Below are positions 1 through 47,457 of a stretch of 47,457 bases of DNA, one piece after another. The position numbers were made by a program, and so were the translations under genes. The stretch lies in the IMG/VR virus record IMGVR_UViG_3300027683_000007, positions 1 to 47,457 of that record. One strand, given 5' to 3'. The notes beneath the pieces are model-generated. The model saw only the letters and a program-made list of their open reading frames with translations, was not told the DNA's origin and searched no databases. Position 1 is the stretch's first letter; every line of letters starts with the position of its first letter. The DNA is from a virus. Taxonomy: Duplodnaviria; Caudoviricetes.

Positions 1-145
1 AAAAAAAAAAAAAAATGAGAGGTAGGCAATTGAATGACACTATATAGTCATAAACAACCATAAATGATATAAATGATTATAGTTATTGAATAGTAATAGT
101 TATTAATAGTGGATAAGTTGATTAAATTTTTTAATTAACTATTAA
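1..145. repeat. Terminal direct repeat / circular overlap, left copy
   Basis: 1-145 matches 47313-47457 except G19 versus T47331; starts inside a poly(A) tract. Confidence 0.95.
117..139. repeat. 23-bp dispersed palindrome copy (duplicated at 47429-47451)
   Basis: GTTGATTAAATTTTTTAATTAAC. Confidence 0.9.
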
Positions 146-168
146 GATTGTGAAAAGGAGGAGGAAGA

Positions 169-1110
169 ATGAGCAAGTGGAAGATAGGAGAAGGGTATAA
201 GGAAGATAGTACAAGAGGATGGGCTTTGATGATACCGAAGAGGTATAAAGATGATACACTAGTACAAACATGGGTGCAGAGGACGAAGCTTGCGAGTATA
301 GTATCGGCGATGAGTGATAGGACTAGGCCTAGGTCAATGAGTGAAGTGCTTAGATGGTGTATAGATAATACGTATGAGCAGTTATTGAGGAATGGAGAGG
401 TTAAGGAATTTTCTATTCAACTAGCTACTGATTATCTCCAGTCGATGTTTAGGATAGATCTAAATCCAGGAGATAAGGGTAAAAGGAACTTGTTACATAA
501 TCTAGTATTGGAAGATAGAGAGAATGAAGCCAAGGCAAAGTTGAGAAAGCCTATTGAGACAGTAGATAGGTGTGAAGTGAGTGAAGATGATCCTTGGGTG
601 AAGATAGCTAGGGATAAGATGAAGGAGGTAAAGGAAGCACAGGAAAGAGCGAAGATAGACTTCAGTGTGCCAGAGAAGAATCCAATCTTTGCTCAACCTA
701 AAGCTAAAGTACTTTCACAGTTCGCTAAGCCTGATGGAAGTGTGGATTATGATAAGTTGAATGAAGCTAGGTTGAAAGCACAAGCTGAGTATGAGAGTAG
801 ATTGGAGAGTAAAAAGATGCAGGATAAGATAGCTGAGAAGATGGAGAGGAAGAGAATTAAAGATGAAGAGAAGAGAGCAGAGAGGGAAGCTGAGTTGTTA
901 GCTAAGTTGGCTATTCTTAGAGGAAGTAGTTATAAATTGACAGAAGTTGAATCTATGGATTTTAAGAAAGATAGGAAAAATAGTAATGATGAGAAGATTA
1001 GACCTAAGAGTGAGGAGGAGATAGATAAAGAATTTGAAAGGATTAAGAAGAAAGATCAGGAGTTATTCGATGCGCTTAATGGTCCTGCGCCTGAGCCTCC
1101 AGTTGATTAA
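169..1110 (+). CDS. Putative ribbon-helix-helix DNA-binding protein with long charged coiled-coil tail
   Basis: RBS AGGAGGAGG; TLVQTWV-helix-RSMSEVLRWCID has the RHH pattern; K/E/R-rich C-terminal half; flanked by 23-bp palindromes. Confidence 0.5.
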   Translation: MSKWKIGEGYKEDSTRGWALMIPKRYKDDTLVQTWVQRTKLASIVSAMSDRTRPRSMSEVLRWCIDNTYEQLLRNGEVKEFSIQLATDYLQSMFRIDLNPGDKGKRNLLHNLVLEDRENEAKAKLRKPIETVDRCEVSEDDPWVKIARDKMKEVKEAQERAKIDFSVPEKNPIFAQPKAKVLSQFAKPDGSVDYDKLNEARLKAQAEYESRLESKKMQDKIAEKMERKRIKDEEKRAEREAELLAKLAILRGSSYKLTEVESMDFKKDRKNSNDEKIRPKSEEEIDKEFERIKKKDQELFDALNGPAPEPPVD

Positions 1111-1124
1111 ATTTTTTAATTGAC
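1102..1124. repeat. 23-bp dispersed palindrome copy
   Basis: GTTGATTAAATTTTTTAATTGAC; contains a stop codon. Confidence 0.9.
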
Positions 1125-1165
1125 TTTAAATCAAACTGTAAATGCGAAGAGGAGGAATCAACTTA

Positions 1166-1194
1166 TTGACAACGTATGTTAGATATGATACGTT
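1166..1194 (+). promoter_or_regulatory. sigma70-type promoter
   Basis: TTGACA (1166)-17 bp-TACGTT (1189), preceded by extended TG. Confidence 0.5.
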
Positions 1195-1241
1195 TCGGAT
1201 AATGGGGAGGGTTTTCGGTAGTTTGGAATGAACTTAAAAAT

Positions 1242-1496
1242 ATGGAGGAGGGAACTATGGAAGCACATCAGTCAACTAAATTGTTTAAGTCGATGATGAA
1301 AGCACAAAAGGAAATGCTTCGTATCTATAAGTATTATAGAGCGAGTAATGAAGTTCTAAAGCTCTTCAATGCTGAAGCTGCATTACTTGGCCTGCAAAGC
1401 GTTGATGACAAAGAGATATTATCTGACCTAACTATCGCTAAAATGATGGCTGATAGAGTTAGAGAAATATTAACTATCGAAAGCGGATTGGAGTAA
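1242..1496 (+). CDS. Hypothetical protein (start probably the second ATG)
   Basis: ORF; GGAGG precedes the MEAHQ start. Confidence 0.65.
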   Translation: MEEGTMEAHQSTKLFKSMMKAQKEMLRIYKYYRASNEVLKLFNAEAALLGLQSVDDKEILSDLTIAKMMADRVREILTIESGLE

Positions 1497-1499
1497 ACT

Positions 1500-1655
1500 A
1501 TGAATGAGCTGACTAAAGTAGTTATAACAATGACTATGACCATCAAGGATAATAGAGTCCTAGTTAGTGTCAAAAGTGATGATATTCAACTATCAAAGGA
1601 TGATGTTAAAGCTATTGGTGATGTACTAATTAAACAACTAACTGTAAAGGGATAA
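1500..1655 (+). CDS. Hypothetical protein, 51 aa (MNELTKVVIT...)
   Basis: Read manually; GGAG RBS; fills the gap between neighbouring ORFs. Confidence 0.55.
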   Translation: MNELTKVVITMTMTIKDNRVLVSVKSDDIQLSKDDVKAIGDVLIKQLTVKG

Positions 1656-1693
1656 ATACTATATCAATATGATACCTACTATGGAGGTGTTAA

Positions 1694-2041
1694 ATGAGTA
1701 GATACCACGCTTTGATAGTGGCAAATGAAAAGAGACGCATTAATGAAGATGAGTTTGAAGAATTGTGGGACGAAGGCTACCTTACAGCATTAGCGAACTA
1801 CTCACTAATTACCGAAGATGAATTTGAAGAATTGATGAGAGTAGTAAAGAATAAAAAAGATATAAAGTATGTGAATGAGCAGGATAAAGAGAGATGGAAT
1901 ACTATGATAAAGTGGAGATCTCGTATTATTACACTCATCGAGTTAAAGACTGGAAAACTTCCAACTTTAGAATGGAACTTGGTTTCTGATAGTGACCTGG
2001 TTAAGATTGGAGAAGCATTTGGAATAGCTACAAGTTTATAA
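1694..2041 (+). CDS. Hypothetical protein
   Basis: GGAGGT RBS, 115-aa ORF. Confidence 0.7.
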   Translation: MSRYHALIVANEKRRINEDEFEELWDEGYLTALANYSLITEDEFEELMRVVKNKKDIKYVNEQDKERWNTMIKWRSRIITLIELKTGKLPTLEWNLVSDSDLVKIGEAFGIATSL

Positions 2042-2071
2042 TAACTACTAACCCATGGAAGGAGAACTTAT

Positions 2072-2353
2072 ATGAATGATTCTGTAAAAGTCCTCAGTGA
2101 TGGAATGGCAGATTTAAGGAAAGAACTAATTAACCTTAAGAACCAAATGGATGGGTTAAAGCAGGTGTATTTAAAGCTTGAGCAAGAATACTTAACCAAA
2201 CGAGCTAGATATGAAGTCATTGATAGGCAATGGGCGGAGAGAGACGGAAGACTAAAGGTTTCAAAAGTGTCTAAAGAGAAACCGAAAGAAGAAAAAGCAC
2301 TCACTCCTGAACAGTTGTCTAATCTGATAGCTGAACTGGAAGATATGGTATGA
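2072..2353 (+). CDS. Hypothetical coiled-coil protein
   Basis: AAGGAG RBS; heptad pattern. Confidence 0.7.
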   Translation: MNDSVKVLSDGMADLRKELINLKNQMDGLKQVYLKLEQEYLTKRARYEVIDRQWAERDGRLKVSKVSKEKPKEEKALTPEQLSNLIAELEDMV

Positions 2354-2505
2354 ATAAGACATACTGTGATATCTGCCATACTTTCGACTATGGAGATCTT
2401 AGGATCTATGCCGGTATGTACCTATGCCATACATGCTATAGAGAAGCTCTAAACCATGAGCAGGAGGTAAGTGATTATGAGTTACCTGAAGAAGAAGATT
2501 ATTAA
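2350..2505 (+). CDS. Small Zn-finger protein, 51 aa (CDIC...CHTC)
   Basis: Read manually; ATGA overlap with the upstream stop; two CxxC pairs. Confidence 0.6.
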   Translation: MNKTYCDICHTFDYGDLRIYAGMYLCHTCYREALNHEQEVSDYELPEEEDY

Positions 2506-2617
2506 AAAATTTAATGGACTTGATATAGAACTTGCTTCATTCTCACTATTTATCGCTTCTTTATTATTCTGTCTGACAATGGCGATAGAGTGGATAACTT
2601 ACTTTATTAACAAATAA
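2477..2617 (+). CDS. Small membrane protein, 46 aa
   Basis: Read manually; AGGAGGT RBS; hydrophobic segment LASFSLFIASLLFCLTMAI. Confidence 0.5.
   Translation: MSYLKKKIIKKFNGLDIELASFSLFIASLLFCLTMAIEWITYFINK
2497..2519. repeat. 23-bp dispersed palindrome copy
   Basis: GATTATTAAAAAATTTAATGGAC. Confidence 0.8.
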
Positions 2618-2640
2618 GTGTATTAAATTTTTTAATAATC
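2618..2640. repeat. 23-bp dispersed palindrome copy
   Basis: GTGTATTAAATTTTTTAATAATC. Confidence 0.8.
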
Positions 2641-2650
2641 TGGAGGTACA

Positions 2651-2911
2651 ATGGACTACAATAGAATCTCAGTCGGCTACTGCAGTAGGTGCTTTACTCA
2701 AGATCATTTAACAATCTATCATAATTTATATCTATGCAGATCTTGCTATAAAATATTTAAAGAAGCAGAGAAGGGAGTTATAATAAAGAAGAACAAGAAT
2801 AAAGATAAAGATGATCGTATAAACCTAACAGACTTATGTCTACGGACTGTAGCCTCACTCATATTATGTTATATAATTATAAGCTGGATAATTTATATAT
2901 TTAAGGTCTAA
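2651..2911 (+). CDS. Zn-finger protein with C-terminal transmembrane helix
   Basis: CSRC...CRSC; hydrophobic C-terminus; GGAGGT RBS. Confidence 0.6.
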   Translation: MDYNRISVGYCSRCFTQDHLTIYHNLYLCRSCYKIFKEAEKGVIIKKNKNKDKDDRINLTDLCLRTVASLILCYIIISWIIYIFKV

Positions 2912-2934
2912 TCTATACACATAAGGAGATATCT

Positions 2935-3336
2935 ATGCAAACTTTTCTACCATACCCAGATATAACAAAAAGTGTTCTATGCCTAGACTATGTACTCCTT
3001 GGGGAACAGAGAGTAGACGCCAGAAAGATCTATGACACTATAACTGGTAAATCTGACAACTGGAAGCTCCACCCAGCAGTTCGTATGTGGACTGGATATG
3101 AAGACTGCCTAGCTGTATATCATAATCTATGTATTAGTAGATTTGTACTGCAAGGCTTTACCAACTTCATGCCTTATATTATTCTACAAAAAGCTAACAT
3201 AGCCTCTCCTCCATGGCTTGGGTTATCTGAGTTCCACGCATCTCATCGTAGCAACTTACTTCGTAAAGACCTTATTTACTATTCCAAGTTTAATTGGAAA
3301 GAGGCTGATAATCTACCTTATATATGGCCAGTGTAA
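2935..3336 (+). CDS. Pyrimidine-dimer DNA glycosylase-like protein (MSMEG_6728 family)
   Basis: MQTFLPYPD, HPAVRMWTGYE, PPWLG...FHASHRSNLLRKD, LPYIWPV. Confidence 0.8.
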   Translation: MQTFLPYPDITKSVLCLDYVLLGEQRVDARKIYDTITGKSDNWKLHPAVRMWTGYEDCLAVYHNLCISRFVLQGFTNFMPYIILQKANIASPPWLGLSEFHASHRSNLLRKDLIYYSKFNWKEADNLPYIWPV

Positions 3337-3357
3337 ATAATAACCTTGGATTAATAG

Positions 3358-3588
3358 GTGCTAACCATGGATAAAGATGTCAAGTGGGCTTTGAGAACTA
3401 TCCTAAGTGATCATGTACACTATGAAACTACTCTAAATTGGGCAGTTAATTATACAAGAAGAGCTATTCTAATGAATGATGGAGAAGATCTAAAAACTCA
3501 ACTCACCTATATCCTATGCAATCTAAACTCTTGGCGACATAGAGATGCATACAAGGTAAGGAAGATTCTAAGAGACGCTTGTAAATAA
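3358..3588 (+). CDS. Hypothetical protein
   Basis: 76-aa ORF; start may be ATG 3367. Confidence 0.6.
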   Translation: MLTMDKDVKWALRTILSDHVHYETTLNWAVNYTRRAILMNDGEDLKTQLTYILCNLNSWRHRDAYKVRKILRDACK

Positions 3589-3637
3589 CAAATAGTAGTA
3601 AATGCTAACCCTGGGATTAATTGGACGGAGATATAAA

Positions 3638-3666
3638 TTGACTTCATTCCTATCTTATTATATCAT
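3638..3666 (+). promoter_or_regulatory. sigma70-type promoter
   Basis: TTGACT-17 bp-TATCAT. Confidence 0.65.
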
Positions 3667-3732
3667 TAATTTAAATTAGCCATGGTGGCTATGTAGCAGA
3701 AGTATAAATCTATTAAAGAAAGGAAGAGGAAG

Positions 3733-4119
3733 ATGAAGAAAGCTCAAGTAAGCGCACTCGTTCCAGAGAAGAAAGATTCAAAAGGCGTTGTTACCTCACC
3801 TCAGCTCGGTCCTGTGACTGTCGAAGTGGATTTCGGAGAAACTGCGGCTGAGTCCATCAAGCTGTTCGGAGATGAAGCGGTCAATTCCAATGCTATGGCT
3901 AACTGGCGCGTGACTCTCCAAGCTAACATTCGTGGAGCCCTCAAGCGCGGAGAACAGCCCAACGCTATCCAAGCCCGTCTCGGATCAGCCAAGATGGGTG
4001 TGGCTGTGCAGTCAGGCAAGATCGATGCGGAATCTGCGTTCAAAGCCAAGTTCCTCGCTGCAACTCCTGATGATCGGAAGAAGATGATCGCTCAACTTCG
4101 CGAACTCGCTGGAGGTTAA
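3733..4119 (+). CDS. Hypothetical protein, probably abundant and monocistronic
   Basis: Own promoter and terminator; C-ending codon bias like the capsid gene. Confidence 0.8.
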   Translation: MKKAQVSALVPEKKDSKGVVTSPQLGPVTVEVDFGETAAESIKLFGDEAVNSNAMANWRVTLQANIRGALKRGEQPNAIQARLGSAKMGVAVQSGKIDAESAFKAKFLAATPDDRKKMIAQLRELAGG

Positions 4120-4139
4120 CACTTTCACAATCATCGGCT

Positions 4140-4195
4140 AGCCCTCGAGGATCTAAGAAGTTTAAATTAGGAGTTGGGTCTTCGAGGGCTTTGTT
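4140..4195 (+). terminator. Intrinsic terminator
   Basis: AGCCCTCGAGGATCTAA pairs with TTGGGTCTTCGAGGGCT using G-U pairs on the + RNA, followed by a short T-rich tail (TTGTT). Confidence 0.65.
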
Positions 4196-4232
4196 AGCAC
4201 TCTAAATGTTCATGTTTGTAGTTTGATTATAA

Positions 4233-4255
4233 GTTGATTAAATTTTTTAATGGTC
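4233..4255. repeat. 23-bp dispersed palindrome copy
   Basis: GTTGATTAAATTTTTTAATGGTC. Confidence 0.85.
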
Positions 4256-4275
4256 TCAGTATAAGGAGAAAAAGC

Positions 4276-5127
4276 ATGTCTTTCAAAAATATTATGAAAT
4301 TCTATCCATTTGAAGAGTCTAGATTATCAAGATGGCAACCTCCTTACATCATCCAGCCTAAGTACGACGGGATACGTTGTAGAGCTATCCCTTCACTCAC
4401 TCAAGTTGATAACAACTATATGTTGGTCTCAAGTGATGAAAACATCATCTACTCTGTACCTCACATCAACAAAGCCTTATCATCTATAAGACTTCAAGCC
4501 GAGCTTGACGGTGAGCTCTATATCCACAGAGAGTCATTTGAGACTATTCAATCTATCACTTCCCGGACTGTTCATATGCATCCTGACTATGAAAGGATTG
4601 AATTTCATATCTTTGACATAGTCAATGAACTACCTCAGATGAAACGTACAGTTTTAATTGAAAATCTTCGCAACATACATCCTTCGATAAAAATCTCACC
4701 TTTCTATCTCTGTGAATCTTTAGAAGAAATCATGAAGACCTTTGATAAAATAATTAATCAAGGGTATGAAGGGATCATAGTCCGTAACTTCGAAGCTCCC
4801 TATGAACGTAAGCGATCTATATGGGGAATGAAGTTCAAACCAAAGAAGTCGGATTACTATAAGATCATAGGGTGTGTCGAAGAAGTATCACAAGATGGTA
4901 TACCAAAAGATCGTCTCGGAGCGCTGATCTGTGAAAGTGGTGATGGTAACTCTTTTAATGTTGGGACTGGATTCTCTGAAGATGTCCGTAAAAAACTGTG
5001 GTATATAAGAGATATGCTTCCTAGCATGTTCTGTAAGATTAAATACCAGCATATTACAAGTAAACGCAAAGTTCCAAGATTCCCAGTATATGTTGAATTA
5101 TCTGAGGTTAATCCAGAAGTCAATTAA
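4276..5127 (+). CDS. ATP-dependent DNA ligase
   Basis: KYDGIR, ELDGELY, FHIFD, EGIIVR, KFKP motifs and OB fold (VGTGFS, PRFPVY); AAGGAG before ATG 4276. Confidence 0.92.
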   Translation: MSFKNIMKFYPFEESRLSRWQPPYIIQPKYDGIRCRAIPSLTQVDNNYMLVSSDENIIYSVPHINKALSSIRLQAELDGELYIHRESFETIQSITSRTVHMHPDYERIEFHIFDIVNELPQMKRTVLIENLRNIHPSIKISPFYLCESLEEIMKTFDKIINQGYEGIIVRNFEAPYERKRSIWGMKFKPKKSDYYKIIGCVEEVSQDGIPKDRLGALICESGDGNSFNVGTGFSEDVRKKLWYIRDMLPSMFCKIKYQHITSKRKVPRFPVYVELSEVNPEVN

Positions 5128-5141
5128 ATTTTTTAATCAAC
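5119..5141. repeat. 23-bp dispersed palindrome copy
   Basis: GTCAATTAAATTTTTTAATCAAC; contains the ligase stop. Confidence 0.9.
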
Positions 5142-5160
5142 TGATGAAAGGAAAACTAAC

Positions 5161-5490
5161 ATGAAGTACTCAAAAACATTCTATGTGGCAGGAGTGAAGT
5201 TTCATAAGCTAAACACAGTCATAGATGAGATACTTGATGGACAGTATCTTGAGATGGTGAAGGAGCCGACTAATAAATATGACAATAAAGCTATCAAATT
5301 AATCTATCCATCTCACACTTTTAACGAGAAAGTGATGGTCGGCTATGTACCAGCAAAGTATGCTGCCGAAATCACAGCCCTATCGGAGAAAGAAAATCTT
5401 GTCTGTGAGATTATAAAAGTTGATGCAAGTGGTGAACTTTGGAAGGCACTTAAAGTGTCTATCTATTCAGATGACATAAATAAGGAGTAA
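5161..5490 (+). CDS. HIRAN-domain protein
   Basis: FYVAGVKFH, EPTNKYDNKAIK, VGYVP. Confidence 0.8.
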   Translation: MKYSKTFYVAGVKFHKLNTVIDEILDGQYLEMVKEPTNKYDNKAIKLIYPSHTFNEKVMVGYVPAKYAAEITALSEKENLVCEIIKVDASGELWKALKVSIYSDDINKE

Positions 5491-5503
5491 TTACAGAGGT
5501 AAT

Positions 5504-5875
5504 ATGGCTAAGAAATTTTTCTACTGTGAGCATTGTGGAACAGAGCTAGTCTACAGACGAAGGGCTTTGAGAAATAAAGGGATTATAGTCGACACTATTG
5601 ATCTCCATGAGTGTAATATGGCTAATCTGTCAAATATCAAAGATATAGAAAAGCCAAAGGATCCTATCCAAAAAGAGCACGAGGAATCCTTACGCAAGCC
5701 AAGAAATATAGACCAGACTCTCTTTGACTCTCCTGCTCTTATGGATTTTAGAGATTCAAAGGATAAGAAAGCCCTGTCTTCGTCTGCACCTACTTCGCTT
5801 TTAAATTCTATGAGATCAATGAGAGGTACTCCACCTACTAATAATTTCAATGATCTCGATGATAAAGGAGAATAA
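5504..5875 (+). CDS. Hypothetical protein with N-terminal Zn ribbon
   Basis: YCEHCG...HEC; GAGGT RBS. Confidence 0.65.
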   Translation: MAKKFFYCEHCGTELVYRRRALRNKGIIVDTIDLHECNMANLSNIKDIEKPKDPIQKEHEESLRKPRNIDQTLFDSPALMDFRDSKDKKALSSSAPTSLLNSMRSMRGTPPTNNFNDLDDKGE

Positions 5876-5876
5876 A

Positions 5877-6179
5877 GTGGAAAGAAATCGAGTCTTCATT
5901 GTTAATAAGAGTGCACATGACTTTAGTGATGCAGAGAGATTTGGGACTCTTGTCTTCATCACTGAAGGTAAACTGAATCGATTCTCAGCTAATGACATGC
6001 ATAGACAAGCTGCACTGGTATTCGCTGAGTCTGTATCTACTATACATGATTACATAGTCCCATGCTCTTTAAACGTACTCAACAGTATTGTCTGTGCAAC
6101 TTTTGCATGCAAGCATGGAAGGTTAAACTTGCTTCTGTTTAAGCAGGGAAAGTATATTGAAAGAAATATTATATTCTAA
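5877..6179 (+). CDS. Hypothetical alpha/beta phage protein
   Basis: AAGGAG before GTG 5877, within ORF 5850-6179. Confidence 0.65.
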   Translation: MERNRVFIVNKSAHDFSDAERFGTLVFITEGKLNRFSANDMHRQAALVFAESVSTIHDYIVPCSLNVLNSIVCATFACKHGRLNLLLFKQGKYIERNIIF

Positions 6180-6484
6180 TGGCAAGATTTACTCCAAAAC
6201 CACCTAGATACGATGATGTTTACTTTGAGGGTACGGCTAAGTTAGATAAACTAGCTGGATTTGAACCTAATGATGAGGGAGGAAAAATGACAGTTACTCC
6301 AGTAGAAAGTACCAAAGCGTATATAGGTGACTCTATCTACATAGAGTTTGTCGATGGAGACTTCATAATGACAACTGAGAATGGAGTCCCAGAAGATCCA
6401 TCTAACGTCATCTGGCTAAGCGTTGAGTCTATAATTTCATTAATGAGATATCTTAGTAAGTATATTAAACTCCCACAAAGGTAG
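6179..6484 (+). CDS. Hypothetical protein (alternative start 6287)
   Basis: ORF; internal GGAGG RBS before MTVTP. Confidence 0.6.
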   Translation: MARFTPKPPRYDDVYFEGTAKLDKLAGFEPNDEGGKMTVTPVESTKAYIGDSIYIEFVDGDFIMTTENGVPEDPSNVIWLSVESIISLMRYLSKYIKLPQR

Positions 6485-6501
6485 TCTAAATCAAACAATG
6501 A

Positions 6502-6524
6502 GTTAATTAAATTTTTTAACCAAC
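6502..6524. repeat. 23-bp dispersed palindrome copy
   Basis: GTTAATTAAATTTTTTAACCAAC. Confidence 0.9.
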
Positions 6525-6537
6525 TGGAGATCAAGTA

Positions 6538-6855
6538 ATGACTATCTCAGAAAGAACACTAAAAGAATGGCGTAGACAAGCATTAACAGAAATTAACTCA
6601 ATGAAACAGGCTATGACTCCTAACAATCAAAGACTGGAAGCCTGCGAGAGAATCTTAAAACTTACACAAGAACTCCTTGACCATGCCTTGATAAGTAAGT
6701 CAAACTTCAATATTCAATCTACAAAGTTGGCCAAAGCGTTTGTAAAACTTGAAGATACTAGTAATACTCAGGTAACGGAGAAAGTCGAATGGAGATCTGA
6801 GATGCCTGCTCATGATCTTTGGTATAGTGTCTTAACAAAAAAGAATGGAGTCTAA
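6538..6855 (+). CDS. Hypothetical protein
   Basis: GGAG RBS; C-terminus contains a duplicated piece of the next gene. Confidence 0.65.
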   Translation: MTISERTLKEWRRQALTEINSMKQAMTPNNQRLEACERILKLTQELLDHALISKSNFNIQSTKLAKAFVKLEDTSNTQVTEKVEWRSEMPAHDLWYSVLTKKNGV

Positions 6856-6993
6856 CAATGGATATCCAGCCAAAGACAACTTGGAATATCATTGACTCAT
6901 CCAAACTAGAGACATTCGAAACTTGTAATCGTAAGTTCTTCTACGAATACATTCTCGGATGGAGATCTGAGATGCCTGCTCATGATCTTTGGT
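6789..6993 (+). repeat. Exact 35-bp direct repeat (6789-6823 and 6959-6993)
   Basis: ATGGAGATCTGAGATGCCTGCTCATGATCTTTGGT occurs twice, 170 bp apart. Confidence 0.95.
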
Positions 6994-7826
6994 TTGGAGA
7001 ATGCTGGCATAGAGCTAGGGAATTTCAACTCATTCACGGTTATGATAAGTTCTACGAAGCCTTTGCTATATTTGAAGATGCCTATCGTGAAAAGTTCCCA
7101 TCTGATACGGATGAGCTATACAGGCCCAAAGATCCATTTGCTGTCTTAGTTGCACTTGAACAGTTTAACAACCAAAGATCAAGTGATCTCACTGAGAACA
7201 CAGTACTACTAACCGAAACCTCCGGCACTGTCCCTATTAATACAAAAGGACGACGTCTCCACTATCGTATGGACTCAGTGATAATGAGGAGAGAAGATGA
7301 AAAGATCTTCTCTTGGGACCATAAATCTAAAAAGAGAGCATTCACTCGACAGTGGTCTGAGAAGTTTCAACTATCTATCCAAAATGGCACCTATACTCAC
7401 TGTATGTACTGTATGTATCCTATAGACAGAGTCCTTGGTGTAGAGTTCTGTGGGACTTCCTTCGAATACCTTGATCGAGGGTCTAAGAAGCGTCCTGCAG
7501 GATATCATGTTAACTTCCTCCGTGTCCCTGCATTCAAAAGTCCTGATCAAATGAACTCTTGGCTCTGGACAGTGAATGATCTCTACTCAGATGTTGAGAG
7601 GGAAATGGATCGTCTATTTCACTGCACTGAGAATGACGAAGTGCTGATGGCATTTCCTATGAGAGATACTTCATGTACTAACTACTTCGGCTGTATCTAC
7701 CATGACTTCTGTATCTCTTGGCAGAATCCACTTAGGCGCTGTGGTAGTGCTCCTCTTGGATTTATCGAAGAACATTGGGATCCTAGGGAGATGCAAACTA
7801 CAAATAAAAAAGATCTAGAGTGGTAA
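6858..7826 (+). CDS. PD-(D/E)XK exonuclease, Cas4/AddB-like with probable Fe-S cluster
   Basis: SSKLETFETC, FGECWH, RMD...DHK, Q-x-x-x-Y, three C-terminal Cys. Confidence 0.85.
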   Translation: MDIQPKTTWNIIDSSKLETFETCNRKFFYEYILGWRSEMPAHDLWFGECWHRAREFQLIHGYDKFYEAFAIFEDAYREKFPSDTDELYRPKDPFAVLVALEQFNNQRSSDLTENTVLLTETSGTVPINTKGRRLHYRMDSVIMRREDEKIFSWDHKSKKRAFTRQWSEKFQLSIQNGTYTHCMYCMYPIDRVLGVEFCGTSFEYLDRGSKKRPAGYHVNFLRVPAFKSPDQMNSWLWTVNDLYSDVEREMDRLFHCTENDEVLMAFPMRDTSCTNYFGCIYHDFCISWQNPLRRCGSAPLGFIEEHWDPREMQTTNKKDLEW

Positions 7827-7831
7827 CTATC

Positions 7832-8182
7832 ATGAACAATGAGCGCCCTGTAGCACTACCTTCCTACACCACTAAAGTCCCAACTGGGTATGGAAGTCTT
7901 TATGTAACTATCACTGAACTAGATGGAAAGCCTTTTGAGGTTTTCTGCTCAATAGGAAAGAGTGGTGCATCTATCATGGCCAAGGCTGAGGTTACAGGAC
8001 GCTTATCATCTCTCGCACTACGCTACGGAGTACCTGTAGAAAAGGTAATCGAACAACTAATAAATATCTCAGGAAGTGAAACTAGGGCATGGAAAGATAC
8101 TATAATTAAATCTATTCCTGATGCAGTGGGTAAAGTTCTTCAAGAAAGATACTGTATAAATATAGAGGTAAAGAATGACTAA
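7832..8182 (+). CDS. TSCPD-domain protein (like the class II ribonucleotide reductase C-terminal domain)
   Basis: TGYGSLYVTI, PFEVF-GKSG, RLSSLALRYG, SIPDAVG. Confidence 0.8.
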   Translation: MNNERPVALPSYTTKVPTGYGSLYVTITELDGKPFEVFCSIGKSGASIMAKAEVTGRLSSLALRYGVPVEKVIEQLINISGSETRAWKDTIIKSIPDAVGKVLQERYCINIEVKND

Positions 8183-8363
8183 GTCTAATCTATTATCTTG
8201 CGGTAACTGCAGAAAGACTACCACTAAAGATAGTGAAGAAGTTGATGAATGGATACTTATAATAATATCAAGTGTGAAGACTAAGATAATCTCTGATCAG
8301 GTATATCTATGTAATCTATGTAAAACTTTAACATTAGATATAACCACCCACTGGACACAATAA
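8175..8363 (+). CDS. Small Zn-finger protein
   Basis: CGNC...CNLC; GAGGT RBS. Confidence 0.55.
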   Translation: MTKSNLLSCGNCRKTTTKDSEEVDEWILIIISSVKTKIISDQVYLCNLCKTLTLDITTHWTQ

Positions 8364-8392
8364 AGAAGTAGAGCTTGAAAAGGAGAAATAAA

Positions 8393-9211
8393 ATGCCCTA
8401 CGATGCAAAAACAGAACTCGAACGAGTTCGAAACTATTACAAGTCAGACAGCTTACAAAAGCGATTCTCTGCACTTGTAACTGGTGAGAGTGGTAGTGGT
8501 AAGACTTTCTTACTATCTACTGCTCGCTTCCCTATTCACATCGACTCATTCGACCCTGGTGGAACTAAGTGTCTTCGCAAGTGGATCGAATCTGGAGACA
8601 TTATTGCCGACACTCAATGGGAACGCGAAGATCCATATGACCCTAAAGTGTTCGGAGAATGGATGAAAGCTGTAGACATTAGAATGAAGACTGGCTACTT
8701 CGATATGTTTGGAACTTACGCTCTAGACTCTGCATCTTCCTGGGGTGATGCAGTGATGAACTATCAACTCGGAAAAGCAGATCACGCAGGAGGAGCTCCT
8801 AAGTGGAATCGTGACTACACACCACAGAAGACATTCATGATTAACTATGTAAAAAAGCTCATGAATCTCAGCTGTGACTTCATCTTCCTTGGTCATCTTA
8901 AAATGTTGGAAGAAGTTGTTGGTCAGACAAAGGAAGGTAGTGATCTTAAAAAAGTCTCCTACCGTTTCTTTACCACTGGTCAGGCGATGGTTACTATTCC
9001 AATGCAGTTTGATGAACTATATGTTCTCAAAGGTGAAGAGACATCATCTGGGATTCGACGTGAGTTACTAATTGACTCTCAAGGTAAGTACATTGCTCGC
9101 TCACGTCTCAAGGCTGATGGAAAACTTAACGACAAAGAAGAACCTAACATTAAAAAGCTCCTTAAGAAACTGAATCTAAGTTTCGAGGACAAGCCTAAGT
9201 TGGAGAATTAA
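8393..9211 (+). CDS. AAA_24 / Sak4-like ATPase (recombination)
   Basis: Walker A GESGSGKT, YALDS Walker B, FLGH, FDE; sits between the exonuclease and SSB genes. Confidence 0.8.
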   Translation: MPYDAKTELERVRNYYKSDSLQKRFSALVTGESGSGKTFLLSTARFPIHIDSFDPGGTKCLRKWIESGDIIADTQWEREDPYDPKVFGEWMKAVDIRMKTGYFDMFGTYALDSASSWGDAVMNYQLGKADHAGGAPKWNRDYTPQKTFMINYVKKLMNLSCDFIFLGHLKMLEEVVGQTKEGSDLKKVSYRFFTTGQAMVTIPMQFDELYVLKGEETSSGIRRELLIDSQGKYIARSRLKADGKLNDKEEPNIKKLLKKLNLSFEDKPKLEN

Positions 9212-9213
9212 TT

Positions 9214-9513
9214 ATGATAAGATGTAATGACATTAGATGCCCTTTCCATAATGGGAGCTATGATCCAGAACATCTATTCTGCTCCGAGAATGAATGTCAG
9301 TTTGATGCAAAGTTTACTCCAACAGGTATTATTAAACTAATCTTTAAAGATCGTCCAGGAGGTGAATTACTAGACATTCAAGACAGCAAAGGTAGATCTA
9401 TAAGAGTAGGAGTTTGGAAATCTCGTGGTGATCTTAGTGGTAACTGGGTACTTGAAGTTCCTGTATTCCTACCTAAGGAACTGAAGGAGGTGATGATAGA
9501 GAAAAAAGAATAA
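9214..9513 (+). CDS. Hypothetical protein
   Basis: 99-aa ORF, Cys-rich N-terminus. Confidence 0.6.
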   Translation: MIRCNDIRCPFHNGSYDPEHLFCSENECQFDAKFTPTGIIKLIFKDRPGGELLDIQDSKGRSIRVGVWKSRGDLSGNWVLEVPVFLPKELKEVMIEKKE

Positions 9514-9521
9514 GAGGATAA

Positions 9522-9544
9522 GTCCATTAAATTTTTTAACTAAC
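9522..9544. repeat. 23-bp dispersed palindrome copy
   Basis: GTCCATTAAATTTTTTAACTAAC. Confidence 0.9.
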
Positions 9545-9584
9545 TCATTAACCACAACTAACTCTCAATGAAAGGATTACTCCC

Positions 9585-10001
9585 ATGACTATGTCAGACT
9601 ACTCCGACCTCGAAAGTGAAATTGGATCTGCTCCAGAGCCCAGAATCCTCAATCCTAATACCGAAGTCAAGGCTCGTATCGTCTCAGTCCGCTCTGGCAT
9701 CAGTGACAAGAACGACTGTACCTGGTATCAGCCTGTCTTTGATGTTCCTGAAGATCCGATGGTCACTGAGTTCAACGACTTCTTCTGGGAACTGGATCGG
9801 TCCAAACTCACACCCAAGCAGTTTCAGCGTGAACTGTTTAAGTTCAAGCAGTTTGCTGGTGCATTCAATATCGACTACAGCCGTCCCTTCTCATGGGAAG
9901 ATGATCTTCCAGGCAAAGAAGGCTGGGTTATCGTTGGAGTGAAGAAGTCCGAAGAGTACGGAGACCAGAACTCTGTAAAGAAGTATATCGCGAAGAAGTA
10001 A
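9585..10001 (+). CDS. DUF669-like single-stranded DNA-binding protein
   Basis: OB-like pattern ending DLPGKEGWVIVGVKKSEEYGDQNSVKKY; near the Sak4-like gene; high-expression codon bias. Confidence 0.65.
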   Translation: MTMSDYSDLESEIGSAPEPRILNPNTEVKARIVSVRSGISDKNDCTWYQPVFDVPEDPMVTEFNDFFWELDRSKLTPKQFQRELFKFKQFAGAFNIDYSRPFSWEDDLPGKEGWVIVGVKKSEEYGDQNSVKKYIAKK

Positions 10002-10060
10002 TCACTAAGGGGGGGGTGCGCATCCCTGCACAAACACGCACAGTATATGGAGGTGAAATC

Positions 10061-10381
10061 ATGAGTGAGAATAAAAAATCAGCATGGACTGACTGTGTAC
10101 CATGGGATGATAGGCCAAAGACAATTCCAGAAGGTCTACAAATCTTAGCCGACTGGTTTGATGCTGTTTATGATGAGGCAGGAACCGATGCTGCTGTCCA
10201 AAGCGACTTGAGGGATTGGGCAAAGAAATATATTGAACTTGATTCACGTGTCCGTGAGCTTGAAGCCAAGAATGAAATGCTAGACAAAGATTTGATGCTA
10301 TTGTTGAAACATGACCTTAAGACCGAGTGGGACAGACCTAGTCTACAGTTGAAGTTGGCTAGAAGAAAACTGCAAAGTTAA
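10061..10381 (+). CDS. Hypothetical protein
   Basis: GGAGGTGA before ATG 10061. Confidence 0.65.
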   Translation: MSENKKSAWTDCVPWDDRPKTIPEGLQILADWFDAVYDEAGTDAAVQSDLRDWAKKYIELDSRVRELEAKNEMLDKDLMLLLKHDLKTEWDRPSLQLKLARRKLQS

Positions 10382-10399
10382 TTAAAAAATTTAATTATC
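10377..10399. repeat. 23-bp dispersed palindrome copy
   Basis: GTTAATTAAAAAATTTAATTATC. Confidence 0.9.
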
Positions 10400-10424
10400 T
10401 GAATTGGTCTACTAGGAGATACTT

Positions 10425-10754
10425 ATGTCTTTCACAACAATAAGAAAAATAAGGGAAGTAAGGATTATAGAAGAAGAAAATAAAGAACTACGTGAAAAAG
10501 TAAATACTCTAAAATACGAGATAGAATGCTGGAAAAGTATGAAATCTGGCTTTGAGGAAAGGGCAACTGACTATGAACAGAAAATTAAGATACTTAAGGC
10601 TGAGAACACCGAACTGAAAGAAAAAATTGGTAATCTTGATTCTATGTACCAAGATAGAATGTTAGATCTTGAGGCAAGAATACATAAAAAATATAAGACT
10701 ATACTACTCTCAACAATACTTCAATGCCCAAACTGTGGCAATATACCTTGGTGA
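10425..10754 (+). CDS. Coiled-coil protein with C-terminal CxxC
   Basis: AGGAG RBS; heptads; CPNCG. Confidence 0.65.
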   Translation: MSFTTIRKIREVRIIEEENKELREKVNTLKYEIECWKSMKSGFEERATDYEQKIKILKAENTELKEKIGNLDSMYQDRMLDLEARIHKKYKTILLSTILQCPNCGNIPW

Positions 10755-10757
10755 ACT

Positions 10758-11048
10758 ATGCATAATATAGATGAACTTAGAAAAGTATTTAGATCATTCA
10801 AGGATCGAATGGAATCTACAGGTAGACTTAAATCATTAAACTTAGGATGTCCTGGTGTAGAGATTGATTTAATGTTTCAAGAAGGATTTAATCAAATTAA
10901 GTGCATAGATATCTGTGGAGTAGTATGGCCTGAGATTATACTCAGATCTAAAATGTCTTATATCTGTATCTGCCCATGTAGTTACTTTGGAGCTGAATTA
11001 GCTATTAAAAAACTAAATGATTTCATAGGGGAGGAATCTAATGATTAA
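10758..11048 (+). CDS. Hypothetical Cys-rich protein
   Basis: 96-aa ORF coupled to its neighbours. Confidence 0.6.
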   Translation: MHNIDELRKVFRSFKDRMESTGRLKSLNLGCPGVEIDLMFQEGFNQIKCIDICGVVWPEIILRSKMSYICICPCSYFGAELAIKKLNDFIGEESND

Positions 11049-12243
11049 AGTTCTTATTCTTGGAATTGACGGCTATATAGGCTGGCCACTGGCTAATCAC
11101 TTACTTAACCAGTCTAACAAATACAAAGTTGCAGGACTTGACAATGGCGTGAGAAGAAAGCGAGTGATGGAATGTGGATCTAAGTCACTAACTTTAATCC
11201 ACGATAGAATTTCAAGAGAAGAATATATCACTAGTCATGTAAACTTCTTCAACTCAATATATAACTGTAATATAAATGATACTTATCTTATTAGTAAATT
11301 TCTAAAAGATTTCCAACCTGATGCTATCATTCACCTCGCAGAACAACCTTCTGCGCCTTACTCGATGAAAGACTCTTACGCATCTATCATGACACAGAGT
11401 GAAAATATCCTAGGTACTCTATCACTTCTCTGGGCTATTCATAAGGAATGTCCAAATGCTCACCTTATCAAACTCGGAACTATGGGCGAGTATGGAACAC
11501 CTAACTGTGATATACCTGAAGGAAGGATTCCACCATCTCCATGTAACTATACTCAAGGTAATGGATACCTATCTGATCTTGGTACATGTCCTATGTCAGG
11601 TCTCTTGTTCCCTCGCACAGCTGGTTCCTTCTATCACCTATCAAAAGTCCATGACACTCACAATATCGAGTTTGCTTGTCGTAACTGGGGACTTCGCTCT
11701 ACTGACGTAATGCAAGGTGTAGTATATGGTCTATATCCATACTCACCTTCTAATCCAGCACTATTAACTCGCTTTGACTATGATCAGTACTTCGGCACAG
11801 TCATCAATAGATTCATAGCTCAGGCTCTTGTCAATATGCCACTTACAGTCTACGGACTTGGACAACAGGTTCGTGGATTCCTCACACTTGAAGATTCTAT
11901 CAAATGTCTGAATATAGCTATAGATAACCCTCCTAAACCTGGCAAGTATAGAACCTTTAACCAATTTGAGCATATTTACTCCATCAATAAACTTGCAAAT
12001 GCAGTTGTAGATGCAGCCGCTGAACTTGAAATTACTGCAACTATCCAACACATTGAAAATCCGAGAGAATCTATAGAATCACATAATCACTACTACAATC
12101 CAGATAATAGTAAATTACTTAACCTAGGCTATGTACCTAATACTAACATGCACGGTGAGTTAATTAAATTATTTAACTCACTCATACCTCGTAAAGACCA
12201 CATACTCACTAACGTAATTCTACCTACTACAAACTGGAGGTAA
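11041..12243 (+). CDS. sqdB: UDP-sulfoquinovose synthase (SqdB/SQD1/Agl3 family, extended SDR)
   Basis: GIDGYIGWP, HLAEQPSAPYSM, HLIKLGTMGEYGTPN, GSFYHLSKVHD, TDVMQGVVYG, RFDYDQYFGTVINRF, PLTVYGLGQQVRGFL. Confidence 0.9.
   Translation: MIKVLILGIDGYIGWPLANHLLNQSNKYKVAGLDNGVRRKRVMECGSKSLTLIHDRISREEYITSHVNFFNSIYNCNINDTYLISKFLKDFQPDAIIHLAEQPSAPYSMKDSYASIMTQSENILGTLSLLWAIHKECPNAHLIKLGTMGEYGTPNCDIPEGRIPPSPCNYTQGNGYLSDLGTCPMSGLLFPRTAGSFYHLSKVHDTHNIEFACRNWGLRSTDVMQGVVYGLYPYSPSNPALLTRFDYDQYFGTVINRFIAQALVNMPLTVYGLGQQVRGFLTLEDSIKCLNIAIDNPPKPGKYRTFNQFEHIYSINKLANAVVDAAAELEITATIQHIENPRESIESHNHYYNPDNSKLLNLGYVPNTNMHGELIKLFNSLIPRKDHILTNVILPTTNWR
12159..12181. repeat. 23-bp dispersed palindrome copy (inside sqdB)
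   Basis: GTTAATTAAATTATTTAACTCAC. Confidence 0.8.
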
Positions 12244-12246
12244 CTC

Positions 12247-12525
12247 ATGCCTGTAGAAACCAACTATGACAAGTACGCTCAGCACAATCCAAGATTCATT
12301 TTCGAGATCTCAGATGAACTCAGAGCTCGAGCTGATAAGTTTCTTGGAACCTATGGAATACGCAAAGCTATCATGACTCCTATCCTCGAAGATCTCCTCG
12401 ACATGATAGAATCTCATGGTCAAATGGTAGTTGGGTGTATTCTTGACAAGGCAGTTAAACCACGTGAAGTTATTAAATCAATGACTTATGCTGAAAGGAA
12501 GTGTGGTGATGGCGAACCTAAATGA
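12247..12525 (+). CDS. Hypothetical protein, possibly RHH-like
   Basis: GGAGGT RBS; PRFIFEISDELRARAD strand-helix pattern. Confidence 0.55.
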   Translation: MPVETNYDKYAQHNPRFIFEISDELRARADKFLGTYGIRKAIMTPILEDLLDMIESHGQMVVGCILDKAVKPREVIKSMTYAERKCGDGEPK

Positions 12526-12727
12526 CCTAGACATCAAATCTATCTTAAACATGGATAATGATGAAGGTATTGAGCACATCAGACAAATACGTCTATCTAG
12601 ACGTAACGCTGCTACAACCTCAACCTCAAAGTCTACAACTTCGAAAAAGAAAAAGGTTACAGTAGAAAATGTAACTTCATTACAGGCTTCTGAATTACTT
12701 AAACTCATTGAGGAGGGGCAGCTATGA
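12509..12727 (+). CDS. Hypothetical basic protein
   Basis: ORF overlapping both neighbours. Confidence 0.6.
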   Translation: MANLNDLDIKSILNMDNDEGIEHIRQIRLSRRNAATTSTSKSTTSKKKKVTVENVTSLQASELLKLIEEGQL

Positions 12728-14067
12728 TTAACGTAGGAGAAGTTGGAATGGTGCCTATATCATCTATTATAGTAGGTGATCGTGCTCGGAAGGAGATGGG
12801 AGATCTTGATGCTATCGAGTCATCCATGCAGTCACGTGGACTTATTTCTCCACTAGCTGTTAAACGTACTGGCGATGGTAAGTTTATTCTACTCGCTGGA
12901 GAGCGTAGATACTTAGTCTTAGAAAGAAACAAAGCTGAGACTATACCTGTCCGTATCTTTCCAGAGGAAATAAATCCACTCGAGATGAAGTCTATCGAAC
13001 TTGCAGAAAATTTCTATCGTAAGGACTTTGAGTATTGGGAAAGTGATAACTTACTCAAAGAGATTCATGAACTTAATCAATCTATCTATGGGAAGTCTGC
13101 GTCTGGTCCTGGACATCAAGGTTGGACACTTAAAGATACTGCAAGCCTTGCTGGTATCACAGATGCTTCTGTCTCCACTGCTATCAAGCGAGCTGAAGTT
13201 CGTGAGACATTTCCTGAGCTCTTCGATGGATGTAAGACTCAAAAAGATGCTCAGAAAATGGTAAAGAAGATGGATGAGATGTTGACAAAGGAAGTTATTG
13301 CCAAGCGACTTGAGCAAAATAGATCTGACAGTAAGATTAACCAACTCGCTAAATCCTTTATCATAGGTAGTTGTTTTGAAGGTATATCAAAACTACCTGA
13401 TAACATTTTCCACTTGGTAGAAATAGACCCTCCATATGCTATAGACCTTAATAGTTTGAAAAAGACTGATGGAGAATCTATCTATAACACAGATGAATAC
13501 AATGAGATTGACTACGAAATCTACATAGATGGTCATCCTAATCCTACCAATCCTTGGCGAGGTATTCGTAAGTTATTTCAAGAATGCTATCGAGTAATGA
13601 ACGAACACTCATGGCTTATCTGCTGGTTTGCACCTGAGCCGTGGTTTGAGATTATGTACAAGGAGTTAATCAATGCAGGATTCAGTACTACTAGAATGTG
13701 CGGTATCTGGAATAAAGGATTCGGGCAAGCCAAGCGACCGGAAATACACCTTGCGAATAGCTATGAGATGTTCTTCTACGCATGGAAAGGTCGTCCGGCA
13801 CTTAACAAACAAGGTCGCTCTAATGTCTACTCATACGCTCCTGTTCCTCCTCAACAGAAAATTCATCCGACTGAGCGTCCAATCGAGATGATGAAGGATC
13901 TATACGACACCTTTGCCTTCACTGGTTCAAGAATTCTAATTCCCTTTCTTGGTTCAGGAGTCGGCATCATATCTGCGAATCACCTAGGTATGAGTCCTGT
14001 AGGTTTTGAGCTGTCAAAGAGCTACAGAGATAGCTTCCTAGTCAGTGTCCACAATATGAAGATGTAA
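12724..14067 (+). CDS. ParB-like N-terminal domain fused to an N4/N6 amino-DNA methyltransferase (beta order)
   Basis: GLISPLAV, LLAGERR, ELAENFYR; then IDPPY, HPTERP, IPFLGSG. Confidence 0.88.
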   Translation: MINVGEVGMVPISSIIVGDRARKEMGDLDAIESSMQSRGLISPLAVKRTGDGKFILLAGERRYLVLERNKAETIPVRIFPEEINPLEMKSIELAENFYRKDFEYWESDNLLKEIHELNQSIYGKSASGPGHQGWTLKDTASLAGITDASVSTAIKRAEVRETFPELFDGCKTQKDAQKMVKKMDEMLTKEVIAKRLEQNRSDSKINQLAKSFIIGSCFEGISKLPDNIFHLVEIDPPYAIDLNSLKKTDGESIYNTDEYNEIDYEIYIDGHPNPTNPWRGIRKLFQECYRVMNEHSWLICWFAPEPWFEIMYKELINAGFSTTRMCGIWNKGFGQAKRPEIHLANSYEMFFYAWKGRPALNKQGRSNVYSYAPVPPQQKIHPTERPIEMMKDLYDTFAFTGSRILIPFLGSGVGIISANHLGMSPVGFELSKSYRDSFLVSVHNMKM

Positions 14068-14071
14068 CTTC

Positions 14072-14113
14072 TAACTTAGTAGAAAGTATAATAACGTACT
14101 TTCTACTAAGTTA
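14072..14113. repeat. Perfect 17-bp inverted repeat with 8-nt loop
   Basis: TAACTTAGTAGAAAGTA-taataacg-TACTTTCTACTAAGTTA. Confidence 0.9.
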
Positions 14114-14132
14114 ACTAAATAATTTAATAGGA
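14110..14132. repeat. Degenerate 23-bp palindrome copy
   Basis: GTTAACTAAATAATTTAATAGGA. Confidence 0.55.
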
Positions 14133-14138
14133 GGAGTT

Positions 14139-14378
14139 ATGATCTTAAGAGTAATCAGCTACGACAGTGAAAAAGGTGGCCATATCTGTGAAGATGTTGA
14201 GGGTTCTATATGGCCACATGCAGTTGATTTAAAGATAGATGGAAACCTAAAGGATGTACCAGACAGCGCACTGATAGGGAAACTTATTGAAGTTGATCGT
14301 CTACAACCCTATGTCTCAATTGGAGTTGGCTGTAGATGTGTAGGAGAACCAATCTGGAGCAAGGTAAAAGTTAATTAA
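14139..14378 (+). CDS. Hypothetical protein
   Basis: AGGAGGAG RBS. Confidence 0.65.
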   Translation: MILRVISYDSEKGGHICEDVEGSIWPHAVDLKIDGNLKDVPDSALIGKLIEVDRLQPYVSIGVGCRCVGEPIWSKVKVN

Positions 14379-14392
14379 AAAATTTAACTATC
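14370..14392. repeat. 23-bp dispersed palindrome copy
   Basis: GTTAATTAAAAAATTTAACTATC. Confidence 0.9.
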
Positions 14393-14409
14393 TCATTGGA
14401 GATAAGATA

Positions 14410-16953
14410 ATGACAAGATTATACGTACCACCTTCTGGAAACACAGATGCAACAATAGCTATTTGTGGTGAGCAGCCTGGGTTCCATGAACTTCGTATGC
14501 GTAAACCTTTCATCGGTCCTTCAGGTCATGGGCTAGACGAATGTCTAGGAATTGCAAAGATACTTCGTCACCAACTATACATTACTAATGTAGTCAAAGA
14601 TGGTGACAAGCCACTTAAGCACTTCATTGATATAGACGAAAGGGGTAAGTGGTCATGTTCCACAGAAGGTTGGAACTGTATTAAAGAACTTGGAGAAGAA
14701 CTAAAAGCATTGCCAAAGTTGAATATCGTAGTAGCTATGGGTAATGTAGCTTTACTAGCTCTATGCTCTAGAGTTGGTATAACCAAGTGGCGTGGATCAG
14801 TCCTAGAATCCACTCTTGTTTCAGGTCTAAAAATTCTACCTACTTTTCATCCAGCGACTTTTATTCCACCTAAGTTCAATTTCCTTAACAAACCACTAAT
14901 CGTTGAAGATCTGCTAAAAGCTAACACTGAATCTAAGTTTAAGGAAATTAGAAGAACTCCACGCAAAGTCATTACCAAACCTACATTTGCACAGTGCCTA
15001 GCATACCTCAATCACTGCTATGATATTGGTAAGAGAGGAGATGTCATAGATATCGATATCGAAGTTATAGGTAAAGAAGTTGACTGCTTCTCAATTTCAT
15101 TTAAACCTACTGAGTCAATGTCTATTCCTTTCAGAGACCATGCAGGAGACTACTTTGATGTTGATCAAGAATATTCCATAATGATGATGCTAGCTAAAAT
15201 CATAGAAGATAAAACTATCCGTAAAAGAGGTGCTAACTTCATCTTCGATACTCAATTTCTATTCCACAAGTATGGAATACGTCCTAGAGGTGATCTGCAC
15301 TGTACTCAGATCGCTCAAAAGATATCATTCCCAGACTTCCCTGCAGGTCTATCTTTCGTCACCTCAATGTGGACAGATATTCCTTACTATAAAGAAGATG
15401 GAAAGCAATGGATTAAACTCGGAGCTGGATCTTGGGAAGAGTGGTGGACTTACAATGGCATGGACTCGATATCCACAGGGTCTGCACATCCTAGGCAAAT
15501 CGCCGAACTAATCAAACAATCTAACTTAGATACCTACAATAGACAACGTAAACTTATTAAACCACTTATTTATATGGCTGAGCGTGGAATAAAGGTTAAC
15601 GTATCTGGTATGGTTGAGTGTAAAGATAAGGAACAAAAAGAACTTGATAATAAGGCTGAGGAGTTATATAGTGAAGTTGGATATGCAGTCAACTATAACT
15701 CTCCACAGCAGCTTATGCAATACTTCTATAAAGATCTTGGTATTAAGGCGTATAAAAAGAGGAATGTTAAAGGTAGTTATAATGAAACTATAGATGTCGA
15801 TGCACTTAAACGTATCTATAGAATGAATGGTAAAGGATCTGCTGCAGCCCGTATTCTTCTTGACATTCGCAGTTTATCTAAACGAATCTCAACCTATCTT
15901 AATATAGGTAAAGTAGACACCGACGGACGCTACAGATCATCTTACAAACCAGTAGGTGCTGAGACTGGAAGACTTAGTTCAGGTCAAACTATCTTCGGCA
16001 CTGGAGGTAACCAGCAGAATTGGCCTCATGATCTATTACGTTACTTTGTATTCGACGAGGGTTATATAGGCTACTCTTTCGACCTCAGTCAGATCGAGAA
16101 TAGAATAGTAGCCTACACTGGTGGAGTAATTGAACAGATTAAAGCTTTCGAGAATGGTATCGACTTACATAAACTAACTGCATCAATTATCCTAGGTAAA
16201 CCTTACGACCAGATATCATCCAAAGATGGTTCATGTCATCTTGGTGATGGCAAGCAGAGTGAACGATTCTGGGGTAAGAAAGGTAATCATGCTACTAACT
16301 ATGATGTAGGTTACAAAACCTTTGCATTGAAGAATGAGATGACGGAGACGGAAGCTAAAACTATAATCGAGCACATTCACAAAGGATATCCTCAGATCAG
16401 AGGAAGCTATCACATTATGATTAGAAACATGCTAAAGAAAAATAGAATGATTACTAATCTTATGGGACGGAACAGATTATTCATGGGCCCTATAATTCCA
16501 TCTCATCCTAATGTACCTACTAGTGCCTGTGAAGATACCTATCGTGAAGCCTATGCACACTTCCCTCAATCTACAACAGCCGATAAGATCAATGAACATG
16601 GACTAGAGTATATCTACTACAACCAATCTTTATTTCATCCTATCGAACTCCTAGCTCAGATCCATGATTCGGTAGTATTCCAAATTCCTTTATCAATACC
16701 TTGGATTGAACAAGCAGAGATGCTAATACGTATTAAAGACTCTTTGGAAACTCCACTTATGTGGAAAGATAATGTAATAAAAACTCCAGCTGATCTATCT
16801 ATTGGTCTTAATATGTGTAAAGAGCAGATGAAGGAAATTAAACATAAAGACTTTCCACTAACCGCACCTGAACTAGCGCATAAACTGGAGGTTATCTATG
16901 GACAAATTACAGCAGATGATAGGGGAATTGACAAGTGTAATAGCAAATTATAG
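14410..16953 (+). CDS. polA: Family A DNA polymerase with N-terminal uracil-DNA-glycosylase-like domain and 3'-5' exonuclease
   Basis: UDG: GEQPG, PFIGPSG, TFHPA; exo: DIE, NFIFD, YNGMD; pol: TGRLSS, DLSQIENR, KKGNHATNY, QIHDS. Confidence 0.93.
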   Translation: MTRLYVPPSGNTDATIAICGEQPGFHELRMRKPFIGPSGHGLDECLGIAKILRHQLYITNVVKDGDKPLKHFIDIDERGKWSCSTEGWNCIKELGEELKALPKLNIVVAMGNVALLALCSRVGITKWRGSVLESTLVSGLKILPTFHPATFIPPKFNFLNKPLIVEDLLKANTESKFKEIRRTPRKVITKPTFAQCLAYLNHCYDIGKRGDVIDIDIEVIGKEVDCFSISFKPTESMSIPFRDHAGDYFDVDQEYSIMMMLAKIIEDKTIRKRGANFIFDTQFLFHKYGIRPRGDLHCTQIAQKISFPDFPAGLSFVTSMWTDIPYYKEDGKQWIKLGAGSWEEWWTYNGMDSISTGSAHPRQIAELIKQSNLDTYNRQRKLIKPLIYMAERGIKVNVSGMVECKDKEQKELDNKAEELYSEVGYAVNYNSPQQLMQYFYKDLGIKAYKKRNVKGSYNETIDVDALKRIYRMNGKGSAAARILLDIRSLSKRISTYLNIGKVDTDGRYRSSYKPVGAETGRLSSGQTIFGTGGNQQNWPHDLLRYFVFDEGYIGYSFDLSQIENRIVAYTGGVIEQIKAFENGIDLHKLTASIILGKPYDQISSKDGSCHLGDGKQSERFWGKKGNHATNYDVGYKTFALKNEMTETEAKTIIEHIHKGYPQIRGSYHIMIRNMLKKNRMITNLMGRNRLFMGPIIPSHPNVPTSACEDTYREAYAHFPQSTTADKINEHGLEYIYYNQSLFHPIELLAQIHDSVVFQIPLSIPWIEQAEMLIRIKDSLETPLMWKDNVIKTPADLSIGLNMCKEQMKEIKHKDFPLTAPELAHKLEVIYGQITADDRGIDKCNSKL

Positions 16954-17086
16954 ATATAAGGAACTTGACACTGAAGGCATACTAAAGTATTCAGCGAATA
17001 GAGATGAAATATCTATATACATCCCTGCTTCTATGAAAGCAGGCTATACACATAGAATCATTCGAATCATCTATGAATGGGACTAG
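16898..17086 (+). CDS. Hypothetical protein
   Basis: GGAGGT RBS; fills the gap before the helicase. Confidence 0.55.
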   Translation: MDKLQQMIGELTSVIANYRYKELDTEGILKYSANRDEISIYIPASMKAGYTHRIIRIIYEWD

Positions 17087-17089
17087 CTC

Positions 17090-18298
17090 ATGCACGGAGA
17101 GAGAATATTAGATGACTGGATCGCTTCCTTCATGGAGTACACTGAAAACTCTGAGCCTCCAAGACTATTTCGTAAATGGACTGCTATATCCTGTCTTGCT
17201 GCAGCACTTCAGCGAAAAGTTAGAATAGAGTGGGGAACTGCACTCACATTTTATCCTAATCTATACATAGTCTTAGTTGGTCCATCAGCGACTGGCAAAG
17301 GCACTGCTATGAATCCTGGACTTAATATCTTAAATGAAGTTCCGGCTATTCGTCTTAGTGCTCAAGCTACTTCACTTCAAGCACTTATTCGTCACTTAAA
17401 AGATACTAACTTATCAGACATAGATACTGCAACTGGTGATCAACAGTTCCATTCATCACTTACTGTATTCTCTAAGGAATTCACCGTATTCTTGGGATAC
17501 CACAATAGAGAACTTATGGCTGCTCTATGTGATTGGTACGACTGTGACCGTAAGTGGGCATATGAAACTATCTCTCGAAAGCGAGAGGAAATCATAGGAG
17601 TTTGGTTCAACCTAATGGCTGGTACCACTCCAGACCTAATCAGATCATGTCTACCTATTGAATCAATAGGAGGTGGTTTAACTTCTCGAATCATCTTTAT
17701 CTATGAAGAAAAACATGGGAAGCTAGTTACTATCCCAACTGAAACTGAATATGAGAAGCAGCTATTTGTCTCTCTAGCTCATGACTTGGAGAGAATAAGT
17801 TTAATATCAGGAAAGTTTACATGGACTACAGGATTTATAGATATGTGGAATGAGTGGTGTCAAAAGGCTTCTATCAATCCACCATTTATAGATAGTAAAT
17901 TCGATGGCTATAATGGAAGACGTAGAGTACATCTAATGAAACTGGCTATGATTCACTCTATCTCTCGCGGCAGGAATGATTTATTCTTAGATGAGCAAAA
18001 CTTAACTGAAGCTATCAATACACTCGAAGAAGCTGAAAATAAGATGGGCATGGTTTTTAAAGGTGTAGGTAAATCTGACCTAGCTGAGATCCTACACAAA
18101 GCTAATCTACTCCTTCAAACGTCTAAAACTAACATCATGTCAGTGCCAGAGTTTATGAGACATTTTGAAAATGATCTAGATAAATTCACACTAGACCGTG
18201 TTATATCTACTTTAGAAATAAGTGATATAATTAAGATCATCCACAAGCCAGGCTGTCCTGATAATATACTTATCTTAGACCAACCAAAAGTTCGTTAA
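17090..18298 (+). CDS. DUF3987/YfjI-like P-loop helicase
   Basis: PNLYIVLVGPSATGKGTAM, LCDWYD, GGLTSRIIF, KLAM. Confidence 0.75.
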   Translation: MHGERILDDWIASFMEYTENSEPPRLFRKWTAISCLAAALQRKVRIEWGTALTFYPNLYIVLVGPSATGKGTAMNPGLNILNEVPAIRLSAQATSLQALIRHLKDTNLSDIDTATGDQQFHSSLTVFSKEFTVFLGYHNRELMAALCDWYDCDRKWAYETISRKREEIIGVWFNLMAGTTPDLIRSCLPIESIGGGLTSRIIFIYEEKHGKLVTIPTETEYEKQLFVSLAHDLERISLISGKFTWTTGFIDMWNEWCQKASINPPFIDSKFDGYNGRRRVHLMKLAMIHSISRGRNDLFLDEQNLTEAINTLEEAENKMGMVFKGVGKSDLAEILHKANLLLQTSKTNIMSVPEFMRHFENDLDKFTLDRVISTLEISDIIKIIHKPGCPDNILILDQPKVR

Positions 18299-18312
18299 AA
18301 AATTTAATTAAC
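18290..18312. repeat. 23-bp dispersed palindrome copy at the convergence of the two transcription blocks
   Basis: GTTCGTTAAAAAATTTAATTAAC; supplies both stop codons. Confidence 0.9.
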
Positions 18313-21300
18313 TGGTGTTAGTTGAAATCTTTTCTTAGATACCAAACTCATCATATCATCACTTATAACATCACCAGCTCTAGAAACCATACTAAGTTCT
18401 TTCCAAAGTTGCTTCTGCTGAATTGGATTAGAACTATTCAATCTTTCCACAAAGATTTCAGCCTTAGCTTCATTTGGCAAACCTTTCATTCTTTTCCAGA
18501 ATGATTTTTCAGGAAGTTCTTGAATAGCCTTTTCCCATTTATATCTATCTATCAACCTATCATACGTATCTGCATCTTTAAATGATCTAGCATAACTAAT
18601 CATTTCTTCCCTAGGAACCTTACCATATATATGTCCTTCTATAAGTATATCCATATTTCTGTTCTGGACAAACCTATCTATCACAGCTCCTTCAGCAGCG
18701 TTCTCTATCTTATCAGCATGCTTAGAATATGGATTAGTTATACCTATAAATCTTTTAAATCCAGGGAACTTTGCAAGAGCCTGTGCTATATGTTGTTCTT
18801 TCTTTTCCTTCTCCATACCTCCAAATGCAGCATCATAGCCTTGGTTAAGTAAGTAAGACCAAATAGTCCCATTAGTAATCATTTCCTCTACTGCATACTT
18901 GGTCCTCTCAGGACTTAATCCAGTTGCTTTTCCAATATCTACATACGCCTGTGGAGTAAGCTTAGTAAATTCTTCTTTACTCTTTGGATAACTAAATGGT
19001 TTATCAGTTCCCTTCCAAATATCTTCATTCAACCAGAAGTCCTTATTAGATATATAACCTAAGACTGCACTCATAGTAGGAGGTAATTGAGTAGCGTCAA
19101 TAGGACTCTGATCTTTCAGTGTTCTAGAAATTCCATCTACATCTACTTCATTTCCTAACCACTTATCTGTAGCACCCTCAAACACAGTTTTGAAAAACTT
19201 CTGTCCAGGATCTATAGGAATCTTGAAATAGATATATCTAGTCTCTCCTTTCTCATCAACAAAGCTAAATTCATCACCAAGAGGAATGACTAAGTTATTC
19301 TCTTTATCTATATTACCTTTCAGTGCCTGGCTAGTCAGCGGTGCAAGAGCATTAGAAGCTATATAAGTCCCAGTTACCACAGCTGCAAATTGCGCAAGTT
19401 TATATGTAGACTCTAATGCCATCCCACTACCAGGTTTAAAGGCTCTAAACATACCTCTAGTACCCTGTATAGACGCATTGAGATAAGGGAGTGCATTATC
19501 AACTGCCTTACTCACTCCACCACCTTGACCAAAGTCCATATAATCCCTGGCAGCGAAAGTAGCTTCTTCTCTCAAAGACTTATCTTTCCTAGCCTCCTCC
19601 ATACTAATACCACGTTTCTGAGCTTCCTTCCTAATTACCCTATCTCTTATCGCAAGACGAGTTAATATCTCACCAGTCTCCCCTAAATATCCCATAAAGT
19701 CTAATATCTTACCAACACTACTATCTAAATGTCTTCCTCTTTGTAACAGTCTTCCTTGATGGACTAAGAATTCCATCCCTCCACCTTCATCTATATACTC
19801 ATTATACCTTCCTTTTCTCAAAGCAGCATCAGTGAATACACTACCTAAATCCCTTCCCATCTGAGATGCAAAGACAGGAGTATGTTGACTATATAATGAC
19901 TTCCACTTTCCATCTTCAAATCTTCTAGCAGTAAACCAGGCATGCATGATATCTCTTGGAATATTAGCTACTGCAAATCCCCAGTTAATACCAGTTGCAA
20001 ATGTTCTAAGTACTGGAGATCCACTTGCATATCTCAATATCTGACCTAGTTTATAAGAGATCTCTGGAGAATTAACAATCCACTCTTTTCCCATCTCTGG
20101 AGATACCCACATAGACTTTTTCTCTCCTCCTTCAAATACATTAAGTCTATGCCATCCACTTGGAATTTTATCCTCTTTATTTATCTTAACTCTAACAAAA
20201 GGATTCTCTGGATCTCTCTCAGCTAGTTCATAAAGTGCCTTATTAGCCTCATTCTTTAAAATTCTACCATGTGCTCTATTAAATACTTCAAGAGCCATAA
20301 CTTCAGACGACGGCTCATAGACATCTGTATCTCTACCTCTAGATAACGCTTCAACACCTGAATCAAATACAGTTATATTCTTCTTCCCAATCTTCGTAGT
20401 ATGTCTTTTATCAAAGATATCTACTAACTTAATCCTTCTATAATTATGACTTACCAGATTATCATATTCATCCTTTGAAATTAATCCAGACTCAAGCATC
20501 TCTTCCAATGGCTTCTTCATCCATTCAAAGTATGCCTCAGCTCTACTATTTAATTTCTCGACTTGCTTAGATGTTAATTTCTCAAGTTGTCCAAACAAAG
20601 CTCTATGCGTAACAAAGTCTCTAACACTTACATCTGCAGGGAATTTAAACTCTCCTTCAGATTTATACTTAGCTATATCAATCATTCTATCATCAAGGAT
20701 GATATCGTCTAAGATTTTCTTCTCCCTTCCACTTAAACCTTCATACACTTCAGCTCTCATCTGTTTCAACTCTTTGGCTGATCTAGAAGATGCACCTTTA
20801 GCCAATACCATCTTTTGCACAATCTTATATCCATCTTCTCCAAGCTCGCTAACCAAATCACCCTTAATATTTCCAGACCTGTCTATAAAAGATCTAACAA
20901 ACTCTTGCCTTGTTCTTTGGAATGCTTCTCCTAATTTAAACTTCTTCATCCCCCTTGCTTTGGCAGTATAATCAGCAACTCTACGAGCACCTGCAATTAT
21001 AGCCTTCCCTGCAGCTTCAATAGATGGATCTCCACTATAAAGACTAAGTCCAGCACTAGCTGATCTACCTTCCTTCTCTAACATCTTATCTAGTGAAACC
21101 CAAGGAGGTTCAGCTGTCCTTTCTTCTTTTGTCAGCTTTCTTGATCTATATTCAGCTAACCTAGCTTCCATCTCTCCAGGATCTTTTCTATAAGCTTCAA
21201 ATCCTTTCGTCACTAAATCCTTAACAAATGCATCTCTGCTGCCCCATACCTTGTTTATAGAAGGGGATATTCTATCTATCATCTTTATATTAACACTATT

Positions 21301-24300
21301 TTTATCTTTAAGCTCACTAATAACATCAGATATATGCTTCTTAAGATTTGGTTCAGATTCAATAGTATGAAGACCTTCCAATGTCTTAATAAGCTGTTTT
21401 GAAGCTTCGTAATCTGTATTAGATCCAGTGAAGCTAGACTTAAGTTTTCTATTAATAAGATGCTGAACTTCATGCTCTAAAGTATCACGATCAAATAGTC
21501 CTTTAATAGTAATCGAATTCTCATCTGCATTATAAGTTCCCTTTGTTTCATGATTCTTATCAAACTTTACCATAATACTCTTTGCTTCTGGTATAGTTTC
21601 ATAGAGTTTTTCATTAGTCAGTATATTACCTAACATATCCCAGCTTTTTCCAGTAGCTGTATAAGTATCTCTTACATGCTTTGGAGGGTGGAACTTACTT
21701 TGTTCACCATCTATCTCATATCTCCACATACCATCTCTAGCAATCCAGAATCCAGTTGATTTCCAGAGTGGTACACTTCTAACTATCTCAGAAGCTTTAA
21801 CTCTTGGCTTACCAGGAAACATATACTTAAATGCAGCTTTAACTGTCTCAGGGATCTGATCTACAGGAACCATAAGATTAAATCTATTAGTCCCTATTCC
21901 TTTAGACCTAGAAGTATTTCTCGCCCACTTTGCTGCTTCCTTCGATACTTCTACAAACTGTAAATGATCTGCACCATTACTAAAGAATTCTCTCAACTCA
22001 CCAGACCTAGATGATAATTCACTAAGTCCACGTCTAACACTTTTAATATCTATATCCTTGCCATGTACCCATAGTCTCACATCATTAATAGCTTTCTGTA
22101 GAGCAATCTCAGGATCTGACCTTACACTATTCTCCCTTTCTGCAAATATCTTATCAAGTTCAAGAGCTTCAGACAAAGTCCTCATAAAGGTATTATTACT
22201 TACATCACTAGGAACACTATTTCCAGTGGACTTGTCTATTTCATTAATAGGATCTTCACTCTTTTTCTTACCTCCAAAGTAATCTATTTCTTCATCAATA
22301 GGTTTTTTATCTTCAATTACTTTAGATCTCTTTGGTGGTCTCTTCTCTTTAATCACCTCAGATTGACTTGATTCTATATCCTCTACCATAGAATTCAAGG
22401 CCCTCAATTGCTGAGGAGTCATTACATCTTCATCTGTCTCCAGTTTATTAAATTTTTTAACGGACTCATCAGGCTTAGTCCACTTCTCTCTTTCTACATT
22501 AAGTTTCTTAATTATAGCACTAGGATTAGCCTCAACTGTAAATGACCCACCACTTGCAGGATGATCACCTATAATTGTTATCTGTGCATATCCAGGAGGT
22601 GTTGTAGTTCCTTCCTCTCCAAGTGCATCAACTAATACTTTACCTTTAAGTTCTGGAATAGTATCAACATCTACCTGCAGCATCTCAACAGTTAATGGAT
22701 CACCAACTTTAGGTTCTGCAGGAGTTTCTTTTACTTCAACCTTAGATTCCTTAACCTCAACATCTTTAGACTTCTCAGCAGCCTTTTGTTTATCAAGCTT
22801 AGCCTGCTCCTTCTTATTCAACTTCACAGGCTTGGCTTTATAATCTTCAGCCATCTCTGGTCTTGCAGCTTCAATAGGTCTTATATGTGACTTAGCTACA
22901 TTCTCTGCTTGCATAGAATACTCATTCAGAAGTTCTACATCACCACCTATCTTCTTAACAAACTGCTCATACTTATTTCTAAGTAAAGTCTTCTGAACTT
23001 CAATCACTTTCTGATCAATCTGTGCTTGAACATCAGGAGGTGCTTCTTTAGCTATCTCAGTAGCCTGCTTAAGTTTTTCATAGTCAGTATTAAACTCTTT
23101 AAGATCTTTGACAACTTCTGGAACTCTAGACTTTGGTAATCCTCTATATAAAAATGCTGCATCTAAAAGTATATCAAATGCTACATCTCCTAACGGTCTG
23201 TCAGTAAAAGGATTACCACCTATCTCAGCAGCTCTATAAGCATTCAATCCAATAAGTCCAGTAGCCATTCTTACTCCAGCCTGGACTCCCTCCTCTGGAA
23301 ATAAGCCTTTAACTGCACCAAAGATAGATCCAACTGCAGCGCCTGAAGCAGTAGCCTTACTAATAGTCTTAGCAGCCTGAGTAAAGGTTACATTTTCTAA
23401 AGCTTCTCCAGTAGAAGCTATTCCCATACCAAGTCCCATTGTAATAGACTCATGCAATGTAGACTTAAAAATCCTCTCAGCAACTCTCATATCTGCAGAA
23501 GCTTTAGGTATGCGTGTAGTTAATGCACCTGCAATCTTAAAAGGTCCAAGCATTAGACCACCAAGTGATCCAACAGCATGACCAATATGACCTGCTGTAC
23601 TTGTAGCTTCAAAATCCTCTTCATTCATTGCAGCTCTTCTAATAGCTGGAATTAGCCCCATTGTAACAGAACCTGTAAATGCACTTGCAGCCTGTTCAAT
23701 GAGCTCAGGAGCTACTCTATATTGACTAAGTGGAACTCCAGCTTCATCTGCTAGTATCTTCACAACAGACTGGGCCTTAGCTGCTTCAGATATCTTTGAA
23801 TTTGTTTCAGTTCCAACTAAGTCTCTAAGTGAGTTTAAAGCCCTACTAATATAACTAGGCTTAGACTTCTCCTCAGATATCATCTCCTCATTACCAAATG
23901 CAGATGTCTTGCCCTTCTCTACATTCCCACCTTCTACATAATAAGGCTCTCCAGTTGCCTTATCTATTGGCCTACCGAGCTCATCAAACCCACCAGTTGG
24001 CTGTGGACCATAGCCTCTCCTTGCCATATCTGCAGTCATAGCAGGATGCAAAGCAAATGGATATATACCTTTACTGGTAAAATACCTCCTCGTATCATCT
24101 TCAGTACTCTTAGGCTTAGACTTAGAATACCACCTACCATCTTTCTGATATATCTCATTTCCAACTTTCTCTTCACCACTTACTGTAGACTCCCAAGTAG
24201 GATGCTTCCTTCCCTTTAGAAGCATCCCACTATTGGGATCACGACTAGGCCAATGACCAGATGAGTCAGGTTTAAGCCCTATGGACTTTGCAGTGTCCAT

Positions 24301-24468
24301 ATCATAACCTTCACCCTCAGGATCAAATGTAGTCTTACGTCCGAACAAAGCTGATGATAATCCACCTTCCTTAATAGGCTCATCAGCAACTTTACTAAAA
24401 TCAACTTGGTTAGTCAGACTACTTTCTTTCTTCTGAGAGAACATCTGTTCAGTTAAACTAGTTCCCAT
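18304..24468 (-). CDS. Large polyvalent internal virion/ejection protein (LPD23-like zincin region, LPD38-like C-terminus)
   Basis: 2054 aa; TGFW..DGMWRYEID, HEVQH, GEMEAR; DFGQGG..LPYLNASIQG; last gene of the late block. Confidence 0.7.
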   Translation of the reverse strand: MGTSLTEQMFSQKKESSLTNQVDFSKVADEPIKEGGLSSALFGRKTTFDPEGEGYDMDTAKSIGLKPDSSGHWPSRDPNSGMLLKGRKHPTWESTVSGEEKVGNEIYQKDGRWYSKSKPKSTEDDTRRYFTSKGIYPFALHPAMTADMARRGYGPQPTGGFDELGRPIDKATGEPYYVEGGNVEKGKTSAFGNEEMISEEKSKPSYISRALNSLRDLVGTETNSKISEAAKAQSVVKILADEAGVPLSQYRVAPELIEQAASAFTGSVTMGLIPAIRRAAMNEEDFEATSTAGHIGHAVGSLGGLMLGPFKIAGALTTRIPKASADMRVAERIFKSTLHESITMGLGMGIASTGEALENVTFTQAAKTISKATASGAAVGSIFGAVKGLFPEEGVQAGVRMATGLIGLNAYRAAEIGGNPFTDRPLGDVAFDILLDAAFLYRGLPKSRVPEVVKDLKEFNTDYEKLKQATEIAKEAPPDVQAQIDQKVIEVQKTLLRNKYEQFVKKIGGDVELLNEYSMQAENVAKSHIRPIEAARPEMAEDYKAKPVKLNKKEQAKLDKQKAAEKSKDVEVKESKVEVKETPAEPKVGDPLTVEMLQVDVDTIPELKGKVLVDALGEEGTTTPPGYAQITIIGDHPASGGSFTVEANPSAIIKKLNVEREKWTKPDESVKKFNKLETDEDVMTPQQLRALNSMVEDIESSQSEVIKEKRPPKRSKVIEDKKPIDEEIDYFGGKKKSEDPINEIDKSTGNSVPSDVSNNTFMRTLSEALELDKIFAERENSVRSDPEIALQKAINDVRLWVHGKDIDIKSVRRGLSELSSRSGELREFFSNGADHLQFVEVSKEAAKWARNTSRSKGIGTNRFNLMVPVDQIPETVKAAFKYMFPGKPRVKASEIVRSVPLWKSTGFWIARDGMWRYEIDGEQSKFHPPKHVRDTYTATGKSWDMLGNILTNEKLYETIPEAKSIMVKFDKNHETKGTYNADENSITIKGLFDRDTLEHEVQHLINRKLKSSFTGSNTDYEASKQLIKTLEGLHTIESEPNLKKHISDVISELKDKNSVNIKMIDRISPSINKVWGSRDAFVKDLVTKGFEAYRKDPGEMEARLAEYRSRKLTKEERTAEPPWVSLDKMLEKEGRSASAGLSLYSGDPSIEAAGKAIIAGARRVADYTAKARGMKKFKLGEAFQRTRQEFVRSFIDRSGNIKGDLVSELGEDGYKIVQKMVLAKGASSRSAKELKQMRAEVYEGLSGREKKILDDIILDDRMIDIAKYKSEGEFKFPADVSVRDFVTHRALFGQLEKLTSKQVEKLNSRAEAYFEWMKKPLEEMLESGLISKDEYDNLVSHNYRRIKLVDIFDKRHTTKIGKKNITVFDSGVEALSRGRDTDVYEPSSEVMALEVFNRAHGRILKNEANKALYELAERDPENPFVRVKINKEDKIPSGWHRLNVFEGGEKKSMWVSPEMGKEWIVNSPEISYKLGQILRYASGSPVLRTFATGINWGFAVANIPRDIMHAWFTARRFEDGKWKSLYSQHTPVFASQMGRDLGSVFTDAALRKGRYNEYIDEGGGMEFLVHQGRLLQRGRHLDSSVGKILDFMGYLGETGEILTRLAIRDRVIRKEAQKRGISMEEARKDKSLREEATFAARDYMDFGQGGGVSKAVDNALPYLNASIQGTRGMFRAFKPGSGMALESTYKLAQFAAVVTGTYIASNALAPLTSQALKGNIDKENNLVIPLGDEFSFVDEKGETRYIYFKIPIDPGQKFFKTVFEGATDKWLGNEVDVDGISRTLKDQSPIDATQLPPTMSAVLGYISNKDFWLNEDIWKGTDKPFSYPKSKEEFTKLTPQAYVDIGKATGLSPERTKYAVEEMITNGTIWSYLLNQGYDAAFGGMEKEKKEQHIAQALAKFPGFKRFIGITNPYSKHADKIENAAEGAVIDRFVQNRNMDILIEGHIYGKVPREEMISYARSFKDADTYDRLIDRYKWEKAIQELPEKSFWKRMKGLPNEAKAEIFVERLNSSNPIQQKQLWKELSMVSRAGDVISDDMMSLVSKKRFQLTPVN
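22443..22465. repeat. 23-bp dispersed palindrome copy (inside the 2054-aa gene)
   Basis: GTTTATTAAATTTTTTAACGGAC. Confidence 0.85.
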
Positions 24469-25582
24469 GACGAACCTCTTTCACCTTCCCATTAGGGAGC
24501 TTAACTTTCCATACAAAGTCATTGCCTTCAACTCTACGCTCAACAACTTTAACTCCACCAGATTTAAATCTCTGCTCATAGAACTTTTCAACTTCCTCAG
24601 CCTTTGCTTTTTTATACTCTACACTATTAGGGTCATACTGAAATAATGTATCTCTAATATCCTTACGTTGCAGATGTTTATCTAGGTCAGCTCCAACTCC
24701 AGAATTTGGATCTGTGTAGTATCTACTATCCTTCACATCAGCCTCGGCCTCTTTTATAGCCATCTTCTCCCCTAAGTTCACATTCACACTACTCTTTGCA
24801 GCATTAGCTAACTTCAACTTCCATTCAAGGTAGGTACCTTTATATCCCTGAGACTTAGCTAAGTTATAATCTTCAATTCCAGCTGACGAAGAAACATTCT
24901 TAAATTCATTAAAGCTTCTATCATATCCATGCTGCACAGCATACTCATATTCTTTAATAGTATTAGTCTTTCCTTCACCAGACTTTATAGCTTTAATAGT
25001 TTCAAGTGCCATTCTATCTCTAGCAAATTTCTCTCTTGCTATGTCAAGTGCTTCTCTACGACTCATTTCATCTTGGCCAAGTTTCATATGCATTGCCTGA
25101 GATATATCTTGAGTTGTCAGCCCTGCTAGGTCGGCAGCAGAAATATTACCTAGAGGACTAGAAGTAGGGTTTGCGTTACCAGCAGCACCTCCAAGAAAAA
25201 GACTCATGAGTTCAGTACTTTGATCTTGAGTAGGTGGCTTTGGTTGGCCTTGTGCTTGTGGTTGCACACTACCAATCTGAGCCATATTTGCAGGAGCTGA
25301 CATAGCTGCACCTTCAGGATCACTTGACTGTTGATTGAAAGCTCCAATTGGCGCTTTGATAGTGATATCCTGTGCATTAGCTGCAATCTTTCCACCTCCA
25401 GCCAGAAGACCTTTAAGCATCTTGACGTAGTTCTGAGACTGAATATTCTGCATAGTAGCTCTATTGGTAGCAGATCCAAGTGGCCTTCCTGCACCGATAT
25501 CCTCTCCAGCAGCTGCAAGATATTGCGCAATCATAGGCCATTGACCTTGTAAGAATCCAGGATTCCCTGTTTGATCTTCCAT
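24458..25582 (-). CDS. Putative internal virion (ejection) protein
   Basis: Q/A/G-rich N-terminus, repeated EYxxAxxxGY; position before the large protein. Confidence 0.55.
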   Translation of the reverse strand: MEDQTGNPGFLQGQWPMIAQYLAAAGEDIGAGRPLGSATNRATMQNIQSQNYVKMLKGLLAGGGKIAANAQDITIKAPIGAFNQQSSDPEGAAMSAPANMAQIGSVQPQAQGQPKPPTQDQSTELMSLFLGGAAGNANPTSSPLGNISAADLAGLTTQDISQAMHMKLGQDEMSRREALDIAREKFARDRMALETIKAIKSGEGKTNTIKEYEYAVQHGYDRSFNEFKNVSSSAGIEDYNLAKSQGYKGTYLEWKLKLANAAKSSVNVNLGEKMAIKEAEADVKDSRYYTDPNSGVGADLDKHLQRKDIRDTLFQYDPNSVEYKKAKAEEVEKFYEQRFKSGGVKVVERRVEGNDFVWKVKLPNGKVKEVRHGN

Positions 25583-25598
25583 CTTAAACCTCCAATGA

Positions 25599-25621
25599 GT
25601 TAATTAAAAAATTTAATTGAC
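25599..25621. repeat. 23-bp dispersed palindrome copy
   Basis: GTTAATTAAAAAATTTAATTGAC. Confidence 0.9.
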
Positions 25622-26494
25622 TTATAAATATGCTGAGGCTGCACCAAGAGCTCCACCTATAACAGCTCCAACTGCAGTACCAACACCTGGATATGCTGAA
25701 CCTATCATAGCACCAGCTGCAGCACCACCGAGTGCTCCACCTATAGCTTTCTGAGTCTGAGATGCTCCACCCACATCCGTCTTCGTATTCATAGCACCTT
25801 GAAGCGCACCAAGTGCAGCCCTTTCATACTCCAGTATCGTAAAAGGCCACAGTCTATTCTTTGTCTCCATAGACAGATTATGATTATCTACATCCATAGC
25901 TACAGAGAAATAGAACTTGATAAGCTCTGCATAGTTCATTACTACAGCCTTATTCCAATCTAGATGTTGCTGCCATCTATTAGTTGCAACCTGAAGCATA
26001 GACATTCTAAGTCCAGCATCATACTTTGATATAGCCTTAACTCTTGTAGACTCAATAACAGCTCTTCCGATTATAAATGAAGATGCCATGACAGAGTTAA
26101 TATCCCTAAGCCCTGTCACAAATCTAGGGTCTGCATTCTGGATAATGTCATCTTCTAGTTCAGTAGCATGAGCCGACACTAGGTTATTAATAGCTGCATT
26201 ATTCACACTATCATCAAGAATCTGTGTAAATAGTGCTTCTACATCTAGTCCAGCCACAAACTTTCCATACATATCATAGAGTGAAGGAAAGCTACTAATC
26301 ATGTATCCTGCACCAAAGAATGCATCTGAATACTCTATATCACTATATCCACTATATGGAGATAATGGTATAGCAGTCACTCTATAAGCTTGTATAGCTG
26401 CTAAAAAGTCACTATGCTTAGCCTCAACATATCCTGCATATCTAACAGTGGTCTCCGAATCACCTCCACCACCACTTCCACCTCCACCCATCAT
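25622..26494 (-). CDS. Putative internal virion/pilot protein
   Basis: Gly-rich N-terminus; C-terminal glycine zipper GGALGGAAAGAMIG. Confidence 0.6.
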   Translation of the reverse strand: MMGGGGSGGGGDSETTVRYAGYVEAKHSDFLAAIQAYRVTAIPLSPYSGYSDIEYSDAFFGAGYMISSFPSLYDMYGKFVAGLDVEALFTQILDDSVNNAAINNLVSAHATELEDDIIQNADPRFVTGLRDINSVMASSFIIGRAVIESTRVKAISKYDAGLRMSMLQVATNRWQQHLDWNKAVVMNYAELIKFYFSVAMDVDNHNLSMETKNRLWPFTILEYERAALGALQGAMNTKTDVGGASQTQKAIGGALGGAAAGAMIGSAYPGVGTAVGAVIGGALGAASAYL

Positions 26495-26931
26495 GCACCT
26501 CCTAGTTCAATATAGAATACCTTAAGCCTTTCCTTCATCCCAACTGAACTAAATAGTGATATAGCTTTCTCATTATTGGACCAAGTTGTAATGCTCTTAC
26601 ACTCATTAGCCTTAGCCCATTTCACAAGATCACCATAGTCATTAATCCAAGTTTCTATAGGTTCTCTAGTAAATGAATAGAGTGAATAACAGAATAAAGT
26701 CTTTTCATCACTTATAGAATCAACATTTATACTTGTAAGTCCTATCATCTGCAACTTACGTTCTTTATCTAACCTCACAAAGCACTGAACTTTAGCACTA
26801 AGTAATTGATACAGAAGTCTATTTAAATACCTATCCCAATGTTCAGGCTTAATGACTTCTGCCTTAACGACTGAAAACTTTATAGCCTCCCAAAACGAAG
26901 GTACTTGATCTGGAAGTAACATTATAGCCAT
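26491..26931 (-). CDS. GNAT-fold virion-assembly protein
   Basis: WAKANECKSITTWS; usual position after the nozzle gene in podoviruses. Confidence 0.5.
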   Translation of the reverse strand: MAIMLLPDQVPSFWEAIKFSVVKAEVIKPEHWDRYLNRLLYQLLSAKVQCFVRLDKERKLQMIGLTSINVDSISDEKTLFCYSLYSFTREPIETWINDYGDLVKWAKANECKSITTWSNNEKAISLFSSVGMKERLKVFYIELGGA

Positions 26932-26932
26932 T

Positions 26933-28393
26933 TTAATAACCTTCTACTCTCTGAGTATCAGACCATGAGAAGCCATGGATTTGACCTCTTATTTTCATAT
27001 AGTCTAACTCAATAGGATATTCATATACAGTTGATCTTACTCTAAATCTAAAGTCTACTCCATGACACTTTGGCCATGCCTTACCTGCTGGATTTACTAA
27101 GAACCAACTAATCTGCCTAAACTGATCTTTATGTGACATTCTATAATCTACCGAGACATATAAGAAATCAGATACATCTGTACCAAGTTCTATACTCTTA
27201 ATAGTCTTCGGCTTTCTCGTACCAAAGTCATAGATATCTGTGCAGATTTCTAACTTAGGAGTAACTATCTCACCATCACTTGATACATAAAGAATGTTAC
27301 TCTTTGAACCTAATCCAGTTATATTCTCAGGACCTTCTCCAAAACTTTTAGATGTTGGACTATATACATAACCCTTTGATCCATCACAGATATAGAGTAA
27401 ATTAGTTTCTATATCCAAAGTTAGTATAATAGTCCCCATTGTAGACAAATACTCTGAATAATCTAACTTTGTCAAGGTCTCATCAAGTTGGAATAGTTCT
27501 CCTAGTACATTTACAAAGAAATGTCTTGAGTCACTCCCTGCAAATGCACCTTTGTTTTTCAACCCTAATCTATAAATAGTATCCATTCCCCAGTGGATAC
27601 CACTTGCTTTCATCAACGTAACTCCATTCTCACCATAGACTACAACTTTATCTCCCAACTTTCTAATATGATAAATACAGCCAGCCCAATCCATAGGACG
27701 TTCGCCAGCTATATTACTCTCATCAATATCAAAGTTGAAATATCCGATCTTTCCCCATCTTACTACATTACATCTTGGGAGTTGTAGTATAACAGTTCCA
27801 CCAGTAATTACTACTGAGCACAGTTCTAAGGCAGTTAGAGTAACAGTACTTCCAACATCAATTCCACCACTTAATATACTAACCTCAATCTCTATAGCAT
27901 ATAGTGAAGGAGCCTTATCTTTAATCTCTCCTATCACACTCATTACTATCTCTATAATACCAGCATCACCAGATTGATCTAGTTCAGAATTAATAGTAGC
28001 TGGTGGATTATAGTTTAATACAAAATAGAATGAGATACCTATATCAATAGGATCAGGGTCAATGATTAGTGGCGCAATAGTAGGTGGAGGCGCAGTAGTA
28101 GGTCCAACTGTTGTTGGTGGAGCTGTGGTTAAGGTAGTAGTTGGAGCCGTAGTTGGTACACTAGTAGTTGATACACTAGTGGTTGGTGCAGTGGTTGTCA
28201 GTGTAGTAGTAGGAACTACAGTAGGAGGAGCTGTAGTAGGTATTGGAGTAGTTGGAACTGGAGTACTAGGCGGAGATGTAGTTGGAGCAGCCGTTGTTGG
28301 AGCTGGAGTAGTAGGTACCAGAGTACTCGGAGCCAGAGTAGTAGGCAACAAAGTAGTAGGTACTGGAGTAGTAGGAGGAACTGTAGTTGACAT
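26933..28393 (-). CDS. Tail protein: mucin-like PT-rich N-terminus plus the C-terminal part of a P22 gp10-like nozzle beta-propeller
   Basis: About 105 aa of PTTx(A/P)P repeats; NVVRWGKIG...AG...DFGTRKPKTIKSIE...DFRFRV. Confidence 0.6.
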   Translation of the reverse strand: MSTTVPPTTPVPTTLLPTTLAPSTLVPTTPAPTTAAPTTSPPSTPVPTTPIPTTAPPTVVPTTTLTTTAPTTSVSTTSVPTTAPTTTLTTAPPTTVGPTTAPPPTIAPLIIDPDPIDIGISFYFVLNYNPPATINSELDQSGDAGIIEIVMSVIGEIKDKAPSLYAIEIEVSILSGGIDVGSTVTLTALELCSVVITGGTVILQLPRCNVVRWGKIGYFNFDIDESNIAGERPMDWAGCIYHIRKLGDKVVVYGENGVTLMKASGIHWGMDTIYRLGLKNKGAFAGSDSRHFFVNVLGELFQLDETLTKLDYSEYLSTMGTIILTLDIETNLLYICDGSKGYVYSPTSKSFGEGPENITGLGSKSNILYVSSDGEIVTPKLEICTDIYDFGTRKPKTIKSIELGTDVSDFLYVSVDYRMSHKDQFRQISWFLVNPAGKAWPKCHGVDFRFRVRSTVYEYPIELDYMKIRGQIHGFSWSDTQRVEGY

Positions 28394-28402
28394 CTTAATC
28401 TC

Positions 28403-28828
28403 CTATGAAATTCTAACCTCAGGTGCGATAAGCGTTACAGTTCCACCATCTGGCTGTGTTTGATCTCCACCGAAGTCCAGATATCCAATGATAGGATCAT
28501 TTGCTACTGTATCATCGTAAATGATAGCACCTGAAGTTGGTCCAATAGCTCCTCCAGAGGCTACCCAGGTAACATTACTCCACTTAATCTCGCACCTGTC
28601 ATCTGTGTTATCTTCAACCACAGATACTCCAGCCAGAGCTTTGGTACCCTGAGTGTATCCATTCGCAGTAGCCAGTTCATTCCCTATGACATCCGCATAG
28701 AGCTTATGATTATCCTTATCAAACACAAAAGCAGTCTGCATCAGGATAACTTTAAAAGCATCGTTAGCGAAGTCGATCGCCTTAGTTGCCAACAAATACT
28801 TAATTCTGTTAGGAGCTGCATTAGCCAT
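28403..28828 (-). CDS. Phage structural (tail/fibre-associated) protein
   Basis: IDFANDAFKVIL, ELATANGYTQG, VTWVASGGAIGP, AIIYDDT..DPIIGYLDFGGD. Confidence 0.65.
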   Translation of the reverse strand: MANAAPNRIKYLLATKAIDFANDAFKVILMQTAFVFDKDNHKLYADVIGNELATANGYTQGTKALAGVSVVEDNTDDRCEIKWSNVTWVASGGAIGPTSGAIIYDDTVANDPIIGYLDFGGDQTQPDGGTVTLIAPEVRIS

Positions 28829-28844
28829 CTTCTGTTCCCTCCAA

Positions 28845-28867
28845 GTTTGTTAAATTTTTTAACAGTC
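28845..28867. repeat. 23-bp dispersed palindrome copy
   Basis: GTTTGTTAAATTTTTTAACAGTC. Confidence 0.85.
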
Positions 28868-30019
28868 TTATGAAAAAGTATAGTATCTATTATAACCAGG
28901 AGTTCCATCTACTGATACTGCAGAGGCCCTTCCAATAGCTACATCTCTGATAGCTACACTCCCAATATCTGCAGCGACCCAATCTTCAGCATCTCTTGTA
29001 AAAAGCATAGTACCACCATATAAACCTTCTTTAGCTACAAACATATTTAAATCTCTTCCATAGTCAGATTTAGTTATAAACATACCTGTAGGTAGCCATA
29101 TACCACTTCCAGATGGTAAATAACACTCACTATATAATAACAAATCCTCTCCAGCAGATAGTGTAGCTCTATCTGTAGCACTTATAAGATGAAATATATC
29201 ATAGCTAGTCCCATTTATATTAATATAGACAGGAGGGACTACTGATGCAGATCTATGCCCATAGTCGTATGTATTATCAAATAGCCACTGAAAACCTTCA
29301 AAATAAGCACAGCCTTCATATCTTGAATATGAGGCTAGCCATGGACCAACAGTCCAATTCAAAGCATCATTTGAATAGATCTGATAAGATCCATACCCTG
29401 GTCTATGTGCCGTAGAGAAATATATCCCAGTTGTTGGATTATAGTCTGTAGTATATACATTATACCTATAATTAGGTAAGTAAGGCCCAATAGTCCAAGT
29501 AATCCCATCTACACTCGTACAACTTCTCCCAGTAGCTAATCCGTAATGATAGAATAAAGAAGCAGTTATTATACCAGTCTCAGGATGATATTCTAAGAAA
29601 CCTATAACATGACCAGATATTTCTGGTGGATAGTACTGAGTCCAAGTATTACCTCCATCATCAGAGTAACATATATATTCTCCATCACTATATGAAGCTA
29701 CAAATCTACCATACTGAACACTTCCACTATTAGGTATCCAAACTACATTACTCATAGAGTATGCTCTAGCTGGAATATTAATTATTGGAACAATAGGTGG
29801 ATAAGTAGGAGGAGGAGGAGTAGCTGCAACATCCCTAGTCCACATTCCACAGGGTTGGTGTGTGTCAGTGACTGGATCTCTTGACAGTCCTGGAATACTT
29901 GATGGCCAAGATGGATCACCAGGCGTAGTTATTCTATGCCCCTGATTATAAATATTAGGAGCTTGCGACTTTGCAAACAACCAAGGTTTTTGACCTTTAT
30001 AAGTCTTCCAGTCAACCAT
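28868..30019 (-). CDS. Beta-propeller (BNR/Asp-box) putative receptor-binding protein
   Basis: YSDDGGNTW, TSVDGITW, YSNDALNW repeats; Pro-rich linker. Confidence 0.6.
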   Translation of the reverse strand: MVDWKTYKGQKPWLFAKSQAPNIYNQGHRITTPGDPSWPSSIPGLSRDPVTDTHQPCGMWTRDVAATPPPPTYPPIVPIINIPARAYSMSNVVWIPNSGSVQYGRFVASYSDGEYICYSDDGGNTWTQYYPPEISGHVIGFLEYHPETGIITASLFYHYGLATGRSCTSVDGITWTIGPYLPNYRYNVYTTDYNPTTGIYFSTAHRPGYGSYQIYSNDALNWTVGPWLASYSRYEGCAYFEGFQWLFDNTYDYGHRSASVVPPVYININGTSYDIFHLISATDRATLSAGEDLLLYSECYLPSGSGIWLPTGMFITKSDYGRDLNMFVAKEGLYGGTMLFTRDAEDWVAADIGSVAIRDVAIGRASAVSVDGTPGYNRYYTFS

Positions 30020-30510
30020 TAGTCGTGGAACCCTCCAAGCAGTGGCTGTCCATTGAAATCAGCGACTGCTTCTGCAGCTGGATAGATAGTAGTAAGCGCA
30101 TATAATCCAGTAGTTGGACTTCTCACTACACTTACTTGCCCATTAGTTAAAAATATGAATCTTTGGTATGCTACTGCACTCCATAAAGTTCCAGGAGTCA
30201 ATGCACTTATTTTTGAAGTAAGCGAAGATCCATCCCATTCATAGATAGCAGTAATGCTACAAAAAATAACTGTGTCTACAAAGACAAACATTTGAGGATG
30301 TGGGAAAGTGTCAGTGATAGTTGCACTTACATCTATCCTATTCAACTCCAAGTCCTCAAGAACTTGTAAGACATTATCTATGCCAACTGCACCTATGCAT
30401 TGGACTAAGAATTTAGAATCTCTAGGTAATCTCTTAGATGGTCTAATACCCTTAGCTAAGGCATCTGTAGGAATTACCACTGTGAATGTTCCATCTCGTA
30501 GAACTTCCAT
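30019..30510 (-). CDS. Putative N-terminal part of the tail nozzle beta-propeller
   Basis: All-beta pattern ending AEAVADFNGQPLLGG; follows the adaptor region. Confidence 0.5.
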   Translation of the reverse strand: MEVLRDGTFTVVIPTDALAKGIRPSKRLPRDSKFLVQCIGAVGIDNVLQVLEDLELNRIDVSATITDTFPHPQMFVFVDTVIFCSITAIYEWDGSSLTSKISALTPGTLWSAVAYQRFIFLTNGQVSVVRSPTTGLYALTTIYPAAEAVADFNGQPLLGGFHD

Positions 30511-30839
30511 TATAGCACTCCATTAAAGTCTAACTTTGGAGATTGATTAACTTTTGTATCAAGTGACTTTGTCTGAAGAATTCTTTTTCTGATTATAGGA
30601 ATAGCTTCTTCCATCAAGTCCTTGATAGATCTTCCAATATTCTTATTCTCCATATCCTCAATTACAGCTGCTACTACATTTCTGTGATCATTAAACTCTG
30701 GATGCTTATCATAGAATTCTTTACTATCTCTAACCTTTCCAGCATAGGTAGCCATCAGTGTTCCAACAACTTCAGGGATCTTCAACAGTGCTCTTTCAAC
30801 TGCTTCATTGATAATACTTTCCCTCTCCTCAGTTGTCAT
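30510..30839 (-). CDS. Hypothetical protein
   Basis: AGGAGGT RBS, helical. Confidence 0.65.
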   Translation of the reverse strand: MTTEERESIINEAVERALLKIPEVVGTLMATYAGKVRDSKEFYDKHPEFNDHRNVVAAVIEDMENKNIGRSIKDLMEEAIPIIRKRILQTKSLDTKVNQSPKLDFNGVL

Positions 30840-30882
30840 CCTTACCTCCTGGCAAGGTTTGTTACCTCACCTAGCAGTTGAT

Positions 30883-31620
30883 TTAATTAATCTCATCTTC
30901 AATCTTAGACTCCATAACATTAACTTCAGAAATCAGCTCGGTAACCAGATCCTTATTAATCTCAGTTACTTCTGTCAAAAGAGCCTTTTCCCAAAGTTCA
31001 ATTTTTGAAGCGTTTCCATTGAATACTTCCAATTCCCTCATAGCAGACTTAAGCAGAGTCATTGGATGAGAGACTGTCCAAAAGTTCTGATCATCTGGAT
31101 TGACTAGTTCTGCTGAATAGTAGTATCCCCTAACTTCAACTGCCAAGTCTACATCACTCGGAGGAACTATTACTATTCCATTATACTCATTACCAACATT
31201 AGTGATTGTATCAAGATAGGTCAAGTAAGTTGCAAATGAAGATAGATCAGCATCTTCAGGAATTTTCCTAGTAATAACAGGTGAATAGTACTGAGTAGTA
31301 CTATTAGTAGGTGTACTTGACAGATATCCAGCGCAGATATCCTGTAGATTCTTTTTCTCTAACTGCCAGCGGGATGTAGTGTTATAAACCCATACTTCCT
31401 TTATAGCCCTACATAGAGGAATTGAGAAGTTAAACAATCCAGTTGTGAGTAGTCCAAAGTGCGATCCGAAAGATTTCTGATGCTCAGTCTGTCTATCTAA
31501 CCACCTACTTCCATGATTGATAATAAGATTGACAGTATTGGAAGGGTCATCATCTATTAAATCATATCTTCCAGATAGTGCCCTGAAGTGTTTTCTGATC
31601 TCAAGAAGGTTCATTACCAC
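30883..31620 (-). CDS. Putative head-tail adaptor (tail tubular protein A-like)
   Basis: Directly downstream of the MCP gene; size and helical-beta-helical layout. Confidence 0.6.
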   Translation of the reverse strand: MVMNLLEIRKHFRALSGRYDLIDDDPSNTVNLIINHGSRWLDRQTEHQKSFGSHFGLLTTGLFNFSIPLCRAIKEVWVYNTTSRWQLEKKNLQDICAGYLSSTPTNSTTQYYSPVITRKIPEDADLSSFATYLTYLDTITNVGNEYNGIVIVPPSDVDLAVEVRGYYYSAELVNPDDQNFWTVSHPMTLLKSAMRELEVFNGNASKIELWEKALLTEVTEINKDLVTELISEVNVMESKIEDEIN

Positions 31621-31631
31621 TATCCTCCAAA

Positions 31632-31654
31632 GTTAATTAAAAAATTTAATGAAC
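31632..31654. repeat. 23-bp dispersed palindrome copy
   Basis: GTTAATTAAAAAATTTAATGAAC. Confidence 0.9.
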
Positions 31655-31688
31655 TAAGCAGGGTGTCAGAGCATAACACCCTGCCTAG
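31654..31688 (-). terminator. Hairpin after the major capsid gene
   Basis: GCAGGGTGT...ACACCCTGC stem followed on the - strand by the T-rich palindrome copy. Confidence 0.6.
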
Positions 31689-31716
31689 TCAATTGGTCTA
31701 GTGGGAGATAACTGGA

Positions 31717-33027
31717 CTAAGGAGCCAAGTTATTATCCAGACCAACACCGTTGAGAACAGCACACTTCTGAGGAAGCCCGAACTCAAGGCCAGCCTCAGT
31801 AAGGTACTCCTCATTAAGACCATCCAGACGACGTGCGCCGTAGCCTTCCGGATGCTGTTTGTTATTGCCTTCTCCGTAGAAGGTAGTGTCAGTGATGTAC
31901 TTGAACTCGAGTTCCTTCGGCTCCAGAATCACCATCATGTTTCGAGTTGTGGCATCGTGAGAGAACAGAGGATGAGTCTTCAGGTAGATAGACCCAAAGG
32001 GAGTCTTCCATTCACGGATCTGCATACCATAGGCCTTCTGGCCAGTTTCGAGATTAGTGGTACCTTCAGCCATTGCCAGCGCTTCGACACCAAGAAGAGC
32101 TCCAGATCCACAGAGACAGAGCTTCTCTTCGGCGCCAAATCGGAAGAGCTGCTCCAAGTAAGCACGCAACCAAGTGCCTCCACCACCAGCTGCATTCCAG
32201 TCGAGACCACCATAAGTTGCATTCTGCGTATAGTCATCGCAGTTAGTAGGCATAAACTGGCGGATGAAGTTGATAAGACCCATAGTGGTTCTCTCAGGCT
32301 CTCCGTTATCTCCAATGTTCTGAGTTCGGATACCCCAGAGCATCGCCAGCTCCATCTCCCACGAATGCATCTCGAGGCATTCAGACTTAGCCTTTTGATA
32401 GGCATCACCAGTTCGAAGATTGGTGAGCTTTGCAGTCCGTGTAATGGAAAGAGGCGTACGGAAGATCTGAGTATAGTTCCATACCTCTACAGGATTGAGG
32501 GCGATAGAATCAGGCATCTCACCACCCTCAGGGTTAATGTTGCCGATGATCTTGAAGTTGTCGCAGTCGGACAGATCATGAGTTGTCGAGTTGTCATCAT
32601 CTTCCAGAAGCCTGACAGATATGATAGTCACAGCACCCCTATTGACTCCTGTGACCTTACCAACCACATCGACAGTGAAGTCACTTGCGTCGCGAAGTAG
32701 GATCTGGTGCCCTATCCTGATTCGCTGACCAAGAGCTGCAGTAGTGCGGACGAAGATAGTATCTCCGGTAACTCCACCAGTTACATATGCCACTGAAAGA
32801 TCCGCTATGGTAAAGATACCAGTCACGGCGCCCTGTACTGTGGATTGTTCCTGAGTCCACCAGTGAAATCGAGGATCAGTGACACGCTTTGACGGCATCA
32901 TACTGAGGATTGCAGTCAGAGGAGTCATCCCGTTCGGATAGAGATACATAATCTGTTCACGCCAAGACTCAGGGCGTTGATTAGCCACCCAATCATTAGT
33001 TCCACGCATTCCGAGAAACATTTTCAA
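31717..33027 (-). CDS. Major capsid protein (HK97 fold, SU10/DUF5309-like)
   Basis: TPLTAILS, WNYTQIFRTPLSITRT, EMELAMLWG, RTTMGLI, TPFGSI..HPLF, EYLTEAGLE; strong codon bias. Confidence 0.88.
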   Translation of the reverse strand: MKMFLGMRGTNDWVANQRPESWREQIMYLYPNGMTPLTAILSMMPSKRVTDPRFHWWTQEQSTVQGAVTGIFTIADLSVAYVTGGVTGDTIFVRTTAALGQRIRIGHQILLRDASDFTVDVVGKVTGVNRGAVTIISVRLLEDDDNSTTHDLSDCDNFKIIGNINPEGGEMPDSIALNPVEVWNYTQIFRTPLSITRTAKLTNLRTGDAYQKAKSECLEMHSWEMELAMLWGIRTQNIGDNGEPERTTMGLINFIRQFMPTNCDDYTQNATYGGLDWNAAGGGGTWLRAYLEQLFRFGAEEKLCLCGSGALLGVEALAMAEGTTNLETGQKAYGMQIREWKTPFGSIYLKTHPLFSHDATTRNMMVILEPKELEFKYITDTTFYGEGNNKQHPEGYGARRLDGLNEEYLTEAGLEFGLPQKCAVLNGVGLDNNLAP

Positions 33028-33047
33028 ATCCTCCTAAGTATTGTTAA

Positions 33048-33070
33048 GTCAGTTAAATTTTTTAACCAAC
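33048..33070. repeat. 23-bp dispersed palindrome copy
   Basis: GTCAGTTAAATTTTTTAACCAAC. Confidence 0.9.
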
Positions 33071-33119
33071 TGTTAAGATTAAGGGTCAACCACATCAAAT
33101 TGCCCAGGTGGTACTGGTG

Positions 33120-33536
33120 CTATATAGGGCTAGTAGTAGGCACCTCAGTGGTCTGTTCTACCGCAGCAGCAGTCGTCGGCACATCAGTTGAACGTATGCT
33201 ACCAGTAGGCCCGTCAATGAATACGTGCCAGGTCAGACCGTCAGAATAACACAGAGCTCGATCGCACTTAGTGCTCAGCTGGATATCTCCATCCCAACAC
33301 TCACTATCATCATTATTGTCCTCGATAGTGATAGTGGTCATCGGTGCGAAGGACCTAGCAACGATAGAGTAGATCCTACCAGCTGCCTCGACTACTGGCG
33401 GAAGTGTAATAGTTGTAGAGACAGAGGCAGTCGAAGGTCGAAGGACATAGTCCCTCACAGTCATAGTATAATCACCACCTGGAGCATGATACTTGTCAAC
33501 CACGATAGAATGGCTGTCACTCTTGAACTCAAGCAT
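33120..33536 (-). CDS. Putative capsid decoration/accessory protein with PTT-rich tail
   Basis: TITLPPV, LCYSDGLTW; C-terminal VPTT..QTTEVPTTSPI; lies between scaffold and MCP; codon bias. Confidence 0.55.
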   Translation of the reverse strand: MLEFKSDSHSIVVDKYHAPGGDYTMTVRDYVLRPSTASVSTTITLPPVVEAAGRIYSIVARSFAPMTTITIEDNNDDSECWDGDIQLSTKCDRALCYSDGLTWHVFIDGPTGSIRSTDVPTTAAAVEQTTEVPTTSPI

Positions 33537-33547
33537 TGTAATTCCTC

Positions 33548-34378
33548 CTATCTTCTGCCCACTACCTTAATCATCTCGTCTATTTGAGACTTGACTGAGT
33601 TAGGTTCAGCGGGACTTGGATTTTGGACTCTGGAACCCTTTCTCCTAGGAAGCGGAGGAGGTGCATCATCGTCCTTTGGTTTATTTGTATCTTTAACTTG
33701 TACCTTAGATGGTTTAGGTAAACCTAATCTTTCCCTAGTCTCATCACCTACCTTTCTGAGTACCTCGGCAATCTTAAGCCCAGGACTTTCTTGAACTACT
33801 TCATTAAAAACTGCGCTAACAGTCTTCTTCCAATTACTTAGATCAGTATTTTCCTTATAAAACTCCTCAGTCATTTTCTGAAGTGTGTTTTTTAACTCTA
33901 GCTGCTCTGTGACTTTGGTAGGAAGTGTGTTAAAAGTCTCTTCCTTTGCCTGTTTTACAATCCCTCGAGTGTCAGTAACTGCCTGAGAGTAGATTTTGTT
34001 AAGTAACTTATTAAACGCGGCTCTGTCATCTTTAATCTCATCAAGATCTATCCCATCGAGAAAATCCTTTTCACCGATAGGAGGATCCGTTGCAGGAGGT
34101 TTCTCATCCTTCTTTGTCTTATCTCTGGCTGACTCAAGTTCGATAATCTTAGCTCTGAGTTTTGCAACCTCATCTTCTTTCTCTTCCTGCTTCGGAGGAT
34201 CCGTAGACGGAGACTCGGCCTTATCATCATCTTCTACATCTTTATCAGGTGGATTAGTCGCAGGTGGAGAATCATCTGGTTTCTGAGGTGGAGGATCATC
34301 TTCAAACTCCAAAATCTCATCATCAGACACTCTGTTCATAGCATCTAACATCTCATTAATTTCAGTCTTCACATCCAT
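33548..34378 (-). CDS. Capsid scaffolding protein
   Basis: Acidic and Pro-rich N-terminus, coiled coil; lies between portal and MCP. Confidence 0.7.
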   Translation of the reverse strand: MDVKTEINEMLDAMNRVSDDEILEFEDDPPPQKPDDSPPATNPPDKDVEDDDKAESPSTDPPKQEEKEDEVAKLRAKIIELESARDKTKKDEKPPATDPPIGEKDFLDGIDLDEIKDDRAAFNKLLNKIYSQAVTDTRGIVKQAKEETFNTLPTKVTEQLELKNTLQKMTEEFYKENTDLSNWKKTVSAVFNEVVQESPGLKIAEVLRKVGDETRERLGLPKPSKVQVKDTNKPKDDDAPPPLPRRKGSRVQNPSPAEPNSVKSQIDEMIKVVGRR

Positions 34379-34390
34379 AGGTTAGCTCCT

Positions 34391-34699
34391 TTACTCATCA
34401 GATTTATTTTCAGTCATCTCCGCTTTTTCACTTGACTCTAATGACTGGATGAAGATATTAGGAAGTGACATCATGTAGTCTACTGCCTTAATCCTTCCAT
34501 TAATATCTCCTAAGTGCATTAAAACAGTTGCTGTAGATGGATTAGTCTCAGCAGCTTTATCTGTGATAGTCTTCAACTCAAGCTCAAATCCCTTTTTCCA
34601 CATATATAGCTCTCGTTGAATATCTTTCCAAATAATAGACTTTTTAAATTCTTGAAGATCGCCTATTGTAGATCTAACTATCATCTCTCCTAGCGCCAT
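34391..34699 (-). CDS. Small portal-adjacent protein
   Basis: Helical 102-aa ORF right after the portal gene. Confidence 0.6.
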   Translation of the reverse strand: MALGEMIVRSTIGDLQEFKKSIIWKDIQRELYMWKKGFELELKTITDKAAETNPSTATVLMHLGDINGRIKAVDYMMSLPNIFIQSLESSEKAEMTENKSDE

Positions 34700-34702
34700 A
34701 AC

Positions 34703-36652
34703 CTATTCTCCTAAAGGTACGAGATTTCCAGCTTTTACTTCCCTATCCACAGTCTCATCAGGCATAGTTTGGACCTGAGTATTTTGAGATACTCGTCTAA
34801 AGTCCTCGATATTCTTTGCACCAAGTTGCTGAGCTATATAGGTGAATATCTTAAATATGTCAAAAGTTTGATATAACTCAGGAGTCTGTACTATAGTTGA
34901 AAACATCTGTACCCAGGATTCAGAGAAATTTCCACCAGGGATTGAGCCGTCCCTTACAATAACATCATAGTTAACTGCAAGATCATAAGGAGTAACTCTG
35001 ACATTATGCTTCCCTCCAAACATTGTATCGAGTTGTTGTTGAGTCTTACCAACAACTTTAACATATGTTTCTTTGGACATATACTGCTGAGTATGAACAG
35101 CGAACATAGTACCTATATCTTGCATGAACTGCATTCCAACTATCATAGCCAATCGCTGAAGACGGCTAACAGCAGATCCTCGAGTGCCTTGAAACTCACC
35201 TTTAGTTAAACGCTCTGGTCCACCTTGACGTAGCGATCCTTGCATCGACTGGTCAGCGCCTGAGATACGATCCATCCAAGATGTGATATACTGACTATCT
35301 CCTATATTATTCCTAGTAATATCATTAACTGCAAGTTGCTGTACTACATTATTAACTCCATGTCCCCAAGCAGGACGTCGAAGTCTAATTAACTTGCCAG
35401 GCTCTGGATCTTCTAAATCCTTAATATTAACCAAGTAAGGATCAACAACTAGCATGTCATTGATAGACTTACGTACATTAGCTATGTGTGAGTTGAAGAG
35501 AAAATCAAGTGTTCCTTGGAGACCATAAAGTATTTCCATTCGACTCTGTGGTGTTATTGAGTATCCATCAAACTCAGGACTTGCAACTGCGATTGGATAA
35601 AGTCCATGATTGTGGTTAGCTTTGTGGCAACTAATAATCACATCATCTGATGCAAGTGCAAAGAACCACTTTTCAGGAAGTTCACTACTTCCAAGTTTCC
35701 ACTCTTTCGGAATAAGATTGATATACATCTTAATTGTGTCTATAGGATTAGTAGACATCACTAAGTTTCTAGTACTACTACCTCCACCATATTTAAGATT
35801 TCTATCACTCTGATCGTTAGCAAAAGTTGATCTCTTATTCGTTTTATCTCGAAGATACTTTACATTAAAGAAAGTCTCATCATGAGATTCTTGTGATAGA
35901 AGATTCATATAGTTATCTCTATCTATCCATCCTTGAAATTCCCCATCTTGAATATTATCACTAGAGACAGATGGATCTGGTAGCCACATATAAGGATCGA
36001 TAGATGAGAGATCATTCCCTTCAAAAATCATCGAGTCAATGAATTCTACATGATCTACAGAATTCTGAGAAAAAGGACTTTCATCAATAACAGATCCTTT
36101 TACCGGAACTCTTCCATACATCTTTCTCCATCCAGGAATTCCTATACCAACTCCATATGCGAATGAGTCTCTTAGAATAGTGTGAAGTGAAAGAGATACT
36201 TTAGTCTTAATACAATGTAATCTAACTACCATCTCCAATAGCATTGCACCCCTAGTATCATCATCTTCAACTCCCTCATACTGGAACATAGGGTCTTGCA
36301 TGTAAGCCATTATCATGTAAGTAAGCAATGCTTCCATCATAGAGTAAGTATATGGAAATACTATGGAGATAGGCTTTCTTGGATCTTTACTTTTAAGTTC
36401 TTTCTCTTTCATACTTGTAGGAATGTAAGTAGTAAGAACTTTATCTACTTCATTCCAGGAAGAGAATCTCTTACTCATTTCATTCCTAGACTCACATGCC
36501 CTCTGCCAAATCTTATTCCTTATATCATCATGAAGAGTACTTCCAGGCTTAAGATCCAGATCGTAAGGATAAGAATAGTCAAAACTATGTCTTGTATAGA
36601 TTGACGTATCTACTTTATAATTTCTAGGATCACCAGTTACGATGTAAGGCAT
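34703..36652 (-). CDS. Portal protein (podovirus type)
   Basis: 649 aa; RDSFAYGVGIG, IDPYMWLPDPSV, EPGKLIRL, RISGADQSMQG; position. Confidence 0.85.
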   Translation of the reverse strand: MPYIVTGDPRNYKVDTSIYTRHSFDYSYPYDLDLKPGSTLHDDIRNKIWQRACESRNEMSKRFSSWNEVDKVLTTYIPTSMKEKELKSKDPRKPISIVFPYTYSMMEALLTYMIMAYMQDPMFQYEGVEDDDTRGAMLLEMVVRLHCIKTKVSLSLHTILRDSFAYGVGIGIPGWRKMYGRVPVKGSVIDESPFSQNSVDHVEFIDSMIFEGNDLSSIDPYMWLPDPSVSSDNIQDGEFQGWIDRDNYMNLLSQESHDETFFNVKYLRDKTNKRSTFANDQSDRNLKYGGGSSTRNLVMSTNPIDTIKMYINLIPKEWKLGSSELPEKWFFALASDDVIISCHKANHNHGLYPIAVASPEFDGYSITPQSRMEILYGLQGTLDFLFNSHIANVRKSINDMLVVDPYLVNIKDLEDPEPGKLIRLRRPAWGHGVNNVVQQLAVNDITRNNIGDSQYITSWMDRISGADQSMQGSLRQGGPERLTKGEFQGTRGSAVSRLQRLAMIVGMQFMQDIGTMFAVHTQQYMSKETYVKVVGKTQQQLDTMFGGKHNVRVTPYDLAVNYDVIVRDGSIPGGNFSESWVQMFSTIVQTPELYQTFDIFKIFTYIAQQLGAKNIEDFRRVSQNTQVQTMPDETVDREVKAGNLVPLGE

Positions 36653-36669
36653 CTTAGTACTCCAAATGA

Positions 36670-36692
36670 GTTAATTAAATTTTTTAACTAAG
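36670..36692. repeat. 23-bp dispersed palindrome copy
   Basis: GTTAATTAAATTTTTTAACTAAG. Confidence 0.85.
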
Positions 36693-37008
36693 TTGTTGGT
36701 ACAATAGTTGTTGGTAACACAGTTGTGTCAGGAGCTATAGGTTCATAGACTCTAATCTCAGTCCAATAGCCATGATATTTAGAACCAACATTAGAAGCAA
36801 ATGCCTGAACTTTCCATATACCAGAAGTATTAAACTTCACAGCTGCTTGTATCTTTGTATTTATAGTAGGGTGAATAGTAGCTGTCCAATATCCCTTTAC
36901 ACCATAAGGATTTTGCCACTTAACCCTTAAATCTGTAAATGCTGTGAGATTCTTCTGAGTAGAAAGAATCACAAGAACATCATCTTGTACGAATACTCTG
37001 TCAGACAT
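36688..37008 (-). CDS. Ig-like (BppU-like) structural protein with PTT tail
   Basis: FNTSGIWKVQAF; C-terminal APDTTVLPTTIVPTT. Confidence 0.55.
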   Translation of the reverse strand: MSDRVFVQDDVLVILSTQKNLTAFTDLRVKWQNPYGVKGYWTATIHPTINTKIQAAVKFNTSGIWKVQAFASNVGSKYHGYWTEIRVYEPIAPDTTVLPTTIVPTT

Positions 37009-37015
37009 ATCTGCC

Positions 37016-37243
37016 TCATTTTTCAAGGATGACTGAATTCAAACTTACAATATCAGCAACAAGTGAATCCTTAGTCATCGTATCTTGAATACCAGAGTTT
37101 AACCCAGCAGTATCATTTATAATAGAATATTCTTCCCACACTAGCCCTAATGATGGATACATTAGGTGACTGAACTCTGGCCAAGACCTGAGTGGAAGTC
37201 CTCTATGTGGAAAGTCAGAAAGCGCTAGGTAGTTGCATGCCAT
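37016..37243 (-). CDS. Hypothetical protein
   Basis: 75-aa ORF in the late block. Confidence 0.5.
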   Translation of the reverse strand: MACNYLALSDFPHRGLPLRSWPEFSHLMYPSLGLVWEEYSIINDTAGLNSGIQDTMTKDSLVADIVSLNSVILEK

Positions 37244-37244
37244 A

Positions 37245-37267
37245 GTTTATTAAATTTTTTAATTAAC
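37245..37267. repeat. 23-bp dispersed palindrome copy
   Basis: GTTTATTAAATTTTTTAATTAAC. Confidence 0.9.
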
Positions 37268-37268
37268 T

Positions 37269-38174
37269 TTAAGCCATATTAAGTGTTACTGCACTTCTAT
37301 TTCCACTTGAATCTACTGTCATAGATATACGATTAAGTGAGTTTGCTTGATTTCTAAACACTACAGTAGCAGTACCACCACCAGAAGCTCTACCACAAAC
37401 ATAGGCGATTAACAATCTCATTGCCTGGCGAAGAGTGATAGTCCCTTCAACATCCTCATCAAGAATCAGATCTACAGTTGGCAAGGATCCAATGGCAAGT
37501 GACACCGCATCAAGTTGATCACTTAATGTCTCAAGCGTATCACTATCTGCACCAGTACGAGCTACAGATGTAGCTCCAGTGTCTACAGACTTCAATGGAA
37601 ATGCAGTGGACTCATCAAATTTTGCACTTGTAATAGCATCATCTGCAAGAGTCATAGCTGAACCAACTGCAGCTGGTGATAAAGGAAGATTATCAGTCTT
37701 AAGTTTGATTGCATCAACTATACCATCAACAGTGTCAATCTTACCATCTAAGGTAGTGCCAGTATCAGTTAAGATATCATCAACTTTACCATTAATAGTA
37801 ATGGCATAAGCAAGAGCTCCAGAAGCTCTTTGAAGTGAAAATGAAGCAAGGACTTTAACAACTATTTCACCATCAATAGTTTCATCAGGACTTAAGATAA
37901 CAAAGTACTCATTTCCATCTTCCCAGAACCCTATATCACCAGTATCGTTAGAAGTATCTATCCTTAGTTGATGAAGACCGACTATAGAATCAAAGGGACT
38001 TGTCATAGTCAGGCCATTTGTAGATGATTTCTGAGTGGCTGAATTACCCTTATATATAATTATATCACCTGACTCAAGAGCACTTGAAGGAGCTACTGCT
38101 GCACCTTCCTTATCATGAGTAGTGAAAAACACAACAATCTCAGAGTCTTCTTTAAAATCACCTAAGTAATTCAT
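37269..38174 (-). CDS. Putative fibre/structural protein
   Basis: Beta-rich N-domain, KVDDI/KIDTVD/KTDNLP coiled segment, C-terminal TLRQAMR...VFRN..RISMTVD..GNRS. Confidence 0.6.
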   Translation of the reverse strand: MNYLGDFKEDSEIVVFFTTHDKEGAAVAPSSALESGDIIIYKGNSATQKSSTNGLTMTSPFDSIVGLHQLRIDTSNDTGDIGFWEDGNEYFVILSPDETIDGEIVVKVLASFSLQRASGALAYAITINGKVDDILTDTGTTLDGKIDTVDGIVDAIKLKTDNLPLSPAAVGSAMTLADDAITSAKFDESTAFPLKSVDTGATSVARTGADSDTLETLSDQLDAVSLAIGSLPTVDLILDEDVEGTITLRQAMRLLIAYVCGRASGGGTATVVFRNQANSLNRISMTVDSSGNRSAVTLNMA

Positions 38175-38416
38175 TGAACTAGTCTCCCAGACAAAATAGA
38201 CTCATTGATTAGCTTACCACTAACTAACACACCAATCACAGGTGCTAAGGTTGTAGGTAATAAAGTTGTAGGTGCTAAAGTTGTTGGCGCCAGTGTCGTT
38301 GGTGCTAACGTAGTCGGCGCTAGTGTTGTAGGAGCTACTGTTGTCGGAGCGACAGTAGTAGATACTATTCCACTAGGCTGATAAAGTAAAGATGCGTATT
38401 GAGTTAAGAAACTCAT
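38171..38416 (-). CDS. Small mucin-like protein (TT(L/V)(A/L)P x8)
   Basis: Protein-level repeat with diverged synonymous codons; overlaps the next gene by 4 nt. Confidence 0.7.
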   Translation of the reverse strand: MSFLTQYASLLYQPSGIVSTTVAPTTVAPTTLAPTTLAPTTLAPTTLAPTTLLPTTLAPVIGVLVSGKLINESILSGRLVQ

Positions 38417-38417
38417 C

Positions 38418-38747
38418 TTATGAGATCTTTAACAGATTCCAGTCAAAGTTTCTACCAGTGCCAGCTGTCTGAGTCAGTGTACAGATCAGCTCAGTATCAA
38501 TAGGTACAGGAGCTGAATAGACATTAGGCTCTATCTGTTCATGGCTGAAGATCCGCTCAAAGGCAAGTCTGGAGGTCTTACCTGAAGCCACCTTTGTCTT
38601 CATTCTTAATGTCAAGTAATCTCCAAGAGCCATGTTTGATAGATCTACAACTAACACATAGACAGCTGCTGTAGTCTCTGTATCAAGCGTATGCTCAGTA
38701 CCAATGACTGCTAATTGAGTTGCTGATCCTACACTAGCGACTGACAT
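38418..38747 (-). CDS. Beta-sandwich structural protein
   Basis: AAGGAG before ATG 38747; YVLVVDLSNM, LTQTAGTGRNFDW. Confidence 0.6.
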   Translation of the reverse strand: MSVASVGSATQLAVIGTEHTLDTETTAAVYVLVVDLSNMALGDYLTLRMKTKVASGKTSRLAFERIFSHEQIEPNVYSAPVPIDTELICTLTQTAGTGRNFDWNLLKIS

Positions 38748-38757
38748 GGTAGACTCC

Positions 38758-39555
38758 TTAATAAAGTCCAAATAAAGTTACATAAGCTTCTCTGCCAGCT
38801 GAAGCAGATGAGCAGATAGCTGCAGCAGATATTCTTGTTCCAGCCTTTATACTGATAGGTAACATCCAAGGATAAGCTTGGGCTCCATAATCATTTTGTC
38901 CATCAGCTCCAATAACACCCTTAAGTCCTATATCAACTTCACTCCCAGCAGCACCTATAGCTATTTTAACTCTACGAGTCGCAACACGTCCAAAAGTAAA
39001 TGTGGGAAGAGCCATCAGCATTAGAGCCTTATAATTGTTAGCTGAAGAAGCCACCAGTTCAGTATAAGCTCCCCAAGTATTAGCTACTCCACCTGGATCT
39101 ACACTAGTACCTCTTGATGATCCAGATACTGTACCTATAGTATCACAGACTCTATAGGACTCAAACAAAGTATCATATTTAAAAGTTGTAATACCTATAT
39201 ATTTTTTAGAAAGTTTATAATCAGACTGACATCTAAAGGCTACCCTCACACCTTTCTTAAGTCTCATTGGAAAAGGAATTGTGTAAACTCCAGCAGCATC
39301 TAGAGCTATGCCTAATATAGGTATATCTGCTATTATTATTTTTTCACTACCAGCTGCTCCAATAGCCATATCTATTAAATATCTTTGATTATAGTTAACA
39401 TAATCATGTCTGATGAAGAAGAATGAAGTATTTTCAGATAATGAAGCAGTTAGTTGAGCATAGTTTCCCTTAGAATTATTACTGTTTGGAGCAACAACTT
39501 CAACTGTACCACTATAATCATATACAAGTTCATTAAGTATTGGAAAGTCGCCCAT
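38758..39555 (-). CDS. Structural protein with two tandem beta-sandwich repeats (paralog of 39555-40355)
   Basis: GAAGSE and K.G.R motifs occur twice. Confidence 0.7.
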   Translation of the reverse strand: MGDFPILNELVYDYSGTVEVVAPNSNNSKGNYAQLTASLSENTSFFFIRHDYVNYNQRYLIDMAIGAAGSEKIIIADIPILGIALDAAGVYTIPFPMRLKKGVRVAFRCQSDYKLSKKYIGITTFKYDTLFESYRVCDTIGTVSGSSRGTSVDPGGVANTWGAYTELVASSANNYKALMLMALPTFTFGRVATRRVKIAIGAAGSEVDIGLKGVIGADGQNDYGAQAYPWMLPISIKAGTRISAAAICSSASAGREAYVTLFGLY

Positions 39556-40355
39556 TAGGATAACCCATATAAGACTACATCAATTAGTCTATCAGTCGCA
39601 TCAGTTGTACCAGATTGAGACCTTGCAGCTATTCTTGTACCACTCTTTATCTTCACAGGTATAACTGCTGTTAGACCAGATACAGCTGTTACTATAGCTG
39701 CACCTTGTTCATTTACAACAGCAATAGCAACTTCACTTCCTGCAGCTCCAATTCCTATACCTATATTAAAGAATGCATTAGCTCTTGCATTATTAGTTTG
39801 ATTACCCATACCTATTATCAAAGCCTTGTGATTCTCAGGAGACGATGCAGATAGCTCAGAGTAACCTCCCCAAGTCCATGCTGACCCACCACTGTCTAGG
39901 CTAAGTCCACCACTGTCAGCTGAAGCAGCTCCGTAGGTTAATACTTTAGAATAAGTTGGAATCCTAGTATCGAAGTTAATCAAGCTAAAATGCACATCAA
40001 CTGTTGCACCACCAGTCGATGATTGGACTCTGCATGCTATCCTAGTCCCAGCTTTAATAAATATAGGAAAGTGTACTGCAGACAATGATCTTCTAGTGTA
40101 GGTAGCTCCACTAATTATAATATCTGCAACTACTATCTGCTCACTACCAGCAGCACCAAAAGCCAGGTCTAGTAAATAATCTGCATCATTACTAACATAC
40201 TCCATATTTAATACAAGTCCACAAGCATTTACACTTGTAGAAGCCCAAACTTGAGAATAATTTCCTTTAGTGTTGGCCGAAGCATTAGCTGTAAAAGTGA
40301 CAGTAGTACTGTCAAAATTTCCAGCTGTAAGAGGTCTATGTGGCCAAACAGTCAT
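39555..40355 (-). CDS. Structural protein with two tandem beta-sandwich repeats
   Basis: GAAGSE and IK(A/S)GTRIA motifs occur twice. Confidence 0.7.
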   Translation of the reverse strand: MTVWPHRPLTAGNFDSTTVTFTANASANTKGNYSQVWASTSVNACGLVLNMEYVSNDADYLLDLAFGAAGSEQIVVADIIISGATYTRRSLSAVHFPIFIKAGTRIACRVQSSTGGATVDVHFSLINFDTRIPTYSKVLTYGAASADSGGLSLDSGGSAWTWGGYSELSASSPENHKALIIGMGNQTNNARANAFFNIGIGIGAAGSEVAIAVVNEQGAAIVTAVSGLTAVIPVKIKSGTRIAARSQSGTTDATDRLIDVVLYGLS

Positions 40356-40365
40356 TATTAATCCA

Positions 40366-40388
40366 GTTAATTAAAAAATTTAATTGTC
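40366..40388. repeat. 23-bp dispersed palindrome copy
   Basis: GTTAATTAAAAAATTTAATTGTC. Confidence 0.9.
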
Positions 40389-40790
40389 TTTTATCTTACT
40401 AATACTAATACTAGTCCTAGCATCAGTAATTCCTCTAACATACCCACTCAAATCACCTATCAATTCCCTAAGTCTTCTAAATTCAGCTTGGTTAATATTG
40501 TCCCTTTGTTCAAGTATTCCCTTTATATCCTTTATATCCTCTTTAAGTGTCATTATACTTGATGATAACTGATCTGAGGTCAATTTGGCTTCCTTCACAG
40601 CTAATGCTGCATCTCTTACTACTCTTTCGTGATCTGGACATCTTTTAAGAAGACATTCCTGACCTTCAGTTATATCTTCTTTACACTTCTTCCCAAATAC
40701 CAATAGTCCTAATTTATGTAAGACTAAGAGTATAGTACCAACTATTGTCAGTATACCTACTATGAGCTCTGGGCTTAATGTAAAGGTCAT
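40380..40790 (-). CDS. Membrane-anchored coiled-coil protein (possibly lysis-related)
   Basis: N-terminal TM helix, C-terminal heptads. Confidence 0.55.
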   Translation of the reverse strand: MTFTLSPELIVGILTIVGTILLVLHKLGLLVFGKKCKEDITEGQECLLKRCPDHERVVRDAALAVKEAKLTSDQLSSSIMTLKEDIKDIKGILEQRDNINQAEFRRLRELIGDLSGYVRGITDARTSISISKIKDN

Positions 40791-42328
40791 TAAGCAGCTC
40801 TCCAGTTTTCCAAAGGCTCCTCATAGTCAAGTTCCTTATACTCAGCTTCTGAATCCTCTGGATCAACAACAGGAGCGAAGTATCTCTCTCCAAGTTCCAG
40901 CATCTCAATGATATAAGCTAAGCAGTCCATAAGATCCCATAAAGCAGATCTTGGAAACATCATAAGTTGTGACTCAAGTCGCTTGATAGTTGCACAAGAA
41001 GCATTGTGATAGATATAACCCATTCTATAATAAGGTACAAGCTCCTTAATTCGAAGTTCTTTCTTCATCCCTCCTCTAGCATTTAACCAGACGAGTTCAA
41101 AGAACTTTCCACGCTTGAACATCTCATTTTTAATAGGTTGTTTGATAAACTCGTTTAGTGATGTGACTTCAACTCCAACAACTTTCGCATTAAGATTAAT
41201 AGCCATTCCGAATAAGGCTGAGTATATCTCATCAGGATACATCTTCTCAGATATAGCATCTCTGACATAAAGTCTTGCATTTCTAAGATCTATTCCTATG
41301 CCAACAATAGCACTTTCAGCTGAATGGATCTTAACGGTCTTGGCAGGGTCAAGAATTACTACTGTCTCAATATACTTATCACACTGAACATCTGGATCAG
41401 TAAGTTTTAAGTCTGAATCTGACTTAGGATGTTCTAGAGGCATGCTGTAGTAATGAAAGTATTCCTTTCTAAATATCGCATCTTTTGTTGATACAGGTAG
41501 GTTTCTTAACTCTCTAAAAAATACATCAGTTTGACCAGCACCTTGGTGCTCTTCCCACTCCTTCATTATATCTTCATCAGACATAAAGTCAGGTGCAGTT
41601 GATTTGAAGTTATCATCGCACGCTTCAAGACGAAGTCCATCCCACTCAGGAGAATTAAGTAGTTTCTGTAACACAGAGTCTTCATGCTTAAGTGTATCGA
41701 TGTAGACTATCTTCCAATTTCTATGTAGTCTAGGAACTGCCTTAATCACATCTGCATAAAGCCACTGATACCAGCCTTTGCGAATCTCCTCATTCTCGAT
41801 AGATTCAGGGTCTTCTAAATCATCAATGATTATAAGTCCTGGTCGATCATTCTTGAATAAGACTCCACGGACTTGCTGACCAGCACCTCTTGGCCATACG
41901 AGTGTGTCATAAGCTACCCAAGCTTTCTTGCTGAATACTTCCTCAAACTCATGTTGTTTGACATCTCGCTGTTTGAAGTCTCCGAAGTAGTGCTTAATCA
42001 TCTTATTGGTCACTAACTCACGTCGTAGATTTTCAGTCTGAAGTGATGCTGCATCATGAGATTTATTGATATAGCAGATAAAGTTAGTGTGGTGAAATAA
42101 GATGTACCTAGCCATGAGAGCAAGAGCTACGATAGAGGTCTTTCCCCAACCTCGAGGAGCCGCAATAGCATTCTTGTTACTAGGGCTATCTATTTTTTCA
42201 AATATCTTCCCATGCACTTCTTCAGCAAATGGAAGTGTAAAGCGCTCAGGGAAAAAGGTCTTAGCACATGCCCTTGTATTTACAGAGCATACTGATAAGA
42301 TCTTTTGTATTTCAGGGTCTTGTTCCAT
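40790..42328 (-). CDS. terL: Terminase large subunit
   Basis: AAPRGWGKTS, QVRG..RPGLIIIDDLED, nuclease LDPA, GVE, LMMFPRSALWDLMDCLAY. Confidence 0.93.
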   Translation of the reverse strand: MEQDPEIQKILSVCSVNTRACAKTFFPERFTLPFAEEVHGKIFEKIDSPSNKNAIAAPRGWGKTSIVALALMARYILFHHTNFICYINKSHDAASLQTENLRRELVTNKMIKHYFGDFKQRDVKQHEFEEVFSKKAWVAYDTLVWPRGAGQQVRGVLFKNDRPGLIIIDDLEDPESIENEEIRKGWYQWLYADVIKAVPRLHRNWKIVYIDTLKHEDSVLQKLLNSPEWDGLRLEACDDNFKSTAPDFMSDEDIMKEWEEHQGAGQTDVFFRELRNLPVSTKDAIFRKEYFHYYSMPLEHPKSDSDLKLTDPDVQCDKYIETVVILDPAKTVKIHSAESAIVGIGIDLRNARLYVRDAISEKMYPDEIYSALFGMAINLNAKVVGVEVTSLNEFIKQPIKNEMFKRGKFFELVWLNARGGMKKELRIKELVPYYRMGYIYHNASCATIKRLESQLMMFPRSALWDLMDCLAYIIEMLELGERYFAPVVDPEDSEAEYKELDYEEPLENWRAA

Positions 42329-42329
42329 A

Positions 42330-42352
42330 GTCAGTTAAAAAATTTAAGTAAC
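42330..42352. repeat. 23-bp dispersed palindrome copy
   Basis: GTCAGTTAAAAAATTTAAGTAAC. Confidence 0.85.
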
Positions 42353-43315
42353 TTCCCAAGGTTTAATAGATATTAATTCTTCGTAGCTATACTTCTTCAC
42401 ACTCATCAACCACTCATACTCAGCTTTACCTACCTCTACAGCTTTCTTCCAATAGTCATCTACTTTTATCTTATGTCTATTAGTAAATTGAGTTTCTCCT
42501 AGCTTAGCCATCTCATATCCATGCTTTTCTCCAGCTATTACCATATATGAGGCTAGGACTCCAAAGCCATGAGGATAGTTCCCATTTGATGTGTAGACCC
42601 TATATTTATACTGTCCAAGATTAATGATTTCCTGAGTATAAGGTCCTATGTGGATGATAGGATCTGTAGATATAGCCCAATTCTCATATCCCATCATAAG
42701 GGATTTAACTTGCTGTATGGTCTCAGCTCCACCCCAGGATAGCATAGAATTAGCATGAGTCCCATAACCTTTAAGTGTGTCAAGATACCAATCTCTTCTA
42801 CAAATCCAGGGCATGAACTTCCAGTACATCTTTCTTTGCTCTCTATAAGCCGTATCCCAGCCTCCATTAGGTAGGCCAGTAGGACTTACTTTGAGTGAGT
42901 GCTTTTGTCCAGCATCTCCTTGATGCGCCCAACGAATTGGAGGATGGCCAAATCCAAGGGACTCATCATCTTTATGCGAGTCCATAAAAGCAATAGAATC
43001 TTTAAGGGTGTTATGACCAAAGATAACATGAGAGTCCACACAGAATATATATTCTCCCTTAGCTTCCTTTGCAGCTGTCATTCTAGCGCTAGTAAAGCAG
43101 GGAAAGTCTTGTTTGATTATCTTGACAAGTTTAGACTTCACCCAACCATTAGGACAAGCGACTGGTAGGAGTTTACTAAACTTATCATCCGAGTTATCAC
43201 AGATAACTACTTCAGCTTTGCAGTCTAATGACTTAAATGATTCTAAGCAACTATTCAAAGTCACATTTAGCATCACTAGGTCATTTCTATTACTTATGAT
43301 AACTGATAGTTTCAT
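42344..43315 (-). CDS. GT-A glycosyltransferase (GT2/GT27 polypeptide-GalNAc-transferase-like)
   Basis: LSVIISNRN, EVVICDN, SARMTAAKEAKGEYIFCVDSH, MLSWGGAE...IIHIG. Confidence 0.85.
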   Translation of the reverse strand: MKLSVIISNRNDLVMLNVTLNSCLESFKSLDCKAEVVICDNSDDKFSKLLPVACPNGWVKSKLVKIIKQDFPCFTSARMTAAKEAKGEYIFCVDSHVIFGHNTLKDSIAFMDSHKDDESLGFGHPPIRWAHQGDAGQKHSLKVSPTGLPNGGWDTAYREQRKMYWKFMPWICRRDWYLDTLKGYGTHANSMLSWGGAETIQQVKSLMMGYENWAISTDPIIHIGPYTQEIINLGQYKYRVYTSNGNYPHGFGVLASYMVIAGEKHGYEMAKLGETQFTNRHKIKVDDYWKKAVEVGKAEYEWLMSVKKYSYEELISIKPWEVT

Positions 43316-43942
43316 TTAATTCTTTCTTTCTAACAAGTAAATAACTTTAACACGATCTTTAGAAAGTTTATAAAACTTTGTAGTTAATGAATAATTAGGA
43401 AACATCTTATAAATTTTCCTAGTCATCTTACTAAATGACTGCCAGTTCATTCTAAAGTTATTTTCTTTACCTCTAGTAAATCTGTACGATTCAGGTTCAT
43501 TGTCACCTACTATGAAACTATTAATATCAAAAGCTATTTTCTTAACATTAAGCTGTTTTATCTTATCTAATATCTTATCCTGCTCTTCATTTGTAAGATG
43601 AATGAGAACTGCAGAACATAGTATAGAATCCTTCTCATAAAACTTCTCAAGTGAATCTTCAACTATGTTATGTAGAAAGATATCATGTTTAGGAAATCTA
43701 TCCTTAATCCTCTGAACCATGTCTGGAGATGAGTCCAGGCCAGTGTAATTATCTATATAATCTTCAAATTCATACTCAGTTAAATAATTTAAGAATCTTC
43801 CAAAACCACAGCCTAAGTCAATCCAACTATTACAATCTTCTATTACAAATCTAAACATATCCTTAGAATACTCAGGAACAATCTGTCCCCAGGTACTCTC
43901 AGCCCTTTCAACTTCTATTTTAGACCAGTTGTTGACTTGCAT
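43316..43942 (-). CDS. Class I SAM-dependent methyltransferase
   Basis: IDLGCGFGR, YTGLDSSPDM, SAVLIHL; start likely ATG 43942. Confidence 0.85.
   Translation of the reverse strand: MQVNNWSKIEVERAESTWGQIVPEYSKDMFRFVIEDCNSWIDLGCGFGRFLNYLTEYEFEDYIDNYTGLDSSPDMVQRIKDRFPKHDIFLHNIVEDSLEKFYEKDSILCSAVLIHLTNEEQDKILDKIKQLNVKKIAFDINSFIVGDNEPESYRFTRGKENNFRMNWQSFSKMTRKIYKMFPNYSLTTKFYKLSKDRVKVIYLLERKN
43775..43797. repeat. Degenerate 23-bp palindrome copy (inside the methyltransferase gene)
   Basis: CTCAGTTAAATAATTTAAGAATC. Confidence 0.45.
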
Positions 43943-44750
43943 AGTTCTTCCTATACCATTGAAATGTAGAATAGATACCTTCTTCCAAGTCAATAGATGT
44001 TATTATATCAGTCTTTGCTTCAGCAGACTTAACTTCTCCATCTATAGCAGATCCATGAATGATAGTAGGTTTATAATTTAAGATCGATTCTGACATTCTA
44101 GAGATTATTTCAGCTAAAGATTCAATAGAAGTTAACTCTCCACTAGCTATATAACCTTCTTTACCTCTCAAGATTGCATCTACTACATCAGCTACGTAGA
44201 TAAAGTCTCTATGCTGAGAGCCATCACCATAGATAATCATAGGCTCTTTGTTGATACAGTTCTTAATAAACGCATGGATTACGCTAGATTTATGTATAGA
44301 ATATGGTCCATAGACACTTGAAAGCTTGAGGACCTTAATATCTAATCCATAAGCCTCTCTATATGCATTACAGAGTGCTTCACAGGCAAGTTTTGATGCA
44401 AGGTAGGGTGACTTTGATAGTTCTGAACTGGCTGAGGAGGTGAAGATTAAATGTTTGAATCTTTCAGACCTAAGTAAATCAAGACAGTTTATAAGACCTA
44501 AGCAGTTTTTTGTAAAAGTTTGTCTTGGATGAGCTATTGAACATCTAATATTCGTTTCTGCAGCTAAGTGTATTAGTATATTACCTTTAATTATTGGAAG
44601 AGGGTATGTGATATCTGCATAGAGGGCATCTAAGGACCATGGATATCTTGCACTATTGATGTCTATTACTCTAAATTCCCTATTAACCTTTGATAGGCTA
44701 AGGCAGAGATTAGTCCCTATAAATCCATGTCCTCCAGTTATCACACACAT
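43920..44750 (-). CDS. NAD-dependent nucleotide-sugar epimerase (extended SDR, GalE/WbpP-like)
   Basis: ITGGHGFIG, HLAA, FTSS, PYLASK, VYGP, YGDGSQHRDFIYV. Confidence 0.88.
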   Translation of the reverse strand: MCVITGGHGFIGTNLCLSLSKVNREFRVIDINSARYPWSLDALYADITYPLPIIKGNILIHLAAETNIRCSIAHPRQTFTKNCLGLINCLDLLRSERFKHLIFTSSASSELSKSPYLASKLACEALCNAYREAYGLDIKVLKLSSVYGPYSIHKSSVIHAFIKNCINKEPMIIYGDGSQHRDFIYVADVVDAILRGKEGYIASGELTSIESLAEIISRMSESILNYKPTIIHGSAIDGEVKSAEAKTDIITSIDLEEGIYSTFQWYRKNYASQQLV

Positions 44751-44753
44751 AGT

Positions 44754-44957
44754 TTAGGAGTCCTGCCAGAATATGGCGATTAAAGAGTAAACAACCACTA
44801 TTCCGCCTAGAATATTACTATACTGATCTTCGTTAATTTTAAATCCAGCAAGTGCAGCAAGCATAAGAAGACCTTTATAGGTACTAGGCTGCTGTAAGCT
44901 TTCTAGAACAAGATCAATCTTTGTCTTTGGCTTTGGACTAGTCATCTTATACTCCAT
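44754..44957 (-). CDS. Putative holin (two TM helices)
   Basis: QPSTYKGLLMLAALAG...ILGGIVVVYSLIAIFW. Confidence 0.55.
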   Translation of the reverse strand: MEYKMTSPKPKTKIDLVLESLQQPSTYKGLLMLAALAGFKINEDQYSNILGGIVVVYSLIAIFWQDS

Positions 44958-44958
44958 A

Positions 44959-44981
44959 GTTTATTAAAAAATTTAATTAAC
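44959..44981. repeat. 23-bp dispersed palindrome copy
   Basis: GTTTATTAAAAAATTTAATTAAC; fills almost the entire intergenic gap. Confidence 0.9.
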
Positions 44982-45410
44982 TTATTTCTCCTGCTCAAGA
45001 CCTCCTGGAAGTTTAGGAGATTGATAGTATGCGATTCCAAAAGCTACTCCACCAGCACAGTTGACTGGAACATCAGACCAGGCGATAGTAGACTCAGACA
45101 CCTTCTCACTTCCAACATATCGAACAGATTTAAATCCAACAAAGTATTTACCTTCAACTGTGAAAGTGAAAGTTTTACTGGTACCTGTAATTTCTCCTTC
45201 GTAAGGTGTACCTTCAGGAGCTGTAGAAAGCTTGATGTAAGGCTGATATTTAATGGTAGAGTCAGGAGGAATAGGAGATCCATCTTCAAGCTCTGTCGTA
45301 GCAGTCCACTTAACTGTTTTCTGATTAGCAGTGTACCAAACCTGAGAGAACACTGGAGTTGCAATTAGAAACATCGCCAAGATCACATACACCAAGTACT
45401 TTCTAATCAT
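44982..45410 (-). CDS. Secreted fibronectin-III-like protein
   Basis: Signal peptide (VFS/Q), TVKW..Y..EGKYFVG..SES; C-terminal PKLPGGL. Confidence 0.6.
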   Translation of the reverse strand: MIRKYLVYVILAMFLIATPVFSQVWYTANQKTVKWTATTELEDGSPIPPDSTIKYQPYIKLSTAPEGTPYEGEITGTSKTFTFTVEGKYFVGFKSVRYVGSEKVSESTIAWSDVPVNCAGGVAFGIAYYQSPKLPGGLEQEK

Positions 45411-45952
45411 CTCACACCTTCCTCAAGTTGTTTAAATCCAGCTTCTTTAATCGCCTCTAGCCCTCGCCTCTTGAAATCATCTATTTCTTCAACAGTCGCA
45501 TACGCATGAAGTGATCGAGTATCGACTTTGGTCGGAGCTCTCATTCCAGCGATGTCTAATGTCACAGTGTCAGCTGCACTCTTTCTCAATACAGGGTCTA
45601 TCCCAGGAGACTCAAATAACTTCCTATATACATCTAAAGCTTTCAAAGTTAACTCTTTAACTTGCTCTCCTACCTTAACATAGTGTTCATCTCTCTCACC
45701 TCTAAGATCTGATAATTTTTCCTTACCAAGCGTCGAGTTTAGTGTATTACTTACAGTCTGAGGAGTGATGTTAAGGATCTTAGCTATCTCCGTATTCTTC
45801 ATCCCTTGCACTGCAAGACCTAGAATCTCATGCGATCGCTGCCAAAGTTGCTTAATGTCATGAGAGTGTTCCCGTCCTGATCTACGATTATCTATATCCC
45901 TCACCTCAAATCCATAAAGAGATAGTTGAGTCTGGGAACTTTCTCTGTCCAT
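45407..45952 (-). CDS. Putative terminase small subunit with HTH
   Basis: GMKNTEIAKILNITPQTVSNTLNS; first gene of the late block; start likely ATG 45952. Confidence 0.6.
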   Translation of the reverse strand: MDRESSQTQLSLYGFEVRDIDNRRSGREHSHDIKQLWQRSHEILGLAVQGMKNTEIAKILNITPQTVSNTLNSTLGKEKLSDLRGERDEHYVKVGEQVKELTLKALDVYRKLFESPGIDPVLRKSAADTVTLDIAGMRAPTKVDTRSLHAYATVEEIDDFKRRGLEAIKEAGFKQLEEGVR

Positions 45953-45998
45953 TACTTCATCTTTCCTAATCAAGTATTTAACTTATAGTTAAAATTTA

Positions 45999-46027
45999 AT
46001 AATATCAGTAGTAATATTGTCTGTCAA
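45999..46027 (-). promoter_or_regulatory. sigma70-type promoter for the late block
   Basis: On the - strand: TTGACA-17 bp-TATTAT with extended TG. Confidence 0.75.
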
Positions 46028-46109
46028 GTTATATCTTTATTAATTATCTATAACTAGTAGTTTCTAACTATAGATCCAAAGGTGGATCGACAGGATCGAT
46101 AGTATCTTA

Positions 46110-46132
46110 GACCCTTAAATTATTTAATAATC
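46110..46132. repeat. Degenerate 23-bp palindrome copy
   Basis: GACCCTTAAATTATTTAATAATC. Confidence 0.55.
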
Positions 46133-46151
46133 TTATCTAATATCTAATATC

Positions 46152-46195
46152 ACGGACCACTCTACGGATCACGGACTACGGACCTTGCTACGGAC
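46152..46195 (+). repeat. Five ACGGA(C/T) direct repeats
   Basis: Starts at 46152, 46164, 46171, 46178, 46190. Confidence 0.8.
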
Positions 46196-46350
46196 TGTAC
46201 CTGGCTGTAAATATAAAATCTAGTACATTTACTTAGAATTTGGGATAACTTGGGGAGGAGTTAACCCGGGGCCTACAAGGCCACGATCTCCCCATCGAAA
46301 ACCTACGGCAATCAGAATATCCAATAATATCGGGCACTTATCAAAATATG

Positions 46351-46378
46351 TTGACATAGAGCCTAGATATGTTATTAT
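46351..46378 (+). promoter_or_regulatory. sigma70-type promoter
   Basis: TTGACA-16 bp-TATTAT with extended TG. Confidence 0.65.
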
Positions 46379-46398
46379 GCATCATCGAAACAGGTTCC

Positions 46399-46410
46399 GT
46401 TCTTTGAAAA
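46399..46410 (+). promoter_or_regulatory. boxA-like antitermination motif
   Basis: GTTCTTTGAAAA about 20 nt downstream of the -10 box. Confidence 0.5.
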
Positions 46411-46478
46411 TTTATGTCCTAGTTCCATCGCGTGCTAGGTATTCGCACTCCCGAAACATATAACTATTAAAAGGGAAG

Positions 46479-46844
46479 GTGAATATCATGACTAATGAAA
46501 TTGGGAAGTCCATCGGCAAAGTGTCTCATAGGTTCTCCACGAAACTGGATAGTGGGGAAGAGGGAACTATCACTGTTAACTTTGACCTTTCCAACTGTTA
46601 CGATAAGGATATTATCAGCTGGATAGTGTCAAATAGAGTAATTGCGTTCCAAAGACCGGCGAGGGCTTTGAGCTTGTCTGAATTTGAAGCGCTTGATGGT
46701 AGCACAATCTGCGCCGAGGACGCGGGTAAGAAGATTATCAGCAAAGACAAGAAGTTCCAAATTGGTATCTCCGCACTCAGGGCAGCTGGTATGAGTAAGG
46801 AAGCCGACGAGTTAGAGCGCAAGTGGAAGGAAAATAATTCCTAA
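46479..46844 (+). CDS. Hypothetical monocistronic early protein (start may be ATG 46488)
   Basis: Own promoter, RBS and terminator. Confidence 0.75.
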   Translation: MNIMTNEIGKSIGKVSHRFSTKLDSGEEGTITVNFDLSNCYDKDIISWIVSNRVIAFQRPARALSLSEFEALDGSTICAEDAGKKIISKDKKFQIGISALRAAGMSKEADELERKWKENNS

Positions 46845-46874
46845 ATCGATCGCGAGTATCTAGTACGCAAAATT

Positions 46875-46910
46875 AAAGCTCTAGATGATATTTCGTCTAG
46901 GGCTTTTTTT
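46875..46910 (+). terminator. Intrinsic terminator
   Basis: AAAGCTCTAGATGA-loop-TCGTCTAGGGC followed by T7. Confidence 0.85.
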
Positions 46911-46956
46911 GTTCTATTTTTATAACAAACTACGTAGTCCATACCTTGGAATATAA

Positions 46957-46979
46957 GAATATTAAATAATTTAATTAAC
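46957..46979. repeat. 23-bp dispersed palindrome copy
   Basis: GAATATTAAATAATTTAATTAAC. Confidence 0.8.
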
Positions 46980-47028
46980 TATGTGATTAAAAACTAGCTC
47001 TACACCTCGGAAGATGAGAGAGTTAATA

Positions 47029-47051
47029 GTTAATTAAACAATTTAATTAAC
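47029..47051. repeat. 23-bp palindrome with perfect arms
   Basis: GTTAATTAAACAATTTAATTAAC. Confidence 0.92.
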
Positions 47052-47162
47052 TGATTAATATAATAAGATACTTAAACTACTTCAATGTAGGGCCGCCGGT
47101 CAAAAGCGTGGTATTACTTAAAGTCCGTAGTATTACTTTAGATAAGTATAAAGATAAATAAA

Positions 47163-47185
47163 GTTAATTAAACAATTTAATTAAC
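47163..47185. repeat. 23-bp palindrome with perfect arms
   Basis: GTTAATTAAACAATTTAATTAAC, identical to the 47029 copy. Confidence 0.92.
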
Positions 47186-47248
47186 TCATCCTAAATATCC
47201 GAAGAATTCCCTTTACATCAGCCTAAACTATATTTATATTTACAATTA

Positions 47249-47457
<209 letters not shown>

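Follow-up and report, generated by a model that had tools for sequence, protein, structure and literature searches.

The primary study of virion glycosylation in mycobacteriophages is reportedly that of Freeman et al. 2023. In the available portions of later sources, mycobacteriophage virion glycosylation is associated with Che8 gp108-110, Corndog gp38 and phage Myrna (PMC12619734, PMC12363180, PMC11256854; see also the accessible part of PMC12582341). Giant viruses (chloroviruses and Megavirinae) glycosylate their capsids or fibrils, according to the accessible text of three articles (PMC9614988, PMC7826918, PMC10117803). Among enzymes of sulfosugar metabolism, Agl3 is described in the available part of one article as supplying sulfoquinovose for glycoconjugates (PMC4388408), and a UDP-sulfoquinovose synthase encoded by a Mu-like virus is interpreted, in the part of its report that was available, as helping host N-glycosylation (PMC7785012); the accessible portion of a 2026 review of sulfoquinovose cycling does not mention a role for phages (PMC13436972). 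No GT27-like phage enzyme, mucin-like phage acceptor tag or virion sulfoquinovose was found in the literature searched, outside the scope of which lay Freeman et al. 2023 and the supplement of PMC7785012, nor did that literature contain a direct sulfoquinovose-O-Thr linkage.

The stretch of viral DNA analysed here (the window, 47,457 nucleotides) appears to approximate a whole podovirus-type genome, with SU10-like capsid and portal proteins, PolA, a ligase and a primase. Taken together, its features make it probable that the phage encodes a GT-A enzyme resembling the polypeptide GalNAc-transferases (ppGalNAc-Ts) of family GT27 but lacking their lectin domain, which would place a sugar derived from UDP-sulfoquinovose on threonine-rich tags. 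The observations behind this combined model are the likeness of fold and metal site, the position of the gene in the late operon, and its co-occurrence with Thr tags and with the UDP-sulfoquinovose synthase gene sqdB.

The gene block between terS and terL and its transferase

The following genes are listed in late-strand order.

45407..45973, minus strand: terminase small subunit (terS); weak PHROG match, homologue annotated terS in OP947158.1; context gene
43920..44750, minus strand: short SDR nucleotide-sugar epimerase/dehydratase, 276 aa; PF01370 (E 6e-37), with GxxGxxG and S..YxxxK intact
43316..43942, minus strand: class I SAM methyltransferase, 208 aa from the ATG at 43942; clade-specific
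42344..43315, minus strand: glycosyltransferase, 323 aa; GT-A fold, D94-S95-H96 and H222, WGGAE at 194-198, lectin domain absent
40790..42328, minus strand: terminase large subunit (terL); phrog_38 (E 1e-65); context gene

Two small genes follow terS, and the three minus-strand genes for the epimerase, methyltransferase and transferase complete the interval before terL. The first-pass annotation had described these three as coupled late genes, and their coupling is real: the ATG of the methyltransferase gene, preceded by an AGGAAG site, lies within a 23-nucleotide overlap with the end of the epimerase gene, and its TAA directly abuts the ATG of the transferase gene. The TTG at 43993, called as the methyltransferase start by the ORF tool, is probably not the true start.

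The position between the terminase genes would suit an enzyme that glycosylates modified bases during packaging; DNA-glycosylating phage GT-A enzymes are known, according to the available text of one preprint (10.1101/2023.12.21.572611), and a ParB-N6/N4 methyltransferase is encoded in the window genome. However, that methyltransferase is also present in genomes without the transferase, the transferase gene in other phages adjoins the portal gene, the capsid gene or poly-Thr genes, and no thymidylate-synthase-like hydroxymethylase, 5mC methyltransferase or TET/JBP-type gene was found among 60 window proteins scanned against Pfam (ORFs of at least about 75 aa). DNA modification was rejected for want of a partner gene for hydroxymethylated bases among the scanned window proteins, and we consider it very improbable.

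The transferase motifs that had been quoted as evidence of kinship with GT27 are all present in the protein. Its match to PF00535 (GT2) covers residues 4-117 only (E 7e-11; 42.9 bits against a family cut-off of 23.3), which is the nucleotide-binding half. D94, H96, G209 and H222 are invariant across 33 close and distant relatives, and in the profile built from these 33 sequences D94, H96 and H222 align with the corresponding residues of ppGalNAc-Ts, which we take to be Mn ligands. The DxD motif of GT2 is absent, with D-S-H in the transferase where TarS has D-S-D. An AF2 model (pLDDT 94.7) has a helical C-terminus of its own type, and by both Pfam and the model there is neither a ricin lectin domain nor a membrane anchor. 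Foldseek query TM-scores were highest for ppGalNAc-Ts (0.54-0.65, versus 0.48-0.53 for TarS and TarP), with equal E-values for the two groups and an rmsd of about 6 A, and a structure search of BFVD returned distant GT-A proteins only (TMq at most 0.60).

The outcome of profile comparison varied with the breadth of the profile. A PDB search with the single sequence matched only the N-terminal, GT2-like half; with a close-family profile TarS ranked first, over the N-terminal half only, and ppGalNAc-T10 aligned over positions 4-223 (E 9e-4). The wide 33-sequence profile, in which the added distant relatives had been picked by us for full-length match, gave ppGalNAc-Ts the top five places (ppGalNAc-T10 best, E 9.5e-27) in an alignment colinear through DSH, GY, WGGE, K-W-x-G and the distal His, and a GT2 chondroitin synthase came next, at full length (E 1.5e-21). 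In the transferase family the MAGG segment of ppGalNAc-Ts reads KFMP or KGMP, and in the Gal/GalNAc-T motif region WGG and a nearby acidic residue are retained, as WGGAE or WGGGD. The ppGalNAc-T-like catalytic architecture without a lectin domain, put forward in the first-pass annotation, is thus supported; by sequence comparison the enzyme is GT27-like rather than GT27, the lectin domain being absent and the predicted donor pocket altered, and it may work like a GT27 catalytic domain even so.

The transferase family is nearly confined to phages. A protein search yielded 209 relatives among 599 candidates, with 42-100% identity among the 120 listed; two of them (P0102 and P0104) carry an N-terminal methyltransferase fusion, and a third (P0109) is fused at its C-terminus to an apparently different methyltransferase. 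There are 74 loci in IMG/VR. In GTDB genomes the gene was found on just two short MAG contigs, one of them phage-like, and no host was found by this route. Among GenBank phages there was one weak partial match, and no record matched over 37% of the query.

Threonine-rich candidate acceptors

The following late genes of the window encode products with Thr-rich or PxT segments.

26933..28393, minus strand: conserved protein of the tail region, 486 aa, whose N-terminus is mucin-like; candidate acceptor
33120..33536, minus strand: core gene that immediately precedes the major capsid gene; beta domain of about 110 aa and C-terminal Thr tail STDVPTTAAAVEQTTEVPTTSPI; the most conserved candidate acceptor
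33548..34378, minus strand: predicted scaffolding protein containing PxT(D/N/E/K) motifs of acidic type, enriched in transferase-bearing genomes
36688..37026, minus strand: 112-aa protein ending PDTTVLPTTIVPTT; candidate acceptor
38171..38416, minus strand: protein of 81 aa that contains seven repeats of the PTT(L/V)A type (nt 38249-38347); candidate acceptor

The PTT repeats of the late proteins exceed chance, with 27 occurrences in 9,025 residues against a mean of 2.0 and a maximum of 8 in 1,000 shuffles. The seven copies in the 81-aa protein are written with seven different codon sets, and residues 1-105 of the tail-region protein (about nt 28079-28393) include 78 Thr, Ser or Pro. Purpose-built mucin-like acceptors had been anticipated from the window sequence, and Thr-rich phage proteins are indeed the probable substrates; the most conserved of them, the tail encoded at 33120-33536, had been overlooked. 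Because its folded part resembles the N-terminal domains of tailspikes and the Pa223 capsid-spike domain (best E 2e-6, TMq about 0.5), the product is probably a surface protein. The PxT motifs extend to the scaffold, which would not remain on the particle, an observation that counts against reading them as virion tags.

A comparison was made of 39 larger records. The transferase is present in 25 of them (22 from the phage family and 3 from other phage types) and absent from the other 14, all family members. An ORF with at least three PTT was found in none of the 14 transferase-free records. Homologues of the 36688-37026 gene occur in 12 of 23 transferase-bearing genomes and in none of the 14 without. 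Among family genomes in which the 33120 homologue is present, it has a Thr/Pro tail in 21 of 22 with the transferase and in 1 of 12 lacking it; that tail-positive, transferase-free record (G013) is a fragment that lacks the terS interval and carries sqdB. In the single exception with the transferase (G037), a protein with 35% Thr is encoded just upstream of the transferase gene.

The comparison was extended to 50 taxa by adding partial contigs; from each of the terL scans the best 80 of 325-433 loci were taken. Two records without the 33120 gene (G002 and G025), two that do not span the terS-terL interval (G005 and G013), one without a whole terL (G020) and the three of other phage types (G032, G036 and G039) were excluded. 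A tail was scored as PT[TS] in the last 20 residues, a rule set after the data had been seen, in place of an initial rule (at least seven Thr in the last 25 residues) that misclassified four short tails. The co-occurrence that had been proposed as a check was found: the tail accompanies the transferase in 25 of 26 taxa and is present in 0 of the 24 scored as transferase-free (counts 25/1/0/24), a set that includes partial contigs, which could carry the gene elsewhere. The terL tree implies at least 8 changes of state for the transferase, and the five supported independent pairs (4.5 concordant, 0 opposite; p 0.06-0.125) leave the tree-corrected association suggestive and not significant. Independent support for the acceptor idea comes from the three unrelated phages, in two of which (G036 and G039) poly-Thr genes (46% Thr; some 60 Thr in a row) lie just upstream of the transferase gene, and in the third (G032) a PTT gene just downstream.

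These distributions also bear on the proposal that the targets of the transferase are glycans or receptors on the host surface, as in serotype conversion or superinfection exclusion, the tags being glycosylated by the host or serving as mere flexible linkers. A weak PHROG match to a GtrB-like family (E 3e-4) would fit such a role, as would the resemblance of many neighbours of the transferase to LPS or capsule enzymes; a distant homologue in one record (G087; E 1e-41) belongs to a polysaccharide-type cluster with sqdB and has no Thr tag within 15 kb. This proposal does not explain the absence of tags from all 24 transferase-free taxa or the abutment of transferase and poly-Thr genes in three unrelated phages, and the window transferase lies in a packaging and structural operon; neither a flippase nor an integrase turned up among the window proteins scanned. 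We regard a host-surface target as improbable. Thr-rich tags as substrates are strongly supported by these sequence comparisons, and it is likely that the transferase O-glycosylates threonine in the Pro-Thr-Thr tags of the phage's own predicted virion proteins, for which it would be the initiating Thr O-glycosyltransferase.

Neighbouring enzymes and the sugar donor

The three-gene block had been presented as a candidate O-glycosylation cassette; as a general cassette it was rejected. Among transferase-bearing family genomes the epimerase is found in 8 of 23 and the methyltransferase in 7 of 23, all three genes occur together at 12 of 74 loci, and the epimerase and methyltransferase are restricted to the clade of the transferase tree that contains the window (100% support), so that the set is only a local variant of that clade. 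Outside that clade the slot is occupied variously by genes for further transferases, sulfotransferases, acetyltransferases, an aminotransferase, radical-SAM proteins or different methyltransferases; of 35 neighbours scanned in relatives, 26 had a Pfam match. A constant transferase with varying neighbours is the pattern expected of an initiating enzyme with variable tailoring. In the window the SDR encoded at 43920-44750 may remodel the donor, and the methyltransferase encoded at 43316-43942 is a putative glycan O-methyltransferase.

A further candidate for donor synthesis lies in the replication arm.

11041..12243, plus strand: UDP-sulfoquinovose synthase (SqdB/SQD1 orthologue); predicted donor supply

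Its product matches SQD1 over the full length (E 1.4e-96), and the NAD motif, K-L-G-T-M-G-E-Y and Y-H-x-S-K are kept in 20 of 20 phage copies; it is a true SQD1 orthologue with predicted UDP-sulfoquinovose synthesis. No SqdB was found among 50,697 GenBank phage records. In the family sqdB accompanies the transferase gene in 19 of 23 genomes. When only records of at least 89% completeness are counted, it is present in 16 of 18 that carry the transferase and in 0 of 17 that do not (a positive control was run); the three independent pairs are all concordant (p 0.25, not significant). SqdB thus tracks the transferase far better than the adjacent epimerase or methyltransferase does. The first-pass annotation had named SqdB only in passing as part of donor synthesis.

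In a forward test the best 80 of 122 loci from a scan for viral SqdB were taken and 17 larger new records examined. Six of the 17 belong to the phage family and all six have Thr-rich tails (five of six by the fixed regular expression); the transferase is present in the single complete record among them, and the remaining five stop short of the slot where it would lie. One of the six is probably the same phage as G013. The 11 records outside the family have a weak transferase match or none, except G087, and a poly-Thr pattern searched for in the DNA of SqdB-bearing outsiders stayed at control level.

The tags could instead receive a neutral sugar, with UDP-GalNAc or UDP-Gal provided by the adjacent epimerase or the host and SqdB acting as an independent auxiliary that feeds host sulfolipid or glycans. 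The closest solved relatives of the transferase use UDP-GalNAc, the genes for epimerase and transferase are coupled in the window's clade, and viral SqdB was previously interpreted as an auxiliary gene in the available part of PMC7785012. The transferase also occurs without SqdB in two genomes estimated to be complete (G028 and G037) and in the three unrelated phages, five records that show the family to have no fixed donor. Against a neutral donor, 15 of 23 family genomes with the transferase have no epimerase, and conservation does not extend to the segment of the GalNAc pocket. SqdB is also missing from all of the near-complete relatives that lack the transferase (17 of 17), an absence not expected of a free-standing auxiliary gene. 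A neutral donor seems to us possible but rather unlikely, and the UDP-GalNAc donor suggested at first is unsupported, given the altered MAGG segment and the gene that does track the transferase. No second glycosyltransferase was found among the 60 window proteins compared with Pfam (ORFs of at least about 75 aa) as an alternative user of UDP-sulfoquinovose. Chances are about even that the donor in the window genome is sulfoquinovose-derived.

A proposed pathway and its relation to known systems

In the proposed pathway, SqdB would make UDP-sulfoquinovose from host UDP-glucose and sulfite. A sulfate-reducing host would have plentiful sulfite, and such a host is hinted at by the closest named phage. 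In the window's clade the SDR may remodel the product, for example by C4 epimerisation to a 6-sulfo-galacto form. The transferase, with a divalent metal held by D94, H96 and H222, would then move the sugar onto threonine in the tags of the capsid-adjacent spike-like protein, the tail protein and the small accessory proteins, and the methyltransferase would O-methylate the attached sugar. The particle would then carry an extended brush, anionic and mucin-like, with plausible roles as a shield against proteases, in adsorption to minerals or biofilm matrix, or in decoy binding. More tentatively, and with rather less confidence than for the donor itself, small phages of a widespread family, whose hosts are probably sulfate reducers or other anaerobic bacteria, may build their own sulfomucin coat, in which a GT27-like enzyme puts sulfoquinovose (or its O-methylated 6-sulfo-galacto epimer) directly on threonine of PTT tags; this enzyme family might be a sister or precursor, in viruses of prokaryotes, of the eukaryotic mucin-initiating enzymes.

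If the model is correct, glycosylation of phage particles reaches well beyond mycobacteriophages, its acceptor tags are genetically visible, being gained and lost together with the enzyme, and a viral UDP-sulfoquinovose synthase hitherto read as a host-metabolism gene is a supplier of the virion coat. The model would also predict a new sulfosugar-protein linkage, bear on the origin of mucin-type initiation, and offer glycoengineering a peptide O-glycosyltransferase for Thr-rich tags that is small and soluble and has a single domain.

With ppGalNAc-Ts (GT27; T2 and T10) the phage transferase shares a GT-A catalytic domain colinear over about 220 residues, the D-x-H and distal His, the GY..WGG(x)E..K-W-x-G segment and, probably, Pro/Thr-rich peptide acceptors. 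It differs in having its own helical C-terminus in place of a lectin domain and membrane anchor, in the changes at MAGG and WGGE, in overall sequence (13-17% identity), in its predicted cytoplasmic location and in a donor that is probably not UDP-GalNAc. Mycobacteriophages, as described in the accessible portions of the sources cited, likewise encode glycosyltransferases thought to decorate their own particles, on the C-termini of capsid and tail-tube proteins, whereas here the acceptors would be dedicated Thr tags on accessory proteins. A Che8-type enzyme was rejected, as gp110, gp109 and gp108 have no homology to the transferase beyond a generic GT-A start (hhalign probabilities 0.1, 26 and 11%); the Corndog and Myrna enzymes are set apart only through the GenBank scan.

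The phage SqdB is homologous over its full length to SQD1, SqdB and Agl3 and shares their catalytic motifs, but it is phage-borne and tracks a candidate protein O-transferase. Giant viruses, in the available text on them, also encode donor synthesis, transferases and methyltransferases with clade-specific variation, but have eukaryotic hosts, very large genomes, and other enzyme families and acceptors. The closest named phage, Desulfofustis phage LS06-2018-MD01 (OP947158.1), has a portal 42% identical to that of the window and shares the genome layout, but is without the transferase, SqdB, the 33120 homologue and PTT repeats. Glycosylation of phage virions is known, and the enzyme family, the type of acceptor and the probable donor described here appear to be new.

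Threonine-rich proteins and scaffold repeats

Window 33548-34378: predicted scaffolding protein with acidic PxT(D/E/N/K) repeats; homologues in viral records G016-G033
G036 44662-45756 (-): poly-threonine protein
G039 36541-37890 (+): poly-threonine protein
G037 41234-43717 (-): poly-threonine protein

Acidic PxT(D/E/N/K) repeats are carried by the scaffolding proteins of most transferase-bearing genomes, with at least three in 14 of 23, and number zero or one in 12 of the 13 other genomes, the exception being the fragment G013. The repeats are puzzling because the mature head would no longer hold the scaffold; they might recruit the transferase to proheads. The poly-threonine proteins, each directly upstream of a divergent transferase, contain up to 46% threonine and runs of about 60 threonines. 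Hexapeptide acetyltransferases lie downstream of the transferase in G036 and G039, phages unrelated to the window family.

Family members lacking the transferase

G003 12555-14651: long GT2-like gene
G005 2760-4862: long GT2-like gene
G007 37994-40129: long GT2-like gene
L407 4720: long GT2-like gene

Some transferase-free members encode a long GT2-like protein (700-940 aa) unrelated to the transferase, which occupies the terS-terL slot in G003, G007 and L407. The 33120 homologues of members with this gene have a short Tyr/Asp tail (GYDYP) or no tail.

Paralogues, split genes and glycan-related neighbours

L027 4046-6061: fusion of GT2 domains with a B12-binding radical SAM domain, adjoining the transferase
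L036 3540-6332: the same fusion, adjoining the transferase
G087 36358-43980 (L526): one polysaccharide-type gene cluster holding SqdB together with a distant homologue of the transferase

Sulfotransferases were noted at L010 and L041. Two tandem transferase paralogues are present in each of L026, L040, L041, L048, L060 and G078. The second copy is divergent, with RGPP or RSMP replacing KGMP; its role may be glycan extension or transfer from a different donor. Stops or frameshifts break both the transferase and the 33120 homologue on one contig (L067 8010-8880), reflecting either decay or sequencing error. No Thr tags were found near the cluster of G087, a different phage type from the window family.

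Other genes of the window

Window 38758-40355: two tandem paralogous proteins (265/266 aa) with internal repeats (AIGAAGSE)
Window 12724-14067: fusion of an N6/N4 DNA methyltransferase with a ParB domain
Window 14410-16953: family A polymerase carrying a fused uracil-DNA-glycosylase domain

The tandem paralogues, which had no match in Pfam or PHROG, are probably virion accessory proteins. Both fusions are core genes of the family.
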